The notes under the pieces: generated by a model | The model's input: the letters and a program-made list of their open reading frames with translations, nothing else | Told to the model about the DNA's origin: nothing | The model's database searches: none | Made by a program: the position numbers and the translations under genes | Shown here: positions 1 to 32,653 of the stretch, piece after piece | Numbering within the stretch: the first letter of the stretch is position 1 | Layout: the number at the start of each line of letters is the position of its first letter | From: a virus | Lineage: Duplodnaviria; Heunggongvirae; Uroviricota; Caudoviricetes | Length of the DNA stretch: 32,653 nucleotides | Virus record (IMG/VR): IMGVR_UViG_2541047739_000007 | Direction: 5' to 3' (one strand)

Positions 1-1164
1 TTACGCCTTCTTTATATCCTCCATAATTCCACAGTGGGACATATTTGGGACATTATCACCAAAAATGTCGTCTATTTTCCTTGCATGCTCTGTCAAATGA
101 TTAGGCGCAAGGTGAGCATACCTACGAACCATTTCTATGGACTCCCATCCGCCCATTTCCTGAAGCACAGATAATGGGACGCCTGACTGGATCAGCCAGC
201 TTGCCCAGGTGTGTCTGAGGTCATGGAAACGGAAATCTTCAATTCCTGCACGACGACAAGCTGATAGCCATGATGTCTTGCTGTCGATGCGCATCTTCCT
301 GACCGCAGGCGTTGATGTTCCATCTGCTCGCTTAGTCGCCTTGGTATGTACAAACACCCATTTGTGATGCTTGCCTATTTGATCACGCAACACTTTACAG
401 GCGGTATCGTTCAGCGCCACACCAATGGCGCGGTTTGATTTGCTCTCTTCTGGATTCACCCAGGCAACTCGTCGCTGCATGTCGATTTGTTGCCATTCCA
501 GATTTATGATGTTCGACTTTCTCAGACCAGTTGCCAGCGCAAACTTGACGACAGATTTCAGTGGTTCGGGGCACTCATCAATAAGGCGTTTTGCTTCCTC
601 CTTTTCCAGCCATCTGACTCGCTTGTTTCTGACCGCTGGTATCTTGATGACAGGCGCTTTTTCCAGCCACTTCCAGTCGCGTTCTGCAGCACGGAGAATG
701 GCCTTTATCATGGCAAGATGCTTTGCCTTTGTCTGAGTTGATACTGGCTTTGGTTCATAAACAGGCGGTTCTTTACCTTTCCTGATGGCGGCCTGAACTT
801 TCTGTTTCCATATTTCTTTCGTCTTTCTGTTATGCATTCTGCTTACAGCAGAGTAAATCTTTGCCTCCGAGATATCTTTAAGCCTTATACCCTCAAAATG
901 TTCAAGCCAGAACTCAATCCGGCTTTTATCTGAATCGAGAGATTTTTTATCAGCTTTTTCCTCAAGCCATCTTAGGCAGGCCTCTTCAAAAGTGACATCA
1001 GGTAAATCCCCTAGCTTTTCTACTCGCCAGAGTTCTGCTTTTCGCTTGTCGTGCAACTCCTGAGCTTGCCGCTTGTCCTTTGTGCCAAGAGATTCCTTAA
1101 TTCGTTTCCCGCCCGGGAGCGAATACGAGGCATACCATATTTCATTTCTGCGGAAGAGTGACAT
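1..1164 (-). CDS. int: Tyrosine site-specific integrase, P22/lambdoid type
   Basis: 387-aa ORF; N-terminus [34 protein letters not shown] resembles P22-family integrases; C-terminal HDLRHT...RYAHL tyrosine-recombinase signature; window begins at its stop codon, so att lies left of the window. Confidence 0.9.
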
Positions 1165-1391
1165 TTTCTTTCCTCTGTTATGCCATCACCCGCGCTCACC
1201 TGGACAGTATGCAGCGGAGACTGAAGCGCCGCAATGCAAGCTTGCCGTGTTGTGAGGTAAGGAGATTTTGGCTTGGTTGGATCTTTACGTGTTGCCTGTA
1301 GGCGGCCTGTTCGTATCCAGTTGGTGGCGGTTGGTCTGGATATCTTAAGAAACTGACAGGCCTCATCGAGTGTGAGGCTGTATGGCTCCAT
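1020..1391 (-). CDS. xis: Excisionase-like DNA-binding protein (Xis/AlpA-like), 3' end overlaps int start
   Basis: Start [31 protein letters not shown] (HTH) at 1391, translationally coupled (TAATG) to the upstream gene; position immediately upstream of int. Start choice within the longer 1020..1475 ORF is inferred. Confidence 0.6.
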
Positions 1392-1696
1392 TATTTCACC
1401 TCTTGCTGTGTCATTGTTGAAAAATGGATACCAGCTCGTTGCTGCCAGACGATCCAACCGAGAGTCATATCCCATGCCATGTATTCGTTATCGCCGTTTT
1501 TTACTCTCCGACGATCTACTAAGTCACCGAAACGCTTTTCCATGAATAATTCATAGGCTTCGCGTTCATCTGGCTCTACTTCCAGAGATACGAGTGCGAT
1601 TTCATAAGCACGGCGCTCAATATCGTCTCGAACCTCTAGGCTGCTGATTCGTTCTTTGATTTCTTTAATCAGTTCTTTATTGGTAAATGTGGTCAT
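1391..1696 (-). CDS. Hypothetical phage early protein, 101 aa (resembles CPS-53 YfdT from memory)
   Basis: ORF MTTFTNKELIKEIKERISSLEV...; stop overlaps xis start; part of a co-directional overlapping gene chain. Confidence 0.55.
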   Translation of the reverse strand: MTTFTNKELIKEIKERISSLEVRDDIERRAYEIALVSLEVEPDEREAYELFMEKRFGDLVDRRRVKNGDNEYMAWDMTLGWIVWQQRAGIHFSTMTQQEVK

Positions 1697-2058
1697 TATG
1701 CTCCAGCCTCCGGTGCTTTTGGCATTACTGCCCAGTGAGTGATATTGACGTTTTCAAGGTCCCCGACCTGAAATGTCCACTGCCATTCTCCGGTTTCTTT
1801 TTGTCCCCAGGTGTACCAGAGAGAACGCCAGCCAATCAGCCAGCCTTCTCCATTAGCATCAAATAACAGAACACTTTCATTTGCTGGTGGCAGTTCAGCT
1901 GACACTGGTATTATTTTGTTTTCCAGTGCCGCACATTTAGCTTCAAGCGCGTCGAATTTACGTAACAGGTACTCAGCATTTGTTTCATTCACTTTCAGAT
2001 CTCGCGGTACACATTTCCCGCGAAGAAACCCTTCCATTTCGAAAACATTCATGCGCAT
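1696..2058 (-). CDS. Hypothetical phage early protein, 120 aa (resembles CPS-53 YfdS from memory)
   Basis: ORF MRMNVFEMEGFLRGKCVPRDLKV...; tightly packed with neighbours on the same strand. Confidence 0.55.
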   Translation of the reverse strand: MRMNVFEMEGFLRGKCVPRDLKVNETNAEYLLRKFDALEAKCAALENKIIPVSAELPPANESVLLFDANGEGWLIGWRSLWYTWGQKETGEWQWTFQVGDLENVNITHWAVMPKAPEAGA

Positions 2059-2585
2059 TTGCGTAACTCCGATAAATCGTTAAAACGTTCCATAAACATC
2101 CCGTAGGCATGACCCGGTGCCAGTGGAATCACGTTGAACATCTCTGTTGCCGGGATGCCTTCCAGTACAGGCCAGAAAGAGCCATCATCAAGCCCGAGAT
2201 CGCGGCGTTCGGTTGCCAGCATGATGAGATCGGCATATTTCACGGGTGTACTCATAACTGGGGGTAACCCGTATTTCTCACGGATTACGGCGTCTATTTT
2301 TTCTTCCATCCGTTTATAGTCAGGAAGAAGGCGTTTCAGTGGTGCGGGAATGTCCTGGCAATACGCTTCTGTTGCATCATGCATTAACGCTTCAAAAGCA
2401 AATTCCTGCGGCACCAGCTGGCTGCAAAGAACCGCATGTTGGGCGACGCTGTAGAAGTGCGAAAGATGACCGGCAAAGCGACAGATATTTGAAAGGGAAA
2501 CCGCGATATCGTTAATATCGATGTCGTCTTTATTTATCTTGTCATAATAAAAATGCTTCCCGGAAAAAGTTTTAATAAATGACAT
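2049..2585 (-). CDS. HD-domain phosphohydrolase (YfdR-like 5'-deoxynucleotidase family)
   Basis: Start MSFIKTF preceded by GGAGA SD; contains an H...HD metal-binding motif (ALMHDATEA); about 178 aa. Confidence 0.7.
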   Translation of the reverse strand: MSFIKTFSGKHFYYDKINKDDIDINDIAVSLSNICRFAGHLSHFYSVAQHAVLCSQLVPQEFAFEALMHDATEAYCQDIPAPLKRLLPDYKRMEEKIDAVIREKYGLPPVMSTPVKYADLIMLATERRDLGLDDGSFWPVLEGIPATEMFNVIPLAPGHAYGMFMERFNDLSELRKCA

Positions 2586-2903
2586 TTTGTTCTCCACGTA
2601 TATGCACTGCACCGCGCTGAATTCTGGTAAAAGGAAGCCCTCACCATCCGGTGATTATTGAGTTAATTACGTTTCCATAAATGCCCCCGCAGGGGCATTT
2701 GCAGTAATGAAATCAGGCGGTGAAAGTACCAATAAAGGTTTCTACTTTGCTGTCTTTGAATTTCTCAACAAGCAGATCACGAAATTCGTTAGCCATTTCT
2801 TCCTGCACCGCTTCCAGCTGAATAATGCGCAGAACCAGTACAGGACGATCGCCAGTGATAATGCTGAGGCGTAATTTAAACGGACGTTCTTTCAGACCTT
2901 CAA

Positions 2904-2912
2904 ACGGAACGC
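2904..2912. repeat. IS1 target-site duplication, left copy (ACGGAACGC)
   Basis: Identical 9-mer directly abuts both IS1 termini. Confidence 0.9.
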
Positions 2913-2967
2913 GGTGATGCTGCCAACTTACTGATTTAGTGTATGATGGTGTTTTTGAGGTGCTCCA

Positions 2968-3243
2968 GTGGCTTCTGTTTCTATCAGCTGTCCCTCCTGT
3001 TCAGCTACTGACGGGGTGGTGCGTAACGGCAAAAGCACCGCCGGACATCAGCGCTATCTCTGCTCTCACTGCCGTAAAACATGGCAACTGCAGTTCACTT
3101 ACACCGCTTCTCAACCCGGTACGCACCAGAAAATCATTGATATGGCCATGAATGGCGTTGGATGCCGGGCAACAGCCCGCATTATGGGCGTTGGCCTCAA
3201 CACGATTTTACGTCACTTAAAAAACTCAGGCCGCAGTCGGTAA
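2968..3243 (+). CDS. insA: IS1 InsA (transposition inhibitor / N-terminal part of transposase)
   Basis: 91-aa [46 protein letters not shown]... recognised as IS1 InsA. Confidence 0.95.
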
Positions 3244-3665
3244 CCTCGCGCATACAGCCGGGCAGTGACGTCATCGTCTGCGCGGAAATGGACGAACAGT
3301 GGGGCTATGTCGGGGCTAAATCGCGCCAGCGCTGGCTGTTTTACGCGTATGACAGGCTCCGGAAGACGGTTGTTGCGCACGTATTCGGTGAACGCACTAT
3401 GGCGACGCTGGGGCGTCTTATGAGCCTGCTGTCACCCTTTGACGTGGTGATATGGATGACGGATGGCTGGCCGCTGTATGAATCCCGCCTGAAGGGAAAG
3501 CTGCACGTAATCAGCAAGCGATATACGCAGCGAATTGAGCGGCATAACCTGAATCTGAGGCAGCACCTGGCACGGCTGGGACGGAAGTCGCTGTCGTTCT
3601 CAAAATCGGTGGAGCTGCATGACAAAGTCATCGGGCATTATCTGAACATAAAACACTATCAATAA
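3162..3665 (+). CDS. insB: IS1 InsB reading frame (expressed as InsAB' transposase via -1 frameshift at A6C, 3219-3225)
   Basis: 167-aa frame ...[28 protein letters not shown]... recognised as IS1 InsB; TTAAAAAAC slippery run present. Confidence 0.95.
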
Positions 3666-3680
3666 GTTGGAGTCATTACC

Positions 3681-3689
3681 ACGGAACGC
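3681..3689. repeat. IS1 target-site duplication, right copy (ACGGAACGC)
   Basis: Identical to 2904..2912. Confidence 0.9.
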
Positions 3690-4379
3690 ATTTAAATTCA
3701 AATGCCACTGGCATAATGTCTTTGGTCTTCGCTTCGACAGACTCCATCAGGGAGCGTTTGCCGCTGAAGTCATTATCTTCAAAATCAGCGGTCTGGTTTG
3801 CTTCAATCGTGATTTTACGGACTGCCGCAGCCGCTTTTGTTGCCTGAATAGCGTCACCATTAGCATCAAAGCCCACAAGGTAGTCGGCCCAGTCTTCGAT
3901 CCATTCTGCCAGTGACTTCTGGGAGTTACGCTCGCCGTTAACAGACAACAGAGCAGAGAACGGTGCTGTCTTTTTCAGTTTGAGAGTGGCAGTGTTATCT
4001 GCGTGACCTGGCTCATCAATAGTACCCAGGTTAAGCACACTGACGGCACGCATATTATCGGCATCGATAAAGCAGCGGGTGCCTTCATCTGCAAGATCTT
4101 TAGAATAACGGGTAAAATCATCGATGCTGGCAGTGGAAAGTGCACCACGGAAACGGAAGCGATTTAAATTAAATTTTTCCAGATCATGAATGCGGAAATT
4201 CTCAGGCAATGCCACAGCATCGGCACCAATCTTACTGATAATTTCATTAACACCCTGAGCAGAAATAAGGGCATGGATTTGATTAATTGCGGTTGCGTCT
4301 AAGTTCTGAGACATAATAAGTCCTCACTATATAAAGATATTCAGTGATGAGATAAATAATCAGTTTATTACGAACGATA

Positions 4380-4742
4380 TTAACGACCTGCTGCGCGGAG
4401 TTTTCCGTCAGGTTCACCGGCAAGAGTCAGTAATTGTCCCTGGTCTTCCTGCAGAATAGTCAGGCGACCACCGCGATTGACATACATCGGCGTTTCGGTG
4501 GTGTCTTCTTCGGAAATTTTCCCGCGGTTAGTTGGGCGAACATATGAGAGTTTGTGTTTGATTTTCACACGGTTCTCATCAAACGGTTCGATTTCCAGAT
4601 TGAGTGAGACCTTCCCTTTGGTTTTCGTGTTCATCACACCGGAAGCGACCTCACTGAGAACTGCGCCGATTTTGGTTTCAAATACGCCGCCGTCCAGCTC
4701 CCCGATAAATGCCTGCACATCAGTACTGCGTTCGCTAGCCAT
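4380..4742 (-). CDS. Hypothetical phage early protein, 120 aa (resembles CPS-53 YfdP from memory)
   Basis: Start MASERSTDVQAFIGELDGGVF preceded by GAGGAG SD with 7-nt spacer; the longer track ORF starting at 4907 is probably an upstream over-extension. Confidence 0.6.
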   Translation of the reverse strand: MASERSTDVQAFIGELDGGVFETKIGAVLSEVASGVMNTKTKGKVSLNLEIEPFDENRVKIKHKLSYVRPTNRGKISEEDTTETPMYVNRGGRLTILQEDQGQLLTLAGEPDGKLRAAGR

Positions 4743-4791
4743 TTTGCTGCTCCTCATCATATCGACCCTGCAAGGTCGGTTGGTTTCTCCA

Positions 4792-4878
4792 CAAAACAGA
4801 GAAGAACACCTGCGGTGGCAGCCGCCCGGATGGATTGGGTTATGAGCCCGTCGTCCGGTGATGCTCTTCTCTGTTTTG
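4792..4878. repeat. 14-bp perfect inverted repeat (CAAAACAGAGAAGA / TCTTCTCTGTTTTG) flanking a 59-nt GC-rich spacer
   Basis: Arms at 4792-4805 and 4865-4878; the spacer has further local stems (GCGG...CCGC); sits about 50 nt upstream of the 4742 start codon. Confidence 0.6.
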
Positions 4879-4888
4879 CAAAAAAGGA

Positions 4889-4925
4889 CGGTACCAGCCG
4901 GAAGCAAGGGTACAAACTGGTACCG
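4889..4925. promoter_or_regulatory. 9-bp perfect inverted repeat CGGTACCAG / CTGGTACCG with 19-nt loop containing GGTACAAA; candidate leftward operator (oL-like) or RNA hairpin
   Basis: Arms 4889-4897 and 4917-4925; shares the GGTACA core with the palindrome between cI and cro. Confidence 0.4.
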
Positions 4926-5144
4926 CCAGGACTACACACAGCATAAAGTTGTGGTGCCGGGTGCCTCCCGGTGCCTGGCGAAGGTTGCACACCAGGCGGG
5001 TGGGTATCCACAGAAGGTCGACTGTCAGCCTCAACCTTAACCCGCGTGCGCTGAGCCGCATTCACCACAACGCTAAGGATTCTCTCTGGTTGAAAATACT
5101 TAGCTGTTATGTGCCTGCTTTTAGCCACATCAGGCGAGGTGGAC

Positions 5145-5198
5145 CTGGTTATTCCCCAACAACAAGGATTCGGTTAATCTGGATATCCCCAACAACAA
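5145..5198. repeat. Direct repeat pair CTGG(T/A)TAT(T)CCCCAACAACAA
   Basis: TCCCCAACAACAA at 5153-5165 and 5186-5198, 33 bp apart, immediately upstream of the 5215/5238 start. Confidence 0.6.
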
Positions 5199-5214
5199 TA
5201 AGAGTATTCAATGT

Positions 5215-5728
5215 GATCGCTGAATTAACGGCAGCAATGACGGCTATTCGTGAAACAGCCCAGATTGCAAAACTAATGAACGAGGCAAAAACTCAAGCTG
5301 AAGTAAATGCGGCTATTGGTGAGCTGAACTCAAAGCTTGCGTCTATTCAGCGCGAATGCGTGTCTCTCGTTGAACTGGTGGGCTCTTATCAAGAAATAAA
5401 TGCTTCTCTCAAAGCTAAAATTGCAGAATTCGAAAACTTTGAGGCTCAGACGGAAGGCTATATCCTTAACCAACTTGAGTCGGGTACTTTTGTATACTCG
5501 AAGGAGGTAATCGTGAACGGTGGCAGCATAACCATGCATCTTTGCCCAAAATGTTTTGGACAAAAGATAGTATCGATACTTCAACCATTCCCGGTTAGCA
5601 AAGATGAGCTTTTTCATAAAAGCAGGTGCCTCCACTGTGAAAATAAGTTTCTGATGAATAAAAATCCGGATTACGTATCGCCTCCATCCATTGAGGAGTT
5701 GTCCAGAAAACTTAACGGCAATCTGTAG
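5215..5728 (+). CDS. Orphan hypothetical protein: predicted coiled-coil N-terminus and C-terminal CxxC...CxxC zinc-ribbon
   Basis: AT-rich ORF between the leftward early operon and cI, on the opposite strand to both; start uncertain (GTG 5215 or ATG 5238, MTAIRETAQIAKLMNEAK...); CPKCFGQ...17 aa...CLHCENK; own terminator downstream. Confidence 0.5.
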
Positions 5729-5767
5729 ATTGCTACTGTTGTGGATATCCAGATTGTTAAAGAGCTA

Positions 5768-5791
5768 AGCGTCCTGTAGGGCGCTTTTTTG
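5768..5791 (+). terminator. Intrinsic terminator after the orphan gene
   Basis: AGCGTCC-TGTA-GGGCGCT stem-loop followed by TTTTTT. Confidence 0.6.
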
Positions 5792-5904
5792 TTGCTAATG
5801 AATCATCCTAGACTTCATATGCTCCAGGCGGCTACTTCGTGGGCGTCCTGCCTGTTTGTTGTTTCTCTTGGGTACATTATGTATCCCAAAGGCACATTGT
5901 CAAG

Positions 5905-5929
5905 TATAAAAAAACCTGCCGAAGCAGGT
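5905..5929 (-). terminator. Intrinsic terminator of cI (minus strand)
   Basis: ACCTGC-CGAA-GCAGGT hairpin 14 nt after the cI stop, followed on the minus strand by a 7-U run. Confidence 0.7.
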
Positions 5930-5942
5930 TCATAAACATTGA

Positions 5943-6617
5943 TTAGGCTTTGATTTTGTATCTTCTTGGTTTTCCTGAGAAAATCACAGTTCCAATTATA
6001 GAGCAATTACCGTTGATCTTAATGTAAGGCTCAGGCCAGTTTGGGTTTAACGCTTTGAGATAACGCTGTGTCCCATCTTCTATCAACCTTTTGAAGGTGG
6101 TTTCACCTGTATCGTGCATCAATGCAATAACGTCGTCACCGTGGCAGGCAGGTACTTCAGGATCGACAAAAATCATGTCTCCCGGGCGGTACTCATCAAT
6201 CATTGAATCACCTATCACCCGCAAGATATAAGTCATTTCCCCACAGGGTACAGGGCAGGGATACGTTTCTGCTGTGCTCAAATCAACCTCAGAATATCCA
6301 ACTTCTTTCCATGCTCCGGCCTGTACCCATGATATGACAGGGACTAATGTGATTTGTTTATTAGTGATTGAAACATCAGGTTTTTTTGTGATGTTCGTTG
6401 TCTGGTGTTCTTGATCGAGCCATCCGACAGGCAGGTCGAAACATTTTTCGATGTGTCGTGCCATGCTGTCACCGATATTTTTAGTAGCACCATCTCCCAT
6501 AAACCTGCTGGTCTGGGTTGGCTCGCGATCAATCATAGTGGCAAAGGAAGAATTCCCGCCAACACCATCTCTCAGTTTTCTGGCGTTAGACCGCCGGATG
6601 TCATGGATTGTTTTCAT
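5943..6617 (-). CDS. cI: CI-like prophage repressor with C-terminal S24 (LexA-like) self-cleaving peptidase domain
   Basis: 224 aa; C-terminal GDSM serine motif and downstream TFKRL lysine (Ser-Lys dyad); divergent from a cro-like gene. Confidence 0.85.
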   Translation of the reverse strand: MKTIHDIRRSNARKLRDGVGGNSSFATMIDREPTQTSRFMGDGATKNIGDSMARHIEKCFDLPVGWLDQEHQTTNITKKPDVSITNKQITLVPVISWVQAGAWKEVGYSEVDLSTAETYPCPVPCGEMTYILRVIGDSMIDEYRPGDMIFVDPEVPACHGDDVIALMHDTGETTFKRLIEDGTQRYLKALNPNWPEPYIKINGNCSIIGTVIFSGKPRRYKIKA

Positions 6618-6632
6618 AACGAAATTAAAACC

Positions 6633-6653
6633 CTTGTACCGTTAAGGTACAAG
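6633..6653. promoter_or_regulatory. Candidate operator: inverted repeat CTTGTACC-GTTAA-GGTACAAG
   Basis: 8-bp perfect arms with 5-bp spacer in the 90-bp cI/cro divergent region. Confidence 0.55.
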
Positions 6654-6657
6654 TATC

Positions 6658-6685
6658 TTGAAGGTTCATTTCAATCATGTAATAT
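6658..6685 (+). promoter_or_regulatory. Candidate rightward promoter (pR-like): TTGAAG-N16-TAATAT
   Basis: -35/-10 hexamers about 25 nt upstream of the GGAGG SD and cro ATG. Confidence 0.45.
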
Positions 6686-6707
6686 GTATACCGGAGGTAC
6701 ATATTGT

Positions 6708-6908
6708 ATGAAAGCGTATTGGGACTCTTTAACCAAAGAACAGCAGGGCGAGTTGGCCGGAAAAGTTGGCTCAACACCTGGCTACTTACGGCTGGTTTTC
6801 AATGGCTATAAAAAAGCCAGTTTTGTGCTGGCTAAAAAACTTGAGCAATGCACGTCAGGTGCAATTACGAAATCTGACTTAAGACCGGATATCTATCCGA
6901 AAGATTAG
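6708..6908 (+). CDS. cro: Cro-like small HTH regulator
   Basis: 66-aa ORF MKAYWDSLTKEQQGELAGKVGSTPGYLRLVFNG... with GGAGG SD; divergent from cI. Confidence 0.7.
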   Translation: MKAYWDSLTKEQQGELAGKVGSTPGYLRLVFNGYKKASFVLAKKLEQCTSGAITKSDLRPDIYPKD

Positions 6909-6939
6909 CAGAACACTTTCAATTTTTAACCACAGAACG

Positions 6940-7509
6940 ATGAGGCTAATCGTGGGTAAGCATCACTGGAAAATAGAAAAACAGCCTGAGTGGTACGTGA
7001 AAGCTGTCAGAAAAACTATCGCGGCGTTGCCGGGTGGTTACGCTGAAGCGGCTGACTGGCTCGATGTAACAGAAAACGCTTTATTCAACCGCCTTCGTGC
7101 AGATGGCGATCAGATTTTCCCGCTGGGATGGGCAATGGTTTTACAGCGTGCTGGTGGCACTCATTTCATTGCTGATGCTGTGGCGCAGTCTGCAAATGGC
7201 GTCTTTGTGTCTCTTCCTGACGTCGAGGATGTGGACAACGCCGATATTAACCAGCGTCTGCTGGAAGTCATTGAACAGATCGGCAGTTATTCAAAACAGA
7301 TTCGTTCAGCAATCGAAGACGGTGTAGTGGAACCGCATGAGAAGACAGCAATTAACGACGAGCTGTATCTCTCAATTTCGAAGCTGCAGGAGCATGCAGC
7401 ACTTGTCTACAAAATTTTTTGCATTTCAGAAAGTAATGACGCCCGCGAGTGTGCAGCTCCGGGCGTCGTGGCGTCGATTGCTTCTGGTTGTGGAGAAACT
7501 AACGCATGA
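6940..7509 (+). CDS. Putative CII-like / YdaT-like regulatory protein
   Basis: 189-aa ORF directly after cro; alternative GTG start at 6952 has a better SD; family assignment from position and weak motif resemblance only. Confidence 0.4.
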
Positions 7510-7864
7510 ACAGTTTAACAACACACTACCGTCGCTCGCAACTGATTGCGCTTCCTGTACCGGGTGGAAAAGCGAAGGTGGAATATTGCTATGCAGTGAA
7601 TGTACCAGGTGACAGGGAAATTGTAACCCACAGCTTTGCAGAGTGGGCTGTGGGGGATTTCAACCGGCAGAAGGAGACAGTCCTTTGCGACAAGTTAACC
7701 GCTGGTTCAAAGATCACTACGGAGTGCCCGTCAGAGTCATTCGTTGGGAACCGGAAACACAACGGGTTATCTACCTCCGCGAAGGCTATGAGCATGAGTG
7801 CTTCAGTCCGCTCGAACAGTTTCGTCGTAAATTCAGGGAAATAGAGGTCGGTCATGAGCACTAA
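7506..7864 (+). CDS. Hypothetical protein, apparently frameshifted: frame-A N-terminus (7506..~7655) continues in frame B (7613..7864)
   Basis: Frame-A C-terminal tail is low-complexity while the overlapping frame-B ORF looks protein-like and ends overlapping the next gene start; a GGGGG run at 7652-7656 is the likely shift point. Confidence 0.4.
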
Positions 7865-8795
7865 ATTAACCGGCTATGTATGGGATGGTTGCGCAGCGTC
7901 AGGCATGAAATTATCCAGCGTGGCAATTATGGCCCGCCTGGCTGATTTCAGTAATGACGAAGGTGTGTGCTGGCCATCGATTGAAACCATTGCCCGCCAG
8001 ATTGGCGCGGGGATGAGTACAGTCAGAACGGCTATCGCACGGCTGGAAGCAGAAGGCTGGTTAACGCGTAAGGCGCGTCGCCAGGGTAACCGCAATGCGT
8101 CGAATGTTTATCAGCTTAACGTTGCGAAGCTTCAGGCTGCGGCATTTTCTCAACTGTCAGATTCTGACCCGTCAAAATCTGACGCATCAAAATCTGACCC
8201 GTCAAAATTTGATGCGTCGAAATCTGGCAAAAAAGCGGGTTTTCACCCGTCAGAATCTGGCGGGGATCCGTCAGTAAAATCAAAACATGATCCGTCAGAT
8301 AAAAAACCTTCTCGTCCGGACGCTTCGCAACCGGACACGCAGACGGCTGAACAGGATTTTTTAACTCGCCATCCTGATGCGGTTGTATTCAGCCCTAAAA
8401 AGCGCCAGTGGGGGACGCAGGATGATTTGACCTGCGCACAGTGGCTCTGGAAAAAAATCATCGCCCTGTACGAGCAGGCTGCCGAATGTGACGGCGAGGT
8501 GGTTCGTCCCAAAGAACCGAACTGGACAGCCTGGGCAAACGAAATTCGCCTGATGTGTGTGCAGGATGGTCGTACTCACAAACAAATCTGCGAGATGTAC
8601 AGCCGCGTCAGCCGCGATCCGTTCTGGTGCCGTAACGTGCTCAGCCCGTCGAAGCTGCGGGAAAAATGGGATGAGCTTTCCCTGCGCTTATCGCCGTCCG
8701 TAAGCACGTACACCGAAAAACGCGAAGACCCGTACTTCAAAGCCAGTTACGACAACGTGGACTACAGCCAGATCCCGGCAGGATTCAGGGGGTAA
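7854..8795 (+). CDS. Replication initiator (lambda O-like organisation: N-terminal winged-helix, acidic/serine linker, C-terminal domain)
   Basis: 313 aa; iteron array lies inside the linker-coding region (SDSDPSKSDASKSDPSKFDASKSGKK); position downstream of cro/CII-like genes. Confidence 0.7.
   Translation: MSTKLTGYVWDGCAASGMKLSSVAIMARLADFSNDEGVCWPSIETIARQIGAGMSTVRTAIARLEAEGWLTRKARRQGNRNASNVYQLNVAKLQAAAFSQLSDSDPSKSDASKSDPSKFDASKSGKKAGFHPSESGGDPSVKSKHDPSDKKPSRPDASQPDTQTAEQDFLTRHPDAVVFSPKKRQWGTQDDLTCAQWLWKKIIALYEQAAECDGEVVRPKEPNWTAWANEIRLMCVQDGRTHKQICEMYSRVSRDPFWCRNVLSPSKLREKWDELSLRLSPSVSTYTEKREDPYFKASYDNVDYSQIPAGFRG
8164..8223. repeat. Four tandem 15-bp iterons (TCTGACCCGTCAAAA family), candidate replication origin, with degenerate copies to about 8300
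   Basis: TCTGACCCGTCAAAA / TCTGACGCATCAAAA / TCTGACCCGTCAAAA / TTTGATGCGTCGAAA in register, then an A-rich tract and more CCGTCAG copies. Confidence 0.7.
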
Positions 8796-8797
8796 TC

Positions 8798-9286
8798 ATG
8801 AGTCTTTTGAATGAAGTTCAGAAATTCATTGAAGCCCATCCGGGGTGTACTTCCGGAGACATTGCGGATGCTTTTGCAGGTTACTCACGGCAGCGCGTTC
8901 TGCAGTCAGCAAGCAAGTTACGTCAGAGTGGGCGTGTGGCTCACCGTTGTGAAGGGGATACACGCAGACATTTCCCGCGCCTGACTGAGAGAGCGCAGGA
9001 GCCGGAACCACAACCAGTTCGTGAAACCAGACCTGCGCGCAATTTCTATGTCGGCACTAACGATCCACGGGTAATTTTGTGCCTGACCCGCCAGGCTGAA
9101 GAACTGGAGTCCAGGGGCTTATACCGTCGTGCTGCAACCGTGTGGATGGCGGCATTCCGTGAAAGCCACTCCCAACCAGAACGAAACAATTTTCTGGCGC
9201 GTCGTGAGCGGTGTTTACGGAAAAGCAGCAAGCGCGCTGCATCGGGTGAAGAGTGGTATCTGTCAGGGAATTACGTGGGGGCTTAA
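8798..9286 (+). CDS. Hypothetical protein in the replication module (possible helicase-loader or regulatory role)
   Basis: 162-aa ORF immediately after the initiator; stop overlaps the next start (TAATG). Confidence 0.45.
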   Translation: MSLLNEVQKFIEAHPGCTSGDIADAFAGYSRQRVLQSASKLRQSGRVAHRCEGDTRRHFPRLTERAQEPEPQPVRETRPARNFYVGTNDPRVILCLTRQAEELESRGLYRRAATVWMAAFRESHSQPERNNFLARRERCLRKSSKRAASGEEWYLSGNYVGA

Positions 9287-9939
9287 TGAGTAATAAATAT
9301 TGCCAGGCGCTGGTGGAACTGCGGAACAAACCAGCCCATGAACTGAAGGAAGTGGGCGATCAGTGGCGCACGCCGGACAACATTTTCTGGGGAATTAACA
9401 CCCTGTTTGGCCCGTTTGTTCTGGATCTGTTCACTGACGGTGATAACACCAAATGTGCTGCGTATTACACGGCGGAAGACAACGCGCTGGCGCATGACTG
9501 GTCAGAACGTCTTGCGGAGCTTAAAGGTGCTGCCTTTGGTAATCCCCCATACAGCCGCGCCAGTCAGCATGAGGGGCAATACATCACAGGCATGCGTTAC
9601 ATCATGAAGCATGCCAGTGCCATGCGTGATAAAGGCGGGCGCTATGTTTTCCTGATCAAAGCTGCCACCAGCGAAGTGTGGTGGCCGGAAGATGCAGATC
9701 ATATTGCTTTTATTCGCGGGCGTATTGGTTTTGAACTGCCTGCCTGGTTTATCCCGAAAGATGAGAAGCAGGTGCCGACAGGCGCTTTCTTCGCTGGTGC
9801 TATTGCTGTTTTCGACAAGACCTGGAAGGGACCGGCAATCAGCTACATCGGGCGCGATGAACTTGAGGCATGTGGTGAGGCGTTTCTGGCGCAGGTTCGC
9901 CAGCAGGCGGAAAAACTGGTCAGGGAGATGGCGGCATGA
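9286..9939 (+). CDS. Phage N6-adenine DNA methyltransferase (Dam-like)
   Basis: Start MSNKYCQAL coupled to the upstream stop; catalytic GNPPYS (NPPY) motif. Confidence 0.8.
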   Translation: MSNKYCQALVELRNKPAHELKEVGDQWRTPDNIFWGINTLFGPFVLDLFTDGDNTKCAAYYTAEDNALAHDWSERLAELKGAAFGNPPYSRASQHEGQYITGMRYIMKHASAMRDKGGRYVFLIKAATSEVWWPEDADHIAFIRGRIGFELPAWFIPKDEKQVPTGAFFAGAIAVFDKTWKGPAISYIGRDELEACGEAFLAQVRQQAEKLVREMAA

Positions 9940-10262
9940 CGACGTTAACTCAATGCCAGCAGCAGGTGCTGGATATGCTGATTTCTTATCAGAAAGAACG
10001 TGGCTTCCCGCCAACCAATCAGGAGGTGGCAACCATGCTGGGATACCGTTCAGTGAATGCAGCGGTGGAGCATCTTCGCGCACTGGAGAAAAAAGGCGTC
10101 ATCACGATAAAGCGTGGTGTGGCCCGGGGGATCACGCTTCATACCGTGGTGAAGGACGACGACAGCGAGGCGGTCGGGATTATCCGCTCACTGCTTGCCG
10201 GTGAGGAAAACGCCAGGCTGCGTGCAGCCCACTGGTTACATGAGAGGGGCCTGAAAGTATGA
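9936..10262 (+). CDS. LexA DNA-binding-domain-only protein (no S24 peptidase domain)
   Basis: 108 aa; MTTLTQCQQQVLDML...GFPPTNQEVATMLGYRSVNAAVEHLRALEKKGVITIKRGVARGITL aligns along its length with the LexA N-terminal winged-helix domain; the ORF ends before any peptidase domain. Confidence 0.7.
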   Translation: MTTLTQCQQQVLDMLISYQKERGFPPTNQEVATMLGYRSVNAAVEHLRALEKKGVITIKRGVARGITLHTVVKDDDSEAVGIIRSLLAGEENARLRAAHWLHERGLKV

Positions 10263-10654
10263 AGTTGATCCTACCTTTTCCGCCCAGCGTGAACACGTAC
10301 TGGCGACACCCCAACAAAGGGGCGTTTGCTGGTAAGAGCCTGATAAGCGCGGCGGGGCGAAAATTCCAGAGCGCGGCGTGTGCAGCAATAGTTGAGCAGT
10401 TACGTCGTCTGCCGAAACCAACGTCGGCACCTGCTTCAGTGGAGATCGTGTTGTTTCCTCCGGATAACCGGATCCGCGATCTGGACAACTATAACAAGGC
10501 GCTGTTTGACGCCCTGACCCACGCGGGTGTGTGGGAAGACGACAGTCAGGTGAAAAGAATGCTGGTGGAGTGGGGACCGGTTATCCCGGAGGGGAAGGTC
10601 GAGATCACTATCAGTAAGTACGAAAAAGCGAGTTGCAAATTAGCAACTCGGTAA
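10259..10654 (+). CDS. rusA: Holliday-junction resolvase RusA
   Basis: 131 aa; PPSVNTYWRH...DLDNYNKALFDALT motifs characteristic of RusA. Confidence 0.85.
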   Translation: MKLILPFPPSVNTYWRHPNKGAFAGKSLISAAGRKFQSAACAAIVEQLRRLPKPTSAPASVEIVLFPPDNRIRDLDNYNKALFDALTHAGVWEDDSQVKRMLVEWGPVIPEGKVEITISKYEKASCKLATR

Positions 10655-10699
10655 CGGAATTGAGCAACACCCTAAATTTGGGTATTACCTCGTTAAAGA

Positions 10700-10719
10700 T
10701 ACTGTATTTATGAACAGTG
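10700..10719. promoter_or_regulatory. Candidate LexA (SOS) box TACTGTATTTATGAACAGTG
   Basis: CTG-N10-CAG with AT-rich centre; close to consensus TACTGTATATATATACAGTA; in the 160-bp gap upstream of the KilA-N gene. Confidence 0.65.
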
Positions 10720-10816
10720 TATCCTTGATAACTATTAAAAATCGCAGTAAGTTCATCCTGCATCAACGAAAAGGGAGTGCAGTCCCGCTCGTGGATAAAA
10801 ATTTGTGGAGAAACCA

Positions 10817-11632
10817 ATGAATCAGTTGCTTGTAATTGATGGCGTTTCTGTGCGCCAGTACTTCGAATCTAACTACTGTCTTAACGACCTTCAGAAAGCA
10901 GCTCTTCTTGCCGCTGGTGAGAATCGCTCCTCCCGTTCGCTGGAAGTTCACGAGTTTATGCGTCGTCCTGAAACGAAGGCTCTTGTGGAATTATTGGAAG
11001 AAGAAACTACGGGAGATTCCCGTAGTATTCCTGTCATCACCATTCAGGGGCGCAATGGTGGGACGTATGTCTGTAAAGAGCTGGTCTATGCATATGCAAT
11101 GTGGATCAGCCCGGCATTCAGCTTAAAAGTGATACGTACTTTTGATGCGCTTCATAATTCATCACCAGAAGAAACCACATCCGACAAAATTAAATCCGGG
11201 GTCATTCTGCTTGAATCAGCAGCAAAGACTCTAAATCTGTCAAACTCCTCGAAACTTGGTGCATACCAGAAATTATCAAAGGTAGCTGGTCTTCCTGAAC
11301 TTATGCCGATCTATGCCATTGATGCACCTGCTGATGCGCCAGATGGTTCAAGCCGCCCTACGCTGTCGCTGAGTGCACTGCTGAAGCAGTATGGTATCCG
11401 CCTGACGGCTAATCAGGCATATCACCAGATGGCGAAGCTGGGGATCGTTGAACAACGCGAACGATACAGCCGTACCGCGATTAACAACATCAAAAAATTC
11501 TGGTCGCTGACCGCGAAAGGCTGCATGTTCGGCAAGAACATCACCAGTCCTGCAAATCCGCGCGAGACGCAGCCGCATTTCTTCGAATCCCGATTTCCTG
11601 AGCTGTTAAAGCTGCTCGATACCGTTCATTGA
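10817..11632 (+). CDS. KilA-N domain protein (candidate SOS-controlled antirepressor)
   Basis: Start MNQLLVIDGV with GGAGA SD; KilA-N/APSES-like core (GGTYVCKELVYAYAMWISPAFSLKVIRTFD); about 272 aa. Confidence 0.65.
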   Translation: MNQLLVIDGVSVRQYFESNYCLNDLQKAALLAAGENRSSRSLEVHEFMRRPETKALVELLEEETTGDSRSIPVITIQGRNGGTYVCKELVYAYAMWISPAFSLKVIRTFDALHNSSPEETTSDKIKSGVILLESAAKTLNLSNSSKLGAYQKLSKVAGLPELMPIYAIDAPADAPDGSSRPTLSLSALLKQYGIRLTANQAYHQMAKLGIVEQRERYSRTAINNIKKFWSLTAKGCMFGKNITSPANPRETQPHFFESRFPELLKLLDTVH

Positions 11633-11633
11633 G

Positions 11634-12629
11634 GTGACCGTGAGAGCACTACTGACCCCTGAAATTGCCCCGCGTATGGGGATCGTATTGTTCAGGCCAG
11701 GTTCAGAGCTGATGCCCCTGTTTATGCAGGGGCGTGTCCTGCTGGAGCCTGAGCCGGAGCGTTATTCATCTTTCGCCAGTGGTGCCGTTCCGGCGGCATC
11801 ACAACCGCTGGCGGATGATCCTGCCGTTCGGGCCGTGTTCCGCCATGAGGCAGTGATCCGTCGTGCTGGTGGCGTGGAATGTCTTGAAAGCTGGTTACTT
11901 CGTGAAAAAGGCTGCCAGTGGCCTCATTCCGGATGGCACAGCGAGAACATGACCACAATGCGACACGCTCCGGGTGCAATCCGTCTGTGCTGGCACTGCG
12001 ATAACCAGCTGCGCGATCAGTTCACGGAACGGCTGGAATCAATGGCAACGGATAACTGTGCCCGCTGGGTGTTGTCTGTTGTGCGTCGGGATCTCGGTTT
12101 TGATGACAGTCACGTTGTGACAATGCCGGAACTGTGCTGGTGGCTGATTCGTAATGACCTGGCGGATGCCTTACCGGAAAGTGCAGCCCGTAAGGCACTG
12201 AGATTACCGAAGCCTGTTGTGCCGTCTGTCACCCGGGAAAGTGACCTTGTGCCTTCGGTTCCTGCCACCAGCATCATCCAGGATAAAGCGAAAAAGGTGC
12301 TGGCGCTGAAAGTGGATCCGGAGTCGCCGGAGTCTTTTATGTTACGCCCAAAACGTCGCCGCTGGGTTAATGAAAAGTACACGCGCTGGGTTAAGACGCA
12401 GCCGTGCGCATGTTGTGGAAAGCCTGCTGATGATCCCCACCACCTGATAGGCCACGGTCAGGGGGGAATGGGTACAAAAGCGCATGACCTCTTCGTGTTG
12501 CCTTTGTGCAGAAAGCATCACGACGAGCTGCATGCGGATACCGTGGCATTTGAAGAGAAGTATGGCTCCCAGCTGGAGCTGATATTTCGTTTTATCGATC
12601 GCGCACTGGCGATTGGTGTGCTGGCCTGA
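11634..12629 (+). CDS. DUF968-like protein with C-terminal HNH-like Cys/His motif
   Basis: 331-aa ORF (GTG start); C-terminus [18 protein letters not shown]...[10 protein letters not shown]. Confidence 0.55.
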
Positions 12630-12646
12630 TTTTGTGGAGAAAGTTA

Positions 12647-13030
12647 ATGCGTGATATTCAGATGGTTCTTGAACGTTGGGGAGCGTGGGCGGCTAATAAT
12701 CATGAAGATGTGACCTGGTCGTCCATTGCCGCCGGTTTTAAGGGATTAATTCCTTCAAAAGTAAAATCTCGCCCGCAATGTTGTGACGATGACGCGATGA
12801 TCATTTGCGGGTGCATGGCCCGTCTGAAAAAGAACAACAGCGATTTACACGATTTATTAGTAGATTATTATGTATGTGGTATGACATTCATGTCACTGGC
12901 AAGTAAGCATTGCTGCTCGGATGGTTATATCGGGAAAAGGTTACAGAAGGCTGAGGGCATAATTGAAGGGATGTTAATGGCATTAGATATCCGGTTAGAT
13001 ATGGATATCGTTGCTAATAATTCTAATTGA
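12647..13030 (+). CDS. Late-gene antiterminator, Q-like
   Basis: Start [11 protein letters not shown] with GGAGA SD; Cys-rich ([12 protein letters not shown]); position between nin-type genes and the lysis cassette. Confidence 0.55.
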
Positions 13031-13049
13031 TATGCAATTGTTTACTAAA

Positions 13050-13080
13050 AGTTATTAAAAATGGGGCGTGGAAACGCCCC
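13050..13080 (-). terminator. Candidate intrinsic terminator, minus strand, downstream of the porin gene
   Basis: GGGGCGT-GGAA-ACGCCCC hairpin followed on the minus strand by AUUUUUAAU. Confidence 0.4.
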
Positions 13081-13171
13081 CAAAATAAAGGGTAATATAT
13101 AACAGAAGGTTTATATAGTAAGAAGCAAGGTAGTGCTTCTAAAGGAAGTGGCTTGAGGGCTCCACTTATAT

Positions 13172-13207
13172 GTTGCGGAGGCAAAGCCTCCCGCAACATA
13201 TCTTTTT
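13172..13207 (+). terminator. Candidate intrinsic terminator, plus strand, downstream of Q
   Basis: About 10-bp stem (GTTGCGGAGG / CCTCCCGCAAC, one bulge) with CAAAG loop, then a T5 run. Confidence 0.5.
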
Positions 13208-13218
13208 CGTAAGTCAGA

Positions 13219-14301
13219 TTAGAACTGATAAACCAGACCTACAGCGACGATGTCGTCGGTATCAATACCAGCTGTTTTGGTAAACTTACTATCGTCAATT
13301 AAGTTGATTTTGTAATCAACAAAAGTGGACATGTTTTTATTAAAGTAGTAAGTAGCACCGACATCGACATACTTGACTAAGTCTCGGTCACCATGAACAC
13401 CAAGGTCTTTACCTTTTGACTGAAGGTAAGCAACAGATGGACGCAGACCGAAGTCAAACTGATATTGTGCTACTGCTTCAAAGTTTTGTGCTTTGTTTGC
13501 AATATGGTTATTACCAAAAACGGTCATATTCTGAGTTTCAGAATATGTGGTAGCCAGATAGATATTGTTCGCATCATATTTCAGGCCTGCAGCCCATACT
13601 TCCGCATTTTTGCCGGAGGCATTGAATTTGCTCTTACCATAGGCGACCTGACCGTCAGTGCGATCTGATTTAGCATAGGTTGCACCCACGCCGAATCCTT
13701 CATACTCATAAGTAGTGGAGAAACCGAAACCATCACCATTGGCTTCAGTTACGTCAGTGCGGTCATTTTTACCCTGATACTGAGCAGCAAAGTTCAGGCC
13801 ATCGACCAGACCAAAGAAGTCGTTGTTACGATAAGTTGCAACACCAGTAGTGCGACCAGTCATGAACACATCTGTTTGGGTCCAGGTATCACCACCGAAT
13901 TCTGGCAGGACGTCAGTCCACGCACCGATGTCGTATGCTACACCGTAGTTACGGCCGTAATCGATTGAGCCGTAATCACCAAATTTCAGGCCTGCAAATG
14001 CAAGACGGGTTTTGTCTTTGGAAGAACCTTGAGATTCAGCACGGTTGCCTTTGAATTCATATTCCCACTGACCGAAACCAGTCAGTTGATCGTTGATTTG
14101 GGTTTCACCTTTGAAGCCAAGACGGGCATAAGTAGTATCACCATCATCTGCATCATTAGAGGAGAAGTAGTGCTTGGCATTAACTTTCCCGTATAGATCC
14201 AGCTTGTTACTGTCTTTATTATAAATTTCAGCTGCCTGAGCAGACATCGCCATCAGTACTGATGCAGCTACAGCAGAAATTGCCACTGTTAATTTTTTCA
14301 T
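13219..14301 (-). CDS. nmpC: OmpC/OmpF-family outer-membrane porin (prophage-borne NmpC/Lc type)
   Basis: 360 aa; signal peptide [23 protein letters not shown]; porin C-terminus ...VGLVYQF; on the opposite strand between Q and the lysis genes. Confidence 0.9.
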
Positions 14302-14728
14302 TGTACGCCCTTTTTTTTGAACTATTATTAAAAAATGATGTCACTGCGCGATAAATATTCATCTAATCAATGCGATTATTTCAAGATGTAAGTTTTAGTT
14401 TCTCATTTAATTTGTGAAGTAGATCTCTATTTTTATCTAAACCTTTTCTATCTAATCCTATTCATGGCTCTTGTTTGAACGAAAATAAATCTATTAGCTA
14501 ATTTATATTAATGGCACTTATTTATAAGCGATCTATAATTCTTTAGCTTAATTTAAACAAGCTAAAAATAACATCGGAAATTATTCATTGGTTATTTGTT
14601 GAAGTTTTCTTATGTATTTGTGGTGGTGTTTTGAACACTCGGTGGCATTCTCACAAATATCATTTAGTAGTTTACGTACGTAAAAAATTGGTTATGCTGT
14701 TAAGAGTGGTTACTTCGTCACACAGCTT

Positions 14729-14761
14729 AAACCCGCCGTCGAGCGGGTTTTTCCATTTTTT
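14729..14761 (+). terminator. Intrinsic terminator about 130 bp upstream of the holin (candidate tR')
   Basis: AAACCCGC-CGTCGA-GCGGGTTT hairpin followed by a U-rich tract. Confidence 0.55.
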
Positions 14762-14890
14762 GAGTCTCGATATTAGCTGATAACCCAATACCTGAGTTAT
14801 TCACTGACTCCGAATCTGTTACGTTTCTGCCTTTATTGCGATACGTAGTATCCCCTTAATTTACACCCGCTTTGTCTGCGAGGTGGGGTT

Positions 14891-15106
14891 ATGAAATCCA
14901 TGGATAAGTTAACAACGGGTGTCGCCTATGGCACCTCAGCAGGTAGTGCCGGATACTGGTTTTTACAGCTGCTAGATAAAGTCACGCCCTCACAGTGGGC
15001 GGCAATTGGAGTGCTGGGTAGCCTGGTATTTGGCCTGCTGACGTACCTGACAAACCTTTATTTCAAGATTAAAGAAGATAAGCGCAAGGCTGCGAGAGGT
15101 GGATAA
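14891..15106 (+). CDS. Class II holin (phage 21 S-type pinholin)
   Basis: 71 aa; two TM segments ([17 protein letters not shown]), charged C-terminus; followed by a SAR endolysin. Confidence 0.85.
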
Positions 15107-15603
15107 TGCCTCCATCATTACGAAAAGCTGTTGCTGCTGCTATTGGTGGCGGGGCTATTGCTATAGCATCTGTGTTAATCACTGGCCCAAGTGGTAACGA
15201 TGGTCTGGAAGGTGTGAGACATAATCCTTACAAAGACATAGTTGGTGTATGGACTGTATGTTACGGGCATACAGGAAAAGACATCATTCCCGGTAAAACG
15301 TATACCGAAGCAGAGTGCAAAGCCCTCCTGAATAAAGACCTTGCCACTGTCGCCAGACAAATTAACCCGTACATCAAAGTCGATATACCGGAAACAACGC
15401 GCGGCGCTCTTTACTCGTTCGTCTACAACGTGGGTGCTGGCAATTTCAGAACATCGACGCTTCTTCGCAAAATCAACCAGGGCGATATCAAAGGCGCATG
15501 TGACCAGCTACGTCGCTGGACATACGCTGGCGGTAAGCAATGGAAAGGGCTGATGACTCGCCGTGAGATTGAGCGTGAAGTCTGTTTGTGGGGGCAGCAA
15601 TGA
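15106..15603 (+). CDS. SAR endolysin (lysozyme, GH24 / T4-lysozyme-like)
   Basis: 165 aa; N-terminal signal-anchor-release helix rich in G/A ([20 protein letters not shown]); catalytic E...D...T region; start overlaps the holin stop. Confidence 0.85.
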
Positions 15604-16037
15604 GCAGGTTAACCGCGATTATCTCCGCTCTGGTTATCTGCATCATCGTCTGTCTGTCATGGGCTGTTAATCATTACCGTGATAACGCCATTACCTATAA
15701 AGAACAGCGCGATAAAGCCACGTACATCATCGCTGACATGCAGAAGCGTCAACGTGACGTAGCAGAACTCGATGCCAGATATACAAAGGAGCTTGCTGAT
15801 GCTAACGCGACTATCGAAAGTCTCCGTGCTGATGTTTCTGCTGGGCGTAAGCGCCTGCAAGTCGCCGCCACCTGTGCAAAGTCAACGACCGGAGCCAGCG
15901 GCATGGGCGATGGAGAAAGCCCAGGACTTACAGCAGATGCTGAACTCAATTATTACCGTCTCCGAAGTGGAATCGACAAGATAACCGCGCAGGTTAACTA
16001 CCTGCAGGAATACATCAGGACGCAATGCCTGAATTAA
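15600..16037 (+). CDS. Spanin, inner-membrane subunit (Rz)
   Basis: Start overlaps the endolysin stop (ATGA); N-terminal TM helix followed by coiled-coil. Confidence 0.8.
15799..15984 (+). CDS. Spanin, outer-membrane lipoprotein subunit (Rz1), embedded in the +1 frame of Rz
   Basis: [20 protein letters not shown] lipoprotein signal with lipobox Cys, proline-rich mature part; entirely within Rz. Confidence 0.7.
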
Positions 16038-16069
16038 TTTTTTTGCAAATCACAAAGTCCATTTAATGA

Positions 16070-16091
16070 GCCTCGCGATGCGGGGCTTTTT
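16070..16091 (+). terminator. Intrinsic terminator after the lysis cassette
   Basis: GCCUCGC-GAU-GCGGGGC hairpin (one G-U pair) plus UUUUU. Confidence 0.6.
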
Positions 16092-16097
16092 GCAATA

Positions 16098-16123
16098 AAT
16101 GCGTACCGCAACGCATGTTTTTT
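16098..16123 (+). terminator. Second tandem intrinsic terminator
   Basis: ATGCGT-ACCGCA-ACGCAT hairpin plus GTTTTTT. Confidence 0.5.
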
Positions 16124-16238
16124 ACACCGAACCTGCCCCTTTGGAATGGGCCTTTGAGGATACCAGTTAGTGCTGGCGAGCCTCGGTGGGCTGGTTTCCT
16201 GTGCGGCAAAGGTTCATTTCAAAGAGTAGGTACACGCT

Positions 16239-16736
16239 ATGAAATCATTAACCCTCTTCAATCAACCAATTCGTATCGGTGAAGATGGCATGATCTGCCT
16301 CACTGATATGTGGAAAGCCAGTGGTAAAAGTGAATCTGAATCGCCTTACCACTACCTGCGAAACAAGCAGACCAAAGAGTTCTTAGCCGAGCTGGAGAAA
16401 AACCACGAATCTGTGGTTTTTACTGAGCGCGGTGTACACGGTGGAACATATGGCGGGAAGTTTGTTGCTTACGATTATGCGGCTTGGTTAAACCCCGGGT
16501 TCAAGTACGCGGCCTATAAAGTCCTCGATGACTACTTCACCGGAGAACTTCAGCATCGCAACAGCTTAAGTGCGCAGCTCAACATGAAATGTCATGAGTT
16601 TGACCAGAAGAAAGACATGGCGAGCTTCTGCGGACAAGGGCTGGCAGCATGGCGCTATACGAAGCCAGTGTTGGTCGCTGAGATTAACTCCCTGGCTAAC
16701 CAGCTGCAGATTACGATCCCCGGGCTTCCGGGATGA
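16239..16736 (+). CDS. KilA-N domain protein
   Basis: 165 aa; ...DGMICLTDMWKASGKSESESPYHYLRNKQTKEFLAELEK... matches the KilA-N pattern. Confidence 0.6.
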   Translation: MKSLTLFNQPIRIGEDGMICLTDMWKASGKSESESPYHYLRNKQTKEFLAELEKNHESVVFTERGVHGGTYGGKFVAYDYAAWLNPGFKYAAYKVLDDYFTGELQHRNSLSAQLNMKCHEFDQKKDMASFCGQGLAAWRYTKPVLVAEINSLANQLQITIPGLPG

Positions 16737-16990
16737 GTGATCGTGTTATTGAATGCGCCTCCAGAGCGGGGCGCGACTTCTCAGAGTTTATGAAAGGCGA
16801 GAAGGGCATGATGGAAGCATTGGCCTCGGTGGATGAGTTTGGCGAGCAGCTGCGCCTCAACGGCTGTGTCAATCATCACTTTGTTAGCTACATGATGCGG
16901 AACTCGATCATGCAGGCATTCATGGACATGGCAAAAGCCGAGAGGAAAGAAGAGCGCCGGCGTAAGCGAGCGGAAGCAAAAGCGAAGTAG
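16733..16990 (+). CDS. Hypothetical small protein with lysine/arginine-rich C-terminus
   Basis: 85-aa ORF overlapping the stop of the upstream gene (ATGA). Confidence 0.45.
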   Translation: MSDRVIECASRAGRDFSEFMKGEKGMMEALASVDEFGEQLRLNGCVNHHFVSYMMRNSIMQAFMDMAKAERKEERRRKRAEAKAK

Positions 16991-17475
16991 CCATTACAAA
17001 GCCTATCTACGGGTGGGCTTGATAATGGCTTATACCCTACACGGGATAACTTAACTGATATCCCTTTTAAAGGATAAAGGTATTCAAGCCTGACACATCA
17101 TGCGCTGTATCGTCGCCGTGTTCCCGTATTAACAGAGACCGTAGCCCGACGGGGAACTCCTTCTGCGCGAGTGTGCGGGAATAATCAAAAACGATGCACA
17201 CCGGGGTTACCGGGTACACATATTTCATCATGCCAGCGAGTCCGGTTCTGGCACGGAAGAAACCGGACGTTATGATTTAGTGCGGAAATATTTGTGTAGT
17301 GTTCTGAATGTTCTCAGTAAAGAGTAATGAATTATCAAAGGTATAGTAATACCTTTTGTTTTCGTGGATATTTGTAATCCATCTGAAAACCCCTGCTGTA
17401 GCAAGATTTTTCCTGTATTCGTAAAATGATAACTCTCCTGATTTGAATCCTTTTAAGGTGGCTTCTATAAGGCAT

Positions 17476-17688
17476 TTATTTTTTTGAAAATCTTACATTT
17501 ACAACCTTACCCTGTCCTTTTATTAAAACCGTATTATCGTTTTCAAGAACAAGATGAATATTCTCTGTGGCTAAATAGTAAATGTAATGTGAGACATTGT
17601 GACGTTTTAGTTCAGAATAAAACCAGTGATAGTTTAAATTATTTCGCACTTTATCGAATATTTGTTTAAAAATGGCAACCTGAGCCAT
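17476..17688 (-). CDS. Hypothetical small protein (70 aa) in AT-rich DNA, downstream partner of the RHH gene
   Basis: Start [14 protein letters not shown] with GGAAGG SD; compositionally distinct from its surroundings. Confidence 0.4.
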
Positions 17689-17745
17689 TGTAGTACCTTC
17701 CATGTGATATGAGGGGGCGTAGTCTGCACGATTATCTAGATTGCT

Positions 17746-17979
17746 TCAATCTGGTCTAACCTGTTTTCTGAGCAATTCAGTAATGTCACTCTTTTCTTTG
17801 TTTGCTTCAGGCGAAACTCTTTTTTCTGAGCACAGTCTCCGGCGGCAGGCTTCAATGACCCAGGCTGAGAAATTCCCGGACCCTTTTTGAACAAGAGCGA
17901 TGTTAATTTGTTCAATCATTTGGTTAGGAAAGCGGATGTTGCGGGTTGTTGTTCTGCGGGTTCTGTTCTTCGTTGACAT
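17746..17979 (-). CDS. Ribbon-helix-helix (Arc/MetJ/CopG-like) DNA-binding protein
   Basis: RNIRFPNQMIEQINIALVQKGSGNFSAWVIEACRRRL fits the RHH beta-strand plus two-helix pattern. Confidence 0.5.
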   Translation of the reverse strand: MSTKNRTRRTTTRNIRFPNQMIEQINIALVQKGSGNFSAWVIEACRRRLCSEKRVSPEANKEKSDITELLRKQVRPD

Positions 17980-18177
17980 GAGGTTGCCCTGTATTCAGTG
18001 TCGCTGATTTGTATTGTCTGAAGTTGTTTTTACGTTAAGTTGATGCAGATCAATTAATACGATACCTGCGTCATAATTGATTATTTGACGTGGTTTGATG
18101 GCGTAGACGCACGTTGTGATATGTAGATGATAATCATTATCACTTTACGGGTCCTTTCCGGTGATCCGACAGGTTAC

Positions 18178-18189
18178 GGGGCGGCGACC
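18178..18189. other. cosN, the 12-nt lambda cohesive-end sequence GGGCGGCGACCT (cos region roughly 18120-18370)
   Basis: Flanking sequence matches the lambda right end (...CGACAGGTTACG) and left end (CTCGCGGGTTTTCGCTATTTATGAAAATTTTCCGG...). Confidence 0.9.
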
Positions 18190-18367
18190 TCGCGGGTTTT
18201 CGCTATTTATGAAAATTTTCCGGTTTAAGGCGTTTCCGTTCTTCTTCGTCGTAACTTAATGTTTTTATTTAAAATACCCCCTGAAAAGAAAGGAAACGAC
18301 AGGTGCTGAAAGCGAGCTTTTTGGCCTCTGTCGTTTCCTTTCTCTGTTTTTGTCCGTGGAATGAGCA

Positions 18368-18887
18368 ATGGAAGTCAACAAAAAGCAGCTGGCTGACATT
18401 TTCGGTGCGAGTATCCGTACCATTCAGAACTGGCAGGAACAGGGAATGCCCGTTCTGCGAGGCGGTGGCAAGGGTAATGAGGTGCTTTATGACTCTGCCG
18501 CCGTCATAAAATGGTATGCCGAAAGGGATGCTGAAATTGAGAACGAAAAGCTGCGCCGGGAGGTTGAAGAACTGCGGCAGGCCAGCGAGGCAGATCTCCA
18601 GCCAGGGACTATTGAGTACGAACGCCACCGACTTACGCGTGCGCAGGCCGACGCACAGGAACTGAAGAATGCCAGAGACTCCGCTGAAGTGGTGGAAACC
18701 GCATTCTGTACTTTCGTGTTGTCGCGGATCGCAGGTGAAATTGCCAGTATTCTCGACGGGATCCCCCTGTCGGTGCAGCGGCGTTTTCCGGAACTGGAAA
18801 ACCGACATGTTGATTTCCTGAAACGGGATATCATCAAAGCCATGAACAAAGCAGCCGCGCTGGATGAACTGATACCGGGGTTGCTGA

Positions 18888-18913
<26 letters not shown>
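18368..18913 (+). CDS. nu1: Terminase small subunit
   Basis: MEVNKKQLADIFGASIRTIQNWQEQGMPVLRGGGKGNEV... recognised as lambda Nu1. Confidence 0.95.
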
Positions 18914-22594
<3,681 letters not shown>

Positions 22595-22614
<20 letters not shown>

Positions 22615-23914
22615 TCTCCCGCATATTGCCAGCATGGCCTTTAATGAGCCGCTGATGCTTGAACCCGCCTATGCGCGGGTTTTCTTTTGTGCGCTTGCAG
22701 GCCAGCTTGGGATCAGCCGCCTGACGGATGCGGTGTCCGGCGACAGCCTGACTGCCGGAGAGGCACCCGCGACGCTGGCGTTAGTCGGTGATGGTGACGG
22801 ACCACGACAGGCCCGCAGTTATCAGGTCATGAACGGCATCGCCGTGCTGCCGGTGTCCGGTACGCTGGTCAGCCGGACGCGGGCGCTGCAGCCTTATTCG
22901 GGGATGACCGGTTACAACGGCATTATCGCCCGTCTGCAACAGGCTGCCAGTGACCCGATGGTGGACGGCATTCTGCTCGATATGGACACGCCCGGCGGAA
23001 TGGTGGCAGGGACATTTGACTGCGCTGACATCATCGCCCGTGTGCGTGACATAAAACCGGTATGGGCGCTGGCCAACGACATGAACTGCAGTGCAGGTCA
23101 GCTGCTTGCCAGCGCCGCCTCCCGGCGTCTGGTCACGCAGACCGCCCGGACAGGCTCCATCGGCGTCATGATGGCTCACAGTAATTACGGTGCTGCGCTG
23201 GAGAAACAGGGCGTGGAAATCACGCTGATTTACAGCGGCAGCCATAAGGTGGATGGCAACCCCTACAGCCATCTTCCGGATGACGTCCGGGAGACACTGC
23301 AGTCCCGGATGGATGCAACCCGCCGGATGTTTGCGCAGAAGGTGTCGGCATATACCGGCCTGTCCGTGCAGGCTGTGCTGGATACCGAGGCTGCAGTGTA
23401 CAGCGGTCAGGAGGCCATTGATGCCGGACTGGCTGATGAACTTGTTAACAGCACCGATGCGATCACCGTCATGCGTGATGCACTGGATGCACGTAAATCC
23501 CGTCTCTCAGGAGGGCGAATGACCAAAGAGACTCAATCAACAACTGTTTCAGCCACCGCTTCGCAGGCTGACGTTACTGACGTGGTGCAAGCGACGGAGG
23601 GCGAAAACGCCAGCGCGGCGCAGCCGGACGTGAACGCGCAGATCACCGCAGCGGTTGCGGCAGAAAACAGCCGCATTATGGGGATCCTCAACTGTGAGGA
23701 GGCTCACGGACGCGAAGAACAGGCGCGCGTGCTGGCAGAAACCCCCGGAATGACCGTGGAAACGGCCCGCCGCATTCTGGCCGCAGCACCACAGAGTGCA
23801 CAGGCGCGCAGTGACACTGCGCTGGATCGTCTGATGCAGGGTGCACCGGCACCACTGGCTGCAGGTAACCCGGCATCTGATGCCGTTAACGATTTGCTGA
23901 ACACACCAGTGTAA
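22595..23914 (+). CDS. C: Head maturation protease / scaffold
   Basis: GTG start after a GAGGAGGAG SD, (M)TAELRNLPHIASMAFNEPLML..., lambda gpC; the track ORF from 22460 is an upstream over-extension. Confidence 0.9.
23519..23914 (+). CDS. nu3: Scaffolding protein, in-frame internal start within C
   Basis: Internal ATG (MTKETQSTTVSATASQ...) with AGGAGGG SD, co-terminal with C. Confidence 0.8.
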   Translation: MTKETQSTTVSATASQADVTDVVQATEGENASAAQPDVNAQITAAVAAENSRIMGILNCEEAHGREEQARVLAETPGMTVETARRILAAAPQSAQARSDTALDRLMQGAPAPLAAGNPASDAVNDLLNTPV

Positions 23915-23923
23915 GGGATGTTT

Positions 23924-24256
23924 ATGACGAGCAAAGAAACCTTTACCCATTACCAGCCGCTGGGCAACAGTGACCCGGCTCATACCGCAACCGCGCCCGG
24001 CGGATTGAGTGCGAAAGCGCCTGCAATGACTCCGCTGATGCTTGACACCGCCACCCGTAAGCTGGTTGCGTGGGATGGCACCACCGACGGTGCTGCCGTT
24101 GGCATTCTGGCTGTTGCAGCTGACCAGACCAGCACCACGCTGACGTTCTACAAGTCCGGCACGTTCCGTTATGAGGATGTGCTCTGGCCGGAGGCTGCCA
24201 GCGACGAGACGAAGAAACGGACCGCGTTTGCCGGAACGGCAATCAGCATCGTTTAA
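23924..24256 (+). CDS. D: Head decoration protein
   Basis: [27 protein letters not shown]..., lambda gpD. Confidence 0.95.
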
Positions 24257-24277
24257 CCTTACCCTTCATCACTAAAG

Positions 24278-24298
24278 GCCGCCTGTGCGGCTTTTTTT
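24278..24298 (+). terminator. Hairpin plus T7 run between D and E (intrinsic terminator/attenuator)
   Basis: GCCGC-CTGT-GCGGC followed by TTTTTTT. Confidence 0.5.
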
Positions 24299-24310
24299 AC
24301 GGGATTTTTT

Positions 24311-25336
24311 ATGTCGATGTACACAACCGCCCAGCTGCTGGCGGCAAATGAGCAGAAATTTAAGTTTGATCCGCTGTTTCTGCGTCTCTTTTTCCGTGAG
24401 AGCTATCCCTTCACCACGGAGAAAGTCTATCTCTCACAAATTCCGGGACTGGTAAACATGGCGCTGTACGTTTCGCCGATTGTTTCCGGTGAGGTTATCC
24501 GTTCCCGTGGCGGCTCCACCTCTGAATTTACGCCGGGATATGTCAAGCCGAAGCATGAGGTGAATCCGCAGATGACCCTGCGTCGCCTGCCGGATGAAGA
24601 TCCGCAGAATCTGGCGGACCCGGCTTACCGCCGCCGTCGCATCATCATGCAGAACATGCGTGACGAAGAGCTGGCCATTGCTCAGGTCGAAGAGATGCAG
24701 GCCGTTTCTGCCGTGCTTAAGGGCAAATACACCATGACCGGTGAAGCCTTCGATCCGGTTGAGGTGGATATGGGCCGCAGTGCGGCGAATAACATCACGC
24801 AGTCCGGCGGCACGGAGTGGAGCAAGCGTGACAAGTCCACGTATGACCCGACCGACGATATCGAAGCCTACGCGCTGAACGCCAGCGGTGTGGTGAATAT
24901 CATCGTGTTTGATCCGAAAGGCTGGGCGCTGTTCCGTTCCTTCAAAGCCGTCAGGGAGAAGCTGGATACCCGTCGTGGCTCTCATTCCGAGCTGGAGACA
25001 GCGGTAAAAGACCTGGGTAAAGCGGTGTCCTATAAGGGTATGTATGGCGATGTTGCCATCGTCGTGTATTCCGGACAGTACGTGGAAAACGGCGTCAAAA
25101 AGAACTTCCTGCCGGACAACACGATGGTGCTGGGGAACACTCAGGCACGCGGTCTGCGCACCTATGGTTGTATTCAGGATGCGGACGCACAGCGCGAAGG
25201 CATTAACGCCTCTGCCCGTTACCCGAAAAACTGGGTGACCACCGGCGATCCGGCACGTGAGTTCACCATGATTCAGTCAGCACCGCTGATGCTGCTGGCT
25301 GACCCTGATGAGTTCGTGTCCGTACAACTGGCGTAA
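24311..25336 (+). CDS. E: Major capsid protein
   Basis: 341 aa MSMYTTAQLLAANEQKFKFDPLFLRLFF..., lambda gpE. Confidence 0.95.
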   Translation: MSMYTTAQLLAANEQKFKFDPLFLRLFFRESYPFTTEKVYLSQIPGLVNMALYVSPIVSGEVIRSRGGSTSEFTPGYVKPKHEVNPQMTLRRLPDEDPQNLADPAYRRRRIIMQNMRDEELAIAQVEEMQAVSAVLKGKYTMTGEAFDPVEVDMGRSAANNITQSGGTEWSKRDKSTYDPTDDIEAYALNASGVVNIIVFDPKGWALFRSFKAVREKLDTRRGSHSELETAVKDLGKAVSYKGMYGDVAIVVYSGQYVENGVKKNFLPDNTMVLGNTQARGLRTYGCIQDADAQREGINASARYPKNWVTTGDPAREFTMIQSAPLMLLADPDEFVSVQLA

Positions 25337-25377
25337 TCATGGCCCTTCGGGGCCATTGTCTCTCTGTGGAGAAGTCC

Positions 25378-25773
25378 ATGACGAAAGATGAACTGATTGC
25401 CCGTCTCCGCTCGCTGGGTGAACAACTGAACCGTGATGTCAGCCTGACGGGGACGAAAGAAGAACTGGCGCTCCGTGTGGCAGAGCTGGAAGAAGAGCTT
25501 GATGACACGGGCGACACTGCCGGTCAGGATACCCCTCTCAGCCCGGAAAATGTGCTGACCGGACATGAAAATGAGGTTGTATCAGCGCAGCCGGATACCG
25601 TGACTGATACGGCTGATCTGGTCACGGTTGTGGCACTGGTGACGCTGCATACTGATGCACTTCACGCCACGCGGGATGAGGCTGTGGCATTTGTGCTGCC
25701 GGGAACGGCGTTCCGTGTCTCTGCCGGTGTGGCAGCTGAAATGACAGAACGTGGCCTGGCCAGAATGCAATAA
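25378..25773 (+). CDS. FI: DNA packaging protein FI
   Basis: MTKDELIARLRSLGEQLNRDVSLTGTKEELALRVAEL..., lambda gpFI. Confidence 0.9.
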   Translation: MTKDELIARLRSLGEQLNRDVSLTGTKEELALRVAELEEELDDTGDTAGQDTPLSPENVLTGHENEVVSAQPDTVTDTADLVTVVALVTLHTDALHATRDEAVAFVLPGTAFRVSAGVAAEMTERGLARMQ

Positions 25774-25784
25774 CGGGAGGCGCT

Positions 25785-26138
25785 GTGGCTGATTTCGATA
25801 ACCTGTTCGATGCTGCCATTGCCCGCGCCGATGAAACGATACGCGGGTACATGGGAACGTCAGCCACCATGACATCCGGTGAGCAGTCCGGTGCTGTGAT
25901 ACGTGGTGTTTTTGATGACCCTGAAAATATCAGCTATGCCGGACAGGGCGTGCGCGTTGAAGGCTCCAGCCCGTCCCTGTTTGTCCGGACTGATGATGTG
26001 CGGCAACTGCGGCGTGGAGACACGCTGACCATCGGTGAGGAAAACTTCTGGATAGATCGTGTTTCGCCGGATGATGGCGGAAGCTGTCATCTCTGGCTTG
26101 GGCGGGGCGTACCGCCTGCCGTTAACCGTCGCCGCTGA
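25785..26138 (+). CDS. FII: Head-tail connector FII
   Basis: MADFDNLFDAAIARADETIRGYMGTSA..., lambda gpFII. Confidence 0.9.
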   Translation: MADFDNLFDAAIARADETIRGYMGTSATMTSGEQSGAVIRGVFDDPENISYAGQGVRVEGSSPSLFVRTDDVRQLRRGDTLTIGEENFWIDRVSPDDGGSCHLWLGRGVPPAVNRRR

Positions 26139-26149
26139 AAGGGGGATGT

Positions 26150-26728
26150 ATGGCCATAAAAGGTCTTGAGCAGGCCGTTGAAAACCTCAGCCGTATCAGC
26201 AAAACGGCGGTTCCCGGTGCCGCCGCAATGGCCATTAACCGCGTTGCGTCATCCGCGATATCGCAGTCGGCGTCACAGGTTGCCCGTGAGACAAAGGTAC
26301 GCCGGAAACTGGTAAAGGAAAGGGCCAGGCTGAAAAGGGCCACGGTCAAAAATCCGCAGGCCAGAATCAAAGTTAACCGGGGGGATTTGCCCGTAATCAA
26401 GCTGGGTAATGCGCGGGTTGTCCTGTCCCGCCGCAGGCGTCGTAAAAAGGGGCAGCGTTCATCCCTGAAAGGTGGCGGCAGCGTGCTTGTGGTGGGTAAC
26501 CGTCGTATTCCCGGCGCGTTTATTCAGCAACTGAAAAATGGCCGGTGGCATGTTATGCAGCGTGTGGCCGGGAAAAACCGTTACCCCATTGATGTGGTGA
26601 AAATCCCGATGGCGGTGCCGCTGACCACGGCGTTTAAACAGAATATTGAACGGATACGGCGTGAACGTCTTCCGAAAGAGCTGGGCTATGCGCTGCAGCA
26701 TCAACTGAGAATGGTAATAAAGCGATGA
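26150..26728 (+). CDS. Z: Tail completion protein
   Basis: MAIKGLEQAVENLSRISKTAVPGAAAMAINR..., lambda gpZ. Confidence 0.9.
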   Translation: MAIKGLEQAVENLSRISKTAVPGAAAMAINRVASSAISQSASQVARETKVRRKLVKERARLKRATVKNPQARIKVNRGDLPVIKLGNARVVLSRRRRRKKGQRSSLKGGGSVLVVGNRRIPGAFIQQLKNGRWHVMQRVAGKNRYPIDVVKIPMAVPLTTAFKQNIERIRRERLPKELGYALQHQLRMVIKR

Positions 26729-27120
26729 AACATACTGAACTCCGTGCAGCCGTACTGGATGCACTGGAGAAGCATGACACCGGGGCGACGCTTTTTGATG
26801 GTCGCCCCGCTGTTTTTGATGAGGAAGATTTTCCGGCAATTGCCGTTTATCTCACCGGCGCTGAATACACGGGCGAAGAGCTGGACAGCGATACCTGGCA
26901 GGCGGAGCTGCATATTGAAGTTTTCCTGCCTGCTCAGGTGCCGGATTCAGAGCTGGATTCGTGGATGGAGTCCCGGATTTATCCGGTGATGAGCGATATC
27001 CCGGCACTGTCAGATTTGATCACCAGTATGGTGGCCAGTGGCTATGACTACCGGCGCGACGATGATGCGGGCCTGTGGAGTTCAGCCGATCTGACTTATG
27101 TCATTACCTATGAAATGTGA
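26725..27120 (+). CDS. U: Tail terminator protein
   Basis: [31 protein letters not shown]..., lambda gpU. Confidence 0.9.
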
Positions 27121-27127
27121 GGACGCT

Positions 27128-27868
27128 ATGCCTGTACCAAATCCTGTAATGCCGGTGAAAGGTGCCGGGACCACCCTGTGGGTTTATAAGGGGAGCGGTG
27201 ACCCTTATGCGAACCCGCTTTCAGACGTTGACTGGTCGCGTCTGGCAAAAGTTAAAGACCTGACGCCCGGCGAACTGACCGCTGAGTCCTATGACGACAG
27301 CTATCTCGATGATGAAGATGCAGACTGGACTGCGACCGGGCAGGGGCAGAAATCTGCCGGAGATACCAGCTTCACGCTGGCGTGGATGCCCGGAGAGCAG
27401 GGGCAGCAGGCGCTGCTGGCGTGGTTTAATGAAGGTGATACCCGTGCCTATAAAATCCGCTTCCCGAACGGCACGGTCGATGTGTTCCGTGGCTGGGTCA
27501 GCAGCATCGGTAAGGCGGTGACGGCAAAGGAAGTGATCACCCGTACGGTGAAGGTCACCAATGTGGGTCGTCCGTCAATGGCAGAAGAACACAGTACGGT
27601 GACGGCGGCAACCGGTATGACCGTGACGCCAGCCAGCGCTTCCGTAGTGAAAGGGAAGAGCACCACGCTGACCGTGGCATTCCAGCCGGAAGGCGCAACC
27701 GACAAGAGCTTCCGTGCGGTGTCAGCGGATAAAACAAAAGCTACCGTGTCGGTCAGTGGTATGACCATCACCGTGAATGGCGTTGCTGCAGGTAAGGTCA
27801 ACATTCCGGTCGTATCCGGTAATGGTGAGTTTGCTGCGGTTGCAGAAATTACCGTCACCGCCAGTTAA
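27128..27868 (+). CDS. V: Major tail tube protein
   Basis: [33 protein letters not shown]..., lambda gpV with C-terminal Ig-like domain. Confidence 0.9.
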
Positions 27869-27883
27869 TCCGGAGAGTCAGCG

Positions 27884-28306
27884 ATGTTCCTGAAAACCGA
27901 ATCATTTGAACATAACGGTGTGACCGTCACGCTTTCTGAACTGTCAGCCCTGCAGCGCATTGAGCATCTCGCCCTGATGAAACGGCAGGCAGAACAGGCG
28001 GAGTCAGACAGCAACCGGAAGTTTACTGTGGAAGACGCCATCAGAACCGGCGCGTTTCTGGTGGCGATGTCCCTGTGGCATAACCATCCGCAGAAGACGC
28101 AGATGCCGTCCATGAATGAAGCCGTTAAACAGATTGAGCAGGAAGTGCTTACCACCTGGCCCACGGAGGCAATTTCTCATGCTGAAAACGTGGTGTACCG
28201 GCTGTCTGGTATGTATGAGTTTGTGGTGAATAATGCCCCTGAACAGACAGAGGACGCCGGGCCCGCAGAGCCTGTTTCTGCGGGAAAGTGTTCGACGGTG
28301 AGCTGA
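27884..28306 (+). CDS. G: Tail assembly chaperone G
   Basis: MFLKTESFEHNGVTVTLSELSALQRIEHLALMKRQ..., lambda gpG; slippery site near the 3' end. Confidence 0.9.
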   Translation: MFLKTESFEHNGVTVTLSELSALQRIEHLALMKRQAEQAESDSNRKFTVEDAIRTGAFLVAMSLWHNHPQKTQMPSMNEAVKQIEQEVLTTWPTEAISHAENVVYRLSGMYEFVVNNAPEQTEDAGPAEPVSAGKCSTVS

Positions 28307-28722
28307 GTTTTGCCCTGAAACTGGCGCGTGAGATGGGGCGACCCGACTGGCGTGCCATGCTTGCCGGGATGTCATCCACGGAGTATGCCGACTGGCACCG
28401 CTTTTACAGTACCCATTATTTTCATGATGTTCTGCTGGATATGCACTTTTCCGGGCTGACGTACACCGTGCTCAGCCTGTTTTTCAGCGATCCGGATATG
28501 CATCCGCTGGATTTCAGTCTGCTGAACCGGCGCGAGGCTGACGAAGAGCCTGAAGATGATGTGCTGATGCAGAAAGCGGCAGGGCTTGCCGGAGGTGTCC
28601 GCTTTGGCCCGGACGGGAATGAAGTTATCCCCGCTTCCCCGGATGTGGCGGACATGACGGAGGATGACGTAATGCTGATGACAGTATCAGAAGGGATCGC
28701 AGGAGGAGTCCGGTATGGCTGA
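27884..28722 (+). CDS. T: Tail assembly chaperone G-T fusion product (via -1 frameshift at 28282-28288)
   Basis: T-frame ORF 28288..28722 has no independent start with an SD and continues from the G slippery site, as in lambda. Confidence 0.8.
28282..28288 (+). promoter_or_regulatory. Programmed -1 ribosomal frameshift slippery heptamer G GGA AAG (G to G-T fusion)
   Basis: Zero-frame codons GGA AAG in G; a -1 shift reads GGG AAA then VFDGELSFALKLAREMG... (T frame, 28288..28722). Confidence 0.85.
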
Positions 28723-31276
28723 ACCGGTAGGCGATCTGGTCGTTGATTTGAGTCTGGATGCGGCCAGATTTGACGAGCAGATGGCCAGAGTCAGGCGTCA
28801 TTTTTCCGGTACGGAAAGTGATGCGAAAAAAACAGCGGCAGTCGTTGAACAGTCGCTGAGCCGACAGGCGCTGGCTGCACAGAAAGCGGGGATTTCCGTC
28901 GGGCAGTATAAAGCCGCCATGCGTATGCTGCCTGCACAGTTCACCGACGTGGCCACGCAGCTTGCCGGCGGGCAAAGTCCGTGGCTGATCCTGCTGCAAC
29001 AGGGGGGGCAGGTGAAGGACTCCTTCGGCGGGATGATCCCCATGTTCAGGGGGCTTGCCGGTGCGATCACCCTGCCGATGGTGGGGGCCACCTCGCTGGC
29101 GGTGGCGACCGGTGCGCTGGCGTATGCCTGGTATCAGGGCAACTCAACCCTGTCCGATTTCAACAAAACGCTGGTCCTTTCCGGCAATCAGGCGGGACTG
29201 ACGGCAGATCGTATGCTGGTCCTGTCCAGAGCCGGGCAGGCGGCAGGGCTGACGTTTAACCAGACCAGCGAGTCACTGACGGCGCTGGTGAATGCCGGTG
29301 TGCGTGGTGAGGAGCAGTTTGAGGCGATCAGCCAGAGTGTGGCGCGTTTCTCCTCTGCATCCGGCGTGGAGGTGGACAAGGTCGCTGAAGCCTTCGGGAA
29401 GCTGACCACAGACCCGACGTCGGGACTGACAGCGATGGCACGCCAGTTCCATAACGTGACGGCGGAGCAGATTGCGTATGTTGCTCAGTTGCAGCGTTCC
29501 GGCGATGAAGCCGGGGCATTGCAGGCGGCGAACGAGGCCGCAACGAAAGGGTTTGATGACCAGACCCGCCGCCTGAAAGAGAACATGGGCACGCTGGAGA
29601 CCTGGGCAGACAGGACTGCGCGGGCATTCAAATCCATGTGGGATGCGGTGCTGGATATTGGTCGTCCTGATACCGCGCAGGAGATGCTGATTAAGGCAGA
29701 GGCTGCGTTTAAGAAAGCAGACGACATCTGGAATCTGCGCAAGGATGATTATTTTGTTAACGATGAAGCGCGGGCGCGTTACTGGGATGATCGTGAAAAG
29801 GCCCGTCTTGCGCTTGAAGCCGCCCGAAAGAAGGCTGAGCAGCAGACTCAACAGGACAAAAATGCGCAGCAGCAGAGCGATACCGAAGCGTCACGGCTGA
29901 AATATACCGAAGAGGCGCAGAAGGCTTACGAACGGCTGCAGACGCCGCTGGAGAAATATACCGCCCGTCAGGAAGAACTGAACAAGGCACTGAAAGACGG
30001 GAAAATCCTGCAGGCGGATTACAACACGCTGATGGCGGCGGCGAAAAAGGATTATGAAGCGACGCTGAAAAAGCCGAAACAGTCCGGCGTGAAGGTGTCT
30101 GCGGGCGATCGTCAGGAAGACAGTGCTCATGCTGCCCTGCTGACGCTTCAGGCAGAACTCCGGACGCTGGAGAAGCATGCCGGAGCAAATGAGAAAATCA
30201 GCCAGCAGCGCCGGGATTTGTGGAAGGCGGAGAGTCAGTTCGCGGTACTGGAGGAGGCGGCGCAACGTCGCCAGCTGTCTGCACAGGAGAAATCCCTGCT
30301 GGCGCATAAAGATGAGACGCTGGAGTACAAACGCCAGCTGGCTGCACTTGGCGACAAGGTTACGTATCAGGAGCGCCTGAACGCGCTGGCGCAGCAGGCG
30401 GATAAATTCGCACAGCAGCAACGGGCAAAACGGGCCGCCATTGATGCGAAAAGCCGGGGGCTGACTGACCGGCAGGCAGAACGGGAAGCCACGGAACAGC
30501 GCCTGAAGGAACAGTATGGCGATAATCCGCTGGCGCTGAATAACGTCATGTCAGAGCAGAAAAAGACCTGGGCGGCTGAAGACCAGCTTCGCGGGAACTG
30601 GATGGCAGGCCTGAAGTCCGGCTGGAGTGAGTGGGAAGAGAGCGCCACGGACAGTATGTCGCAGGTAAAAAGTGCAGCCACGCAGACCTTTGATGGTATT
30701 GCACAGAATATGGCGGCGATGCTGACCGGCAGTGAGCAGAACTGGCGCAGCTTCACCCGTTCCGTGCTGTCCATGATGACAGAAATTCTGCTTAAGCAGG
30801 CAATGGTGGGGATTGTCGGGAGTATCGGCAGCGCCATTGGCGGGGCTGTTGGTGGCGGCGCATCCGCGTCAGGCGGTACAGCCATTCAGGCCGCTGCGGC
30901 GAAATTCCATTTTGCAACCGGAGGATTTACGGGAACCGGCGGCAAATATGAGCCAGCGGGGATTGTTCACCGTGGTGAGTTTGTCTTCACGAAGGAGGCA
31001 ACCAGCCGGATTGGCGTGGGGAATCTTTACCGGCTGATGCGCGGCTATGCCACCGGCGGTTATGTCGGTACACCGGGCAGCATGGCAGACAGCCGGTCGC
31101 AGGCGTCCGGGACGTTTGAGCAGAATAACCATGTGGTGATTAACAACGACGGCACGAACGGGCAGATAGGTCCGGCTGCTCTGAAGGCGGTGTATGACAT
31201 GGCCCGCAAGGGTGCCCGTGATGAAATTCAGACACAGATGCGTGATGGTGGCCTGTTCTCCGGAGGTGGACGATGA
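28715..31276 (+). CDS. H: Tail tape-measure protein
   Basis: 853 aa MAEPVGDLVVDLSLDAARFDEQMARVRRHF..., long coiled-coil, lambda gpH. Confidence 0.95.
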   Translation: MAEPVGDLVVDLSLDAARFDEQMARVRRHFSGTESDAKKTAAVVEQSLSRQALAAQKAGISVGQYKAAMRMLPAQFTDVATQLAGGQSPWLILLQQGGQVKDSFGGMIPMFRGLAGAITLPMVGATSLAVATGALAYAWYQGNSTLSDFNKTLVLSGNQAGLTADRMLVLSRAGQAAGLTFNQTSESLTALVNAGVRGEEQFEAISQSVARFSSASGVEVDKVAEAFGKLTTDPTSGLTAMARQFHNVTAEQIAYVAQLQRSGDEAGALQAANEAATKGFDDQTRRLKENMGTLETWADRTARAFKSMWDAVLDIGRPDTAQEMLIKAEAAFKKADDIWNLRKDDYFVNDEARARYWDDREKARLALEAARKKAEQQTQQDKNAQQQSDTEASRLKYTEEAQKAYERLQTPLEKYTARQEELNKALKDGKILQADYNTLMAAAKKDYEATLKKPKQSGVKVSAGDRQEDSAHAALLTLQAELRTLEKHAGANEKISQQRRDLWKAESQFAVLEEAAQRRQLSAQEKSLLAHKDETLEYKRQLAALGDKVTYQERLNALAQQADKFAQQQRAKRAAIDAKSRGLTDRQAEREATEQRLKEQYGDNPLALNNVMSEQKKTWAAEDQLRGNWMAGLKSGWSEWEESATDSMSQVKSAATQTFDGIAQNMAAMLTGSEQNWRSFTRSVLSMMTEILLKQAMVGIVGSIGSAIGGAVGGGASASGGTAIQAAAAKFHFATGGFTGTGGKYEPAGIVHRGEFVFTKEATSRIGVGNLYRLMRGYATGGYVGTPGSMADSRSQASGTFEQNNHVVINNDGTNGQIGPAALKAVYDMARKGARDEIQTQMRDGGLFSGGGR

Positions 31277-31602
31277 AGACCTTCCGCTGGAAAGTGAAAC
31301 CAGGTATGGATGTGGCTTCGGTCCCTTCTGTAAGAAAGGTGCGCTTTGGTGATGGCTATTCTCAGCGAGCGCCTGCCGGGCTGAATGCCAACCTGAAAAC
31401 GTACAGCGTGACGCTTTCTGTCCCCCGTGAGGAGGCCACGGTACTGGAGTCGTTTCTGGAAGAGCACGGGGGCTGGAAATCCTTTCTGTGGACGCCGCCT
31501 TATGAGTGGCGGCAGATAAAGGTGACCTGCGCAAAATGGTCGTCGCGGGTCAGTATGCTGCGTGTTGAGTTCAGCGCAGAGTTTGAACAGGTGGTGAACT
31601 GA
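31273..31602 (+). CDS. M: Minor tail protein M
   Basis: MKTFRWKVKPGMDVASVPSVRKVRFGDGYSQRA..., lambda gpM; ATGA overlap with H. Confidence 0.9.
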   Translation: MKTFRWKVKPGMDVASVPSVRKVRFGDGYSQRAPAGLNANLKTYSVTLSVPREEATVLESFLEEHGGWKSFLWTPPYEWRQIKVTCAKWSSRVSMLRVEFSAEFEQVVN

Positions 31603-32300
31603 TGCAGGATATCCGGCAGGAAACACTGAATGAATGCACCCGTGCGGAGCAGTCGGCCAGCGTGGTGCTCTGGGAAATCGACCTGACAGAGGTCGGTGGA
31701 GAACGTTATTTTTTCTGTAATGAGCAGAACGAAAAAGGTGAGCCGGTCACCTGGCAGGGGCGACAGTATCAGCCGTATCCCATTCAGGGGAGCGGTTTTG
31801 AACTGAATGGCAAAGGCACCAGTACGCGCCCCACGCTGACGGTTTCTAACCTGTACGGTATGGTCACCGGGATGGCGGAAGATATGCAGAGTCTGGTCGG
31901 CGGAACGGTGGTCCGGCGTAAGGTTTACGCCCGTTTTCTGGATGCGGTGAACTTCGTCAACGGAAACAGTGACGCCGATCCGGAGCAGGAGGTGATCAGC
32001 CGCTGGCGCATTGAGCAGTGCAGCGAACTGAGCGCGGTGAGTGCCTCCTTTGTACTGTCCACGCCGACGGAAACGGATGGCGCTGTTTTTCCGGGACGTA
32101 TCATGCTGGCCAACACCTGCACCTGGACCTATCGCGGTGACGAGTGCGGTTATAGCGGTCCGGCTGTCGCGGATGAATATGACCAGCCAACGTCCGATAT
32201 CACGAAGGATAAATGCAGCAAATGCCTGAGCGGTTGTAAGTTCCGCAATAACGTCGGCAACTTTGGCGGCTTCCTTTCCATTAACAAACTTTCGCAGTAA
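31602..32300 (+). CDS. L: Minor tail protein L
   Basis: MQDIRQETLNECTRAEQSASVVLWEIDLTEVGGERYFF..., lambda gpL with C-terminal Cys cluster. Confidence 0.9.
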   Translation: MQDIRQETLNECTRAEQSASVVLWEIDLTEVGGERYFFCNEQNEKGEPVTWQGRQYQPYPIQGSGFELNGKGTSTRPTLTVSNLYGMVTGMAEDMQSLVGGTVVRRKVYARFLDAVNFVNGNSDADPEQEVISRWRIEQCSELSAVSASFVLSTPTETDGAVFPGRIMLANTCTWTYRGDECGYSGPAVADEYDQPTSDITKDKCSKCLSGCKFRNNVGNFGGFLSINKLSQ

Positions 32301-32305
32301 ATCCC

Positions 32306-32653
32306 ATGACACAGACAGAATCAGCGATTCTGGCGCACGCCCGGCGATGTGCGCCAGCGGAGTCGTGCGGCTTCGTGGTAAGCACGCCGGAGGGGGAAAG
32401 ATATTTCCCCTGCGTGAATATCTCCGGTGAGCCGGAGGCGTATTTCCGTATGTCGCCGGAAGACTGGCTGCAGGCAGAAATGCAGGGTGAGATTGTGGCG
32501 CTGGTCCACAGCCACCCCGGTGGCCTGCCCTGGCTGAGTGAGGCCGACCGGCGGCTGCAGGTGCAGAGTGATTTGCCGTGGTGGCTGGTCTGCCGGGGGA
32601 CGATTCATAAGTTCCGCTGTGTGCCGCATCTCACCGGGCGGCGCTTTGAGCAC
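32306..32653 (+). CDS. K: Tail assembly protein K, 5' part only (runs off the window end)
   Basis: MTQTESAILAHARRCAPAESCGFVVSTPEGERYFPCVNISGE...HSHPGG (JAMM-type motif); no stop within the window, so absent from the ORF track. Confidence 0.85.
   Translation, partial: MTQTESAILAHARRCAPAESCGFVVSTPEGERYFPCVNISGEPEAYFRMSPEDWLQAEMQGEIVALVHSHPGGLPWLSEADRRLQVQSDLPWWLVCRGTIHKFRCVPHLTGRRFEH

Follow-up and report, generated by a model that had tools for sequence, protein, structure and literature searches.

An IS1 insertion flanked by an intact 9-bp target duplication splits yfdQ in a PhiR49_1-like lambdoid prophage

A complete IS1 element was found within yfdQ, a gene of the early-left block of a prophage, in the 32,653-nucleotide stretch of DNA analysed here (the window). 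The element is bounded by two copies of a 9-bp target-site duplication, and the insertion is a simple IS1 transposition product that has not been rearranged since. In the best overall explanation, to which we give a probability of approximately 0.9, an IS1A-type IS1 would have transposed into codon 212 of yfdQ in a PhiR49_1-like lambdoid prophage located at argU, with a likely polar effect on the downstream genes, inheritance of the allele within a lineage, and a role as an initial step in prophage decay. The kind of event is already known; it is a textbook simple insertion, and it is already annotated in a public genome, that of E. coli AF3. The features of the locus, and of the other IS1 insertions found close to the equivalent site in other E. 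coli genomes, are listed in Table 1.

Table 1. Features at the interrupted yfdQ locus, its leftward neighbours, and IS1 insertions at window-equivalent positions in other genomes.
Feature	Position	Strand or orientation	Remarks
Left 9-bp target-site duplication copy, ACGGAACGC	2904..2912	.	direct-repeat match
Complete IS1, 768 bp	2913..3680	+	insA rightward, opposite to yfdQ
IRL, GGTGATGCTGCCAACTTACTGAT	2913..2935	+	inverted-repeat pair with IRR
insA, 91 aa, IS1 repressor and N-terminal transposase part	2968..3243	+	Pfam Zn_ribbon_InsA and HTH_Tnp_IS1, full length
insB' reading frame, DDE catalytic part	3162..3665	+	Pfam DDE_Tnp_IS1 1-131 of 131, E 2e-78
A6C motif AAAAAAC, -1 programmed frameshift site yielding InsAB'	3219..3225	+	motif in sequence
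IRR, ATCAATAAGTTGGAGTCATTACC	3658..3680	+	inverted-repeat pair with IRL
Right 9-bp target-site duplication copy, ACGGAACGC	3681..3689	.	direct-repeat match
Truncated yfdQ ORF, 212 aa	3676..4314	-	211 native residues + Trp, ends ...KCVPW*
Orphan 3' part of yfdQ	2713..2912	-	codons 212-274, stop, duplicated 9 nt
yfdP, immediately upstream of yfdQ	4380..4742	-	PF27127 YfdP
yfdR, HD-domain 5'-deoxynucleotidase, first gene downstream of insertion	2049..2585	-	100% identical to PhiR49_1
yfdS-like gene (DUF551), downstream	1696..2058	-	annotation and profile matches
yfdT, downstream	1391..1696	-	annotation in AF3, PhiR49_1 counterpart
Excisionase-family ORF (xis)	1020..1391	-	phrog_2907 2-117 of 117; Pfam HTH_17; overlaps int by 145 nt
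IntD-type tyrosine integrase (int)	1..1164	-	profile match and annotation
IS1 in TCM_B_2	about 2136		yfdR 3' part
IS1 in TO6	2497-2505	opposite orientation	in yfdR
IS1 in UPEC_U013	2564-2572		9-bp duplication
IS1 in JB2	2591-2599		9-bp duplication
IS1 in CE0007a	2637-2645		9-bp duplication
IS1B in strain 2-1	2791-2799	opposite orientation
IS1 in APEC E16002, E18006, ZJ3920	IRL joined after 2889		other side is terminase-region DNA
IS1 in 23AR0998	IRL joined after 2901		other side is fdrA

Many E. coli genomes contain copies, annotated as 'IS1-like element IS1A family transposase', that match the inserted element at 100% identity along all 768 bp. Comparison with the IS1A of K-12 MG1655 showed 767 of 768 nucleotides to be the same; the sole mismatch, at IS1 position 444 (G versus T), corresponds to a Ser to Arg change in InsB. 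The variant at position 444 is itself common, with 100% matches present in many genomes. The element was described in the initial annotation as a complete 768-bp IS1 with both terminal inverted repeats, and this was borne out by its length, which is exactly 768 bp, and by the presence of IRL and IRR. The two ends are imperfect inverted repeats that agree at 18 of 23 positions, with the GGTGATG... and GGTAATG... sequences expected for IS1. The published hallmarks of IS1 include a length of 768 bp, a duplication of 8 or 9 bp, and the A6C motif (PMC12428005). All of the sequence-based characteristics of IS1 were identified here, comprising the length, the inverted repeats, insA and insB' with the A6C site, and the target duplication. 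The identical IS1 of AF3 is annotated as a programmed-frameshift transposase across the window equivalent of 2968-3665. The 32.6-kb window contains only this one copy of IS1.

Staggered cleavage of the target followed by repair would generate a 9-bp duplication. A perfect duplication had been proposed from the sequence, and ACGGAACGC was confirmed on both sides of the element at exactly the positions given; re-inspection of the flanking 9-mers revealed no difference between them. There are no further plus-strand copies of ACGGAACGC in the window, one reverse-complement copy lies at 25708, and a single copy is present at the empty site of PhiR49_1. A chance repeat is opposed by the probability of agreement between 9-mers at two fixed positions, which is 4^-9 (~4 × 10−6). 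An assembly artefact is similarly opposed by the presence of identical junctions in the independent complete assemblies AF3 and GCA_964055605.1, with the left junction also present in SCU-172 and MSB1_4I. The recurrence of the junctions in other assemblies effectively refutes both readings, and we regard their probability as negligible. The related proposal, that the element arrived by transposition and was not rearranged later, was likewise upheld, as the duplication is intact and both flanks line up without rearrangement, at 100% identity, with the empty sites of PhiR49_1, Ecol_448, and KK19-02.

The insertion cuts YfdQ to 211 native residues followed by one Trp, and strands the last 63 codons of the gene. 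The Trp codon of the truncated ORF is read from IS1, and the stop codon lies three codons inside the element, at 3676-3678. No ORF of at least 40 aa was listed for the orphan 3' part (2713-2912). In-silico excision of 2913-3689 produced a minus-strand ORF of 274 aa, in agreement with the initial annotation that the two halves of a YfdQ-like gene rejoin in frame, and no stops were present in the restored ORF. The restored YfdQ matched Pfam DUF2303 (PF10065) at positions 2-269 of 269 (E 2 × 10−92) and phrog_210 at positions 1-274 of 274 (E 3 × 10−120). A restored 1600-nt query built from both flanks was present at 100% identity, as one uninterrupted piece, in PhiR49_1/PhiR49_1_star and in E. coli Ecol_448 and KK19-02, and the uninterrupted gene at the matching empty sites is annotated as yfdQ. 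These intact sites provide the comparison with uninterrupted homologous prophages that had been suggested as a check.

The only solved relative of the restored protein was PDB 9o7m ('YfdQ Protein', 274 aa, 36 chains), with an E-value of 1 × 10−44. The large 9o7m assembly hints at an oligomeric function for the YfdQ family. A literature search for a paper describing the 9o7m structure found none. YfdQ and YfdP are functionally uncharacterised in phages (PMC12315714). Work on the CPS-53 genes has shown that yfdQ is needed for a multicopy replication-inhibition phenotype, that overexpression of YfdQRST inhibits DnaA-dependent initiation (oriC), and that YfdR bound DnaA (PMC4776307).

The window is collinear with phage PhiR49_1 throughout, at 99.97% identity across 1-2912, 99.1% across 3681-26183, and 97.7% across 26131-32653. 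The IS1 and one repeat copy represent the only large difference between the two. The 48 PhiR49_1 genes that were checked were all intact in the window except for yfdQ and a ybcV-like gene. The latter (DUF1398; 17277-17688, minus strand) carries a 1-nt insertion that breaks the frame, and measures 412 nt versus 411 nt. This frameshift is common to the window, SCU-172, and MSB1_4I (100%) and is absent in AF3 and PhiR49_1, a distribution that makes it a useful lineage marker. PhiR49_1 appeared to carry different genes between yfdP and cI; this was found to be a difference in annotation only, the DNA being collinear. A literature search on 'PhiR49' found nothing.

In relatives, the prophage adjoins tRNA-Arg and fimZ, with 15 bp between the start of the window and the tRNA-Arg gene. 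Based on these flanks, the prophage is assigned to the argU tRNA-Arg gene of E. coli, which is the DLP12 site. The window also carries a moron, an intact gene for an OmpC/NmpC-type porin of 360 aa (13219-14301, minus strand), which separates the Q antiterminator gene from the lysis genes; DLP12 has the same arrangement.

The interrupted allele is present in other genomes. Both junctions were found in E. coli AF3, in which RefSeq reports two DUF2303 pseudogene halves around an IS1A transposase. AF3 and the window are 99.65% identical, with 110 substitutions over 32.6 kb in addition to the difference in the ybcV-like frameshift. The same structure of IS1 in yfdQ was present in GCA_964055605.1, with one mismatch in 10.3 kb. 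Proteins identical to the 212-aa truncated YfdQ are recorded in 324 blocks of public assemblies, for the most part on short contigs that stop at IS1; the allele is therefore carried by many isolates and marks a frequently sequenced E. coli lineage.

Two sister genomes carry a deletion next to the same element. SCU-172 and MSB1_4I are 100% identical to the window across 1-3680 and then pass straight from the IRR end to window position 13021, ten bases before the end of quuD. The missing 9,340 bp (3681-13020) include the 5' part of yfdQ, yfdP, the cI-like and cro-like genes, the replication genes, and Q (quuD). Such a structure would result from adjacent deletion promoted by IS1; recombination with another IS1 copy, since lost, would give the same outcome. 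All parts of the IS1 at 2913-3680 are intact, and the deletion at the same copy in these two genomes suggests activity, so that the element is probably still active. The shared IS1 copy and the shared ybcV-like frameshift suggest that the window represents the undeleted stage of the same lineage. The allele appears to be stably inherited in a lineage, with the same IS1 copy later removing the adjacent 9.34 kb in the two sister genomes, and in the light of that later deletion the window would show the first step of IS-driven prophage decay.

The sharing of the junctions by AF3 and the window, together with their 110 substitutions over 32.6 kb and the frameshift difference, points to divergence or to segment exchange. 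It could be explained by the import of the IS1 allele, either through homologous recombination with a prophage that already carried it or through lysogenisation by such a prophage, and a PhiR49_1-like genome of ~46 kb with IS1 would probably still fit a lambda-type head. However, all carriers have the prophage at one chromosomal site (argU), as vertical descent would predict, and import would leave the identity of the feature unchanged, as the duplication still records a single original transposition. We consider import improbable and favour inheritance within the lineage.

The neighbourhood of the insertion is conserved, with the order yfdP-yfdQ-yfdR(-yfdS-yfdT) present in the RefSeq/GenBank annotation of AF3 and PhiR49_1. 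Homologues of yfdR, yfdQ, and yfdP are common early-left operon members of lambdoid phages (PMC12315714). All genes from yfdR to int are on the minus strand; yfdR and yfdS overlap, yfdS and yfdT abut, as do yfdT and xis, and xis overlaps int. This tight spacing suggests one transcription unit. The sequence of xis in the window is probably intact. At the equivalent of 1020-1391 in AF3, SCU-172, and others, RefSeq reports just a 63-66-nt 'incomplete HTH' pseudogene.

Several candidate regulatory elements were noted around this block. The spacer between yfdQ and yfdR (2586-2712, minus strand) contains a perfect 9-bp GC-rich hairpin, AAATGCCCC-TGCG-GGGGCATTT, and a second stem, with a fold z-score of -3.2; the hairpin is perhaps a weak terminator or an RNA-stability element. 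Just upstream of yfdP, an STnc100-like element (4878-5101, minus strand) ends in a hairpin and U-run. The Rfam STnc100 match covered the full model length, with 40.3 bits (below the gathering score of 47) and an E-value of 3 × 10−7, and the 358-nt region with the element had a fold z-score of -4.7. RefSeq reports a 'frameshifted hypothetical protein' at this site. STnc100 has been related to PasD prophage sRNAs in a 2026 preprint. At gathering thresholds, Rfam gave no matches in the whole window, and a tRNA scan of the window found no tRNA. A 19-nt inverted repeat (5176-5194 and 5737-5755, and also 5001-5012), 95% complementary and with the palindromic core TGGATATCCA, flanks a plus-strand ORF (5213-5728; phrog_1244) between yfdP and the cI-like repressor. 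Such repeats might act as operators, or they might mark the termini of a small cassette.

The position of the insertion, inside a gene with the co-directional, tightly spaced genes yfdR, yfdS, yfdT, xis, and int downstream, makes polarity a concern. Transcription running leftward would reach IS1 at its IRR end and read insAB' in antisense. As translation stops three codons inside IS1 and the RNA beyond is untranslated and C-rich, the ~770 nt past the yfdQ stop should permit Rho-dependent termination. The C/G ratio of the antisense IS1 RNA is 1.2-1.5 from 3643 to 3254 (~400 nt). Classical genetics describes IS1 as strongly polar, by way of Rho, whichever way it is inserted. Rho-dependent terminators have been predicted in silico in IS1A (PMC8595720), and this prediction was the only item on IS1 polarity and Rho found in open-access sources. 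Once the operon is on, the expression of yfdR, yfdS, and yfdT would drop, and possibly that of xis and int too. On balance, we lean towards polarity on yfdR, yfdS, and yfdT. Polarity toward xis and int is mechanistically plausible and fits the gene anatomy; a measurable effect on excision appears somewhat doubtful.

The insertion could instead be phenotypically neutral, amounting to the loss of a dispensable accessory gene, with yfdR-T, xis, and int expressed from internal promoters or by antiterminated transcription. A K-12 strain lacking yfdQRST showed no phenotype in growth, replication, or hydroxyurea tests under the conditions used (PMC4776307); neither YfdQ nor YfdP has a known phage function (PMC12315714); and the spread of the truncated allele across 324 blocks suggests that it carries no strong cost. 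A consensus promoter scan located no convincing promoter for the leftward block and none feeding yfdQ. The only strong minus-strand promoter-like site (5903-5876) is 1.1 kb upstream, on the far side of an opposing ORF, and the STnc100-like element with its terminator-like end, situated between this site and yfdP, suggests that transcription into yfdQ may already be limited or regulated. The stable hairpin region in the yfdQ-yfdR spacer likewise lowers confidence in a polar effect. The xis and int genes may have their own promoters, as int has in lambda, and processive antitermination, if used on the leftward transcript, would suppress the polarity of IS1. However, the overlapping and abutting genes suggest a single transcription unit, the consensus scan found no outward promoter on the IS1 minus strand, and neutrality sits poorly with the classical polarity of the element. 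A neutral insertion is a realistic possibility to which we give slightly less than even odds, and a polar effect on yfdR-T remains our preferred reading.

IS1 was also found at neighbouring positions in other E. coli genomes. Including the insertion described here, at least nine apparently independent IS1 events were identified between window equivalents ~2136 and 2912, and three of the junctions (2889, 2901, and 2912) lie inside a 24-bp stretch and share one orientation. This pattern could mean that the yfdR-yfdQ junction is a hot spot for IS1 or a target of host selection, with repeated hits silencing YfdQRST and/or locking the prophage in place; the requirement for yfdQ in multicopy replication inhibition (PMC4776307) would be in keeping with such selection. 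A comparable probe for the 5' two-thirds of yfdQ found no IS1 among the matches listed, but it also failed to recover AF3, a known positive. Ascertainment is biased, as the other sites came from queries built around the window insertion, and the clustering is only a lead. The junction queries for neighbouring intervals (IS1 end plus flank) were effective only in IS1-poor genomes, and the counts were small, at 1, 3, and 0 per 580-nt interval among the matches listed. Furthermore, IS1 is present at ~75,000 places in 5,426 genomes, and some recurrence is expected in a gene of ~3,000 genomes; a moderate local AT richness is also in line with the regional preference known for IS1, with no need to invoke selection. 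We therefore think it unlikely that a hot spot or selection underlies these insertions. It is equally unlikely, in our estimation, that the yfdQ 3' end and the yfdQ-yfdR junction form a recurrent IS1 target that serves as the first step of a repeatable route of prophage domestication. If this were true, the order of domestication would be the silencing of YfdQRST and damping of xis/int, after which a deletion promoted by IS1 would take out the adjacent immunity, replication, and Q region. The first stage would then be seen in the window and AF3 and the second in SCU-172 and MSB1_4I, with 23AR0998 and the APEC/ZJ3920 genomes as parallel cases.

The simple insertion, which we continue to favour, is of little consequence except for annotation: what are labelled 'DUF2303 pseudogenes' on either side of IS1 are the two parts of a single, recently split yfdQ. 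In other respects the prophage is nearly a copy of PhiR49_1, a deposited phage genome. The empty site, the simple insertion, and the IS1-adjacent deletion nevertheless form a natural series at the locus, which could be used to mark the lineage and to examine whether an IS in the early-left operon impairs prophage excision.

The interrupted gene resembles yfdQ of the CPS-53 (KplE1) cryptic prophage and of the early-left clusters of lambdoid phages (SfV, SfIV, ST64B, and PhiR49_1), with a full-length match to DUF2303/phrog_210 and the same yfdP-yfdQ-yfdR-yfdS-yfdT order. The DNA of the restored yfdQ region is 98% identical in SfIV and SfV and 100% identical in PhiR49_1. Unlike yfdQ of CPS-53 and the lambdoid clusters, the gene in the window is split after codon 211. 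The element itself resembles IS1A/IS1E of E. coli K-12 (IS1 family) in its length, inverted repeats, insA, insB', A6C site, and 9-bp target duplication. The deletion in SCU-172 and MSB1_4I is one-ended and begins exactly at the IRR end, as do IS1-mediated adjacent deletions. The prophage shares its attachment site (tRNA-Arg next to fimZ) and an intD-type integrase with DLP12 of E. coli K-12, itself a case of IS-driven decay at argU. DLP12 is, however, a heavily deleted remnant, whereas the prophage in the window is essentially complete, with only yfdQ and the ybcV-like gene broken.

Follow-up and report, generated by a model that had tools for sequence, protein, structure and literature searches.

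A divergent relative of the STnc100/PasD small RNAs at the sRNA-17 locus upstream of yfdP in an SfV/ST64B-type prophage

Main finding

The non-coding block at 4743-5214 of the analysed window (the whole stretch of viral DNA, 32,653 nucleotides) probably contains the gene and the downstream leader of a structured prophage sRNA of approximately 193 nt (5072 to 4880), located on the minus strand of an SfV/ST64B-type lambdoid prophage. The fold is maintained among relatives by compensatory changes, its core is homologous to that of STnc100/PasD, and the locus is that of sRNA-17. Judged by its relatives, the RNA would be expected to accumulate in lysogens as a discrete, probably Hfq-associated, trans-acting sRNA in which a single-stranded linker may serve as the seed, and its terminator may double as a barrier in cis. 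In kind, the element is for the most part known already. The locus ties together three separate literatures (Rfam STnc100, the PasD sRNAs of EPEC, and sRNA-17 of meningitis E. coli), and the variant that it carries is missed at the Rfam threshold yet widespread in E. coli.

Gene context and base composition

The block is bounded by yfdP (4742 to 4380, minus strand; ATG at 4742-4740, Shine-Dalgarno GAGGAG at 4755-4750) and by an orphan gene (5213-5728, plus strand; GTG start at 5213), which confirms the divergent arrangement described in the initial annotation. The start of yfdP (4740-4755, minus strand), taken from the ORF list and from the RefSeq annotation of an identical locus, sets the downstream limit of the block, and the 120-aa yfdP product matches phrog_204. 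The same yfdP ribosome-binding site is carried by K-12 CPS-53, where it is the sole common part; since the RNA element is absent from CPS-53, K-12 data are inapplicable here. The host element is an SfV/ST64B-type lambdoid prophage, and the equivalent position, downstream of the repressor gene and before the first early-left genes, is occupied in SfV, ST64B, 118970_sal3, and phiES15. The block had been described as GC-rich, which applies to the core at 4792-5075 (58% GC vs 52% for the whole window) but not to the rest; the full 4743-5214 has 53% GC, and 5100-5214 has 44-49%.

Repeats and shuffle statistics

All three repeats reported previously were recovered: a perfect 14-bp inverted repeat with a 59-nt spacer (4792-4805 / 4865-4878), a 9-bp inverted repeat (4889-4897 / 4917-4925) with a 19-nt loop that includes GGTACAAA, and a 13-bp direct repeat, TCCCCAACAACAA (5153-5165 / 5186-5198). 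The first of these extends to 24-nt arms with 83% complementarity (4792-4815 / 4855-4878). Significance was determined by using 300 dinucleotide-preserving shuffles of 4743-5214 as the null. A perfect inverted repeat of at least 14 bp was found in 0/300 shuffles (maximum 12) and a direct repeat of at least 13 bp in 0/300 (maximum 10), and the 9-bp inverted repeat alone was unremarkable (41/300). The repeats make sense on the minus strand only. On that strand the 9-bp inverted repeat, which is kept in relatives, is followed by CCUUUUUU, and the 361-nt leader folds at -159 kcal/mol (z = -7.1 vs shuffles).

Predicted architecture of the minus-strand RNA

Read as a minus-strand RNA of approximately 193 nt, 5072 to 4880 is modelled as a junction, a linker, and an intrinsic terminator. 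The structured core (4948-5071, minus strand) was predicted as a five-helix junction from the Rfam STnc100 match, RNAalifold, the MFE fold, and R1, our own covariance model built from this subfamily. The junction spans 125 nt and is closed by the 9-bp helix P1 (5071-5063 with 4956-4948). Within it lie J1/2 (AAU, 5062-5060), P2 (5059-5044, GCGGC-UCAGC-GC[A]CGC), the base of P3 (5043-5040 with 5001-4998), which carries a variable top, P4 (4997-4973), and P5 (4971-4957, CCGGG-AGGCA-CCCGG), which abuts P1; all are on the minus strand.

The mature 5' end was placed at 5072 by analogy with sRNA-17, which gives a predicted length of 193 nt. Directly 5' of P1, the MFE fold contains a further hairpin, P0 (5074-5104, minus strand; GCUAAG at 5104-5099 with CUUAGC at 5079-5074), whose pairing is kept with other sequence in ST64B (UAAGAG/CUCUUA), phiES15, and RCS47; the mEp460 allele is without P0. 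A conserved upstream block, CCACCUCGCCUGAUGUGGCUAAAAGCAGGCACAUAACAGCUAAG (5098-5142, minus strand), is common to SfV and Cronobacter phiES15, in which the sequence farther upstream differs, and may act as a promoter of atypical form for the RNA or belong to a longer precursor transcript. A consensus scan found no sigma-70 promoter upstream of 5072, so the 5' end may stem from processing of a longer transcript; by consensus, no promoter was found upstream of the RNA in the P1-like relative RCS47 either. RNAalifold also proposed pairing of CACAUA (5113-5108) with UGUGUG of the linker, a pairing that has one-sided changes only and is broken in one relative.

The single-stranded, U/G-rich linker UUUAUGCUGUGUGUAGUCCUG (4928-4947, minus strand; 20 nt) is unpaired in the fold and is a candidate Hfq/seed region. 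Its motif UGCUGUGUG(U/A)AGUC is kept in ST64B, sal3, and phiES15 despite their differing terminators, and AGCCACUGCUUUGG takes the place of this motif in the sRNA-17 allele. A search of the window for targets complementary to the linker returned the element itself only. By eye, 5-base complementarities to the yfdP initiation region were noticed in the linker, both in the window and in ST64B, but they are too short to claim.

The linker is followed by an intrinsic terminator (4880-4927, minus strand), in which the 9-bp repeat is lengthened to 12-13 pairs (dG -17.8 kcal/mol). Its stem-loop (4927-4888) is succeeded by CC and U6 (4885-4880), and the combination of a G+C-rich stem-loop with an immediate U-tract on the minus strand is that of a Rho-independent terminator. 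The Rfam STnc100 alignment also puts its terminator helix at 4880-4927. A simple terminator scanner missed this site because of its loop limit of 8 nt. The 59 nt across the terminator (4870-4928) have 91-93% identity to mEp460-type phages.

Downstream of the sRNA terminator and ahead of yfdP, the 5' leader of this gene contains a second, separate hairpin of 87 nt (hairpin 2; 4792-4878, minus strand; predicted dG -48 kcal/mol). Its base is the 14-bp inverted repeat, and it has the 24-nt arms, a branched 39-nt top, and a foot with an A-tract (CAAAAC) on the 5' side and GUUUUG on the 3' side. Hairpin 2 is near-identical in mEp460 and is kept in ST64B and sal3, where one compensatory replacement of G-C by A-U accompanies several one-sided changes. 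A small hairpin, CGACCUUGCAGGGUCG (4766-4781, minus strand), was predicted by the MFE fold in the yfdP 5' UTR, 10 nt upstream of the Shine-Dalgarno sequence; ST64B has a different sequence there.

Homology of the core to STnc100 and PasD

Homology links the junction to the core of Rfam STnc100 (RF02076, a family with PasD among its members), of which it is a divergent relative. The Rfam model matched 5101-4878 on the minus strand over its full length (1-206) at 40.3 bits (E 4.3e-7), below the gathering threshold of 47 bits. At Rfam gathering thresholds the whole window gave no match, and the SfV, ST64B, phiES15, and P1-like copies likewise gave no STnc100 match at that level; two canonical STnc100 copies (L128 and L133) score 131 and 82 bits with the Rfam model. 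Model R1 scored the window at 116.6 bits and aligned canonical STnc100 cores end to end at 38-69 bits. Homology was thus seen in both directions, from the Rfam model to the window and from R1 to the canonical cores.

Covariation was evaluated across the core. In the RNAalifold consensus of 10 diverse relatives, compensatory changes were present at 7/29 pairs. Among 74 distinct sequences, whose alignment had been fitted to the model, 23/29 pairs had compensatory changes and 95.4% of cells were paired (vs 40-47% in slid controls). The observed covariation values were reached in 0/500 shuffles. The stem of P2 is wholly swapped between subfamilies (CCCCC/GGGGG vs GCGGC/GCCGC), with its UNNGC loop and bulged A constant. 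P1-GGUGAAU (5071-5060) and CCGGGAGGCACCCGG, abutting the P1 3' arm (4971-4948), are both present, and the GGUGAAU and CCGGGAGGCACCCGG motifs are at least 97% conserved among the 74 distinct family sequences. Approximately 50 nucleotides are invariant across lambdoid and P1-like contexts, and the peripheral helices vary.

Like STnc100, PasD1, and PasD2, the RNA has a closing helix with GGUGAAU after it, a P2 with a UNNGC loop and bulged A, and the invariant hairpin CCGGGAGGCACCCGG, which stacks on the closing helix. All of them also have middle helices that vary, a linker, and an intrinsic terminator, and are located in lambdoid prophages. The RNA differs from them in the swapped P2 stem and in the sequence of the linker (seed). 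It also heads the early-left operon by the immunity region, whereas canonical STnc100 copies are placed between a Q-type gene (or stx) and the lysis genes (PMC12370729), often in tandem arrays with obvious promoters. STnc100 and PasD are prophage sRNAs of Salmonella and pathogenic E. coli, and PasD1/2 have Northern bands, Hfq-dependent stability, and RIL-seq partners (PMC8550237). In EDL933, STnc100 copies are transcribed, and STnc100_4 was confirmed by Northern blot (PMC5331693). Identity with PasB was rejected, as PasB lies inside a phage structural operon.

The subfamily variant was present over at least 80% of a 551-bp query in approximately 1160 of 5426 complete E. coli genomes; a scan of genome contigs for the subfamily motif in its exact form yielded just 5 representatives, from Escherichia/Shigella, which says little about taxonomic breadth. 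Some relatives are without a terminator, with the core directly ahead of an SD-ATG or 2 nt before tRNA-Ser, so the core is not always part of a free-standing terminated sRNA. It is possible, though we regard it as rather doubtful, that the junction (GGUGAAU, P2, and CCGGGAGGCACCCGG on P1) is more than the scaffold of an Hfq sRNA and works as an RNA domain in its own right, one that binds RNA polymerase, a host or phage protein, or a small ligand and travels as a portable phage module with P1 as cassette boundary. Such a module would be used in the leaders of early and late operons, before TerB-like, kil, and membrane-protein genes, and in tRNA clusters, and P1 would be the boundary inside which interiors swap, as in the sRNA-17 allele. 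With a strongly conserved core in very different contexts, this RNA is a good candidate for learning the role of the family.

Relation to sRNA-17 of E. coli K1

The present RNA locus is an allele of the sRNA-17 locus, with identical ends and a swapped interior. In E. coli K1 RS218, sRNA-17 (Sun et al. 2020) is carried in a mEp460-like prophage and was found to be 193 nt by 5'/3' RACE and Northern blot (PMC7719688). Its sequence was derived here from the supplementary primers of that paper (PMC7719688, Table S2) and from mEp460. The "full length" primer begins CGTTGTGGTGAATGCG (PMC7719688), which corresponds to 5072-5057 of the window on the minus strand, and the published 3' primer/RACE end (..GGUACCGCUCUUUU) corresponds to the terminator at 4880-4927 (PMC7719688, Table S2), with GGUACCG(C/U)(U/C)CUUUU at the 3' end. 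The two alleles are identical over their first 16 nt (CGUUGUGGUGAAUGCG) and over the 3' arm of the closing helix (CACCACAAC). They also agree in a predicted length of 193 nt and in layout, with a closing helix, one hairpin that follows GAAU, and another that stacks on P1. On the yfdP strand, mEp460 has the same terminator, the same downstream hairpin 2 and yfdP leader, and the same yfdP start.

The alleles differ in an interior of approximately 105 nt and in the linker, which are unrelated in sequence. BLAST of 4929-5056, an interior that corresponds to the target of the published Northern probe, gave no similarity to mEp460; similarity to the mEp460 allele was confined to the terminator. R1 scored mEp460 at 27 bits, mostly from P1. 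The authors of sRNA-17 reported no Rfam homologue (PMC7719688); the present allele links the sRNA-17 locus to STnc100.

This allelism gives a testable account of the strongest effect of sRNA-17 deletion, in which yfdP rose approximately 95-fold and yfdR also rose (PMC7719688). The deletion primers fall within the terminator described here. Instead of trans regulation, the higher yfdP and yfdR levels may reflect an effect in cis at the start of the prophage early-left operon, or they may have been caused by the inserted resistance cassette and not by loss of the RNA or terminator. In the proposed mechanism, expression of the early-left genes (yfdP, yfdQ, yfdR ... xis, int) would be prevented by the terminator, perhaps with a contribution from hairpin 2, until leftward transcription from PL turns termination-resistant.

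Coding potential of the block

That the block is instead a decayed protein-coding gene is highly improbable, despite automatic annotation that points that way. A "frameshifted hypothetical protein" pseudogene is annotated by PGAP/RefSeq at approximately 4757-5068 of the minus strand in an identical locus, and a 123-aa ORF spans 5128-4757, residues 82-117 of which match phrog_33599 (a 62-position profile). The ORF has no Pfam match, however, and is not kept in ST64B, phiES15, or RCS47, where stops occur in all frames. Alignment with ST64B requires indels of 1, 1, 2, 22, 2, 1, and 16 nt, none a multiple of three, and substitutions fall at codon positions 1/2/3 of the 123-aa frame in the numbers 17/29/25, without a third-position excess. 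The substitutions are instead compensatory across RNA helices. The phrog_33599 match is confined to the highly conserved hairpin 2; its simplest explanation is that automatic ORF callers have repeatedly picked up conserved non-coding DNA. On the missing Pfam match, the non-triplet indels, and the absence of a third-position excess, the coding hypothesis was rejected. The same observations bear out the earlier view that the block has no convincing ORF, and the alternative raised alongside it, an unconserved remnant of a decayed gene, does not agree with changes that are compensatory and not codon-like.

Leader position and comparison with antitermination systems

A different explanation would make the core mainly a cis-acting leader element of the early-left operon, such as an attenuator, a riboswitch-like sensor, or a polymerase- or factor-binding RNA (cf. 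HK022 put), that controls read-through of 4927-4880 and later terminators. The core does lie in the leader between the PL-like promoter (5903-5876) and yfdP, ahead of a terminator and a second hairpin, and roughly 50 invariant nucleotides within a variable periphery are typical of an RNA that binds a ligand, a protein, or polymerase. P1-like contigs have the core joined directly, with no terminator, to the SD-ATG of TerB-like or small membrane ORFs, and de-repression of yfdP and yfdR followed deletion of the sister allele sRNA-17. Neither SfV orf33 nor its phiES15 equivalent has the arginine-rich character of N, so another antitermination device would be needed under this explanation.

We nevertheless judge such a mainly cis-acting role unlikely. 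Discrete, terminated forms of family members build up without induction (PMC5331693, PMC8550237, PMC7719688), which means that the terminators they carry work efficiently. In many canonical copies, P1 is preceded within a few nt by a good promoter, and these copies occur singly or as tandem arrays. The relative in a tRNA cluster, 2 nt before tRNA-Ser, is contrary to translational or attenuator control. The MFE and centroid folds contain no alternative antiterminator pairing.

The put RNA is approximately 70 nt, has two stems, and is promoter-proximal (PMC9378689). Like HK022 putL/putR, the core is a structured RNA in a lambdoid early-operon leader, upstream of terminators, in a phage whose two checked N-position candidates do not resemble N. 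Unlike put, members of this RNA family are followed by terminators that are efficient in vivo, and approximately 800 nt separate the element from the PL-like promoter, against a promoter-proximal position for putL (PMC9378689). Homology to HK022 put was rejected, as R1 matched nothing in putL/putR and no motif common to the put sequences and the core was found.

The map position is equivalent to that of the lambda early-left leader (nutL, N-leader hairpin, tL), and both leaders have a long near-perfect hairpin just upstream of the ribosome-binding site of the first gene. In lambda, the N-leader hairpin is sensitive to RNase III and the tL terminators are overridden for int/xis expression; cleavage of hairpin 2 by RNase III is a conjecture. 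A lambda nut/N system was rejected, as the boxA-like CUCUUA belongs to the covarying P0 hairpin, where it forms the 3' arm. No boxA/boxB was recognised, and in SfV and phiES15 the small ORFs that separate the repressor from the element encode no arginine-rich product.

Combined action in cis and in trans may have a model in IsrK of Salmonella Gifsy-1, which yields a short sRNA and a long read-through mRNA (PMC7380047). In both cases a small RNA with its own terminator heads a prophage operon, and the terminated and read-through transcripts share their 5' part. The two RNAs have no sequence or structural relation: Rfam isrK gave no match in the window and matches elsewhere in SfV and ST64B.

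Promoter, operator, and cassette signals

Three functions had been offered for the block in the initial annotation. A structured leader or small RNA fits what was found, the inverted repeats being minus-strand RNA helices of the core, the terminator, and the yfdP leader hairpin. The other two functions were not supported. For the leftward early promoter and operators, the consensus scan found no promoter in the block; a PL-like promoter, TTGACA-16-CATAAT, lies at 5903-5876, adjoins the cI terminator, and is common to SfV, and its leader is also conserved in ST64B. For a regulatory element of the orphan gene, the structures lie on the opposite strand and are kept in SfV, ST64B, and phiES15, which are without the orphan gene. 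One real link to this gene was found: the direct-repeat copy at 5186-5198 overlaps the left arm (5176-5194) of a 19-nt inverted repeat (95%) whose partner, at 5737-5755, lies just past the orphan-gene stop.

On this evidence the repeats at 5142-5214, and possibly the whole block, might be read as DNA signals, namely operators or other sites bound by CI or a different regulator, a promoter that serves the orphan gene or the RNA, or sites for recombination of a mobile or invertible cassette that holds the orphan gene. The exact 13-bp direct repeat is beyond chance in the shuffles, one copy belongs to the inverted repeat that brackets the orphan gene, and homology with different phage groups stops at these repeats. 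ArcA was also reported to bind the sRNA-17 upstream fragment (PMC7719688). This set of explanations is decidedly improbable; it covers 5142-5214 at most and leaves the covarying helices at 4792-5104 unexplained. The direct repeat is unlike the palindromes of the cI-cro interval (CTTGTACCgttaaGGTACAAG, 6633-6653) or those of the PL-like promoter, and no promoter consensus was found at the repeats. The sequence upstream of the RNA differs from the sRNA-17 promoter/ArcA fragment, except for a short TAAC..GCTAAGT stretch, and control by ArcA is therefore not to be assumed for this allele. An invertible orphan-gene cassette was rejected by using a chimeric junction query that represented the inverted cassette at a required coverage of at least 80%; the inverted orientation was found in 0/1122 matching E. 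coli genomes.

The two copies of TCCCCAACAACAA (5153-5165 and 5186-5198; TTGTTGTTGGGGA on the minus strand) are located at mosaic junctions, with homology ending at approximately 5142 for SfV-type phages and approximately 5196 for SfIV/Kati-type phages. The segment 5154-5171 resembles 5065-5082, a P0/P1 5' arm segment (78% over 18 nt). The copies may be relics or junction sequences. Their 33-bp spacing corresponds to approximately three helical turns.

Prophage setting of the block

The window covers the left portion of an E. coli lambdoid prophage of the SfV/ST64B/CPS-53 type. Its minus strand carries the integrase (1-1164), yfdQ (3676-4314), yfdP (4380-4742) and a cI-type repressor (5943-6617), and the orphan gene (5213-5728, phrog_1244) lies on the plus strand. 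The repressor is followed on its right side by genes of the cro, cII and replication types. An IS1 copy (about 2900-3680; InsA 2968-3243 and InsB 3162-3665, ORFs 2968-3665) is located in the yfdR-yfdQ region of the early-left operon. There the yfdR region is broken up and yfdQ is cut down to 212 aa, where other annotated copies have an 825-bp gene; this prophage copy is probably defective. Many E. coli chromosomes match the finding and its surroundings (551 bp) at 100% identity, and the 551-bp query was matched at ≥ 80% coverage in 1160 of 5426 complete E. coli genomes. SfV (L002, 8030-8218) and ST64B (L004, 409-597) each have, in the early-right region, neighbouring matches to isrK and C4 antisense RNA that exceed the Rfam gathering scores; neither RNA was matched in the window.

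The block (4743-5214) fits exactly between the yfdP ATG (4742-4740) and the orphan-gene GTG (5213), and its three repeats were all found where the initial annotation had placed them. In 300 dinucleotide-preserving shuffles, neither an inverted repeat of 14 bp nor a direct repeat of 13 bp ever arose; a 9-bp inverted repeat by itself was common (41/300). The description of the block as GC-rich holds for 4792-5075 (58%, compared with 52% for the window) and fails for the rest. Three readings had been offered, and the structured leader or small RNA stands; early promoter and operators, or a regulatory element of the orphan gene, are not supported.

A coding origin was also considered, given a RefSeq annotation at about 4757-5068 (-) as a "frameshifted hypothetical protein". 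The 123-aa ORF had no Pfam match, and its sole PHROG match was confined to the part overlapping a conserved 87-nt hairpin (hairpin 2, 4792-4878). Alignment of the block to ST64B requires indels of 1, 1, 2, 22, 2, 1 and 16 nt, and substitutions by codon position 1/2/3 number 17/29/25. The block is therefore neither a gene nor a gene remnant.

Structure and conservation of the RNA module

The block specifies a genuine prophage RNA, conserved and structured, with a terminator and leader. A permissive Rfam scan, a check proposed in the initial annotation, gave a single meaningful match, to STnc100 (RF02076; 5101-4878 (-), full model, 40.3 bits, E 4.3e-7), in which the 9-bp repeat falls on the terminator helix of the Rfam alignment; the family motif CACCGGGAGGCACCCGGCACCA is matched exactly. 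In minus-strand order, the module consists of a conserved 45-nt block (5142-5098), hairpin P0 (5104-5074), a five-helix junction (P1-P5, the core; 5071-4948), a 20-nt linker, a terminator with a 12-13-bp stem and U6 (4927-4880), hairpin 2 (4878-4792), whose foot is the 14-bp repeat, and then a small hairpin, a Shine-Dalgarno sequence (SD) and the yfdP ATG. Folding of the 361-nt leader gave z = -7.1.

Relatives were collected by BLAST and pattern scans from SfV, SfII, SfIV, ST64B, 118970_sal3, Cronobacter phiES15, the P1-like phages RCS47, SJ46 and JL22, and about 120 IMG/VR contigs. Two blocks, GGUGAAUGCGGCU(C/A)AGCGCACGCGGG and ACCGGGAGGCACCCGGCACC, are invariant, and the helices between them vary in sequence and length. 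RNAalifold recovered P1-P5 from ten diverse copies, with 7 of 29 pairs compensatory, and a covariance model (R1) was built from those copies. Across 74 distinct sequences, 95.4% of cells were paired, compared with 40-47% for slid partners, although the alignment was fitted to the model and pairing is somewhat inflated. The compensatory changes that the initial annotation had proposed to look for were present as double changes in 23 of the 29 pairs, and no shuffle reached any measure. Between subfamilies the P2 stem is wholly swapped, with its UNNGC loop and bulged A retained.

Relationship to STnc100 and sRNA-17

Neither the window element nor any subfamily copy tested reached the gathering score of 47, which by the Rfam criterion places the element outside STnc100 (canonical copies score 82-131 bits). 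R1 scored the window at 116.6 bits and found canonical STnc100 cores, gathered with GGTGAATCCCCCTGTGCGG, end to end at 38-69 bits; its search of HK022 gave no match. Based upon this reciprocal search, the invariant motifs, the architecture and the terminator, the element is a divergent branch of the STnc100 family. The same kind of conclusion was reached for PasD and STnc100 in a 2026 preprint, which states the function as unknown (10.64898/2026.05.13.724894).

sRNA-17 was mapped as 193 nt by RACE and Northern in an mEp460-like prophage of E. coli K1 RS218, with an Rfam homologue reported absent by Sun et al. 2020; its primers give a 5' end CGUUGUGGUGAAUGCG... and a 3' end ...GGUACCGCUCUUUU (PMC7719688). 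In mEp460 it is followed immediately by the same hairpin 2 and yfdP as in the window. The window shares the identical 16-nt 5' end (5072-5057), the closing-helix (P1) 3' arm and the terminator, whereas its interior and linker differ. If the published ends are carried over, the window RNA would run from 5072 to 4880 (193 nt). Both RNAs fold to the same overall shape and therefore behave as alleles, with the interior swapped within a conserved P1 clamp. The kind of feature is already known, from STnc100/PasD RNAs and the sRNA-17 allele; the variant is novel. Two annotated ORFs of mEp460, gp36 and gp37 (L249, 2060-2613), cover the sRNA-17 gene and terminator in the opposite orientation and may be mis-annotations of this locus.

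The largest changes in the sRNA-17 mutant were in yfdP (about 95-fold up) and yfdR (PMC7719688), the genes immediately downstream. We read this as a cis effect, by loss of a transcriptional barrier or by read-through from the inserted cassette, which the sRNA-17 paper did not tell apart (PMC7719688).

Early-left transcription

Directly past the cI terminator (5931-5912) lies a PL-like promoter (TTGACA-16-CATAAT, 5903-5876 (-)), which SfV also has and which overlaps the palindrome GGGTACATTATGTATCCC. The transcribed leader past it (…ACAGGCAGGACGCCCACGAAGUAGCCGCC…) is kept also in ST64B, whose operator region differs. Its first ~60 nt (about 5825-5860, …ACAGGCAGGACGCCCACGAAGUAGCCGCCUGG…), kept in SfV and ST64B, could form a hairpin and are a candidate early-leader signal. 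Between this leader and the module the cargo varies: SfV has orf33, the window has the orphan-gene cassette in antisense orientation, and ST64B has other sequence. The first early-left genes (yfdP, or kil-gam in phiES15) come after the module in all lambdoid relatives, and leftward transcription must therefore cross the terminator to reach xis and int. A put-like role of the core, which would bear on this step, is disfavoured: the element has no similarity to put and lies far from the PL-like promoter, and terminators after family members are efficient in vivo.

With no promoter consensus found upstream of 5072, the 5' end could either arise by processing or be a primary end made from an atypical promoter. 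In a lysogen the module would yield a discrete terminated RNA, and in cis the terminator would hold the early-left genes off. The U-rich linker (4928-4947) and U6 tail are compatible with an Hfq-type sRNA. PasD stability is Hfq-dependent (PMC8550237), and STnc100 copies reach high abundance in EDL933 without induction (PMC5331693).

Hairpin 2 is better conserved than the terminator between E. coli and Salmonella phages; one of its changes is compensatory and several are one-sided. It sits immediately ahead of the yfdP ribosome-binding site, and this position, the A-tract/U-tract foot and the long near-perfect stem make it a candidate for either an additional terminator of lower strength or a site of RNase III processing, the latter as in the lambda N leader.

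Repeats flanking the orphan gene

On the minus strand, the sequence of the direct repeat is TTGTTGTTGGGGA. One copy (5154-5171) resembles the P0/P1 5' arm segment (5065-5082; 78% over 18 nt). The orphan gene is bracketed by a 19-nt, 95% inverted repeat (5176-5194/5737-5755; AATCTGGATATCCCCAACA/TGTTGTGGATATCCAGATT), and the other copy of the direct repeat (5186-5198) overlaps its left arm. Homology to other phage groups stops at about 5142 or about 5196. We take the 5142-5214 repeats to be probable mosaic-junction sequences or remnants of the 5' ends of modules, rather than operators, which they do not resemble. A query representing an inverted orphan-gene cassette was found in 0 of 1122 matching E. 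coli genomes. The orphan gene's own terminator (5767-5786) is outside the inverted repeat.

Copies in other contexts

Several copies do not fit a simple sRNA. P1-like contigs carry the core without a terminator, with the SD-ATG of TerB-like or small membrane proteins within 20-35 nt. Such cores (L015, L029, L006, L040 and L117, from P1-like and other IMG/VR contigs) precede TerB-like proteins of 141-144 aa or two-helix small membrane proteins, the latter followed by an SPFH-like lipoprotein; in RCS47 (P1-like, L006) the element sits between upl and the next gene. The L086 core (4480-4352 (-)) lies inside a phage tRNA cluster (4263-4809), 2 nt before tRNA-Ser(UGA). Canonical copies form tandem arrays, either between a Q-position gene and the holin or ahead of a sialate esterase gene, and in many of them a strong promoter ends just a few nt upstream of P1. 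These contexts, together with roughly 50 invariant nucleotides, would allow the core to be an autonomous functional RNA domain, a reading that we consider rather unlikely.

Upstream of the L086 core are tRNAs Asn, Tyr and Thr, arranged as if the core were processed along with them. Several contigs, including at least one P1-like contig, also have a weak second R1 match (22-25 bits), which may be a decayed copy, some hundreds of nt upstream of the main one (L006 2309-2448, L029 11955-12094, L040 6678-6811, L117 9818-9952); that of RCS47 overlaps plp on the opposite strand. The canonical arrays hold 3-5 copies about 250 nt apart (L167 4377-5458 and 8376-8518; L131 2323-3354; L142 1723-2344). The L167 array is flanked by a DUF968 gene and Q-position ORF on one side and holin/lysozyme/Rz genes on the other, and the L131 array by a DNA methylase gene and a sialate-esterase gene.

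Follow-up and report, generated by a model that had tools for sequence, protein, structure and literature searches.

The closest described relative of the gene discussed here is Rip1 (ring interacting pore 1) of phage HK446, which is named together with the small terminase of phage T6 in the title of PDB entry 9OOX, a structure released in February 2026 that contains 12 Rip1 chains. According to a conference report, 12 copies of Rip1 cap a set of 11 terminase subunits, in a pore-based defence that blocks incoming phage (PMC12908700), and a preprint groups Rip1 with defences that detect the small subunit of terminase (10.64898/2026.04.30.721860). That Rip1 forms a pore is itself a suggestion, taken from the name of the protein and from the conference report (PMC12908700), and the Rip1 mechanism as used below draws on the title of the PDB entry, this conference summary and one sentence of the preprint. 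A second point of reference is Tab of Pseudomonas phage JBD26, a single small protein expressed by the prophage from its own promoter on the opposite strand, which hits a component of virion assembly and ends in abortive infection (PMC10884400). The third is the SieB exclusion system, to which the antisense RNA sas is critical, acting as a switch of sieB translation (PMC12197685, PMC7067206); the sequence of P22 sas used here comes from an RNA-seq study of 2026 (PMC13397905).

Here, we describe a gene in a stretch of DNA of 32,653 nucleotides (the window), which is a prophage of lambda-like type, inserted beside intD at a tRNA-Arg gene. Its left arm, read leftward from the immunity region, holds a frameshifted small ORF, yfdP, yfdQ/DUF2303, yfdR, yfdS, yfdT and int; an IS1A element splits the yfdQ/DUF2303 gene, and the adjoining minus-strand ORF carries a frameshift in the annotation. 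In the e14-like immunity region, a ymfK-type cI on the minus strand (5943-6617), a YmfK/LexA-family repressor placed from the ORF list and from the annotation of an identical genome, is followed by ymfT/cro and ymfL, and the late genes are of lambda-like type (Nu1, A, portal, D, E and more). A phage record named PhiR49_1 (host E. coli ECOR13), for which a literature search returned no match, is nearly identical to the window without carrying IS1, and its copy of the rip1-like cassette is 98.8% identical.

The gene lies on the plus strand, within a frame that the ORF list gives as open from 4949 to 5728, and runs from a GTG start at 5213 to a TAG stop ending at 5728, encoding 171 aa; PGAP annotates the same interval as a hypothetical protein (WP_001571327.1) in a 100%-identical genome, that of E. 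coli isolate AF3. Homologues open with V/M-IAEL at the equivalent GTG, and in several homologous loci a stop codon is found 9 nt upstream of it. A Shine-Dalgarno (SD)-like AAGAG, read from the sequence at 5200-5204 on the plus strand, stands 8 nt before the GTG and is kept as AGAG or AUGAG in homologous loci. The original prediction, made from the letters of the window, of an intact plus-strand gene of about 165-170 aa thus agrees well with the annotated ORF, but the translation it proposed (5238..5728) begins too late: the start is GTG 5213, and the ATG in question, actually at 5237, is codon 9 (Met9) because translation begins at that GTG. Its description of the gene as AT-rich is right in direction, the GC content being 0.41-0.44 over the ORF, 0.52-0.57 immediately before it and about 0.5 for the whole, but the effect is modest. 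The full cassette (at least 80% coverage) is present in 686 of 5,426 complete E. coli genomes, O157:H7 strains included, and about one complete genome in eight carries it under the label 'hypothetical protein'; about 750 further complete genomes match the query partly, in the flanks or the leader alone among the matches listed.

Comparison with protein families gives a consistent answer from sequence and from structure. In PHROGs the window protein falls in phrog_1244 (E 9.6e-60), a family that also matches HK446 Rip1 (2e-53), HK620 HkaP (8e-51) and DMS3 gp25 (3e-61). A profile of 45 homologues aligns, over its positions 5-156, with residues 15-160 of the 164 in Rip1 chain 9oox_L (E 1.3e-19), so the homology with the characterised HK446 protein is full length, while BLASTP of the window protein alone against HK446 Rip1 gives 27% identity (E 2e-11), within a range of 23-28% across comparisons. 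Foldseek returned 9oox_L and 9oox_M as its sole significant matches (E 3e-7, probability 1.00, TM up to 0.71, 28% identity), placing the protein in the fold of the solved Rip1 chain, and tblastn found HK620 HkaP, HkaP of HK629/630, homologues in Klebsiella phages and gp25/orf25 of the Pseudomonas Casadabanvirus group. An exhaustive profile search (E <=0.001) puts the family at 2,605 representatives of clusters at 50% identity; of the 150 listed, nearly all are about 150-180 aa long. The window gene shows the same pattern, being a stand-alone prophage gene in the range of about 150-175 aa that runs in the opposite direction to the operon around it. The family phrog_1244 is thus a large single-domain family without a public name: Pfam, NCBIfam and PADLOC yielded sub-threshold coiled-coil noise alone for the window protein, and PADLOC 2023 has no model for Rip1/phrog_1244. 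HepS (PMC13043305), also checked, is unrelated.

The AlphaFold2 (AF2) model built on the 45-sequence alignment (mean pLDDT 90.3) has helices at residues 3-23 and 28-79, followed by a zinc-ribbon-like beta domain with four cysteines at 84-150. These cysteines, C111, C114, C139 and C142 (CPKC...CLHC), are invariant in the 45 homologues and stay so in a broader set with HK446 Rip1 among its members; Y95 shares their invariance in an alignment that takes in Rip1, HkaP and DMS3 gp25, and L123 of the SILQ motif very nearly does, so that the core residues of the family (CxxC...CxxC, the VY motif and SILQ) are all found in the window protein. The long heptad-like N-terminus and C-terminal CPKC...CLHC zinc-ribbon foreseen by the original prediction agree with the helices of the model and the invariant cysteines, and the homology search it proposed leads, by sequence profile and by Foldseek, to Rip1 (9OOX). 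No confident match to a known structural or regulatory phage protein, such as would have spoken against the anti-phage role it proposed, was obtained; the label of orphan gene, on the other hand, has to go, given 2,605 family representatives and an HkaP already noted as a putative superinfection exclusion protein. By these comparisons, the window gene is a divergent Rip1 relative: the defence family is known, and so is the sieB slot in which the gene sits.

It is probable, in our judgement, that 5213-5728 encodes a member of the Rip1/phrog_1244 family acting as a single-gene abortive-infection defence of the prophage, with the working set out below. The earlier suggestion of a candidate single-gene anti-phage moron in a sieB-type position accordingly gains support from three sides, namely the homology to Rip1, the slot, and upstream DNA homologous to that of P22 sieB. 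Identity of only 23-28% to Rip1 does mean that the trigger specificity, and even the class of trigger, may differ, and the alternative that survives best is that the protein has the Rip1 fold and a defence role but answers to another trigger (some other ring-shaped assembly of the phage, such as the portal, or another terminase class) or has an effector other than a pore, such as terminase sequestration that blocks packaging. The size and diversity of the family would allow for this, and sequence analysis of the 171-aa product found no transmembrane or hydrophobic segment, while the sources on Rip1 do no more than 'suggest' a pore; yet the homology is full length, the core residues are invariant, the significant structural matches go to the 9oox chains and nothing indicates a specific alternative target, and we regard this alternative as unlikely. 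The N-terminal helix is only moderately amphipathic (muH 0.44), and the combination of such a helix with the lack of a transmembrane segment is compatible with, though not proof of, a protein that is soluble as a monomer and gains membrane activity only on oligomerisation. The small terminase of the prophage itself (lambda Nu1-type, 18368-18913), searched against PDB sequences, gave no match to the TerS of 9OOX, which is consistent with a foreign (T6) trigger and is not proof of self-tolerance.

A coiled coil joined to a C4 zinc finger also has a superficial likeness to DksA/TraR, and the slot holds many unrelated small cargo genes without assigned function, so a lysogenic-conversion or regulatory zinc-finger protein, for example one that binds nucleic acid, was considered, the slot being one that could take any cargo. 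It was rejected as a DksA/TraR-like regulator, and we hold the wider proposal to be very improbable: neither Pfam nor NCBIfam gives a match to zf-dskA_traR or related models (E up to 1) or to a family of DNA-binding proteins, the significant sequence and structure matches go solely to Rip1, and the characterised occupants of the slot, SieB and Rip1, are exclusion or defence proteins. Least likely of all is that the prophage is defective and the gene a decaying remnant without function, as the IS1A insertion in yfdQ/DUF2303 and the frameshifted neighbouring ORF might indicate, since the rip1-like ORF keeps its full length and its collinearity with the homologues, is found at 98.8% identity in PhiR49_1 and at high coverage in 686 complete E. 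coli genomes, and has promoter-like, SD and terminator elements that are all intact and conserved.

The setting of the gene adds to the case for a Rip1-type defence. A terminator-like hairpin found by a terminator scan lies 3' of cI on the minus strand (5912-5931), where it would be the equivalent of tIMM, and beyond it comes a strong pL-like early-left promoter on the same strand (5876-5903; TTGACA-16-CATAAT, 11 of 12 consensus matches). An operator-like palindrome, GGTACATTATGTAT (at 5871; 5870-5886), overlaps this promoter and recurs with 12 of 14 positions matched as GGTACATATTGTAT at 6696, beside cro. Because the pL-like promoter (5903-5876) follows the cI terminator, the gene is predicted to lie antisense inside the pL transcript, and not, as the original prediction had it, between the early-left operon and cI. 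The sieB gene of P22, hkaP of HK620 and rip1 of HK446 are likewise antisense within their pL units: HK446 rip1 and HK620 hkaP are rightward genes in the leftward pL operon, adjoining N and the immunity region, and sieB of lambda and P22 holds the same position as these rip1-type genes. A survey of the slot, as originally proposed, does find homologues in the same immunity-adjacent place, in HK446 and HK620.

At its 3' end the gene has its own intrinsic terminator on the plus strand, AAGCGTCC-TGTA-GGGCGCTT followed by a T run (5767-5791, from scan and folding), a clean terminator within one nucleotide of the 5768-5791 given originally. Its stem (5767-5786) has 8 bp, 5 of them GC, closed by a tetraloop and followed by TTTTTGTTG; the hairpin appears in both the MFE and the centroid fold, and the terminator is kept in at least 12 homologous enterobacterial loci. 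On the minus strand, directly 3' of the same hairpin read in that direction, which lies some 105 nt into the predicted pL transcript, stands an exact rrn-type boxA core, GCUCUUUAACAA (5754-5765), a sequence that occurs once in the window against a chance expectation of 0.15; the boxA element is GCTCTTTAACAA, and homologous loci keep it as TTGTTAAAGAGC or TTTTTAAAGAGC. Nothing resembling an N gene is apparent in the interval from pL to the rip1-like gene, and we infer that boxA may help the untranslated antisense stretch of about 650 nt to escape Rho termination.

The region upstream of the gene is where the likeness to sieB is strongest. By blastn, a block of about 105 nt is homologous to the sieB upstream regions of lambda (34396-34491) and P22 (29652-29743), and in both location and expression signals it corresponds, by homology, to a sieB locus. 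The P22 annotation (NC_002371) gives 29690-29720 for the experimentally mapped sieB promoter, with transcription starting at 29727. Aligning the window with this annotated promoter puts a P_sieB-like promoter at 5149-5180 on the plus strand, with a predicted -10 TAATCT at 5175-5180 (TAAACT in P22) and a predicted RNA start at about 5185-5187, from which a short, CA-rich leader with the SD AAGAG would follow; the promoter is too weak to have been picked up by a consensus scan. In a set of 17 enterobacterial loci with protein identities of only 45-60%, conservation is higher over the ~105 nt 5' of the start and the ~50 nt 3' of the stop than over the ORF, and the opening 40 nt of the block (TGCCTG-N-CTTTTARCCACNTCAGGC-NNN-GTGG) recur almost unchanged upstream of HK620 hkaP and HK446 rip1.

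On the opposite strand, the same block would specify a cis-antisense RNA. P22 sas is the exact reverse complement of the block, extending from 2 bases past the sieB ATG to just beyond a GCCUG...CAGGC hairpin, and the alignment of 14 sequences that comprises the window minus strand and sas (alignment A3) has 31 invariant columns and a mean identity of 64%. From it a sas-like region is predicted at 5092-5217 on the minus strand, the reverse complement of promoter, leader, SD and start codon, ending in the conserved 3' hairpin. In this alignment the 5' end of P22 sas (UUCAU, the complement of the ATG and 2 further nt) falls at 5217, so that the region is taken to span GTG 5213 and the SD at 5200-5204. 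The consensus fold comprises a middle hairpin with five covarying pairs and the invariant 3' hairpin, GCCUG-N13-CAGGC (5113-5135, minus strand), which forms the 3' stem-loop of the sas-like region and the left boundary of the cassette; all five of its pairs are retained in 13-14 of the 14 sequences, and it occurs in at least 103 IMG/VR loci. The window sas-like sequence folds no better than shuffled controls (z 0.01), and Rfam has no family at its gathering threshold anywhere in the window and none over the sas-like block at E up to 5. The covarying stems had at first suggested a 5'-UTR element that sequesters the SD, a reading dropped because the block is homologous to the P22 sieB promoter and sas; the P22 sieB RNA starts downstream of most of the block. 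The ATG at 5237 falls just outside the predicted sas footprint and lacks an evident SD, and the Met9 column of the alignment holds Met in the majority of homologues and I, L, F or Y in some.

The ORF is also bracketed by a 19-nt inverted repeat, whose left arm, AATCTGGATATCCCCAACA (5176-5194), overlaps the predicted -10 and RNA start and whose right arm, TGTTGTGGATATCCAGATT (5737-5755), lies between the stop codon and the boxA and terminator, abutting boxA. The arms match at 18 of 19 positions (2 matches against 0.00 expected by chance), their core, GGATATCC, is itself palindromic, and both are conserved in many loci, with differences between the arms that are not compensated. Terminal repeats of a mobile cassette, or the ends of an invertible segment, were rejected as an explanation, the terminator and boxA lying outside the arms and the cassette boundary being at 5112, and a long-range RNA duplex is not supported, the arm differences in three loci (L012, L015 and L017) being uncompensated. 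The repeat could be a protein-binding site or, in the pL transcript, a long-range duplex.

Put together, these elements suggest the following working. In the lysogen, by homology with P22, the gene would be transcribed rightward from a weak, repressor-independent promoter of sieB type starting near 5186, its message translated from GTG 5213 and its transcript ended at the terminator at 5767-5791. The product, as the AF2 model and the conservation indicate, would be a soluble protein of 171 aa with N-terminal helices ahead of a Cys4 zinc-ribbon-like beta domain. Once the late genes of a sensitive phage are being expressed, the protein would, by homology, bind the ring-shaped small terminase and be templated into a ring of its own, as the 12 Rip1 subunits on the 11-mer TerS are in the HK446 Rip1/T6 complex; acting as a membrane pore, which is what has been suggested for Rip1, this ring would kill the cell before progeny are released. 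On induction, the derepressed pL (5903-5876) would drive transcription leftward through boxA and across the whole gene, and the pL-driven sas-like antisense (5217 to about 5095) would, by analogy with P22 sas and sieB, cover the SD and start codon and stop synthesis. Antisense shut-off of the rip1-like gene would in this way spare the prophage from aborting its own lytic growth.

The block that is proposed to exert this control is not confined to rip1-like genes. A pattern scan of IMG/VR found at least 121 matches to it, at least 103 of them with the extended conserved context, and the ORFs behind it form about 29 clusters among the matches listed, with at least 25 unrelated cargo genes. Among those listed matches, the Rip1 family accounts for 9-10 of 82 and SieB (PF14163) for 9 of 82, and most of the other cargo has no Pfam or PADLOC match. 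In one of the partly matching E. coli genomes, that of an ST131 strain, this position is taken by a gene of the ECs1072 family, with the left arm unchanged on one side and another repressor on the other. In two viral contigs the leader runs directly into sequence like the 3' flank of HK620 hkaP and no ORF is called, so that these look like empty slots. We tentatively propose a portable 'defence socket' of lambdoid phages in which the rip1-like gene is just one cargo. The make-up of such a socket may, again as a tentative reading, be a block of about 105 nt that combines a sieB-type promoter and leader with a sas-type antisense, with boxA and terminator as its flank in this phage group.

If so, the socket would give any cargo lysogen-specific expression and an automatic shut-off when the phage's own pL fires, antisense self-immunity would be a general, cargo-independent answer to prophage self-targeting, and the cargo families, at least 25 and mostly unannotated, would be a catalogue of candidate abortive-infection genes. 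The sieB promoter/sas block, more strongly conserved than the genes it controls, offers a sequence handle for mining prophage defence genes and suggests a way in which prophages escape killing themselves on induction; this conserved block, as a possible general socket, is a more novel lead than the rip1-like gene itself. For the gene, the Rip1 assignment replaces a 'hypothetical protein' with a testable function, small-terminase-triggered abortive infection, which bears on host range in phage therapy and on competition between prophages, and an allele about 27% identical to the solved Rip1 would lend itself to studies of how specificity for the trigger changes in evolution while the fold stays constant.

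Among known systems, Tab is 83 aa long and unrelated in sequence, targets the tape-measure protein and tail assembly, and obtains self-immunity from a protein, anti-Tab. Its slot provides a connection, as DMS3 carries its rip1 homologue between TerS and TerL, where JBD26 has the defence gene tab. That homologue, DMS3 gp25, with D3112 orf25 and MP38 ORF25 (Pseudomonas Casadabanvirus), belongs to the same PHROG at about 29% identity and is a reverse-strand moron, but this group lacks the sieB/sas block found at the window gene. HkaP of HK620 (AAK28864; also in HK629 and HK630) shares PHROG, size and slot with the window protein, lying between cIII and N on the opposite strand, and is about 29% identical to it; its GenBank note reads 'putative superinfection exclusion protein', and a literature search on hkaP found no experimental characterisation.

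In P22 SieB/Esc with sas, and in lambda sieB, the slot and orientation are the same, the promoter/leader block and the sas region are homologous, and the logic of an abortive-exclusion protein made by the lysogen would be shared, whereas the proteins are unrelated. SieB is a membrane protein of PF14163, a family that a SieB cargo taken from the same slot of another phage matches at E 3e-13 and that the window protein, which has no hydrophobic segment, does not match; nor is a conserved internal start of the Esc type evident in the window gene, unlike P22 sieB/Esc. The closest counterpart remains HK446 rip1. That gene abuts N, whereas no recognisable N lies between pL and the window gene, where an rrn-type boxA is found instead, and the second half of the leader has CCCCAACAACAA repeats here and CCCCTACAG repeats in HK446. 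The proteins (171 aa here; 164 aa for HK446 Rip1, gp37, YP_007111990) both belong to phrog_1244 and share an N-terminal helical region, a Cys4 beta domain, the same invariant tyrosine and four cysteines and a matching fold, and each is the product of a single gene on the opposite strand of the pL operon, beside the immunity region and behind a homologous upstream block.

Upstream of the rip1-like gene (5213-5728, plus strand) lies a sieB/sas-like block (5092-5217, minus strand), of which about 105 nt were found by sequence comparison to be homologous to the promoter and leader of P22/lambda sieB, with the opposite strand matching the P22 antisense RNA, sas. The same block is present in comparison loci L002, L021, L142 and L143 and, among the matches listed, in more than 100 IMG/VR loci (L022-L141), and it is better conserved than the gene that lies 3' of it; again among the matches listed, the cargo ORFs behind it in other phages fall into approximately 29 unrelated clusters. 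A search of the window against Rfam returned no family covering 5092-5217.

A further 750 or so complete E. coli genomes match the rip1-like cassette over part of its length only. One such arrangement, in E. coli ST131 strain 4993 (L145), has the left arm found in the window, with yfdQ and yfdP, adjoining a different repressor and a different cargo, a 144-aa phage-associated protein of the ECs1072 family (1608-2042 of that locus), which in sequence looks like a single site at which the cargo has been replaced. Behind the same sieB/sas-type leader, the IMG/VR locus L089 carries a shorter and far more diverged ORF of 136 aa, in which an N-terminal helix is followed by a coiled coil and then a CPNC...CSFC motif. 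Although this cargo was not picked up by the 45-sequence profile built from the rip1-like homologues, it matches phrog_1244, the family of the HK446 defence protein Rip1 (E 3e-22), and so, judging from these matches, the Rip1 family in the sieB-type slot is wider than its close homologues suggest.

The transcript predicted from the leftward early promoter, pL, which runs antisense across the rip1-like gene, carries an exact rrn-type boxA core, GCUCUUUAACAA (5754-5765, minus strand), about 105 nt past the pL start and immediately after a hairpin at 5767-5786. No N-like gene is evident near this boxA in the window, and one possible role for the element is to protect the long antisense stretch, which is not translated, from Rho, in either a factor-independent or a Nus-dependent way. 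The ORF is also flanked by the arms of a 19-nt inverted repeat (5176-5194 and 5737-5755; 18/19 identical), which has a palindromic core, GGATATCC, and is kept in related loci with no compensatory changes; its left arm is overlapped by a direct repeat, TCCCCAACAACAA, at 5153 and 5186. Immediately downstream of the sas-like hairpin (5113-5135) on the pL transcript is a full-length, sub-threshold match to the sRNA STnc100 (4878-5101, minus strand; Rfam RF02076, E 6e-7, scoring 40.3 bits where the gathering threshold is 47). As this match overlaps an ORF annotated by PGAP as a frameshifted hypothetical protein, the locus may encode an sRNA instead of a broken gene.

Elsewhere in the prophage, an OmpC/NmpC-like porin gene of 360 aa (13219-14301, minus strand), lying on the strand opposite to its neighbours, with the late-regulatory region on one side and the lysis genes on the other, is probably another moron. 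Within an ORF for a replication-initiator-like protein (7854-8795), the DNA repeats matching a short peptide repeat, SDPSKSDASKSDPSKFDASKS (8150-8290), could be origin iterons. The early-left gene yfdQ/DUF2303 is cut into two pseudogene fragments by IS1A (~2940-3706; insA/insB, with a programmed frameshift), whereas it is intact in the related phage PhiR49_1.

Outside the lambda-like phages, the placement of gp25 in Pseudomonas phage DMS3 (3968-4495 of L003) is striking, given that the characterised member of the family senses the small terminase: gp25 and its relatives, D3112 orf25 and MP38 ORF25, occupy the same TerS-TerL slot as the JBD26 defence gene tab.

Follow-up and report, generated by a model that had tools for sequence, protein, structure and literature searches.

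A lambda-like immunity switch of the e14/SfV type with a putative TGTACC-N5-GGTACA operator and a predicted left operator directly past the repressor gene

Our analysis of a 32,653-nucleotide stretch of DNA (the window), which as a whole is a PhiR49_1-like lambdoid prophage, indicates that it carries an e14/SfV-type immunity region working as a bistable switch like that of lambda, in which a CI-type repressor reads the palindrome TGTACC-N5-GGTACA, a reading to which we assign a probability of roughly 85%. The window carries the ordinary lysis/lysogeny switch of a very common, e14/SfV-like E. coli prophage type, and the result is of an already known kind, confirming the expected lambdoid design and holding no surprise. 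The module consists of a cI gene of the ymfK/cohE type, a cro gene (ymfT) and a gene for a CII-like regulator (ymfL type; + strand, 6940..7509; Pfam Phage_CP76, 1.3e-13; phrog_101 CII-like activator, 7e-71), and is the same as that in the immunity regions of e14 (cohE/ymfK, croE/ymfT, ymfL), SfV, SfIV, cdtI, Stx2c-type phages and PhiR49_1. DNA identity amounts to 98-100% when PhiR49_1, SfIV, SfV and the ymfK-ymfT-ymfL segment of e14 are compared with the window, and to 98-99.9% for the phages SfV, SfIV and PhiR49_1; other phages of the e14/SfV type share sequence with the window from about 5846-5860 onward, which marks the left boundary of the module.

The divergent cI and cro genes are separated by a 90-bp gap (6618-6707) that holds the back-to-back promoters PR and PRM. 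PRM (- strand, 6625..6653) combines a -35 element TTGTAC (6653-6648) and a -10 element TTTAAT (6630-6625) across 17 nt, with only 6 nt left to the cI ATG and hence a leaderless mRNA; the 'ATT' of its -10 element is positionally conserved in relatives, and the e14 ymfK mRNA has been mapped as leaderless in K-12 (PMC4681348). Between the cI ATG and position 6687, three E. coli loci of the e14 type (L006-L008) do not differ from the window. PR (+ strand, 6658..6685) consists of TTGAAG (6658-6663) and TAATAT (6680-6685) with a 16-nt spacer, and the TTG and the -10 element keep their positions in 31 distinct gap sequences, even though the hexamers agree with consensus in just 8 of 12 positions and fall under the listing threshold of the promoter scan. 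Downstream lies cro (ymfT/croE type; + strand, 6708..6908), an open reading frame for a 66-aa helix-turn-helix protein with weak YdaS/HTH_3 Pfam matches and a match to the transcriptional repressor family phrog_35 (3e-15).

Three operator-like sites are arranged over these promoters. The OR-distal site (6635-6651; TGTACC GTTAA GGTACA) is a perfect palindrome that covers the -35 element and spacer of PRM, with its centre at about -26 of that promoter in the manner of OR3, and it forms the core of the inverted repeat CTTGTACC-GTTAA-GGTACAAG read at 6633-6653, which the first-pass annotation had correctly placed in the cI/cro gap beside TTGAAG-N16-TAATAT. The OR-proximal site (6685-6701; TGTATA CCGGA GGTACA) is OR1-like and covers the PR start and the cro Shine-Dalgarno sequence GGAGG (6693-6697); the GGTACA that had been noticed near the cro Shine-Dalgarno sequence at 6696-6701 is its right half, so that it belongs to a second operator. 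The TGTATA of this site, in place of TGTACA, is a variant common to PhiR49_1 and SfV. Between the two lies a weak OR-middle candidate (6652-6668; AGTATC TTGAA GGTTCA) over the -35 element of PR, OR2-like with its centre at about -43 of PRM. It agrees in 9 of 12 half-site positions here and in 10 of 12 in most enterics (AGTACC..GGTTCA) and in Pseudomonas and Salinicola (AGAACC..GGTACA), and it keeps a fixed 16-17 bp from the distal site in relatives, a conservation that could come in part from the -35 element and spacer of PR.

By chance the window should hold 9.8 copies of GGTACA; it has 19, a count reached in none of 100 shuffles, and TGTACCN5GGTACA with at most two mismatches occurs five times against 0.64 expected (again 0 of 100 shuffles), four of the five lying at the two immunity promoters. 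A position weight matrix trained on other loci only, with the window left out, gave six matches of 8.4 to 22.9 bits, while the next best score in 32.6 kb was 1.1 bits; the distal site is the top match (22.9 bits), followed by the proximal site (17.4 bits), whereas the middle site reaches just 8.4 bits. This is no better than a site inside cI (6236-6252; 10 of 12 positions, 8.8 bits), which we rejected as an extra operator and regard as probably fortuitous because it is present only in near-identical E. coli copies.

Comparison across genera points in the same direction. In a set of 32 loci (three phage and 29 genome loci from about 20 genera, with CI proteins 43-100% identical to that of the window), the half-sites are near-invariant, the spacers are free and the distal and proximal sites stand at a fixed offset. 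The distal site is mostly 12/12 and lies at -34/-35 from the cI ATG in most loci, at -37/-38 in four and at -57 in Amphritea, its spacer carrying 0.2-0.5 bit against 1.4-2.0 bits in the half-sites; the proximal site is found in all 32 loci with 10-12 of 12 positions, its start 50 bp (51 in two) from that of the distal site. When the cI-cro gaps of 23 homologous loci are pooled, no 6-mer is commoner than GGTACA/TGTACC, which turns up 73 times where 2.3 would be expected (31-fold). The half-site proposed earlier for CI thus stands as regards GGTACA/TGTACC, whose palindrome keeps a fixed position in every relative, but the conserved unit is a 6-mer within a site of 17 bp; GGTACAAG has an additional 'AG' that relatives keep on one side only, where it falls on the TTG of the -35 element of PRM. 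None of these operator sites was found in about 6.3 kb of each of the heteroimmune phages SfII, ST64B and mEp460.

Another reading of the repeat at 6633-6653 is that it acts as an RNA hairpin or intrinsic terminator instead of a protein site. The terminator scan lists a minus-strand 8-bp stem with a T-rich tail here, and either strand has a predicted folding energy near -11.5 kcal/mol (z = -4 to -5). Yet the arms are constant over 31 distinct sequences without compensatory substitutions while the loop varies, a pattern typical of protein binding and not of a stem; the T-rich tail is unconserved among relatives, and the same half-sites recur at 6685-6701 and 5860-5896 in imperfect palindromes that would be poor folders. 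Moreover, both the mapped leaderless cI start and the PR start lie downstream of the repeat, which is thus left out of either main transcript, and we consider an RNA role highly unlikely. Extremely unlikely, in our estimate, is that LexA or another host factor, and not a phage protein, binds the palindromes. The prophage is SOS-linked, and the CTGTACC...GGTACAG of the Pseudomonas relatives has a superficial likeness to an SOS box of the form CTGT...ACAG. The gammaproteobacterial LexA box has CTGT and ACAG spaced by 8 bases, however, whereas here they stand 11 bases apart and the sites contain no CTGT-N8-ACAG; the sites also go together with the CI/Cro module in one genus after another, and heteroimmune phages with the same flanking genes lack them. 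In line with phage rather than LexA recognition, e14 sfiC has been reported as outside LexA control (bioRxiv 10.1101/2020.11.19.390815).

On the other side of cI, imperfect copies of this palindrome mark the predicted left operator. PL (- strand, 5876..5903) is a strong leftward promoter with TTGACA (5903-5898), a 16-nt spacer and CATAAT (5881-5876), 11 of 12 positions agreeing with consensus; it lies directly past the cI intrinsic terminator (- strand, 5912..5931), a stem-loop with T-run that is conserved in relatives and corresponds in position to a 'putative rho-independent terminator' of the SfV record, and in enterobacterial relatives it is conserved as ...GGTACAttgtcaag.... OL1 (5880-5896; TGTATC CCAAA GGCACA) falls within the PL spacer and OL2 (5860-5876; TGTTTC TCTTG GGTACA; 15.9 bits) over the edge of the -10 element and the start site, 20 bp from OL1, and the order of cI terminator, -35 element, OL1, -10 element and OL2 is kept in enterobacterial relatives. 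OL1 of this prophage carries a private substitution, T5893C, which hits an invariant base (all relatives have GGTACA) and is a single-base difference from phage PhiR49_1; the stretch was found identical over 76 nt in only one of 565 E. coli genomes, and the site scores 14.3 bits as it stands in the window against 22.2 bits with the T allele.

This pair at 5860-5896 replaces the oL that had been placed at 4889-4925, some 1.7 kb from oR. In favour of that placement, three GGTAC(C/A) hexamers (GGTACC at 4890-4895, GGTACA at 4909-4914 and GGTACC at 4919-4924) crowd within 36 bp of the leftward early region upstream of yfdP, where CI would control a promoter 1.7 kb left of OR. The hexamer starts, however, are 10 and 19 bp apart, with no partner half, no 17-bp architecture and no TGTACC-N5-GGTACA register, the best matrix score is -5.5 bits against 14-23 for the real sites, and no strong promoter adjoins. 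The GGTAC elements are instead the arms and loop of a hairpin (4889-4926; -20.5 kcal/mol, z = -3.7) whose stem of 9-13 bp runs into U6 on the leftward strand and which would form the terminator of an STnc100-like prophage sRNA candidate outside the switch (- strand, 4878..5101). The match to Rfam RF02076 is full-length (40.3 bits, E = 1e-7 to 5e-7) and came from a permissive search, being under the gathering cut-off of 47 bits; an Rfam search of the whole window at gathering thresholds gave no match. The likeness to the STnc100/PasD prophage sRNA family (bioRxiv 10.64898/2026.05.13.724894) extends to structure over the full length, including the terminal hairpin and U-run, and to the prophage context. 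Its distribution argues equally against an operator: the element is retained in the heteroimmune phages SfII and mEp460, whose repressor N-termini and operators are unrelated, and is absent in about 20 of the 29 genome-scan loci sharing the same operator system, while ST64B has a stem of entirely different sequence with a T-run in its place, so that stem and T-run are kept though the sequence is not (the syntenic ST64B stretch gave no STnc100 match at E<=1e-4). We hold an operator at 4889-4925 to be very improbable.

The cI-type gene (ymfK/cohE type; - strand, 5943..6617; 224 aa), annotated as ymfK in E. coli genomes, encodes a predicted N-terminal DNA-binding domain and a C-terminal S24 autopeptidase domain, the latter matched by Pfam Peptidase_S24 (PF00717) at residues 93-212 (E = 1.5e-26) and by structures of the lambda CI C-terminal domain (E = 2e-9). 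Its VQAG, GDSM and FKRL motifs align with A111-G112, S149 and K192 of lambda CI (pviswvQAGaw / vigdSm / ttfKrl against pvfshvQAGmf / vegnSm / ftfKkl), in agreement with the Ser-Lys peptidase domain recognized in the first-pass annotation, and A100, G101 and S138 are invariant across four diverged homologues. SOS induction would thus be expected to proceed by RecA-stimulated self-cleavage of CI at Ala100-Gly101 by a Ser138/Lys176 dyad, with cleavage itself predicted from the aligned residues. The protein is 100% identical to CI of the E. coli loci L006-L008, and for L007 and L008 the location, near 1.19-1.20 Mb, is that of e14 in K-12; e14 cohE is regarded as an SOS-responsive CI-like repressor, sfiC being SOS-inducible (bioRxiv 10.1101/2020.11.19.390815). 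Residues 1-90 had no Pfam helix-turn-helix match, but a profile of 21 CI N-domains matches the N-domain of the phage repressor 5d50_A (2.7e-8) and a 'phage repressor CI' (7nkv; 3e-3), and the repressor families phrog_12107 and phrog_5736 match as well. The first of these structures is Rep of Salmonella phage SPC32H (PDB 5D50), whose homology is confined to the N-terminal 77 residues. SPC32H Rep is not known to carry an S24 domain and is inactivated by an antirepressor. Our full-text search of the accessible literature on CohE, CroE, YmfK and the motif found no binding-site, footprint, ChIP or reporter data for this repressor, which is also outside the scope of the Stx 'hair-trigger' paper.

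The positions of sites and promoters, their conservation and statistics, the CI and Cro homology and the catalytic residues are observed, while the assignment of proteins to individual sites, the sequence in which these fill, activation of PRM and any cooperativity or looping are inferred. We suggest that CI-type dimers recognize the TGTACC-N5-GGTACA palindrome and, by analogy with lambda, that Cro does so too. Repressor on the proximal and middle sites would shut PR, and the middle site, if occupied, may also stimulate PRM; PRM would be shut once surplus CI, or Cro, fills the distal site, and PL would be covered by the two operators 20 bp apart at 5880-5896 and 5860-5876. With their centres 17 bp apart, the middle and distal sites directly adjoin each other, in contrast to the 20-bp OL pair, and lambda-style pairwise cooperativity therefore cannot simply be assumed.

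Because CI and Cro are co-inherited with the sites, the comparison by itself does not tell which protein drives their conservation, and a possible though less favoured reading is that the operators are real but are read mainly by Cro of the ymfT type, or with a site hierarchy other than that of lambda, for example with the distal site as the primary Cro or autorepression site and CI on the proximal site and OL. In 29 of the 32 loci (all but L016, L031 and L032) a Cro homologue (32-100% identity) was extracted 3' of the proximal operator, and the best palindrome lies over PRM instead of PR, unlike the lambda affinity order for CI. Lambda Cro, for its part, prefers OR3. Such a reading would refine our model without contradicting it, as lambdoid CI and Cro both bind the same operators, and two observations count against it: two Morganella loci keep the sites at 10 of 12 positions with no cro homologue extracted directly 3' of the proximal site, and the position of OL makes sense only for repression of PL by the prophage repressor. 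We also considered H-19B CI, whose N-terminus is 41% identical to that of the window CI, as a characterized relative and set it aside; its gap has different repeats with no TGTACC-N5-GGTACA and is thus uninformative on the specificity of the window repressor.

The switch shares with lambda the divergent cI/cro arrangement, a cI mRNA without leader, a three-part OR in which one site is centred near -43 of PRM and another covers the core of that promoter, an OL at PL and a homologous CI C-terminal domain with its Ala-Gly, Ser and Lys residues. In contrast, the operator sequence and the CI N-terminal domain are unrelated to those of lambda, the centre-to-centre spacing is 17 and 33 bp in OR and 20 bp in OL as against 23-24 bp, and OL has two sites about 0.75-0.8 kb from OR, where lambda has three at 2.4 kb. 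The OL of the window lies directly past cI, without the rex genes of lambda, and, again unlike lambda, no N homologue has been reported in this phage group (PMC3851460). Related modules are also present in the Pseudomonas phages LESphi3 and vB_Pae_CF3a and Edwardsiella phage EPP-1, whose CI N-domains are 55-62% identical and whose Cro proteins are homologous; they have the same half-sites at the same 50-51 bp phasing, their CI C-terminal halves being more diverged. Additional genes, such as BrnT in LESphi3, precede the OL-like pairs of the Pseudomonas and Salinicola relatives, which are found 1.6-1.95 kb beyond the start of cI.

Among 5426 complete E. coli genomes, 2131 have a match to the e14/SfV-type module, and the range for this immunity type is 1316-2131 of the 5426 (about a quarter to two fifths). 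It covers e14 of K-12, whose repressor gene is essential, as well as Stx2c, Cdt-I and Shigella serotype-converting phages. With the 17-bp operator consensus and the right position of OL in hand, CI and Cro binding is open to direct test, as are homo-immunity among these phages and the SOS response of the division inhibitor of e14. Two practical corrections follow: the 'oL' at 1.7 kb is the terminator of a candidate sRNA, and OL1 of the window prophage bears a suspicious point mutation.

The site that fits the consensus perfectly overlies the leaderless promoter of the repressor gene itself, abutting a weak site on the -35 element of PR, and the 50-bp phasing is retained from Escherichia to Pseudomonas. 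We regard as rather doubtful the joint reading that the switch is wired unlike that of lambda and that this copy bears a natural operator-down mutation. Were it true, the wiring could involve a different order of occupancy (such as dominant autorepression or a Cro-first shut-off) or the bridging of the two strong sites, and T5893C could make PL leaky, which together with a PL operon broken by an insertion element would be a snapshot of prophage domestication. The PL operon of the window prophage is interrupted by an IS1 insertion.

Elsewhere in the window, the + strand open reading frame at 5213-5728 had no PADLOC match and, in Pfam, only a sub-threshold coiled-coil match (TMF_TATA_bd, E = 0.0026; 18.3 bits, with the cut-off at 29.1). 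SfV, Ayreon, mEp460 and ST64B have an IsrK/C4 antirepressor region further right, which is absent from the window. Two existing records already agree with parts of the layout described here: the GenBank record of SfV marks exactly the span from the distal to the proximal OR site as 'putative operator region', and that of phage Ayreon annotates a 'promoter' at the position matching PL of the window.

The switch in this window is the already known immunity region of e14/SfV type. Reading frames and Pfam domains identify an integrase at 1-1164 on the minus strand, a leftward early operon, the 224-residue repressor CI at 5943-6617 (minus), which has a Peptidase_S24 domain, a 66-residue helix-turn-helix Cro at 6708-6908, a CII/CP76-like protein at 6940-7509, and replication genes. 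Across 5700-7000 the sequence shares 99.9% identity with PhiR49_1 and 98% with SfIV and SfV. The immunity region has a match in 2131 of 5426 complete E. coli genomes (at least 80% query coverage in 1316), and the E. coli genes beneath it are annotated ymfK, ymfT and ymfL, the e14 immunity gene names. PhiR49_1 is collinear with the first 12 kb of the window except for a 768-bp IS1 (2913-3680), missing in PhiR49_1, which is inserted into DUF2303/yfdQ, one of the genes of the leftward early operon, between copies of a 9-bp target duplication (2904-2912 and 3681-3689). In the SfV GenBank record the label 'putative operator region' spans exactly the interval from the distal to the proximal site, and we found no experimental definition of these sites in the searchable literature. 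To the known region the analysis adds the 17-bp consensus, its conservation across genera, a proposed assignment of OL and PL, and a new reading of 4889-4925.

Direct reading of the window located every sequence element listed in the first-pass annotation, each at the coordinates given there. GGTACA occurs 19 times against 9.8 expected, and TGTACC-N5-GGTACA with up to two mismatches matches five times against 0.64 expected, a count reached by none of 100 shuffles; the matches start at 5860, 5880, 6236, 6635 (perfect) and 6685. The N-terminal 86 residues of CI are 62% identical to those of Edwardsiella phage EPP-1, 55-59% to those of Pseudomonas phages such as CF3a and LESphi3, and 41% to those of H-19B. 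The cI-cro gaps of EPP-1, CF3a and LESphi3 hold both of the window's elements in the same orientation: a distal TGTACC-N5-(G/T/A)GTACA adjoining the PR -35, and a proximal TGTAyn-N5-GGTACA over the cro Shine-Dalgarno sequence. Scanning one genome per species added 29 loci from about 20 genera (CI identity 43-100%), and both sites are present in 32 of 32 loci with starts 50 bp apart (51 in two). Motif discovery among loci with homologous repressors, a 6-mer count with no preset pattern, ranks GGTACA/TGTACC first in the gaps (73 versus 2.3 expected, 23 loci). This core of the half-site proposed earlier stands, but the 8-mer GGTACAAG is too long: its AAG flank is kept only on the right, where the complement is the TTG of the PRM -35. 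Across the 32 loci the information content is 1.4-2.0 bits at half-site positions and 0.2-0.5 bit in the 5-bp spacer; arms that do not vary, a centre that varies freely and the lack of compensatory substitutions indicate a palindrome bound by protein rather than an RNA stem. A position weight matrix trained on 62 sites, all from other loci, scores highest in the window at 6635 (22.9 bits), 6685 (17.4), 5860 (15.9) and 5880 (14.3), and reaches only 1.1 bits outside the immunity module. A further match within the cI coding sequence (6236-6252, TTTCCC CACAG GGTACA, 10/12, 8.8 bits) is confined to E. coli copies that are nearly identical to the window, and is probably a chance match.

Between the distal (6635-6651) and proximal (6685-6701) sites, and adjoining the former, lies a middle site, AGTATC TTGAA GGTTCA (6652-6668, 9/12). 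It scores 8.4 bits, no better than the match at 6236, and we call it probable because its position is conserved: most enterics have AGTACC..GGTTCA and the Pseudomonas and Salinicola loci AGAACC..GGTACA (10/12 each). The predicted PR, TTGAAG (6658-6663)-16-TAATAT (6680-6685) on the plus strand, matches the consensus at only 8 of 12 positions and is therefore missing from the promoter scan; its TTG and -10 are conserved in position among relatives. PRM, TTGTAC (6653-6648)-17-TTTAAT (6630-6625) on the minus strand, ends 6 nt from the cI ATG, an interval without a Shine-Dalgarno sequence. By differential RNA-seq in K-12, ymfK of e14 is among five leaderless E. coli mRNAs (PMC4681348), and the E. 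coli e14-type loci (L006-L008) equal the window exactly from the cI ATG through 6687. Relative to the leaderless cI start, the distal, middle and proximal sites are centred at about -26, -43 and -76, the middle one matching the position of OR2 at lambda PRM. On the PR side, the proximal site lies over the start point and the middle site over the -35.

A terminator stem-loop (5931-5912, minus) directly follows the cI stop. The strongest promoter-like site of the region, the putative PL (TTGACA-16-CATAAT, 5903-5876, minus, 11/12), has OL1 (TGTATC CCAAA GGCACA, 5880-5896) in its spacer and OL2 (TGTTTC TCTTG GGTACA, 5860-5876) over its start. The predicted OL thus lies 0.75-0.8 kb from OR. Enterobacterial relatives keep the layout ...GGTACAttaTGTAyCnnnnnGGTACAttgtcaag..., the first site often at 12/12, and homology to other e14/SfV-type phages starts around 5846-5860, where the immunity module has its left edge. 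At the corresponding positions the SfV record annotates a terminator and the Ayreon record a promoter. The sole base difference from PhiR49_1 over 5700-7000, T5893C, turns the invariant OL1 half-site GGTACA into GGCACA and lowers its score by 7.9 bits (22.2 with T, 14.3 with C); among 565 E. coli genomes that have this OL, just one agrees with the window throughout a 76-nt stretch. T5893C may be a mutation that weakens the operator, or an error in base calling.

The earlier placement of oL at 4889-4925, some 1.7 kb from OR, does not hold: the 17-bp register is absent and the best matrix score is -5.5 bits. There CGGTACCAG pairs with CTGGTACCG in a hairpin (-20.5 kcal/mol, z=-3.7) followed by U6 on the leftward strand. 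A permissive Rfam search finds a full-length match to STnc100 (RF02076) at 4878-5101 (minus), with an E-value of about 1e-7 to 5e-7 and a score of 40.3 bits that falls short of the 47-bit cut-off; the hairpin corresponds to the last stem of this model. STnc100, an sRNA associated with prophages, has PasD as a relative (bioRxiv 10.64898/2026.05.13.724894). The element does not follow the repressor, as three comparisons show. SfII and mEp460 have repressors that resemble CI in the S24 domain alone; both retain the element at 97% identity, and their gaps have TTGCGC-type repeats and no TGTACC-N5-GGTACA. About 20 of the 29 genome-scan loci with the same operators lack it. The ST64B stem, GTCGGCGTC/GACGCCGAC then TTTTT, preserves the structure and loses the GGTAC motifs. 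Judged by the refuting condition that the first-pass annotation set for itself, this oL placement fails. An STnc100-like match recurs in SfV and SfII (39.5 bits), and the syntenic ST64B stretch has none at E<=1e-4. In the stretch from the sRNA-like terminator to where yfdP begins, 4792-4878 (minus) forms a long, nearly perfect hairpin with 24-nt arms, almost unchanged in sequence even in ST64B; the entire leader 4743-5000 folds at z=-5.8. In phages of SfV/SfIV type, where an N homologue is reportedly missing (PMC3851460), PL transcripts would have to get past the terminator-like hairpin.

The predicted operator and promoter layout supports a lambda-like logic, in which CI on the proximal and middle sites would block PR, CI on OL1 and OL2 would block PL, the middle site would be positioned for RNA polymerase contact at PRM, and occupancy of the distal site would shut PRM. 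Unlike in lambda, PRM carries the perfect site, the distal site directly adjoins the middle one, and OL comprises two sites 20 bp apart; occupancy order and any cooperativity are inferred. A homologous Cro is present in 29 of the 32 loci, so the comparison has no power to tell whether CI or Cro reads the sites. The CI C-terminal domain aligns with that of lambda CI, with VQAG at the A111-G112 cleavage site, GDSM at Ser149 and FKRL at Lys192. In e14, an SOS-inducible, LexA-independent division inhibitor is thought to be controlled by cohE (bioRxiv 10.1101/2020.11.19.390815), which is essential in K-12 strains carrying e14. From these residues and this literature, CI autocleavage on induction is expected.

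Related phages carry IsrK and C4 antisense RNA above Rfam thresholds: SfV (4564-4752 of its locus), Ayreon (4514-4702), ST64B (5732-5920) and mEp460 (5675-5863). On the cro side, these RNAs map about 1.2-1.4 kb downstream from where cI starts, within or close to a CDS labelled 'immunity region' in the SfV and Ayreon records, and the arrangement looks like P1/P7 immI-like antirepressor control. At gathering thresholds neither RNA is found in the whole window, so this second immunity layer is absent there. Just left of PL and convergent with it, ORF 5213-5728 (plus; phrog_1244) has a C-terminal CxxC...CxxC; PADLOC gives no match and Pfam only a sub-threshold coiled-coil match. Its flanks (5153-5198, 5737-5755) hold a 19-nt inverted repeat (5176-5194/5737-5755) and a direct repeat TCCCCAACAACAA at 5153 and 5186, and a terminator belonging to the ORF lies at 5767-5786. 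At this position SfV carries another gene in opposite orientation, and the region looks like an exchangeable moron slot.

Follow-up and report, generated by a model that had tools for sequence, protein, structure and literature searches.

The initiators of phages lambda, P22 and L each bind different iterons located within their own gene (PMC8022706). In phage P27 iteron mutations have been made with the O protein sequence unchanged, and two extra iterons were reported to be crucial for plasmid establishment; the published biochemistry of O-iteron recognition concerns 933W and P27, whose O proteins are lambda-type (PMC7466680). We analysed a window of 32,653 nucleotides from a virus of the Caudoviricetes (IMG/VR record IMGVR_UViG_2541047739_000007) in which the region 8153-8300 is, judging from sequence comparison, very probably the replication origin of an E. 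coli prophage, lambdoid and SfII/SfIV-like; the origin would be of the iteron type and situated where the initiator gene encodes an interdomain linker. The arrangement is an ordinary origin within an initiator gene with its own recognition sequence and not a new kind of system.

The lambda origin within O resembles this locus in its repeated symmetric sites placed mid-gene in the part encoding an interdomain linker (gene nucleotides 349-433 in lambda, 300-447 in the window), in the homologous C-terminal domain of the initiator, in an A-rich tract 3′ of the sites and in the joining of origin and N-terminal domain into one exchangeable module. The two differ in the Pfam family of the N-terminal domain, which is HTH_36 in the window, and the lambda iteron ATCCCTCAAAACGAGGGA is unrelated to the GTCAGAnTCTGAC of the window, bearing out the sequence-only reading, which had called the repeats unlike those of lambda. 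Lambda has four sites where the window has five plus one full sites and two half-sites, its tract is 80% A+T compared with 67%, and it has P whereas the window has none. Iteron starts are 20, 24 and 23 bp apart in lambda but 15 bp apart in the window, so that phasing of about two helical turns is not found here, and because 15 bp (~1.4 turns) puts neighbouring sites on near-opposite faces of the helix a lambda-like wrapped O-some is not guaranteed. In the window CGTCAGAATCTGGCGGGGATCC also resembles CGTCAGAGAATTCTGGCGAATCC of lambda, found there on the right-hand side of the AT tract; the elements come in a different order and the resemblance is unproven.

Phi80 shares with the window a homologous C-terminal domain and has four annotated gp15 sites in gene 15 at the same relative place, but these are TCCCGAAAACGGGAA-like, the N-terminal domain is dissimilar and a P-like gene 14 is present. 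A phi80-type origin was considered (a homologue is named ‘Replication protein 15’) and rejected because gp15 shares the C-terminal domain only and has different annotated sites. The gene 18 origins of P22 and L and the six-iteron origins of Stx phages (933W, P27) also have iterons inside the coding region of their own initiator, but these phages have other initiator families, repeats of other sequence and length (~20 bp, 11 bp in L) and an encoded helicase (gp12) or loader (P). The ‘O’ protein of Stx phage 24B shows 43% identity over aa 25-90. Iteron plasmids, including R6K (pi), pSC101 (RepA), P1 (RepA) and RK2 (TrfA), use winged-helix initiators and direct repeats adjoining an A+T-rich region. 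Their iterons, unlike those of the window, lie outside rep and are 17-22 bp long with ~2-turn phasing, and their origins usually require DnaA boxes in addition; the iterons of the window are inside the gene and no DnaA box with ≤1 mismatch was found in 8150-8310. The oriJ of the Rac prophage was rejected as an experimental proxy, K-12 YdaU being a DUF1376 protein and a different initiator type.

The initiator gene and its repeat array

The region lies within an O-like hybrid replication initiator gene of 313 aa (7854..8795, + strand), whose product consists, from the N terminus, of an HTH_36 domain, a linker, a C-terminal domain of the lambda-O type and a short tail. It matches PHROG 391, ‘replication initiation O-like’, with an E-value of 8e-136. 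A Pfam scan of the initiator at E ≤ 0.01 returned HTH_36, GntR, HTH_29, PaaX, DnaD_N, RP-C and MarR and no match to Phage_rep_O (PF04492); HTH_36 is assigned to the N-terminal domain (E 4e-11), while the replication-protein winged helices DnaD_N and RP-C matched weakly (E 1e-3 and 5e-3), below cut-off. This winged-helix DNA-binding domain (aa 1-98; 7854..8147, + strand), the presumed iteron reader, has in its AlphaFold model helices at residues 3-16, 20-31, 43-50 and 54-67, a beta wing at 70-88 and a helix at 90-98. Foldseek matched it to MarR/ArsR-type winged helices, several of them solved on DNA, and sequence and fold searches of solved structures gave nothing beyond such generic MarR/ArsR-like winged helices. 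Residues 102-161 form a linker, predicted to be disordered, which joins the HTH_36 domain to the C-terminal domain (aa 164-280; 8343..8693, + strand), assigned by BLASTP and modelled as helical with pLDDT 84-94. BLASTP aligned the initiator with lambda O (E 7e-26, aa 70-277 against lambda O aa 78-270), with the conserved stretch WGT..DLT.A.W...PN..WAN.IRLM..DGR.H...C......D.FW..NVLSP.KLR.KW, and with phi80 gp15 (E 4e-25), in both cases over the C-terminal part only. The repeats had been placed by the sequence-only reading in the linker-coding part of an O-like gene; the linker position stands, all repeats falling at gene nucleotides 300-447, but the likeness to O is confined to the C-terminal domain, the N-terminal one being HTH_36. 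The protein ends in a tail, YDNVDYSQIPAGFRG (8748..8792, + strand), which might, speculatively, be a docking motif for host helicase-loading proteins.

We identified an iteron array at 8156..8228 composed of five tandem 13-bp near-palindromes, GTCAGAnTCTGAC, starting at 8156, 8171, 8186, 8201 and 8216 with a spacing of exactly 15 bp and reading GTCAGATTCTGAC, GTCAAAATCTGAC, ATCAAAATCTGAC, GTCAAAATTTGAT and GTCGAAATCTGGC. Each unit comprises a conserved 12-nt core followed by a variable 3-nt spacer, and a sixth, isolated GTCAGAnTCTGAC site lies at 8249-8261. GTCAGA-T-TCTGAC is a perfect 13-bp palindrome, from which internal dyad symmetry the remaining copies depart by 1-3 mismatches. Tandem Repeats Finder reported 8163-8226 with a period of 15, 4.3 copies, a score of 86 and the consensus TCTGACCCGTCAAAA; a period of 30 was scored for this stretch as well. 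An initial count of four in-register 15-bp repeats thus had the period right but was an undercount, because the other register shows five tandem copies and the sixth at 8249. The palindrome takes up 13 of each 15 bp of the array, inverted half-sites alternate 7 and 8 bp apart, and the candidates for the dimer site are the 13-mer GTCAGAnTCTGAC and the 14-mer TCTGACnnGTCAGA. A scan of the whole window with ≤2 mismatches found six GTCAGAnTCTGAC sites, all inside 106 bp; 300 first-order Markov shuffles gave a mean of 0.86 such sites per window and at most one within 110 bp. With ≤3 mismatches there were 24 matches in the window compared with 9.2 ± 3.2 expected, a number reached in none of 100 shuffles.

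A variable spacer, AAAAAAGCGGG (8229..8239), with column entropies of ~0.8-1.7 bit among 69 related loci, separates the array from a candidate conserved origin block (8240..8298) consisting of TTTTCAC-CC-GTCAGAATCTGGC, which includes the sixth iteron (8249-8261), and then two GATCCGTCAG half-sites. Across the 69 loci this block is the most conserved DNA in the locus, with many columns invariant in 69/69, including the synonymous positions of GAT, GTA and TCA. The first half-site (8265..8274; direct repeat D3/D12) has a GATC (Dam) site inside GGATCC that is present in 69/69 loci, and the GATC site of the second (8289..8298) is present in 61/69. CCGTCAG occurs at 8247, 8268 and 8292, the latter two inside GATCCGTCAG, and these are the further degenerate copies that had been noticed from the sequence. 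The moderately A+T-rich tract GTAAAATCAAAACATGATCCGTCAGATAAAAAACC (8274..8308, + strand), which has an A-rich strand bias, is a candidate unwinding region; the maximal 30-nt A+T window is 8280-8309 (67% A+T, A=14, T=6). An A-rich tract, likewise anticipated, is therefore present (AAAAAA at 8229-8234, and 8280-8309) but much weaker than that of lambda, and because this neighbouring tract is 67% A+T compared with 80% in lambda an unwinding element is not evident. A single IHF-like site, with one mismatch, lies in 8150-8310, and Rfam and tRNA scans gave no RNA genes in the window. Column entropy in the 69 loci exceeds 1 bit past 8298, and from this and from loss and gain of similarity we place a module junction at 8299..8320, with different C-terminal domains joined 3′ of it: similarity of mEp460_4F5 to the window begins at ~8303 and continues downstream, and that of phiNP ends after ~8330.

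Conservation of the repeats and their association with the N-terminal domain

Comparing the iterons across related prophages, we found the array shared by 69 related loci of Enterobacterales genera ranging from Escherichia to Proteus, Yersinia and Pantoea, in 2-11 copies (mostly 5-6), always with 15-bp spacing and in the same frame; 30-bp gaps are rare within the tandem arrays. No homologue was found that reads the repeat in another frame, all intact loci sharing one. Synonymous-site and codon-choice tests were used to separate selection on the DNA from selection on the peptide. Third-position entropy in the 69 loci is ~0.41 bit over 8240-8298 (20 positions) compared with 1.58 bit in the N-terminal domain (32 conserved codons), and third-position identity between phiNP and the window is 0.84 in the origin and 0.53 in the N-terminal domain. 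Among 637 serine codons of the array 325 are TCA, 261 are TCT and one is AGY, whereas AGY makes up 340/678 in the N-terminal domain; serine before lysine is TCA in 183/186 cases, and the lysine codon is AAA in 192/195 compared with 219/367 in the N-terminal domain. This synonymous conservation of the repeats contrasts with saturated flanking coding DNA, and amino-acid-changing variation is accepted at 8244, 8250 and 8272 as well as in the 3-nt spacers. Because synonymous sites are conserved while spacer amino acids vary, the comparison indicates that selection is on the DNA and not on the encoded peptide. The SD(P/A)SK peptide repeat, SDSDPSKSDASKSDPSKFDASKS, which the array encodes in the frame of the 313-aa ORF 7854-8795, is incidental to the DNA repeat, which falls in a disordered linker that tolerates it, much as the sequence-only reading had held.

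The repeats are co-inherited with the N-terminal domain through swaps of the C-terminal domain, and not with the latter: the same N-terminal domain and iterons precede five C-terminal clusters, in which the domain is of one of two kinds (Phg_2220_C or lambda-O-type). Where the gene encodes another N-terminal domain, as in SfV, mEp460_4F5, lambda, phi80 and an E. coli relative, the repeats in that position are different, which supports the earlier suggestion of a distinct initiator-origin specificity pair. mEp460_4F5 has the same C-terminal domain with another N-terminal domain and a 23-bp repeat in 5.4 copies, SfV (orf39), 2H10 and Stx2a_1447 have GTGCAn5TKCAC in 5 copies, and E. coli TUM13773, with an N-terminal domain ~58% identical, has GTCAAnnnTTGAC at the same 15-bp spacing and keeps a block of the 8240-8298 type despite its different tandem iterons. 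These sibling initiators are like that of the window in gene position, linker repeats, a tail of DYSQIPAGFRG or EIPPGFRG and a downstream PerC-like gene that is the same or similar, but each has a repeat of its own, matched by an N-terminal domain that is either different or diverged. Loci with the array consensus TCAAAATCTGAC keep the recognition helix STVRT and the wing RRxGNRNxSN, and changed cores accompany changes in the helix (STVRT to STVKS or STVIT) or the wing (GNRN to GGRN or GARN).

Predicted origin function and alternative explanations

Conservation of the DNA implies a sequence-specific function, though not specifically that of an origin. That the array marks the likely origin, as first proposed, is supported by its position, by selection on the DNA, by its inheritance with the N-terminal domain and by the repeats of other initiators. 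From these we infer binding, unwinding, helicase recruitment and origin activity. Upon induction, rightward early transcription would lead to synthesis of the 313-aa initiator, whose N-terminal winged helix, probably as a dimer, would bind the five tandem and one isolated GTCAGAnTCTGAC sites and the two GATCCGTCAG half-sites. The nucleoprotein complex would destabilise nearby DNA, most likely the A-rich 8274-8308, and recruitment of the host DnaB helicase, probably via host DnaC, would fall to the IPxGFRG tail, the lambda-O-type C-terminal domain or both. The DnaC route is probable because P and any DnaC-like or DnaB-like protein are missing from the phage between the integrase and Q, an interval in which searches found neither helicase nor loader nor primase families. 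Directly downstream of the initiator come PerC-like, Dam, LexA-DBD and RusA genes in place of one for a P-type helicase loader. In a related locus (L047) a lambda-P-like gene follows the homologous initiator, and the same next-gene cluster includes L074 and L075. The IPxGFR(G/S) ending is common to initiators with three different C-terminal domains and is missing where a lambda-P-like gene follows. As no loader is encoded, the helicase-recruitment step is conjectural.

An architecture unlike the lambda O-some, which we regard as unlikely though deserving of mention, would combine a dimer filament, opening controlled by Dam and SeqA and tail-driven recruitment of DnaB-DnaC. The close packing of the palindromes would force initiator dimers onto alternating helix faces, where they could form a continuous protein filament instead of a DNA wrap, the weakly AT-rich, GATC-bearing core might be opened under Dam/SeqA control, and the short IPxGFRG tail, common to ‘initiator-only’ modules with three unrelated C-terminal domains, might recruit host DnaB-DnaC directly. 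If so, a common E. coli prophage module would be using a loader-free route of helicase recruitment.

The reading of 8153-8300 as an origin must also be weighed against uses of the sites in regulation only, in which a protein of the phage (the initiator or a different one) or of the host would bind them and the true origin would lie elsewhere; examples are roadblock autorepression inside the initiator's own gene and copy control by handcuffing. Iterons of plasmids also serve copy control, the AT-rich tract is weak, and conservation at the DNA level leaves the type of sequence-specific function unspecified. We nevertheless consider this improbable, since no other multi-copy repeat arrays or AT-rich candidates were found in the early region, the position is exactly that of the proven lambda and phi80 origins, and the array stays with the N-terminal domain across swaps of the C-terminal domain and of downstream genes. 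Because downstream genes vary between loci, the products of the PerC-like, Dam and LexA-DBD genes are not the readers of the sites.

Even less probable is that 8240-8298 and the repeats are there not for initiator binding but for a host factor or some different process, for example sequestration by Dam/SeqA, a recombination hotspot giving rise to the junction or an overlapping small ORF. The block does have two conserved GATC sites (69/69 and 61/69 loci), is kept in the TUM13773 relative despite differing tandem iterons and directly adjoins a mosaic junction on its 3′ side, but it has the same half-sites as the array, the stretch 8150-8310 offers only the one-mismatch IHF-like site and no DnaA box with ≤1 mismatch, and control through GATC would supplement an origin role, not substitute for it. 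Alternative-frame ORFs do cross the array (8095-8277, +; 8116-8283, -), but these follow automatically from a repeat without stop codons and leave both the dyad symmetry and the freely varying 3-nt spacer unexplained. Almost no weight can be given to a low-complexity (SDxSK)n linker made by slippage, under protein-level selection if any and without DNA function, since, for all that the repeat sits in a predicted disordered linker and varies from 2 to 11 copies between genera as slippage predicts, this account is already largely refuted by the codon analysis, in which synonymous positions are almost fixed while the amino acid of the spacer codon varies, and the units are DNA palindromes, meaningless for a peptide, with unrelated initiators having unrelated DNA repeats and unrelated peptides at the same spot.

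Distribution and significance

The initiator gene is 99.9% identical to that of phage PhiR49_1 and 98.9% identical to that of SfIV/SfII, and is present in 1576/5426 E. coli genomes. The predicted origin region is present in 1950/5426 complete E. coli genomes, or about one third, and in 1922 of these the match spans ≥80% of the 211-bp query; its length is unchanged in all but two of the 25 matches listed. The module is found in the serotype-converting phages SfII/SfIV and as the yfdO remnant of K-12 CPS-53. We sought a natural mini-replicon among plasmids and rejected the candidates as too uncertain a sign of autonomous replication: the small circular records are either phage genomes that have been excised or a prophage fragment of 16 kb with rep frameshifted. 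The SfI, SfIV and Sf101 genome papers, the yfdO/CPS-53 papers and the Stx replication-region paper contain no description of the origin, and we found no published binding or origin-activity tests for this initiator family in the literature. The 2006 review by Weigel and Seitz reportedly classified initiator-only modules and may include an earlier prediction.

The conceptual gain is small, because an origin inside an initiator gene is textbook knowledge. The analysis provides coordinates and a recognition sequence for the predicted origin of a very common E. coli/Shigella prophage replication module, one which, because it encodes no helicase loader, is tractable for the study of P-free recruitment of the host helicase by an O-type initiator. 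The module and its siblings form a natural series of matched initiator-iteron pairs relevant to winged-helix specificity, to replication incompatibility between phages and to orthogonal replicons.

Early region and the repeat array

The window represents an SfII/SfIV-type lambdoid prophage of E. coli. Its early region extends from the integrase (1-1164, minus strand) through a cI-like S24 repressor (5943-6617, minus strand), a cro-like gene (6696-6908), a CII of the CP76 type (6940-7509), a DUF4222 gene (7643-7864) overlapping the start of the gene for a 313-aa replication initiator (7854-8795), a PerC-like yfdN homologue (8798-9286), a Dam methylase (9253-9939), a 108-aa protein with a LexA DNA-binding domain (9936-10262) and RusA (10259-10654) to the Q antiterminator (12632-13030). 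Between integrase and Q we found no gene for a helicase, helicase loader or primase. The replication gene shares 99.9% identity with its counterpart in phage PhiR49_1 and 98.9% with those in Shigella phages SfIV and SfII; of 5426 complete E. coli genomes, 1576 have a full-length copy. DUF4222 is a frequent, non-obligatory companion of the initiator, with a similar ORF ≤500 nt upstream in 63 of 72 related loci. The 9936-10262 product consists of the LexA-type domain without the S24 peptidase domain and is conserved in SfV/SfII-type replication regions. Other ORFs include a transposase-like one (PHROG 720) at 3162-3665 in the early-left region and a 360-aa ORF (13219-14301, minus strand, PHROG 410) between Q and the late genes, probably a moron.

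At 8163-8226 Tandem Repeats Finder identified a 15-bp unit, TCTGACCCGTCAAAA, in 4.3 copies. A more natural register takes as unit the 13-bp near-palindrome GTCAGAnTCTGAC with two variable bases behind it; its copies start at 8156, 8171, 8186, 8201 and 8216, with a sixth at 8249. These six are the only sites with ≤2 mismatches in all of the 32.6 kb and fall inside 106 bp, while 300 Markov shuffles averaged 0.86 sites per window, and in none of them did two sites fall within 110 bp. The array noticed in the sequence-only reading is therefore real and encodes the peptide quoted there; its count of four was too low. Downstream lie two copies of GATCCGTCAG (8265 and 8289) and an A-rich stretch.

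In an AlphaFold model of the initiator built on 50 homologues, aa 1-98 form a winged-helix domain and aa 164-280 a helical domain; aa 102-161 between them are disordered (pLDDT <50), and the tail is floppy. The array and the conserved block that follows it (gene nt 300-447, aa 101-150) are predicted to lie wholly inside the disordered linker. The N-terminal domain (N-domain) is Pfam HTH_36, with no Pfam match to Phage_rep_O, and in fold searches resembles those MarR/ArsR-type winged helices that bind palindromes as dimers. The C-terminal domain (C-domain) is homologous to those of lambda O (E 7e-26) and phi80 gp15 (E 4e-25). The annotated lambda iterons occupy nt 349-433 of O, and phi80 has four annotated gp15 sites at the place equivalent to the array.

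Constraint on the nucleotide sequence

Scanning one genome per species, we identified 77 loci with the same N-domain (56-100% amino-acid identity) in Escherichia, Citrobacter, Kosakonia, Kluyvera, Buttiauxella, Yersinia, Rahnella, Pantoea, Providencia, Proteus, Gilliamella and other genera. Every intact locus carries the same array, in which the 12-nt core TCA-AAA-TCT-GAC and a variable 3-nt spacer recur every 15 bp in 2 to 11 (mostly 5 or 6) copies, and which is followed by the equivalent of the window block 8240-8298. Third-position entropy in the N-domain is near saturation (mean 1.58 bit over 32 codons of conserved amino acid and at least four-fold degeneracy), compared with a mean of ~0.41 bit over the 20 third positions of 8240-8298; all 69 of 69 loci have the same GAT (8265-8267), GTA (8274-8276) and two TCA codons. 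Serine in the array is encoded by TCA (325) or TCT (261) and by AGY once in 637 codons, against 340/678 AGY in the N-domain, and the choice is position-specific, with TCA before Lys (183/186) and TCT before Asp (187/237). Lysine is AAA in 192/195 array codons and in 219/367 of the N-domain. The spacer codon (Pro, Ala, Thr or Gly) tolerates amino-acid changes, as do positions 8244, 8250 and 8272. Third-position identity between the window and Citrobacter phage phiNP rises from 0.53 in the N-domain to 0.84 in the probable origin, and since the sequence has diverged on both sides of the conserved stretch, recent transfer does not explain it. It is the nucleotide sequence that is under selection, with the peptide repeat as a by-product.

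A probable origin of replication

We consider it highly probable that 8153-8300 is the phage replication origin. What we observe is that the N-domain is coupled to a sequence-specific DNA element, and from binding onward we infer the steps: N-domain dimers would bind the palindromes, the resulting complex would open the DNA nearby, and the host helicase would be recruited by the C-domain, the tail or both. An origin inside the initiator gene is a textbook principle. For this HTH_36/O-type family we found no origin description in the literature, although a 2006 review of phage replication modules may have predicted it; the SfI, SfIV and Sf101 genome papers describe no origin and just name a "replication module", the papers on yfdO and CPS-53 are silent on it, and none of the database records examined annotates iterons.

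The element differs from that of lambda in several respects. Its 15-bp spacing corresponds to ~1.4 helical turns, placing neighbouring sites on nearly opposite helix faces, whereas lambda iterons are 20-24 bp apart; the sites occupy 13 of every 15 bp in the array. The sole A+T-rich stretch, at 8280-8309, reaches a modest 67% where lambda has 80%, and the early region has neither a P gene nor any other loader. As SfIV, which carries the same initiator gene, was isolated as a phage (PMC3851460), the module evidently functions without one. A filament-like assembly of the initiator on the back-to-back 15-bp sites, in which the conserved IPxGFRG tail would recruit the helicase without a loader, is conceivable but rather unlikely. 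Window 8246-8268 (CGTCAGAATCTGGCGGGGATCC) bears a tentative resemblance to lambda 39158-39180 (CGTCAGAGAATTCTGGCGAATCC; 662-684 of our lambda locus, L080) and phi80 CGTCCGAGAATTCTGACGAATCC, both directly right of the AT-rich tract in their own origins; the order of elements differs in the window.

Two GATC sites, 24 bp apart and each joined to a CCGTCAG half-site, are kept across genera (8265-8268 in 69/69 loci, 8289-8292 in 61/69) and would be compatible with a host-factor or Dam/SeqA element, although such control would add to origin function and not replace it. The phage has its own Dam methylase gene (9253-9939), which in many relatives directly follows the initiator gene, and origin control by methylation or SeqA is conceivable. 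Purely regulatory binding of the initiator, for autorepression or copy control, is less likely, as the early region has no other candidate origin and the array position is identical to that of proven origins. That the repeat is purely a peptide-level feature is essentially excluded by the codon data.

The C-terminal motif DYSxIPxGFR(G/S) (window 8748-8792) occurs in loci L001, L081-L084, L087 and many of L003-L079, in initiators with three unrelated C-domains (lambda-O-type, Phg_2220_C and SfV-orf39-type). It is absent or altered where a lambda-P-like gene comes next (L047, L074/75) and found, in full or as IPEGF, where a DnaC/IstB-like gene does (L087, L051). In loader-less modules this short motif may serve as a docking site for DnaC-type helicase loading.

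Module exchange and probable initiator-origin pairing

Many E. coli contigs encode 138-140-aa chimeras joining the first ~79 initiator residues to RusA or other sequence (P0047-P0059 and others), comparable to the 455-aa fusions of loci L056/L076, which suggests recurrent deletions ending near codon 79. The CPS-53 (KpLE1) remnant beside yfdN in E. coli K-12-type genomes (matches H40 and H41) aligns with query positions 234-940 only, keeping the array and C-domain; the DNA-binding domain, encoded by the first 78 codons, is lost, which leaves a candidate origin without its reader. A sister initiator, present in the E. coli TUM13773 prophage (L084 1039-2001) and the 16-kb circular record pZ1322PEC0161-2 (L087 1660-2637), keeps the window's GATCCGTCAG block despite GTCAAnnnTTGAC units at 15-bp spacing. 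This "plasmid" is a circular prophage fragment from immunity region to lysis genes, with a frameshifted sister gene followed by a DnaC-like gene; it could be a naturally occurring dv-like replicon or an artefact of assembly.

Across related loci the array invariably adjoins the N-domain, while the rest varies. The C-terminal sequences behind the array form five clusters and belong to two kinds of domain, Pfam Phg_2220_C and lambda-O-type, either of which may carry an extension, and the next gene is PerC-like, Dam, another methylase, lambda-P-like, DnaC/IstB-like or other. Phage mEp460_4F5 shares the window's C-domain from ~8303 on, with an unrelated N-domain and a 23-bp repeat (5.4 copies) at the position of the array. 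SfV orf39, 2H10 and Stx2a_1447 have only the tail in common with the window and carry a third N-domain with five copies of GTGCAn5TKCAC. The TUM13773 N-domain, ~58% identical to the window's, goes with the same 15-bp geometry and the core GTCAAnnnTTGAC. Recognition helix STVRT and wing RRxGNRNxSN are kept in loci with the array consensus TCAAAATCTGAC; the three exceptions, Trabulsiella (STVIT, GARN), TUM13773 (STVKS, GGRN) and Gilliamella (SAVKL, GQRN), have an altered core. Initiator-origin specificity pairs have been described for lambda, P22 and L (PMC8022706). The suggestion of a distinct pair in the window agrees with other N-domains carrying other repeats and with helix and wing changes accompanying altered cores, and this covariation of array and N-domain in the compared sequences is what matched initiator-origin specificity pairs would be expected to show.

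Follow-up and report, generated by a model that had tools for sequence, protein, structure and literature searches.

We analyzed a 32,653-nucleotide stretch of viral DNA (Caudoviricetes; IMG/VR record IMGVR_UViG_2541047739_000007; hereafter, the window) around a gene at 9936..10262 (+ strand) whose 108-residue product has a LexA-type DNA-binding head and no S24 peptidase domain. The gene, identified as an ORF and by Pfam and PHROG profiles, belongs to the SfV orf42 family (PHROG 362). It lies in a chain of genes whose stops and starts abut or overlap: rep, a PerC-like gene, a Dam-type N6-adenine methyltransferase gene (dam; 9286..9939, +; Pfam Dam, E 9.6e-46), the LexA-head gene, and the Holliday-junction resolvase gene rusA (10259..10654, +; Pfam RusA, E 6.4e-15). 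In the sequence, the dam stop overlaps the start ATG of the 108-aa ORF (ATGA, 9936-9939), and the stop of that ORF overlaps the rusA start (ATGA, 10259-10262). By analogy with the annotation of SfV dam, the likely start of dam is the ATG at 9286. Past rusA come a KilA-N domain gene (10817..11632, +; Pfam KilA-N, E 1.3e-15; phrog_129, "transcriptional regulator", E 4.3e-109), which likely starts at ATG 10817 with GGAG 6 nt before it, and, at 11634..13030 (+), a DUF968/HNH-like gene and the antiterminator gene Q (Pfam DUF968, E 1.9e-81; Phage_antitermQ, E 7.7e-54). The nin-type early operon, of which the LexA-head gene is part, ends with these two. On the other strand, a CI-type prophage repressor (5943..6617, −) contains an S24 domain (Pfam Peptidase_S24, E 1.5e-26) and is the prophage's own RecA-sensitive switch.

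In its slot, the LexA-head gene has methylase/replication genes before it and rusA/DUF968/Q after it; this order is kept down to 46-50% identity, and we observe it in the window, SfV, mEp390, mEp460 and Kosakonia. A consensus scan of the region called no promoters on the + strand and missed pR itself, so such scans are uninformative either way on internal promoters, and the expression timing of the LexA-head gene is read from the gene arrangement alone. The dam promoter annotated in SfV is weak and is not conserved in the window.

The LexA-head gene has long been annotated and is already catalogued. The protein matches phrog_362 over its full length (residues 1-108 against 1-106 of 106, E 2.4e-59) and shares the traits of this PF01726-only family, namely a length of about 106-112 aa, a head followed by a conserved hairpin, and the nin slot. 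A 100% identical protein is present in SfIV, PhiR49_1 and PhiR63_1; identity to the SfV, SfII and SfIV proteins is 96-100%, and identical or near-identical annotated copies occur in SfV (orf42), SfII, SfIV, mEp460, cdtI and Stx2 phages. Counting the 108-aa ORF followed by rusA at ≥ 95% nucleotide identity, we find the gene in 2233 of 5426 complete E. coli genomes (about 41%). The ORF is intact, at 106-112 aa, across Escherichia, Shigella, Citrobacter, Salmonella, Hafnia and Kosakonia. Its dN/dS of 0.10-0.17 indicates purifying selection, which is strongest on the DNA-binding domain (dN/dS 0 versus a Shigella copy and 0.08-0.10 within Kosakonia). The gene is real and selected, and it belongs to the early lytic set of SfV-like lambdoid prophages. 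Our literature search found catalogue entries alone (e.g., pham 237, PMC8136144) and no functional study of the family. The gene is carried by phage 1720a-02, the subject of a "bully phage" preprint in which the effect is ascribed to Cro.

The head occupies codons 1-69 (9936..10142, +) and is a LexA-type winged helix-turn-helix by AF2 model, Foldseek and phmmer. Pfam LexA_DNA_bind (PF01726) covers residues 1-65 with a score of 69 bits (cutoff 23.7; E 2.9e-19), and phmmer matches 1lea at E 7.5e-16. The AF2 model places helices at 6-22, 28-35 and 40-52 and a beta-hairpin wing at 56-68 (pLDDT about 89); Foldseek superposes it on the LexA-DNA complex 3jso with an rmsd of 1.0 Å over 68 columns at 50% identity. 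The Pfam scan that detects S24 in the prophage CI finds no Peptidase_S24 in the 108-aa protein. The NCBIfam lexA equivalog TIGR00498 is matched at positions 1-91 of 203 only, with a score of 71 versus a cutoff of 110.95; of the features of a LexA repressor, the winged helix is present, while the S24 domain with its Ser119-Lys156 dyad and a conserved Ala84-Gly85 site are absent. Because there is no S24 domain, RecA-stimulated self-cleavage is impossible. The first-pass annotation, made from the letters of the sequence, had proposed a LexA DNA-binding domain lacking the peptidase and unable to self-cleave on RecA activation, and the profile and fold searches bear it out on both points. It had also described the likeness to LexA as running along the whole product; this needs correction, since only residues 1-69 align and residues 74-103 form a family-specific helical hairpin. 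It passed over that hairpin, the long-standing annotation of the gene and the truncated-LexA precedent of GIL01 gp6. A peptidase domain hidden by a frameshift or sequencing error, which that annotation had named as a possible flaw, is excluded: the stop codon shares bases with the start of rusA, and in the 2233 complete E. coli genomes the 108-aa ORF is again followed by rusA.

The last ~35 residues have no likeness to LexA. They contain a two-helix hairpin at codons 74-103 (10155..10244, +), a putative dimerisation or partner-binding module defined by the AF2 model and by family conservation, with helices at 74-88 and 93-103 and a pLDDT of about 90. It follows a flexible linker at 69-75, where pLDDT falls below 50 at residues 71-75, and pTM for the whole model is 0.57. 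The model was built on an 18-sequence alignment; a single-sequence AlphaFold version (pLDDT 56) was too poor and was not used. Homologues at 39-50% identity still have the hairpin, A97 and L101 do not vary, and dN/dS in the tail is 0.09-0.40. The hairpin probably serves dimerisation, and a hairpin on a linker is a plausible route to bivalency. Other S24-less relatives have two tandem LexA domains in its place.

The tail also bears on whether the gene does anything at all. One could regard it as a functionless, decaying remnant of a phage LexA or CI-like repressor, or as an annotation or sequencing artefact. A weak HMMER alignment runs through the linker and sets A88-G89, within an "AGE", against the LexA cleavage site A84-G85, as if a longer protein had been truncated just past the site, and frameshifted copies do exist (e.g., Shigella L086). 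Yet a remnant would hardly stay intact in six genera and in so many E. coli genomes at such low dN/dS, with a tail that is itself conserved and predicted to fold; conservation effectively refutes this reading, to which we assign very little credence.

The same alignment invites a second idea, that the protein poisons host LexA or acts as its decoy, either by forming heterodimers or by serving as a trans-cleavage substrate for S24 proteases. We rejected a retained cleavage site with such a role: close relatives have AN or VG at the dipeptide, and AF2 predicts the segment to be helical, whereas in LexA an extended strand is offered to the active site. LexA dimerises through its C-terminal domain, which is missing here, and the interference with host LexA that the first-pass annotation had raised is unlikely to proceed by heterodimerisation. 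We consider a decoy role highly improbable.

A third reading makes the protein chiefly a tether or adaptor, not a transcription factor, with the hairpin as a grip for a partner (for instance the co-translated RusA or DUF968/HNH nuclease, RecA or a host factor) that the LexA head would place on DNA. The gene is always translationally coupled or adjacent to rusA, with DUF968 close downstream, over a range of 46-100% identity, and a hairpin of 30 residues that is hydrophobic on two sides needs some packing partner. Against this, nin gene order is highly mosaic and is no sign of a complex, and Edwardsiella phage EPP-1 encodes a 71-aa version without the hairpin, so that the head alone is the conserved core. 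We know of no example of a LexA-head tether for RusA or DUF968, and we regard a tether as improbable, if less so than a remnant or a decoy.

Which DNA the head would recognize is a question for the recognition helix. The base-contact residues of LexA, five in the account of PMC3091678, are S39, N41, A42, E44 and E45. The 108-aa protein keeps four (S39, N41, A42, E45) and has Val in place of E44; its helix reads SVNAAVEHL versus SPNAAEEHL in LexA, where the helix-3 motif S-x-N-A-A-E-E-H-L is the part that reads CTGT, and the wing, too, is very close in the E. coli clade. As a control, we examined 71 genuine gammaproteobacterial LexAs, taken from the host lexA genes that made up most of the yield of a profile-based locus search with a narrow family alignment: E44 is present in 71/71, E45 in 70/71 and the NAAEEHL motif in 70/71. 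No member of the LexA-head family has Glu at position 44. Every sequence of the family-wide alignment has S39 and nearly every one N41, while 5 of 18 diverse members, a Citrobacter clade (NTIAGHL) among them, have another residue for E45, and A42 and A43 vary in some clades. The SOS box of the Citrobacter host should be unchanged despite the replacement of E45 in the phage clade. Given that position 44 is never Glu and that E45 is lost in 5 of 18 members, specificity identical to that of LexA is not assured.

These substitutions speak for a phage-specific transcription factor of diverged specificity, in which an anciently recruited LexA fold would activate or repress some phage function from a phage or host operator other than an SOS box, with no direct effect on the SOS regulon. 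There is a precedent in GIL01 gp6, a truncated LexA homologue whose binding site is GaCACAnnTGTGaC and which activates the late promoter (PMC6182141), and the present gene is conserved regardless of a nearby SOS box. On the other hand, the helix and wing of the E. coli clade are very LexA-like and the model fits DNA-bound LexA closely; we found no alternative conserved palindrome in the window, and late-gene activation is already supplied by Q. Such a factor is a real possibility, which we judge rather unlikely.

The window does contain a LexA (SOS) box, TACTGTATTTATGAACAGTG, at 10700..10719, located by a consensus scan and a CTGT-N8-ACAG search. It is intergenic, 438 nt past the stop of the LexA-head ORF, 46 nt past that of rusA and 97 nt before the KilA-N ATG at 10817. 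With 4 mismatches to the 20-mer LexA consensus, it is the window's only site with ≤ 4, and any such site arose in just 2 of 300 composition-preserving shuffles; the box is real and non-random. It is likewise the only CTGT/ACAG palindrome in the window with an AT-rich spacer, and a search over spacers of 0-20 gave no other credible LexA-like palindrome. The best manual promoter candidate nearby, TTGAGC-17-TATTAC, ends 11 nt before the box; the consensus scan calls none.

The first-pass annotation had placed this box about 450 bp downstream of the gene, in front of KilA-N. Its existence and position hold up, whereas it is not a feature of the family. The box is part of an intergenic module of 162 bp that goes specifically with this KilA-N allele and occurs in 185 of 5426 E. 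coli genomes; it is present at 15 of the 80 IMG/VR loci that have a 99-100% identical gene, and downstream of the gene in 176-185 of about 2230-2300 gene-carrying E. coli genomes (about 7-8%). The module adjoins the LexA-head gene in 176 of the 185 because synteny is fixed, and distant homologues occupy the same nin slot with no SOS box. These frequencies do not support a functional link between gene and box as a trait of the family. The simplest view of the box is that it lets host LexA control this KilA-N allele, and none of the phage SOS boxes needs more than host LexA to be accounted for. Every gene-carrying complete phage genome that we examined (the window, SfV, mEp460 and mEp390) has at least one strong SOS box.

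The reading that we favor, tentatively and as somewhat less likely than not, is a repressor of SOS boxes that cannot be cleaved and is produced in the lytic phase. Two chains would be paired by the hairpin, and the paired heads would bind LexA-type (CTGT-containing) palindromes. From the gene order, we infer that synthesis would wait until the early operon is freed from CI, or would follow infection. Having neither an S24 domain nor a cleavage-exposed ClpX signal, it would be insensitive to RecA*, and once host LexA is destroyed it could re-repress SOS boxes. Its targets would be the KilA-N box here and host SOS genes, together with the boxes that relatives carry at dinI, at a methylase gene and at cI. 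The isolated N-terminal domain of LexA is described as retaining some SOS-box binding and repression, with removal by ClpXP needed (PMC10584840). A broader version of the proposal, which we find doubtful, is that a phage-encoded stand-in for LexA, proof against RecA and dimerised by a novel mini-hairpin, is present in some 40% of E. coli genomes and re-silences the whole SOS regulon when the phage is lytic or, at a low level, in lysogens.

DNA-damage responses, prophage induction, colicin release and induced mutagenesis all hang on one master switch, the cleavage of LexA. With a LexA head that is stable and cannot be cleaved, supplied by an induced prophage, the virus would be able to shut this switch once more, with the possible effects of turning off its own SOS-boxed accessory genes, blocking competitors that depend on LexA-controlled antirepressors, and changing how lysogens respond to SOS-inducing antibiotics. 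As the gene is found in Stx2, cdt and serotype-converting Shigella phages as well as in so many E. coli genomes, even a modest effect would be widespread. If the broader version were true, the stand-in would act on the phage's SOS-boxed genes, rivals' LexA-controlled antirepressors, colicins and mutagenic polymerases; it would amount to a general viral SOS shut-off switch and would bear on Stx-phage induction, inter-prophage competition and antibiotic-induced mutagenesis. If the protein instead recognizes a different site, it would be the second independent case, after GIL01 gp6, of a LexA head re-tooled as a private phage regulator.

Among known systems, E. coli LexA (PDB 1LEA, 1JHH, 3JSO) shares the winged helix, with about 50% identity over residues 2-69. 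Unlike LexA, the phage protein has no S24 domain and no conserved Ala-Gly site, carries Val at 44 and has a hairpin in place of the C-terminal domain; its gene is phage-encoded in an early lytic operon and is not autoregulated by SOS boxes of its own. The N-terminal fragment of cleaved LexA (residues 1-84) has the same domain content as the head. That fragment is short-lived, since a ClpX signal is exposed by cleavage, whereas the phage protein, a primary product ending in ...RGLKV with an extra hairpin, may be stable and bivalent.

GIL01 gp6, from a tectivirus of Bacillus thuringiensis, is the one characterised phage truncated LexA, and it, too, is a LexA head with no protease domain encoded in an early operon (PMC6182141). 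It differs in being 66 aa long, in lacking a C-terminal hairpin and in its 44% identity to Bacillus LexA; the palindrome that it binds is a non-LexA one overlapping the −35 element of the late promoter, while the present phage has Q for late genes. BLASTP gives no alignment between gp6 and the 108-aa protein at E ≤ 100. The two have only the Pfam class in common and, judged by sequence, are independent in origin.

The KilA-N box recalls LexA-controlled antirepressor modules, of which 186 Tum, N15 AntC and the Gifsy antirepressors are described (PMC8044961): in each case, a prophage gene is under direct host-LexA control, predicted in the case of KilA-N, where a high-quality SOS box lies in the putative regulatory region. 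In contrast to those modules, CI of this prophage carries an S24 domain of its own, so an antirepressor is not required for induction, and the KilA-N allele with the SOS box is a minority variant. Finally, GIL01 gp7, DinI-like morons and PsiB share the proposed outcome, a mobile element holding down or reshaping the LexA regulon (PMC6182141), and dinI-like genes are present in the relatives mEp460 and mEp390. Those proteins act on LexA or RecA, whereas the phage LexA head would replace LexA on the DNA.

The ORF at 9936..10262 (+) encodes a 108-aa protein with the sequence quoted in the first-pass annotation, which had described it as a phage protein consisting only of a LexA DNA-binding domain. 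A Pfam scan of the protein yields a single notable hit, LexA_DNA_bind at residues 1-65 (E 2.9e-19, 69 bits, cutoff 23.7), and the NCBIfam LexA equivalog is matched only over positions 1-91 of 203 (71 bits, below the cutoff of 110.95), confirming both the LexA-type head and the lack of a peptidase domain. PHROG 362 ("transcriptional repressor") matches the protein end to end (E 2.4e-59). Among solved structures, E. coli LexA entries give the best sequence matches, which span residues 2-69 (1lea, E 7.5e-16). These PDB alignments (1lea etc.) are an independent check on the E. coli LexA row of our alignment A1. AlphaFold was unusable from the single sequence (pLDDT 56) and reached pLDDT 84.6 with an 18-sequence family alignment (A3). 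The modelled head is a winged helix-turn-helix (helices 6-22, 28-35 and 40-52; wing 56-68), which Foldseek superposes on the E. coli LexA-DNA complex 3jso with an rmsd of 1.0 A over 68 columns at 50% identity. A sequencing error masking a peptidase domain can be ruled out, because the ORF overlaps dam and rusA (ATGA at both junctions) and 2233 of the 5426 complete E. coli genomes have the same ORF followed by rusA at >=95% nucleotide identity.

The alignment with the LexA N-terminal domain, said to run along the whole protein, holds for about two-thirds of it; a module specific to the family makes up the final ~35 residues. Two confident helices there, 74-88 and 93-103, form a hairpin, and the linker to the head (71-75) has low confidence (pLDDT <50); the pTM, 0.57, is in keeping with a pair of rigid parts joined by a flexible tether. 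Homologues as distant as 39-50% identity retain the hairpin; A97 and L101 do not vary, and each helix bears a hydrophobic stripe. Since a lone 30-residue hairpin is unlikely to be stable on its own, we infer a role in dimerisation, by forming a four-helix bundle, or in partner binding. HMMER weakly extends the LexA alignment to "LLAGE", opposite "VAAGE" in LexA (the A84-G85 cleavage site), a match that may be a vestige of LexA ancestry. As a cleavage site it was rejected: the dipeptide is AN or VG in relatives, and a helix is predicted for this segment. That the protein poisons LexA through heterodimers, or serves as a trans-cleavage decoy, is highly improbable: the C-terminal domain is absent and the AG is not conserved, which contradicts this reading.

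The window is a lambdoid, SfV-like prophage, with integrase (1..1164, -), CI with an S24 domain (5943..6617, -), a CII-like gene (6940.., +), a replication gene (7854.., +), a PerC-like gene (8798.., +), dam (9286..9939, +), the LexA-head gene, rusA (10259..10654, +), a KilA-N gene (10817..11632, +), a DUF968/HNH-like gene (11634..12629, +) and Q (12632..13030, +). Just downstream of Q, a full-length OmpC/NmpC-type porin gene (13219-14301, -; Pfam Porin_1, E 1.8e-151) looks like a lysogenic-conversion moron. Because stops and starts abut or overlap from the replication gene through rusA (the LexA-head ATG overlaps the dam stop, and its TGA the rusA ATG), the gene most simply belongs to the early (pR, nin-type) operon, and its product would most simply be made on infection or once CI is lost. 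Simple promoter scans found no + strand promoter, pR included; as even pR went undetected, they say nothing for or against an internal promoter. At the extreme end of rusA, the inverted repeat GCGAGTTGC-AAATTA-GCAACTCG (10628-10650) looks like a terminator of leftward rather than rightward transcription, since a T-run follows it on the minus strand only. Partner binding by the hairpin would also suit a DNA tether for another protein (co-translated RusA or DUF968, for example), a reading we consider unlikely.

The identical protein occurs in Shigella phage SfIV and Escherichia phages PhiR49_1 and PhiR63_1, and 96-99% identical proteins in SfV (orf42), SfII, mEp460, cdtI, 1720a-02 and Stx2a/Stx2c phages, under names that extend from "unknown" to "LexA DNA binding domain protein" and the erroneous "SOS-response repressor and protease LexA". 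In the E. coli genomes, the gene with rusA was found at 2855 places at >=95% nucleotide identity. Close relatives are found in Citrobacter, Salmonella and Hafnia, and mEp390 and Kosakonia prophages carry relatives at 46-50% identity; the slot stays constant over this divergence (methylase/replication gene, LexA-head gene, rusA, optional KilA-N or Rha/Ant-like gene, DUF968, Q). For unsaturated pairs, dN/dS is 0.17 between the window and a Shigella copy (head 0; tail 0.40) and 0.10-0.15 among Kosakonia copies, and this range of 0.10-0.17 marks it as a working gene. Such selection contradicts a functionless remnant, which we regard as scarcely credible. A second, frameshifted copy in Shigella flexneri CP182557.1 (L086, 211-533), which also has an intact copy (L085), probably sits in a decaying prophage.

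An HMMER search, run exhaustively over 1.8 billion representatives, returned 4478 proteins at E <= 1e-3. Short S24-less LexA-head proteins are numerous among them, and some proteins carry two heads in tandem, so S24-less heads are a widespread phenomenon. Seven of these representatives, 141-352 aa long (P0132, P0133, P0149, P0152, P0155, P0157 and P0153), have two tandem LexA_DNA_bind domains and no S24, and one also has a fused PTPS domain; single-chain pseudo-dimers of this kind are an alternative route to an uncleavable bivalent LexA head. Edwardsiella phage EPP-1 (L083) encodes a 71-aa head-only homologue lacking the hairpin (2995-3210). Its SOS box AACTGTATGTAAATCCAGTA (2231-2250) lies ~80 nt upstream of the ORF directly preceding this homologue, which may itself be LexA-controlled.

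The SOS box reported downstream of the LexA-head gene, before the KilA-N gene, is indeed present: TACTGTATTTATGAACAGTG (10700-10719) differs from the 20-mer E. coli consensus at 4 positions, with the CTGT-N8-ACAG core intact. It is the sole such site in the window, and 2 of 300 shuffles held at least one; a promoter scan over the box identified no convincing promoter. The box is part of a 162-bp intergenic module (10655-10816) between rusA and a distinct KilA-N allele (MNQLLVIDGVSVRQ...), while most relatives have another allele (MNNLMVIDGIEVRR...) directly behind rusA; allele and module are a clean example of mosaic module exchange adding LexA control. The module is a minority variant, found in 15 of 80 IMG/VR loci with a 99-100% identical LexA-head gene (~61 have a different KilA-N allele within ~20 nt after rusA, with no intergenic region and no box) and in 185 complete E. 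coli genomes (203 places), versus 2233 for the gene. Where present, it is nearly always contiguous with the LexA-head gene (176 of the 185), as fixed synteny would predict.

Many prophages with the LexA-head gene also carry an SOS box within cI, TACTGTTTTTA[CT]ATACAGTA with 2-4 mismatches (L085 3103-3122, in ORF 2639..3331 (-); L006 445-464; mEp460 (L166) 31970; Citrobacter L087 1865). It lies in the HTH-peptidase linker of a CI-type S24 repressor of different immunity, is absent from the window cI, and may act as a LexA roadblock or regulator within cI. Another box, TACTGTAAAAATAAACAGTG, has a place that is unusual for a LexA operator: it lies within the opening codons of a DNA methylase gene (SfV orf48) of the late region, downstream of Q (SfV (L084) 34170-34189; mEp460 41021-41040; also IMG/VR loci L027, L060 and L076, ~+3900 from the LexA-head gene). 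Classic boxes precede dinI-like morons in mEp460 (23255, 23283) and mEp390 (L167, 20706), and mEp390 also has a UmuD-like gene; these phages are tied into the SOS network at several points.

Would the head read SOS boxes? The reported DNA-contact residues of LexA are S39, N41, A42, E44 and E45 (PMC3091678); in the phage protein these positions are S39, N41, A42, V44 and E45, and across the family S39 is invariant and N41 nearly so. The isolated LexA N-terminal domain is reported to keep some SOS-box binding and repression, full SOS induction needing its removal by ClpXP (PMC10584840), and each of four scanned complete or near-complete carrier phages (the window prophage, SfV, mEp460 and mEp390) has at least one strong SOS box. 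The kept residues, this precedent and these boxes would favour reading of SOS boxes. Against it would count position 44, which is V, A, T, F, L or Y in the family and never E, whereas among 71 genuine LexA genes (a by-product of the family locus search) E44 is invariant and helix 3 reads S-x-NAAEEHL in 70. E45 is also missing in 5 of 18 diverse members, including a Citrobacter clade (NTIAGHL) in whose hosts the SOS boxes should be unchanged. The precedent of GIL01 gp6 points the same way, and a private regulator of drifted specificity, gp6-like, is the main rival, though a rather doubtful one. Best supported, and tentatively preferred, is a RecA-insensitive LexA-box binder made from the early lytic operon: the hairpin would dimerise the heads, which would bind LexA boxes and restore repression at SOS boxes once host LexA is destroyed, with feedback shut-off of the SOS-boxed KilA-N promoter in the window prophage.

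Phage LexA-head-only proteins as such are already known, since the gene entered the databases with the SfV sequence, has names from PGAP and PHROGs, and appears in a Stx-phage catalogue as pham 237, pfam01726 (PMC8136144). Our literature searches found no description of a function for the enterobacterial family, its conserved C-terminal hairpin, its systematic E44 loss or its presence in ~41% of complete E. coli genomes; the gene is ordinary as a sequence feature. LexA-controlled antirepressor modules are reported in phages 186, N15 and Gifsy (PMC8044961), and host LexA likewise suffices to account for the 10700-10719 box, although the window prophage differs in having an S24-cleavable CI. The one characterised phage-encoded truncated LexA homologue, GIL01 gp6, has come to recognise another palindrome and acts as an activator of a late promoter (PMC6182141). 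It resembles the LexA-head protein in kind but is an independent invention, as BLASTP found no similarity between the two.

Follow-up and report, generated by a model that had tools for sequence, protein, structure and literature searches.

Gene context of the locus

The window, i.e. the whole stretch of 32,653 nt that was analysed, is a lambda-like (lambdoid) E. coli prophage. Its left part comprises the integrase gene (1-1164, minus strand), the gene of a CI-like repressor, a cII-like gene, replication genes, PerC and Dam, and its middle part a gene encoding a LexA DNA-binding domain only, rusA, an intergenic gap, kilA-N, a DUF968/HNH gene and the antiterminator gene Q (Table 1). To the right of Q, a porin gene on the opposite strand is followed by the lysis and morphogenesis genes. 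This OmpC/NmpC-like gene (13219-14301, minus strand), found together with a strong terminator on the same strand (13063-13080), sits between Q and the lysis genes, as in DLP12. Besides, an IS1 transposase ORF (3162-3665) is inserted in the early-left region.

The gap ahead of kilA-N, put at about 160 bp in an earlier note on this DNA, measures 162 bp between the rusA stop codon (10654) and the kilA-N ATG (10817). GGAG is found 6 nt before this ATG, the mechanical ORF beginning at GTG 10805, and the protein counts 271 aa rather than the 272 of the earlier note, the KilA-N domain itself being borne out (Pfam E=1.3e-15). The order kilA-N, DUF968, antiterminator is kept across genera. On the plus strand, no convincing terminator was found from 10760 to 13030, where weak terminator-like matches lie inside coding sequence only. 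As the three genes are contiguous and free of such a terminator, LexA acting ahead of kilA-N would probably gate all of them and, judging from the gene spacing, transcription starting at about 10760 would be expected to reach Q. The ATG of Q is preceded by the motif GTGGAGAAA, which resembles the one ahead of kilA-N; the motif TTTGTGGAGAAA recurs at 10802-10813 (before kilA-N), at 12631-12642 (before Q) and, on the minus strand, at 4778-4790 in the early-left leader.

Regarding the CI-like repressor, the S24 autocleavage domain previously ascribed to it is present, with the motifs QAG/AW (Ala-Gly site), GDSM and FKRL (Ser/Lys motifs). A cleavable repressor of the S24 type makes the existence of two SOS inputs plausible.

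Table 1. Coordinates of the features discussed, in the window unless another sequence is named
Feature	Position	Strand	Basis or remark
CI-like repressor, the other proposed SOS input	5943..6617	-	Peptidase_S24 E=1.5e-26
Truncated LexA homologue, DNA-binding domain only, 108 aa	9936..10262	+	LexA_DNA_bind E=2.9e-19
rusA	10259..10654	+	Last 8 codons within the cassette
Mosaic cassette	10631..11041	+	Last rusA codons, operator, promoter, first ~75 kilA-N codons
Predicted SOS box (LexA operator) TACTGTATTTATGAACAGTG	10700..10719	.	Heterology index, rarity, conservation
Predicted -35 TTGATA	10725..10730	+	5 bp past the box; TTGAAA/TTGATA/TTGCTA 4-5 bp after the palindrome in nine genera
Predicted -10 TAAGTT	10748..10753	+	17-bp spacer; TAAGTT/TAATGT/TAAGGT/TAAAAT at a constant 17-18 bp
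5'-UTR hairpin GGGA-GUGCAG-UCCC	10773..10786	+	Conserved loop, covarying stems
kilA-N, 271 aa	10817..11632	+	KilA-N/APSES-like 1-113, helical linker, winged-helix-like C-terminal part 181-266 (moderate-confidence model)
DUF968/HNHc_6 gene (nuclease-like)	11634..12629	+	Start 2-8 nt past the kilA-N stop
Antiterminator Q (Phage_antitermQ)	12647..13030	+	ATG 18 nt past the DUF968 stop
Strong SOS boxes in relatives	L105 (SfV) 34170; L106 (mEp460) 41021, 23255, 23283, 31970; L097 (O104:H4 C227-11) 13436, 3827
Further strong SOS boxes in relatives	L020 6156; L035 5951; L009 5520

The candidate LexA operator

The 20-mer formerly proposed as an SOS box, TACTGTATTTATGAACAGTG, was recovered exactly at 10700-10719, in the gap between rusA and kilA-N, where CTGTATTTATGAACAG presents the palindrome CTGT-N8-ACAG with an AT-rich spacer. 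Compared with the consensus TACTGTATATATATACAGTA, it has four mismatches, i.e. 16 matching positions out of 20, with TA flanks, and a search at three mismatches or fewer returned no match. CTGT-N8-ACAG occurs in only two copies in the window, the second being a poor SOS box.

The quality of the site was expressed as the heterology index (HI), for which 31 E. coli operators were assembled into a frequency matrix of LexA sites that yields approximate values. With this matrix, the HI of the box amounts to 5.0-5.8, comparable to those of the recA and lexA operators (5.2-5.6 for recA), against 9.4-9.9 for the weak but real box of dinG. A binding threshold of about 12.6 was reportedly put forward by Fernandez de Henestrosa and co-workers in 2000, and the box falls under this value, absolute HI being approximate. 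Across all 32.6 kb the next best site reaches an HI of 11.5, the probability of HI<=5.3 is 1e-8 to 6e-8 per position by exact convolution, and 0.0004-0.002 sites this good are expected by chance per window. The site at 10700-10719 is thus confirmed to be far beyond chance. In Shigella phage SfIV and strain AZ187, the box takes the form TACTGTATTTATGAACAGTA, with an HI of 4.2. Literature searches returned no report of LexA binding, start site or expression for the kilA-N gap locus.

The predicted promoter

A sigma-70-like promoter, TTGATA-17-TAAGTT, is predicted from the sequence next to the box, with a start near 10760 that would place the centre of the box near -50.5. A stringent promoter scan reported no promoter in the gap (TTGATA/TAAGTT has 8 of 12 matches), and it was through the comparison of homologous regions only that this one was recognised. 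In the window the box adjoins the -35 hexamer with a 5-bp gap, an overlap with -35 or -10 being limited to more distant relatives. Most E. coli LexA operators overlap -35, -10 or +1, so that a box centred at about -50.5 and lying wholly upstream of -35 is unusual for LexA repression. The weakness of the -10 hexamer TAAGTT also speaks against a LexA-gated promoter.

Other transcriptional arrangements of the gap were considered and rejected. The alternative promoter TTGAGC-17-TATTAC, found by eye at 10660-10688, would place the box at +6 to +25; its -10 is without the final T and the space is rusA coding sequence in other genera. Just 5' of the rusA stop codon (10652-10654), a hairpin CGAGTTGC-AAATTA-GCAACTCG (10629-10650), seen in this allele only, has its T-run on the minus strand only and therefore looks like a terminator for leftward transcription. 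A leftward transcript of the gap ending there was nevertheless dropped, since no plausible leftward promoter was found by eye and the hairpin is allele-specific. The 68-aa minus-strand ORF at 10611-10817 is mechanical.

Comparison across relatives

The comparison set was obtained from a scan with one genome per species, which gave 80 loci, and six closer relatives were added. Full-length homologues fell into 20 with a long gap (>=60 bp) and 16 with essentially no gap, the best SOS-like site being taken in the 350 bp upstream of each. The median HI is 12.3 for the long-gap loci, 12 of 20 scoring at 12.6 or lower, vs. 22.7 for the no-gap loci, none of 16 doing so (Mann-Whitney p=2e-6). The no-gap relatives, namely mEp460, cdtI, SfII, SfV, the Stx2a and Stx2c phages, Salmonella phage 118970_sal3 and prophages of Morganella and Proteus, have a KilA-N homologue (53-70% identical) that begins 16-21 bp past rusA, with neither a gap nor an SOS-like site or promoter.

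In nine genera, i.e. Escherichia, Kluyvera, Kosakonia, Enterobacter, Superficieibacter, Atlantibacter, Phytobacter, Raoultella and Citrobacter, the layout is fixed: palindrome, 4-5 bp, TTGAAA/TTGATA/TTGCTA, 17-18 bp, TAAGTT/TAATGT/TAAGGT/TAAAAT, about 20 nt, hairpin, GTGGAGAA and ATG. A Klebsiella phage and a Leclercia locus display this same layout. In Pantoea and Rosenbergiella, the -35 falls within the SOS-like palindrome (GTTACA-17-TATAKT), and in Erwinia, Rahnella and Serratia the -10 does (e.g. TTGCCA-17-TATATT). A palindrome always tied to a promoter in a register that varies suits a repressor operator. Of note, the palindrome is missing from the Citrobacter farmeri relative, which, with a protein 80% identical, is among the two closest that were examined from another genus.

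CTG is found in both half-sites in only about 8 of the 20 versions, many others combining a GTGG or TTGT left half with an invariant CAG right half. Such left-variant boxes resemble those of dinG and colicin E1, which are natural but weak. Against the LexA reading, the GTG or TTG left half-sites of many other genera have HI of 9-16 and are poor for LexA, the E. coli version being the best LexA site among the compared set.

A mosaic cassette

Relative to mEp460 and SfII, the window is 97-98% identical over 9901-10630 and 91-92% identical over 11042-12641, and the 410 bp between those flanks have no nucleotide similarity to either phage. The C-terminal ~100 residues of the KilA-N protein are nearly identical between the alleles and the N-terminal KilA-N domain differs. 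Operator, promoter and the opening ~75 codons of kilA-N therefore make up a single mosaic cassette. Escherichia phage PhiR49_1 and Shigella phage SfIV match the rusA-kilA-N segment at 99-100% identity. Among 5426 complete E. coli genomes, 186 (3.4%) carry this segment, and in 178 of these the 44 bp covering the box and -35 are identical; an intergenic variant of only 88% identity keeps the box core unaltered. The carriers include strains of O104:H4, O157:H7, O111 and O103 in addition to SfIV. In O157:H7 FRIK944 and O104:H4 C227-11, where the cassette lies in lambdoid prophages, no stx is annotated downstream of Q in the stretch examined.

The KilA-N protein

The N-terminal domain of the KilA-N protein matches a DNA-binding fold, namely Pfam KilA-N (PF04383) above the gathering score, with an APSES-like fold. 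For its C-terminal part there is no significant match, and in a model of moderate confidence residues 181-266 look winged-helix-like. The domain search returned KilA-N only, with no ANT/KilAC, P22_AR_C, DinI-like or other antirepressor-type domain, no solved structure gave a significant sequence match, and PADLOC gave a weak match over the KilA-N core only. It is a multi-domain, probably DNA-binding protein and not a recognisable antirepressor. Database proteins of 401-405 aa (P0066, P0071, P0081, P0082 and others) bring RusA and KilA-N Pfam domains together, presumably because the genes of no-gap alleles were fused or read through when they were called.

The truncated LexA homologue

Two genes upstream of kilA-N, with rusA between, a protein limited to the LexA DNA-binding domain, with LexA_DNA_bind but no S24 domain, does exist. 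It aligns to residues 2-86 of E. coli LexA, about half of residues 2-69 being identical on inspection, and keeps S39, N41, A42, A43, E45, H46, L47 and the R64-G65 wing, which we take to include DNA-contacting residues as seen in the LexA-DNA crystal structure. An LLAGE motif aligns with the VAAGE (Ala84-Gly85) cleavage region and the protein ends about 20 residues later, by which it resembles the N-terminal cleavage product of LexA with a short helical tail. Such homologues are widespread beside rusA in SfV-, SfII-, mEp460- and Stx2-type phages. They occur in phages with and without the kilA-N box and are missing from about 9 of the 20 box-bearing loci, which leaves host LexA as the common factor. 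In addition, the recognition helix of the homologue does not covary with CTG- or GTG-type boxes. Of the earlier suggestion that this protein might modulate the SOS inputs, the homologue itself is real but a specific link to the box was not found. Literature searches returned no experimental study of the truncated LexA homologue or of the conserved RNA hairpin described below.

RNA hairpins and further SOS boxes

In the 5' UTR, 19-45 nt upstream of the kilA-N start, the window and the homologous positions of the relatives (L002-L066) present a hairpin whose loop, (G/U)UGCAG, is invariant and whose stems covary (GGGA/UCCC, GGCGG/CCGCC, GGGC/GCCC, GUCGG/CCGAC and others). Alleles with and without the promoter possess it, and in the no-gap alleles it falls inside the rusA 3' end. 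In Proteus and Morganella, a hairpin in this position has the loop U(G/A)UACGG. At least four closing pairs are formed in 15 of 18 distinct versions and none of 2000 partner shuffles reaches the observed mean. In thermodynamic folding, the 5' UTR does not surpass shuffled sequence (z=0.08), so that covariation is what supports the hairpin; no U-run follows it, and no Rfam family was found for it or for the whole window.

A second such hairpin, CGACC-UUGCAG-GGUCG (4763-4778, minus strand), lies in the early-left operon, with the motif GTGGAGAAACCAA on one side and the orf32-like gene start on the other. Upstream of it come a long structured stretch and a terminator-like hairpin that is strong (~4880-4925, minus strand). 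It has counterparts on the minus strand of SfV (L105, 24635-24654) and mEp460 (L106, 30803-30818). One copy per early operon suggests a shared RNA-level signal, such as a nut-like element, a split ribosome-binding site or a translational operator.

Very strong SOS boxes, with HI of 3.4-5.9, are also found elsewhere in relatives (Table 1). In mEp460, tandem boxes cover the dinI promoter and, in some relatives, a box lies inside a cI-like (XRE/S24) gene. In SfV, mEp460 and prophages of Kluyvera and Rosenbergiella, TACTGTAAAAATAAACAGTG is found 8 nt into a DNA methyltransferase gene downstream of Q, a close variant occurring at the same methyltransferase position in O104:H4. Such boxes suggest, from their sequences, that this phage group routinely uses LexA, for which the LexA box that controls induction downstream of the replication genes of Gifsy phages provides a precedent (PMC3121763).

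Proposed regulation and alternatives

The reading we favour, with a probability of about 0.6, is that LexA gates an internal promoter from which kilA-N, DUF968 and Q are transcribed. This would be a second SOS input beside the cleavable CI, LexA being presumed to occupy the box in vivo. In an undamaged lysogen, CI would hold pR off, and LexA on 10700-10719, directly upstream of -35, would hinder RNA polymerase from about -50, probably because it blocks contacts of the alpha-CTD/UP type and crowds sigma region 4. Upon DNA damage, RecA* would trigger LexA cleavage, the promoter would fire near 10760 and kilA-N would be transcribed, transcription probably running on through DUF968 and Q. The same damage signal would cleave CI, and the inputs would be CI cleavage at pR/pL and LexA release upstream of Q. 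Of the two parallel SOS inputs put forward in the earlier note, the principle is plausible given the strong box and the S24 domain of CI, and the antirepressor route was not retained.

In the antirepressor model that starts from this note, a KilA-N protein made after LexA cleavage would bind and inactivate the CI-like repressor, or that of a co-resident prophage, as a second induction route. The box it calls for is real and is joined to a conserved predicted promoter, LexA-controlled antirepressors are known, namely Tum of 186 and GfoA/GftA of Gifsy phages (PMC3121763), the ant locus of Emek, a P22-like phage, encodes a protein whose KilA-N domain shows 43% identity over 120 aa, and action in trans on non-cognate repressors exists even with a cleavable CI, as for FsoA of Fels-1. 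We nonetheless consider this route quite unlikely. The KilA-N protein is without P22_AR_C, ANT/KilAC or any other known antirepressor domain and has no sequence or domain similarity to antirepressors, its N-terminal domain being of a DNA-binding fold and its C-terminal part without significant match; CI cleaves itself; and most members of the family, with no promoter or box of their own, are ordinary early-right genes. In the literature searched, no paper ties this KilA-N family to antirepression, searches on KilA-N with antirepressor or LexA, on SfIV and on LexA at UP elements having returned nothing usable. It is rather unlikely, too, that the palindrome is mainly bound by the truncated LexA homologue, which, once made from pR after induction, would occupy the vacated box some 50 bp ahead of the start and either activate the weak promoter, boosting Q, or re-repress it in competition with LexA. 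The homologue keeps the LexA recognition-helix and wing residues, the site precedes the -35 of a promoter whose -10 is weak, a position typical of activators, and most GTGG-type loci carry the homologue. GIL01 offers a parallel, its late promoter P3 being repressed by LexA and activated from -43.5 by the truncated homologue gp6 (PMC6182141). Yet the homologue is equally present where the kilA-N box is not and is missing from many box-bearing loci, its recognition helix does not follow the box type, the palindromes of Erwinia, Serratia and Pantoea overlap -10 or -35, which is unsuited to an activator, and activators of class I or class II do not have -50.5 as a standard centre.

LexA could also bind with little effect, the promoter being too weak and kilA-N, DUF968 and Q being expressed essentially from pR. 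The segment is indeed a 410-bp mosaic cassette, no-gap alleles are functional in its absence, and the predicted promoter has a weak -10 and does not include the box in its core. The conservation of the palindrome-promoter architecture over about 20 genera, nine of them with the 4-5 bp spacing, and the identity of box and -35 in nearly all carrier E. coli genomes argue for selection, and this possibility appears very unlikely. As for the LexA-gated promoter, it may be extended to a more elaborate scheme, which is improbable as a whole: release of LexA would fire the promoter ~1.9 kb before Q, and Q would accumulate independently of pR, perhaps before full CI cleavage, the truncated LexA homologue would then re-occupy the operator, tuning or shutting the promoter as well as host SOS genes, and the (G/U)UGCAG hairpin would add RNA-level control. 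Under this scheme, Stx-phage-like prophages of EHEC and EAEC strains bearing the cassette would have their late-gene output wired to LexA as well as CI.

LexA-regulated prophage loci are a known class, chiefly where the phage repressor cannot self-cleave, and no paper describing the present arrangement was found in literature searches. Here, a strong predicted LexA operator is found in a phage with a self-cleaving CI, directly upstream of an operon whose last gene, Q, activates the lysis and virion genes. If this operator works as proposed, the timing and threshold of late gene expression would be set by two SOS sensors with different cleavage kinetics. The arrival of the cassette by mosaic exchange would then be an example of an SOS input added to an existing regulatory circuit.

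Comparison with known systems

As in the E. coli recA, lexA, umuDC and sulA operators, the box presents CTGT-N8-ACAG with an HI in the strong-operator range, the SOS consensus being TACTG(TA)5CAGTA (PMC6590174). Unlike chromosomal SOS operators, it stands 5 bp upstream of -35 and not over -35, -10 or +1.

In Salmonella, Gifsy-1, -2 and -3 possess a LexA-controlled dinI-antirepressor operon (Lemire et al., 2011; PMC3121763). The LexA box and the dedicated promoter, both predicted here, are likewise well downstream of the replication genes and outside the immunity region. However, the Gifsy repressors are non-self-cleaving and, more generally, the cognate repressors of 186 Tum, Gifsy GfoA/GftA/GfhA and N15 AntC are without an autocleavage domain and call for an antirepressor, whereas the present CI has Peptidase_S24. 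The Gifsy operon encodes DinI and a small antirepressor needed for induction; in the present unit, which encodes KilA-N, DUF968 and Q, there is no homologue of GfoA/GftA. Besides, the hairpin preceding the box here does not terminate rightward transcription. With the Emek ant-locus protein and P1 KilA, the protein shares the N-terminal KilA-N domain (43% over 120 aa; ~37% for P1 KilA). Emek Ant combines KilA-N with P22_AR_C, whereas the present protein, devoid of P22_AR_C and KilAC/ANT, has a different and widely shuffled C-terminal domain, and its locus is not of the immI type under Mnt/Arc control.

At the P3 promoter of GIL01, LexA, gp7 and the truncated homologue gp6 come into play, gp6 activating from -43.5 (Fornelos et al., 2018; PMC6182141). 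Both phages encode a protein with a LexA DNA-binding domain only and no S24 domain, and both have a LexA box, predicted in the present case, at a promoter leading to late functions. GIL01 is however a Bacillus tectivirus without CI, as opposed to a CI-type lambdoid phage; its gp6 palindrome at -43.5, GaCACA..TGTGaC, differs, and the homologue in the window is not specifically linked to the box. Finally, the promoter predicted here leads to Q and not, as P3 of GIL01 does, to late genes directly.

Follow-up and report, generated by a model that had tools for sequence, protein, structure and literature searches.

The closest described counterparts of the locus reported here are lc of phage PA-2 and nmpC of the DLP12 (qsr') prophage of Escherichia coli K-12, and the locus is itself an intact copy of this classic, already known lc/nmpC cassette of lambda-like E. 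coli phages. In PA-2 (J02580.1, 1986), the gene for the Lc porin, also called 'protein 2', lies between a Q-type ORF and the lysis genes, in the same orientation as in our DNA, and its upstream region with an annotated CRP site, its late-promoter/terminator (PR'/tR') core and its 3' UTR are nearly identical to those described below. In DLP12, the genes stand in the same order as here, namely quuD, nmpC (on the opposite strand), essD, rrrD and rzpD/rzoD, but nmpC is split by an IS5 near its 3' end and the prophage is defective. According to PMC12197685 and PMC5069750, DLP12 also yields IpeX, a 167-nt RNA that is produced within the porin transcript and lowers OmpC and OmpF; these texts, together with PMC3333887, describe the repression of ompC and ompF as post-transcriptional. 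The essD promoter of DLP12 is reported to be controlled by a Q-type antiterminator and RpoE in work cited in PMC7918800 (its refs 27 and 28), and Q binding, a sigma-dependent pause and Q-dependent read-through have been reported there for DLP12 Q and this promoter. Reactivation of NmpC has been tied to beta-lactam collective resistance in a preprint (bioRxiv 10.64898/2026.08.19.745717). Stx phages such as 933W and Sakai Sp5 offer a further comparison, since they share with our locus the Q family, a homologous PR' with its first terminator, and the placement of cargo between Q and the lysis genes. Their cargo, stx, follows PR'/tR' on the late strand, and its expression on induction depends on antitermination by Q.

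The DNA analysed here, the window, is a stretch of 32,653 nt from a Caudoviricetes record of IMG/VR (IMGVR_UViG_2541047739_000007), and the interval of interest, 13031–14890, runs exactly from the stop of Q to the start of S according to the ORF coordinates of the window. On the plus strand, Q (12647–13030) encodes an antiterminator of the QuuD/Q933 type with 127 residues when read from its ATG (the mechanically called ORF begins at a TTG at 12632). It matched Pfam Phage_antitermQ (E = 7.7e-54), shares 83% amino acid identity with the Q of a Stx2 phage and 81–84% with those across Stx phages including 933W and Sakai Sp5, and goes by the RefSeq name quuD in identical modules; the solved structure of Q21 is a distant match (E = 4e-8). 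At the other border, the first late gene is that of a P21-type holin S (14891–15106, plus strand; Pfam Phage_holin_2_1, E = 2e-35), with dual starts at 14891 and 14900 and an MKSM motif, and the homologous gene of phage 434B is annotated as dual-start. Together with the lysozyme and Rz/Rz1, the holin spans 14891–16037 (plus strand) and forms an ordinary P21-type lysis cassette. The Rz1 lipoprotein ORF (15772–15984; Pfam Rz1, E = 2.4e-20) is nested in the +1 frame of Rz.

With the requirement that a single place cover 80% or more of the Q-to-S query, the segment occurs in 36 phage records and in 2395 of the 5426 complete E. coli genomes, and one RefSeq E. coli chromosome carries it at 100% identity. 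Over its first 25 kb, the window aligns along 97% of the length, at 99.3% identity, with PhiR49_1, which was deposited as a complete phage genome with E. coli ECOR13 as host. In this respect the window prophage differs from the defective DLP12, and if PhiR49_1 is an isolated, propagating phage, this layout works in a viable phage. Our reading of the locus, which we hold with a probability of roughly 0.88, is that a self-contained, leftward lysogenic-conversion cassette (a moron) sits between Q and the phage's own late promoter, so that late transcription would start beyond the porin. The three parts of the cassette are a control region that is rich in AT and has a CRP-like site, an intact Lc/NmpC-type porin gene, and a 3' UTR of some 163 nt that is structured and ends in a Rho-independent terminator.

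The porin gene occupies 13219–14301 on the minus strand and encodes a general porin of the Lc/NmpC type, a 360-residue precursor belonging to the OmpC family. It matched Pfam Porin_1 over the full length of the profile (positions 1–337 of 337; E = 1.9e-151), and its best match was the NCBIfam OmpC subfamily model 'porin OmpC' (521 bits, with a cut-off of 484); PGAP likewise labels it 'porin OmpC', and phage annotators often use OmpD. From residue 24 (AEIYNK) to the C-terminal Phe, the protein aligned with the mature OmpC chains of crystal structures (E = 6e-137), residue 24 pairing with residue 1 of these chains and residues 1–23 making up the signal peptide. Both the loop-3 motif PEFGG (within PEFGGDTW) and the terminal ...VYQF are present, and a C-terminal Phe is needed for outer-membrane assembly of general porins. 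Judging from this end-to-end alignment to solved OmpC, the protein would form a 16-stranded trimeric beta-barrel. Salmonella OmpD and E. coli OmpC are full-length homologues with the same type of signal peptide, PEFGG in loop 3 and a C-terminal Phe, but they are chromosomal, whereas the window porin is phage-borne and has an IpeX-type region in its 3' UTR. Expression of the phage-borne gene is not known to depend on OmpR.

At the protein level, identity is 90.7% to PA-2 Lc and the same to K-12 NmpC rejoined across the IS5, and 94–95% to the alleles of phages ev099 and PhiR70_1. All variation among the five alleles falls into five clusters (residues 181–189, 216–232, 263–267, 303–310 and 335–347), and the first 180 residues are nearly invariant; compared with Lc, the window allele is 5 residues shorter and differs in these same five clusters. 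Because the clusters are spaced about 40 residues apart and an indel coincides with the loop-4 insertion of OmpC, they are likely to be the surface loops L4–L8. A preliminary description of this DNA had proposed an intact Lc/NmpC-type porin antisense to the late operon. The identity values and the position of the gene, on the minus strand between Q and S, confirm the assignment, and a search of the ORF (13219–14301) for inactivating lesions revealed neither an internal stop nor an IS element, unlike the copy in K-12.

The same description had placed about 590 bp of very AT-rich DNA (14302–14890) upstream of the porin. This was accurate for the 359 bp next to the gene (14302–14660), which have 27.6% GC, compared with an average of 51.9% across the window (s.d. 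6.7%, 359-bp windows); indeed, the lowest-GC 359-bp windows of the whole stretch fall here, with a minimum of 26.5% for the one starting at 14311. It did not hold for the remaining 230 bp (14661–14890), which have 42% GC and are best assigned, from their homologies, to the late promoter and its leader and not to the DNA upstream of the porin. The AT-rich part, which would serve as the minus-strand control region of the porin, is highly conserved with PA-2 and K-12 in the alignment. A scan of its minus strand for consensus sigma-70 promoters found none for the porin, and manual placement of a promoter relative to the CRP-like site gave weak candidates only. This putative site (ATTTGTGAAGTAGATCTCTAT, 14410–14430), 109–129 bp upstream of the porin ATG, was positioned by alignment from the CRP misc_binding feature of the PA-2 record J02580.1. 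It is identical in all three aligned sequences (window, PA-2 and K-12). Porin expression in PA-2 is reportedly under catabolite control, and the conserved CRP-like site would fit such control of Lc. A 15-bp tandem direct repeat (TTTTTATCTAAACCT / TTTCTATCTAATCCT) adjoins the site on its upstream side at 14430–14459; it is kept in PA-2 and K-12 and could be a binding site for a regulator. The second CRP site annotated in PA-2 maps to 14706–14726 of the window, that is, to +1 to +22 of PR'. One of its two half-sites (TCACA) is good, the other poor, and the annotated site over PR' appears doubtful; if the half-site is real, the catabolite state could modulate firing of the late promoter or loading of Q.

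At the opposite end of the gene, 188 bp separate the stop of Q from that of the porin, and read on the minus strand these constitute the porin 3' UTR, which ends in a Rho-independent terminator identified by the terminator scan (minus strand; stem 13080–13063, then ATTTTT). An IpeX-type small-RNA region of 163 nt is predicted at about 13056–13222 on the same strand, the ends being estimates. The 3' UTR has a mean column identity of 95% to the DNA that follows nmpC in K-12 DLP12 and lc in PA-2, and folds with -53.6 kcal/mol (z = -5.9 relative to shuffled controls). On these grounds it corresponds to the IpeX regulatory RNA, of which the processing and the activity are putative here, and it is overlooked in the preliminary description. 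The ends and the mechanism of IpeX reportedly go back to Castillo-Keller et al. 2006 as the sole primary paper. If active, the RNA encoded in the 3' UTR is the likely effector of the loss of OmpC as a receptor.

In an Rfam scan of 12500–15300 (E ≤ 1), the minus strand of the 3' UTR had no match, there being no IpeX model, and the PR' leader had none either; the scan returned two plus-strand hits at chance level, sau-19 and Trp leader (E = 0.49 and 0.73). The prophage small RNA svsR (PMC12803456) turned out to be unrelated to the porin locus. The first IpeX hairpin (13168–13207) is followed by CTTTTT on the plus strand and could end rightward transcription coming from Q before it enters the porin in antisense.

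The location of the late promoter determines how the cassette relates to the lytic genes. It had been suggested that Q-dependent late transcription must read antisense through the porin unless the promoter lies downstream of it, and it is the latter arrangement that the homologies favour. In a search against phage genomes, 14668–14752 was the only part of 14302–14890 common with Stx phages. This shared block is about 78% identical over 85 bp to DNA abutting Q in those phages, where it starts roughly 15 bp ahead of the Q stop codon. It contains a predicted PR' (14671–14698, plus strand), composed of a -35 element TTTACG (14671–14676), a 16-nt spacer and a -10 element TATGCT (14693–14698). Past it, at 14729–14755 on the plus strand, the terminator scan predicted the intrinsic terminator tR', a G+C-rich stem (14729–14750) followed by TTTTT. 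The PR' hexamers score 8/12, which is under the threshold of the promoter scan, so the site is absent from the scan list; the equivalent in Sakai Sp5, TTTACG-16-TATCAT, was called. In this Stx2 prophage, dRNA-seq by Sy et al. placed the start of PR' 258 nt ahead of a 3' end that was also mapped (PMC7547250). We computed the Sp5 start by counting back from the terminator, there being an offset between two versions of the Sakai record, and the -10 hexamer lies 7 nt upstream of the start so obtained. Transferred by homology, the window start would be near 14705, with tR' at about +25 to +50 of the late transcript.

PR' is 100% conserved in PA-2 and K-12, and the whole block from promoter to terminator is 97–99% identical among the window, PA-2 and K-12 (99% for the late-promoter core of DLP12, which also has the same 3'-UTR sequence). 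With the PR'/tR' homologue at 14671–14755 and the late start at about 14705, to the right of the porin, the gene would never be crossed by late transcription, and the antisense read-through earlier envisaged is not expected to arise. The block from start to terminator is conserved in phages with a Q that is 83%, 52% (Stx2_EH2246) or 44% (SfII) identical to that of the window, and the -35 region varies with the type of Q, differing from the window in Stx2_EH2246 and SfII. We infer that the pattern is what would be expected if an element bound specifically by each type of Q preceded a pause and terminator module common to all.

In Sp5 (excerpt L005), PR' is followed by tandem terminators at 1069–1096 and 1275–1303 of the excerpt, the first of which is homologous to tR' of the window. 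The published StxS precursor (258 nt) reads past the first terminator to the second, and since this RNA is seen, the first hairpin must be leaky for some transcripts. The window has neither the second terminator nor the StxS segment of Sp5. Just past the stop of Q, at 13040–13050, a string GTTTAC...TAAAA resembles the -35 element and spacer of PR' (14670–14686), 1.6 kb away; the likeness may be fortuitous, or the string may be a recombination scar dating from the event by which the cassette came to lie between Q and PR'.

These elements can be assembled into the following scheme. In a lysogen, the cassette would be transcribed leftward from its own promoter, opposite to the lytic genes. The new porin would insert into the outer membrane, and the RNA from the 3' UTR would lower host OmpC and OmpF, with the result that permeability is altered and OmpC, the receptor of PA-2 and of PA-2-type phages, is removed; having lost OmpC, the lysogen would resist superinfection. 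This would be textbook lysogenic conversion, in which a prophage swaps the major porins of the host for its own, changing permeability to antibiotics and nutrients and eliminating OmpC as a phage receptor. During lytic growth, late transcription would start at PR' (~14705) and halt at tR' (14729–14750) unless Q modifies the RNA polymerase, and the Q-modified polymerase would continue past tR' into S, R and Rz. Upon induction, N-modified early transcription through Q would run antisense into the cassette. Unlike stx, the porin cassette lies upstream of PR' and on the opposite strand, with its own terminator and, by inference, its own promoter, which argues for a function in the lysogenic phase. 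A change in outer-membrane permeability or the loss of a phage receptor had already been anticipated in the preliminary description, and such conversion is documented for the cassette in PA-2 by literature cited in PMC8065619 and PMC12197685. By analogy with the intact nmpC of E. coli B, termed 'quiescent' in the title of Prilipov 1998 (as cited in PMC3333887), the window copy may show little expression in the laboratory. As far as can be judged from sequence, each feature tested for general porins, for the Lc/NmpC cassette, for the IpeX region and for a Q933/QuuD-type PR' is present at the locus. The value of the present analysis lies in annotation, that is, in an intact copy, a correct placement of the late promoter and a recognised IpeX region; current understanding of the element is unchanged.

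Other explanations of the locus differ from ours in where the late promoter lies, in whether the cassette does anything, and in whose gene the porin is. If the late promoter were located directly after Q, Q-modified polymerase would read antisense via IpeX and the porin and, by transcriptional interference, shut the porin off during the lytic cycle. This is the arrangement one would draw from most lambdoid phages, lambda and the Stx phages among them, in which PR' abuts Q, and the string at 13040–13050 with its resemblance to the PR' -35 and spacer, as well as the plus-strand hairpin and CTTTTT at 13168–13207 as a possible terminator, could be read in its favour. However, the plus-strand promoter scan found no promoter-like site between Q and the porin (13031–13218), and this interval is devoid of homology to the cognate -10 element, initial transcribed region and terminator of PR', all of which are intact at 14693–14755. 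The hairpins within 13031–13218 are, moreover, explained by a leftward IpeX RNA, and we regard a promoter at this place as very improbable. That the porin is a chromosomal, ompC- or ompD-like host gene that merely happens to stand beside prophage DNA deserves practically no credence: its PGAP name, 'porin OmpC', and the NCBIfam OmpC subfamily model as its best match are what such a gene would show, but 36 deposited phage genome records, and the record of PA-2, have the porin as an internal gene of the phage, between Q and S, which refutes this reading.

A different question is whether the cassette, though intact, is a silent passenger, silenced by H-NS on its AT-rich DNA and of no effect in the lysogen. 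The 27.6% GC of the upstream region, in which a consensus promoter was not found, would be in line with such silence, as would the history of nmpC, which is described as quiescent in E. coli B and has been inactivated by insertion elements in K-12 (IS5) and in other genomes (IS1). Yet many phages and genomes share a conserved ORF, signal peptide, upstream region and 3' UTR, and what variation there is lies in five short clusters, the pattern one would expect of a cell-surface protein under selection. Furthermore, PA-2 lysogens make Lc, according to references in PMC8065619, and K-12 NmpC is functional once the IS5 has been excised, according to the preprint (bioRxiv 10.64898/2026.08.19.745717). 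Taken with this evidence, a silent passenger seems unlikely.

A comparable arrangement is found in Shigella phage SfII, which, like the window, has a Q of the PF06530 family, leftward cargo, the start-to-terminator block (98% identical to the window over 54 bp) and a holin, in this order, although its Q is only 44% identical to that of the window and the -35 and spacer differ. The SfII cargo (NC_021857.1, excerpt L006, 1082–2696) consists not of a porin but of two leftward ORFs of 194 and 340 residues, neither of which matched Pfam above the curated thresholds; they may represent another lysogeny-phase cargo, perhaps a defence system. As SfII has these two ORFs in place of the porin, the slot between Q and PR' appears to have been reused. 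A wider generalization, namely that in lambdoid phages with a PF06530-type Q the gap between Q and PR' is a general, insulated slot for leftward lysogeny cargo, with an AT-rich spacer that might couple the cargo to basal PR' activity, is a long shot at this stage. In phage Lambda_ev066, Q is 86% identical to that of the window, yet the PR' core is absent and the DNA downstream of Q is different (excerpt L007, 2893–3760): the place of the porin cassette is taken by a leftward gene for a lipocalin (Blc), together with a StxS-like terminator.

The window has a second AT-rich island at 17200–17980 (~31% GC), located beyond the lysis cassette and the two ORFs next to it (16239–16990), ahead of the Nu1 terminase gene (18368). 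Its leftward ORFs encode a DUF3950 protein and a 75-residue DUF1398 fragment, which is probably truncated, as it matches the first 62 of 119 profile positions only. The island resembles the ybcV/ybcW region of DLP12.

Follow-up and report, generated by a model that had tools for sequence, protein, structure and literature searches.

A Q-controlled late promoter followed by an early terminator is an ordinary element, of a kind already known. In phage λ, the PR'-qut-tR' region and its 6S RNA embody the basic logic: a short transcript is terminated unless Q modifies RNA polymerase near the promoter. The terminated λ RNA is 194 nt long, and λ Q belongs to a different family from Pfam PF06530. Phage 21, whose Q is a member of PF06530, carries a comparable layout in annotated form, and its record lists a −35 element, QBE, −10 element, TSS, SDPE, and a terminator at +3..+50. 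A further example comes from the Stx phages. The record of VT2-Sakai annotates a ‘putative late promoter’, ‘Q-utilization’, and a ‘rho-independent terminator’, and Sy et al. 2020 (PMC7547250) used dRNA-seq to map where Sakai PR' transcription starts and Term-seq to map the 3' end, which lies 258 nt beyond it. Finally, the lysis operon of DLP12 in E. coli K-12 was described in a later DLP12 paper as being under a phage Q-type antiterminator, RpoE, and Hha.

Here, we analyzed a 32,653-nt stretch of DNA from a virus of the class Caudoviricetes (hereafter, the window). We consider it highly probable that positions 14668–14761 are the Q-dependent late control module (pR' and tR') of a lambdoid phage. 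The features of the locus are the following:

12647–13030, plus strand: antiterminator Q gene (127 aa; PF06530), of the QuuD/Q933 subgroup of the phage 21 Q family
~13007–14667 (approximate), no strand assigned: porin cassette between Q and pR', in place of the 86-bp Q tail found next to pR' in Sakai
13053–13080, minus strand: intrinsic terminator GGGGCGTTTCCACGCCCC + ATTTTT (terminator scan; fold of −13.8 kcal/mol)
13168–13207, plus strand: second hairpin (13168–13201) with CTTTTT to 13207 (−21.9 kcal/mol, z = −6.7)
13219–14301, minus strand: porin gene (NmpC/Lc/OmpD-like, 360 aa; PF00267, E = 1.9e-151; porin annotation in related phages)
14323–14328, plus strand: −10 hexamer TATTAT of an upstream promoter in the porin leader region, start at ~A14335 (K-12 Cappable-seq)
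14671–14676, plus strand: −35 hexamer TTTACG of pR', with a 16-nt spacer to the −10
14671–14684 (−35 to −22), plus strand: candidate Q-binding element, a perfect 14-bp dyad TTTACGTACGTAAA with an A tract, overlapping the −35 hexamer
14693–14698, plus strand: −10 hexamer TATGCT of pR', aligned with the TATCAT of the late promoter annotated in Sakai
14699–14721, plus strand: conserved block around and after +1, GTTAAGAGTGGTTAC...GTCAC (module variants)
14705, plus strand: start (+1) of pR', an A (Sakai-homologous nucleotide; K-12 start in identical sequence)
14729–14761, plus strand: intrinsic terminator tR' (scan, fold, Sakai homology, family recurrence)
14762–14890, plus strand: untranslated leader of the late transcript, reaching the holin ribosome-binding site (scan; fold z = −1.6)
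14891–15106, plus strand: first late gene, an S21-type pinholin with dual starts M1/M4 (PF04971, E = 2e-35)
15106–15603, plus strand: SAR endolysin (PF00959) after the pinholin, followed by spanins

The locus among its relatives

Q lies upstream of pR' on the same strand and matches PF06530 over its full length (E = 6.7e-54), with no other Pfam family matched. It is 81% identical to the Q of VT2-Sakai/933W, the two C-termini diverging past residue 120, and it matches the solved Q21 structures 6p18/6jnx (phmmer, E = 4e-8). Phage 21 has the same Q family and the same type of lysis genes (84% DNA identity with those of the window), as well as the same layout and RNA size; its Q is only ~25–33% identical to that of the window, and its promoter DNA shows no homology. 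λ likewise lacks sequence homology to the window module.

The Stx phages are related to the window at the level of DNA. Homology between the window and Sakai is confined to 12647–12979 and 14668–14752, and homology to the ev245 Q stops at 13006. The second of the two Sakai stretches is the late control module, homologous to that of VT2-Sakai/933W over 85 nt (78% identity, E = 3e-13): the hexamers coincide exactly with the annotated ones, and the first VT2-Sakai terminator is aligned with the window hairpin at 14729–14750. Both share the TTTACG −35, the 16-nt spacer, a TAnnnT −10, an identical AAGAGTGGTTAC start region, and a CCCGC/GCGGG hairpin. The surroundings differ on either side. The Q gene of Stx phages runs into the promoter at its end (distance −17), whereas a 1.66-kb porin cassette lies between the two in the window; and a second Stx-phage terminator at +258, which defines the StxS RNA and is followed by tRNA genes and stx, is absent from the window. 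Along the same lines, the 74-nt StxS sequence has no homology in the window, Sakai homology stopping at 14752, and no tRNA genes were found in 12500–16500, the holin following tR' after 130 nt.

The order of Q, reverse-strand porin, and S21-type holin is shared with DLP12 of K-12 (qsr', quuD-nmpC-essD) and with phage PA-2 (lc porin), and phage 434B uses this region as a working late-control and lysis block. In DLP12, the module sequence is identical to that of the window; the K-12 porin is broken by IS5, whereas the window porin is intact. The pR' module carries no annotation in RefSeq K-12 or in the 434B record, and it is present in 2656 of the 5426 complete genomes of E. coli, among them K-12, with no annotated feature among the matches listed. 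The porin–holin intergenic region is matched by 360 phage records, among which the sampled Stx-phage matches span the module only, right after Q. In the loci compared, the module is always the final element ahead of the lysis genes. Querying IMG/VR with the Q protein returned near-identical loci only; diversity was supplied by a DNA pattern search of IMG/VR and phage records, from which 83 distinct module variants were drawn.

The promoter, its start site, and the candidate Q site

The TTTACG-N16-TATGCT promoter of the original prediction is present exactly at 14671–14698. Its hexamers match the consensus at 4/6 and 4/6 positions (8/12), below the 9/12 threshold of our promoter scanner; pR' adjoins AT-rich DNA (25–28% G+C in 14300–14700), and the scanned region holds four promoter-like sites against 7.9 expected. 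Judged by consensus, pR' does not exceed chance; its significance is drawn from homology, conservation, and published start-site data, and not from the motif match. The prediction had called the promoter assignment weak, which holds for the motif by itself and no longer applies once the comparative evidence is added, as this makes the assignment strong. Among the 83 variants, −11A is conserved in 100%, −7T in 99%, and −12T in 90%, all three positions sitting outside the search pattern used to gather the variants, while the inner positions of the −10 hexamer vary.

Start-site data from two systems converge on one nucleotide. The Sakai start, obtained by counting the 258 nt upstream from the final U of the second terminator, falls at position 1538 of our Sakai locus (L001), 7 nt past TATCAT, and is aligned with A14705. 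K-12 coordinates in U00096.2 were converted with a 777-nt shift to NC_000913.3, which we take to be correct from the revision history; the shift's sole support is that both mapped K-12 starts then land on an A, 7 nt past a TAnnnT hexamer. In the accessible part of the K-12 Cappable-seq table, a plus-strand TSS is listed at 576,452 with a score of 1.7, close to the lowest scores in that part of the table. With the assumed shift, it corresponds to position 3730 of our K-12 locus (L086) and, in identical sequence, to A14705. A ~50-nt terminated RNA may be under-counted in Cappable-seq-type libraries. The Term-seq and SMRT-Cappable-seq supplements of Adams 2021 hold no entry for the locus among the entries listed. 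The site is a σ70 promoter with a real transcription start at A14705.

Overlapping the −35 hexamer is the dyad that we regard as the candidate Q-binding site. With up to two mismatches allowed, it occurs once in the window. Its Sakai counterpart is TTTACGATCGTAAA, and the sequence of the type B dyad is ACGCGTACGCAAA. Each dyad type pairs with one Q subgroup in 164/164 loci (A, 114/114; B, 18/18; C, 32/32), which are related loci with linked elements; the pairing holds at every Q-to-module distance in the set (−34 to 3009 bp), and different dyad types have hairpin variants in common. The arrangement differs from that of phage 21, where QBE21 is a direct repeat (ATTGAGCA AATGAGCA) between the −35 and −10, whereas the window candidate is a dyad over the −35.

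The block at 14699–14721, around and after +1, would be the likely site of promoter-proximal pausing and Q engagement. Its AGTGGTT(A/T/C)C portion is invariant but falls within the search pattern, and since the pattern fixed most of the block, the invariance is partly circular; −6G is invariant though outside the pattern. Free position N15 is C or U only, both able to pair with G, and RNA +2..+17 can fold as a small GUGG/UCAC hairpin. As a sigma-dependent pause element, no conserved TAnnnT was found in the initial transcribed region of the module variants, in which TAnnnT-like candidates vary between members (TACTTC in the window, TACATT in Sakai). The phage 21 SDPE, TAAGCTG (+2..+8), similarly has no clear counterpart in the window.

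The terminator, the short RNA, and a proposed mechanism

The clean terminator predicted at 14729–14761 is confirmed, and the holin ATG (14891) lies 130 bp after 14761. The terminator scan gives its hairpin (14729–14750) as AAACCCGC-CGTCGA-GCGGGTTT, with eight pairs (five G-C) and a 6-nt loop, followed by TTCCATTTTTT up to 14761 (a tail listed as UUCCAUUUUUU). The folding energy of the isolated hairpin is −11.7 to −12 kcal/mol; for the predicted 56-nt RNA, the MFE is −13.9 kcal/mol (z = −2.1 versus shuffles). Terminator-like sites in the scanned region number 12, against 4.8 ± 2.0 expected. The terminated RNA predicted from pR' is ~48–57 nt, as opposed to 194 nt in λ; a size of ~50 nt is normal for the Q21 family, because the phage 21 late terminator lies at +3..+50.

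Two other readings of this stretch were rejected. An ORF at 14631–14780 (49 aa, TTG start) is not taken as a small protein because relatives show 1-nt loop indels and unrelated upstream sequence. An Rfam search of 12500–15200 returned nothing near the gathering threshold, and the best match over the module, Trp_leader (20.2 bits versus 41, E = 0.7), is a chance terminator resemblance.

A hairpin with a U tract recurs at the tR' position in 54 of 74 distinct variants, versus 7.3 ± 2.3 in dinucleotide shuffles (hairpins of −7 kcal/mol or stronger, first U of the tract at +42..+57), a count that rests on per-sequence folds of related, non-independent sequences. The stems differ among variants: CCCGC/GCGGG, CCTCGC/GCGGGG, CCGCCAA/TTGGTGG, and CCCTGCC/GGCGGGG. 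As RNAalifold found no doubly compensated pair in a MAFFT alignment of 33 variants, we claim no covariation, only recurrence with different stems.

How completely this hairpin stops transcription bears on another interpretation, which we regard as unlikely: the promoter is real, and the hairpin at 14729–14750 is a pause or leaky site, or part of Q engagement, with silencing achieved by a weak promoter, Rho, or RNA decay. The homologous Sakai hairpin, spanning +27..+49, is read through at least partly, because the mapped terminated RNA is 258 nt and ends at the second terminator. Tandem double terminators are common in many relatives, a stem-mismatch variant (GCTGG) occurs in 26 of the fetched loci, the U tract of the window is broken by CC (UUUUUCC versus UUUUUUU in the Sakai homologue), and DLP12 papers report physiological effects of basal lysis-gene expression. 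Set against these points, the hairpin and U tract are kept in place with different stems across the family, the phage 21 terminator at the equivalent place is the annotated, published late terminator, and no further terminator precedes the holin of the window, the scan of 14762–14890 having found no second one. Termination at tR' may nonetheless be leaky, because the Sakai homologue is leaky, the U tract is poorer, and no second terminator precedes the holin.

Beyond tR', the late leader (14762–14890) shares 73.5% identity with its counterpart in Shigella phage SfII, which stands ahead of a different holin, and has 17 nt more than that of K-12, near 14845–14861.

If tR' is the late terminator, as we prefer, the module would work in three steps. 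(i) Initiation: σ70 RNA polymerase would start at A14705 from TTTACG-N16-TATGCT. (ii) Termination: without Q, the transcript would stop at the hairpin and U tract of 14729–14761, yielding an RNA of ~50 nt, a state that would silence the lysis genes (holin, endolysin, and spanins) together with the genes that follow them. (iii) Antitermination: Q, made from the early operon, would bind beside or over the promoter, likely at the dyad from −35 to −22, and engage polymerase while the latter is held within the conserved block that is transcribed first (AGTGGTTAC...); it would then travel with the polymerase and block formation of the terminator hairpin, as the Q21 structures show, allowing read-through into the late operon. 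The sequence features, the homology, the conservation across the family of the −10 and of the hairpin with its U tract, and the starts mapped in identical or homologous sequence are observed. We infer that Q binds the dyad, that polymerase pauses near the promoter, how efficiently the transcript terminates, and that read-through depends on Q. Comparison with Sakai, DLP12, and phage 21 thus bears out the original prediction of a pR'/tR' pair that makes a short RNA unless Q acts, with the Q-dependent step as its inferred part.

The upstream promoter, the porin cassette, and implications

A second mapped start lies 370 nt upstream of that of pR'. Among the K-12 Cappable-seq entries listed, the TSS at 576,081 (U00096.2) scores 90; it corresponds to L086 3359 and to window position 14335. 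The upstream promoter is located inside the porin cassette, and its transcripts run into the terminator at 14729–14750. A sigma-E-like motif, GAACTA-N16-TCACT (14319–14345), is a candidate for the published DLP12 promoter; TATTAT at 14323–14328 fits a start at 14335 better. The best consensus match of the region, ATGGCA-N17-TATAAT at 14511–14539 (10/12), was set aside, as the accessible K-12 entries include no start between the two mapped ones.

It is conceivable, though quite improbable, that the lysis genes are driven mainly by this strong upstream promoter, the hairpin at 14729–14750 attenuating a longer transcript and the promoter at 14671–14698 being minor, with no special role. The K-12 scores (90 versus 1.7 at pR' in the accessible entries) point that way, and so does the DLP12 literature, which reports RpoE control and seems to place the lysis-cassette +1 ~355–370 nt upstream of the pR' start. 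The later DLP12 paper numbers a construct ‘−121 to +650’ from the start site given by Rueggeberg et al. 2015; the forward primer of this construct corresponds to L086 3254, which would put +1 near window position 14350. This placement uses the forward primer only, because the reverse primer has no K-12 match within three mismatches. However, the upstream promoter is absent from the Stx phages, SfII, mEp390, mEp460, and PhiR5_1, all of which have the module directly before the late genes, and the two promoters are not mutually exclusive.

The Q-to-pR' gap in the window is 1.64 kb and contains the reverse-strand porin gene, so that the promoter is not directly after Q; gaps in many relatives range from 0.6 to 3.0 kb. 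Along with the porin gene, the cassette brings terminators and a promoter region of its own, and the minus-strand terminator at 13053–13080 is probably the 3' end of the porin transcript. Late control had been predicted to lie downstream of the porin, and the position of the conserved module past the cassette supports this; the arrangement arises because a 1.66-kb opposite-strand cassette is inserted between Q and pR'.

The plus-strand hairpin with CTTTTT, 140 nt past the Q stop codon, raises the question of a Q-adjacent promoter. Originally noted as a terminator at 13172–13207 and an alternative tR', it is real as a hairpin (missed by our scanner because of a bulge in the stem), but its role as tR' does not stand: it has no promoter module in front and occurs only with the porin cassette. 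Specifically, 13031–13170 contains no promoter-like site and no homology to or copy of the module, and the segment 13025–13225 is found only in porin-carrying phages (the porin is present in all 36 phage records that contain this segment). As part of the porin cassette, the second hairpin probably serves to stop transcripts coming out of Q. A pR' directly after Q, with 13172–13207 as tR' and Q-modified polymerase crossing the porin antisense to reach the holin, would agree with the strength of that hairpin and with the 933W-like phages, in which pR' abuts Q; we judge it very improbable, given the empty and cassette-bound segment after Q, the annotation in mEp390 of an analogous terminator pair at the Q-proximal end of a reverse-strand insert, and the conserved module downstream. 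Scarcely credible is a chance match of promoter-like hexamers in AT-rich intergenic DNA beside the terminator of an unrelated transcript, in keeping as this would be with an 8/12 match and with fewer promoter-like sites than expected, in the face of the homology, the conservation of −11A and −7T, starts at the exact nucleotide in two systems, and the constant position before the late genes.

That the late control module with pR' at 14671–14698 produces a leader of ~50 nt allows a further thought. The RNA opens with a 5' GUGG...(C/U)CAC hairpin, continues with a single-stranded ACAGCUUAA stretch, and closes with the terminator hairpin and its U tail. It is rather improbable that it is more than a by-product of control, either as a trans-acting small RNA, for which there is a precedent in StxS, processed out of the homologous transcript of Stx phages, or through a Q933-specific RNA/DNA signal in its 5' block. 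If the 5' block is a Q933-type signal, those Q proteins would recognize a dyad-symmetric site, unlike the direct repeat of Q21.

Our understanding of Q antitermination is unchanged by this locus. The DLP12 lysis genes have been linked to biofilm formation. They have also been linked to outer-membrane vesicle production, and an annotated pR', start, and terminator would aid the reading of work on these genes. The location of pR' shows which genes belong to the late operon, and it explains how separate expression of the porin in the lysogen can come about, as its cassette occupies the one interval whose transcription is required by neither the early operon nor the late one.

The probable late promoter-terminator module and its relatives

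The window belongs to a lambdoid phage, 99.9% identical to Escherichia phage PhiR49_1 over 12600-15150. RusA, a KilA-N protein, and a DUF968/HNH protein precede the late antiterminator gene Q, an arrangement continued as listed below and shared with phage PA-2 and with the DLP12 (qsr') prophage of E. coli K-12 (quuD-nmpC-essD-rrrD).

Features between Q and the lysozyme gene (coordinates, strand, description)
12647-13030, plus, Q (PF06530, E = 6.7e-54)
13080-13063, minus, terminator (scan and fold)
13168-13207, plus, hairpin with CTTTTT (fold -21.9 kcal/mol, z = -6.7)
13219-14301, minus, porin gene (PF00267)
14323-14335, plus, upstream start with -10 hexamer TATTAT at 14323-14328 (K-12 576,081 in U00096.2, Cappable-seq score 90)
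14671-14676, plus, -35 hexamer TTTACG of pR'
14693-14698, plus, -10 hexamer TATGCT of pR', after a 16-nt spacer
14729-14750, plus, hairpin AAACCCGC-CGTCGA-GCGGGTTT, then TTCCATTTTTT up to 14761
14891-15106, plus, S21-type holin gene (PF04971)
15106-15603, lysozyme gene, with the spanins next

The original prediction placed a late promoter and a terminator upstream of the holin, and it is correct: the hexamers, spacer, hairpin, U tract, and holin distance are all present, and hexamers and hairpin align base for base with features annotated in phage VT2-Sakai. The hairpin has eight pairs, five of them G-C in the terminator scan, folds at about -12 kcal/mol, and its terminator ends (14761) 130 nt before the holin ATG. 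On motif alone, the promoter claim is unjustified. The pR' hexamers match the consensus at 8/12 positions, under the threshold of the promoter scanner, next to DNA of 25-28% G+C, and the scan found four promoter-like sites in the region against 7.9 expected, i.e., no enrichment.

The porin-holin intergenic query matched 360 phage records. Among the Stx-phage records sampled, the match covers window 14668-14752 only and lies directly 3' of Q. The VT2-Sakai record (AP000422) annotates a ‘putative late promoter’ (TTTACG-N16-TATCAT), a ‘putative Q-utilization’ element, and a ‘possible rho-independent terminator’; the window and Sakai Q proteins share 81% identity across 120 residues. With its homologous sequence and closely related Q, the window module (pR', start region, and terminator tR', 14668-14761) belongs to the 933W-type PR' family, but has neither the second terminator nor the StxS segment and tRNA genes of that family. 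By analogy, it would work like the PR'/tR' cassettes of phages 21 and lambda.

In Sakai, dRNA-seq located the PR' start, and Term-seq placed the end of the terminated RNA 258 nt past it (Sy, Lan and Tree 2020; PMC7547250). Counting back 258 nt from the final U of the second terminator annotated in Sakai (position 1795 of the locus) leads to A1538, which lies 7 nt past TATCAT and aligns to window A14705. The homologous Sakai hairpin, at +27 to +49 with seven U, is at least partly read through, since the 258-nt RNA exists. Many relatives carry two tandem terminators; the window has one, with its U tract broken by CC, and its termination may be leaky. The 130-nt untranslated leader that separates terminator and holin (14762-14885) is 73.5% identical to that of Shigella phage SfII (L084, 5340-5467), which stands before a different, larger holin; the window leader lacks an ATG and does not fold significantly (z = -1.6).

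Start sites in K-12

The module of K-12 MG1655 shows zero differences from the window; its hexamers lie at NC_000913.3 577,195-577,222, predicting +1 at 577,229. The shift between U00096.2 and NC_000913.3 at this locus we take to be 777 nt. Between nmpC and essD, the Cappable-seq data of Ettwiller et al. 2016 (PMC4782308; U00096.2) list only two starts on the plus strand, at 576,081 (score 90.2) and 576,452 (score 1.7, enrichment 4.8). By these scores, the upstream start is ~50 times stronger than the pR' start. Adding the 777 nt to 576,452 gives exactly the predicted pR' +1 nucleotide, and each tabulated start is then an A located 7 nt past a TAnnnT hexamer, which supports the shift; a one-base error in it would leave the start-site conclusion unchanged.

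The stronger start corresponds to window ~14335 and is directed toward the holin, at 34 nt from the start codon of the porin. Its transcripts would also have to meet the 14729 terminator, and would measure ~420 nt to 14729-14761. Cappable-seq-type libraries may under-count short RNAs. The DLP12 literature puts the lysis operon under a phage Q-type antiterminator, RpoE, and Hha, and describes a later construct as ‘-121 to +650’. The forward primer of this construct maps to position 3254 of the DLP12 locus, bringing the published +1 near window 14350, not 14705; these papers seem to place the lysis-cassette +1 roughly at the 14323-14335 start.

The top consensus match in the region is ATGGCA-N17-TATAAT at 14511-14539 (plus strand, 10/12), in DNA of 25% G+C. 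It is probably due to chance, since the K-12 Cappable-seq table lists no start at the equivalent position.

Cargo between Q and the late promoter

By its textbook definition, the late promoter adjoins Q; in the window, it does not. Homology between window and Sakai covers window 12647-12979 and 14668-14752, two stretches separated by 86 bp in Sakai versus 1688 bp in the window; the Sakai 86 bp encodes a Q tail overlapping the -35 of PR'. Because homology to the Q of a third phage stops at 13006 and the Q C-termini diverge past residue 120, sequence comparison delimits the porin cassette at ~13007-14667. It comprises a new seven-codon Q tail, a pair of convergent terminators, the porin gene, and the AT-rich region upstream of it. 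The last seven codons of window Q (within 12980-13030) read IVANNSN, unlike the Sakai tail, which has 24 residues; the left end of the cassette therefore supplied a new, shorter Q C-terminus.

The minus-strand terminator at 13080-13063 is likely the end of the porin transcript. A second plus-strand hairpin, at 13172-13207, had been offered as an alternative tR' directly after Q. The hairpin exists (13168-13201, then CTTTTT), but this alternative is rejected: neither the promoter scan nor the module search found a promoter or module copy before it, and the segment 13025-13225 is found only with the porin (36/36 phages). The hairpin probably keeps early-operon transcription from entering the porin gene in antisense. 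The two terminators (13053-13207), located between Q and the porin stop codon, are convergent, each lying past the other, so that the transcripts would overlap by ~150 nt; mEp390 has an analogous annotated pair at the end of its reverse-strand insert nearest Q. The untranslated tail of the porin presumably corresponds to the ipeX RNA of nmpC/lc. IpeX targets ompC. An Rfam search yielded no hit.

Separation of Q from the promoter is common. Among the matches listed, 49 of the 54 distinct architectures with gaps >300 bp have their largest ORF on the opposite (minus) strand. The gap is a recurrent insertion site for oppositely transcribed cargo, as in the window (13007-14667) and at L084 (SfII), L088, L089, L090, L117, L125, L159, and other loci. 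The cargo is a porin in the window and elsewhere includes proteins with matches to candidate anti-phage defence families of PADLOC: PDC-S20 (E = 1e-177), an OLD/Gabija-like ATPase (HEC-04), and an HNH protein (PDC-M68A).

In phage Lambda_ev245 (L093, 3360-4270), Q is 85% identical to window Q, and no module copy was found in the 3 kb downstream. Its Q is followed by a terminator whose stem is similar to that of Sakai tR' (GCCAGCCTCCCC...GGCTGG plus U tract) and then by a reverse-strand lipocalin gene.

Family conservation and the candidate Q-binding element

An exact-pattern scan of IMG/VR with the start-region block as the pattern recovered at least 120 loci; with phage records, these represent at least 91 distinct 150-nt variants, or at least 83 when counted over a different segment. 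Outside the search pattern, -12T (90%), -11A (100%), -7T (99%), and -6G (100%) are conserved in the 83 distinct variants among the matches listed, where the inner -10 bases vary (TATGCT, TATCGT, TAATCT, TACTGT, TATCAT, and others). The variants thus carry, at the sequence level, a sigma-70 -10 signature. A hairpin that folds at -7 kcal/mol or below and runs straight into a U tract, with the tract starting at +42 to +46 or +52 to +57, occurs in 54 of the 74 distinct transcribed variants among the matches listed, versus 7.3 +/- 2.3 in dinucleotide shuffles. Stems include CCCGC/GCGGG, CCTCGC/GCGGGG, CCGCCAA/TTGGTGG, and CCCTGCC/GGCGGGG, with freely variable loops. RNAalifold on the MAFFT alignment of these related sequences found no doubly compensated pair; we describe a predicted hairpin and U tract that recur across the family and claim no formal covariation. 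Among the L094-L213 matches listed, 26 loci have GCTGG instead of GCGGG in the 3' arm (~window 14745), a common natural variant of the window-type module whose stem mismatch makes the hairpin fail the -7 kcal/mol test; a possible consequence is leakier expression of late genes in those prophages.

The same module is present in 49% of complete E. coli genomes, and the matches listed have no feature annotated at its position. The kind of element, the annotation of its VT2-Sakai homologue, and its start site (data of 2016 and 2020) stand in the public record.

The structure and mechanism of phage 21 Q are known, and window Q is in the same family. The phage 21 record (OL657228) annotates -35, Q-binding element (QBE; ATTGAGCA AATGAGCA), -10, start site, sigma-dependent pause element (+2 to +8), and terminator (+3 to +50). 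Because of this last annotation, a terminated RNA of ~50 nt is the norm in this family. The order of parts in the window appears to be the same. In the most probable mechanism, sigma-70 polymerase would initiate at window A14705, a step shown by proxy. Without Q, the transcript would stop at 14752-14761, giving an RNA of ~50 nt, as sequence and the phage 21 analogy suggest. By analogy with Q21, Q from the early operon would bind the dyad over the -35, encounter polymerase held up within the conserved AGTGGTTAC... block, and render it terminator-resistant, so that it could transcribe the late operon, with the holin, endolysin, and spanin genes first. The family comparison yielded no nameable conserved -10-like pause element in the initial transcribed region.

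The dyad-symmetric element, followed by an A tract, lies at about -35 to -20 (window 14671-14688, its only occurrence there) and at the same position in L001 (Sakai), L084, L088-L092, and L094-L213. It falls into at least six discrete sequence types: TTTACG(TA/AT)CGTAAA (window and Sakai), ACGCGTACGCAAA, GCGGTCCGCA, TTCGTTACGAA, TGGAATTCCA, and TGTyATrACA. Each of the three large types is paired with one upstream Q subgroup (114/114, 18/18, and 32/32; 164/164 loci listed), over Q-to-module distances of -34 to 3009 bp and with hairpin variants shared across types. The dyad is a candidate QBE, a reading we infer from this pairing, since physical linkage and shared descent could give the same pattern. 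If it is the Q-binding element, Q in these phages would recognize a dyad-symmetric site, whereas Q21 binds a direct repeat.
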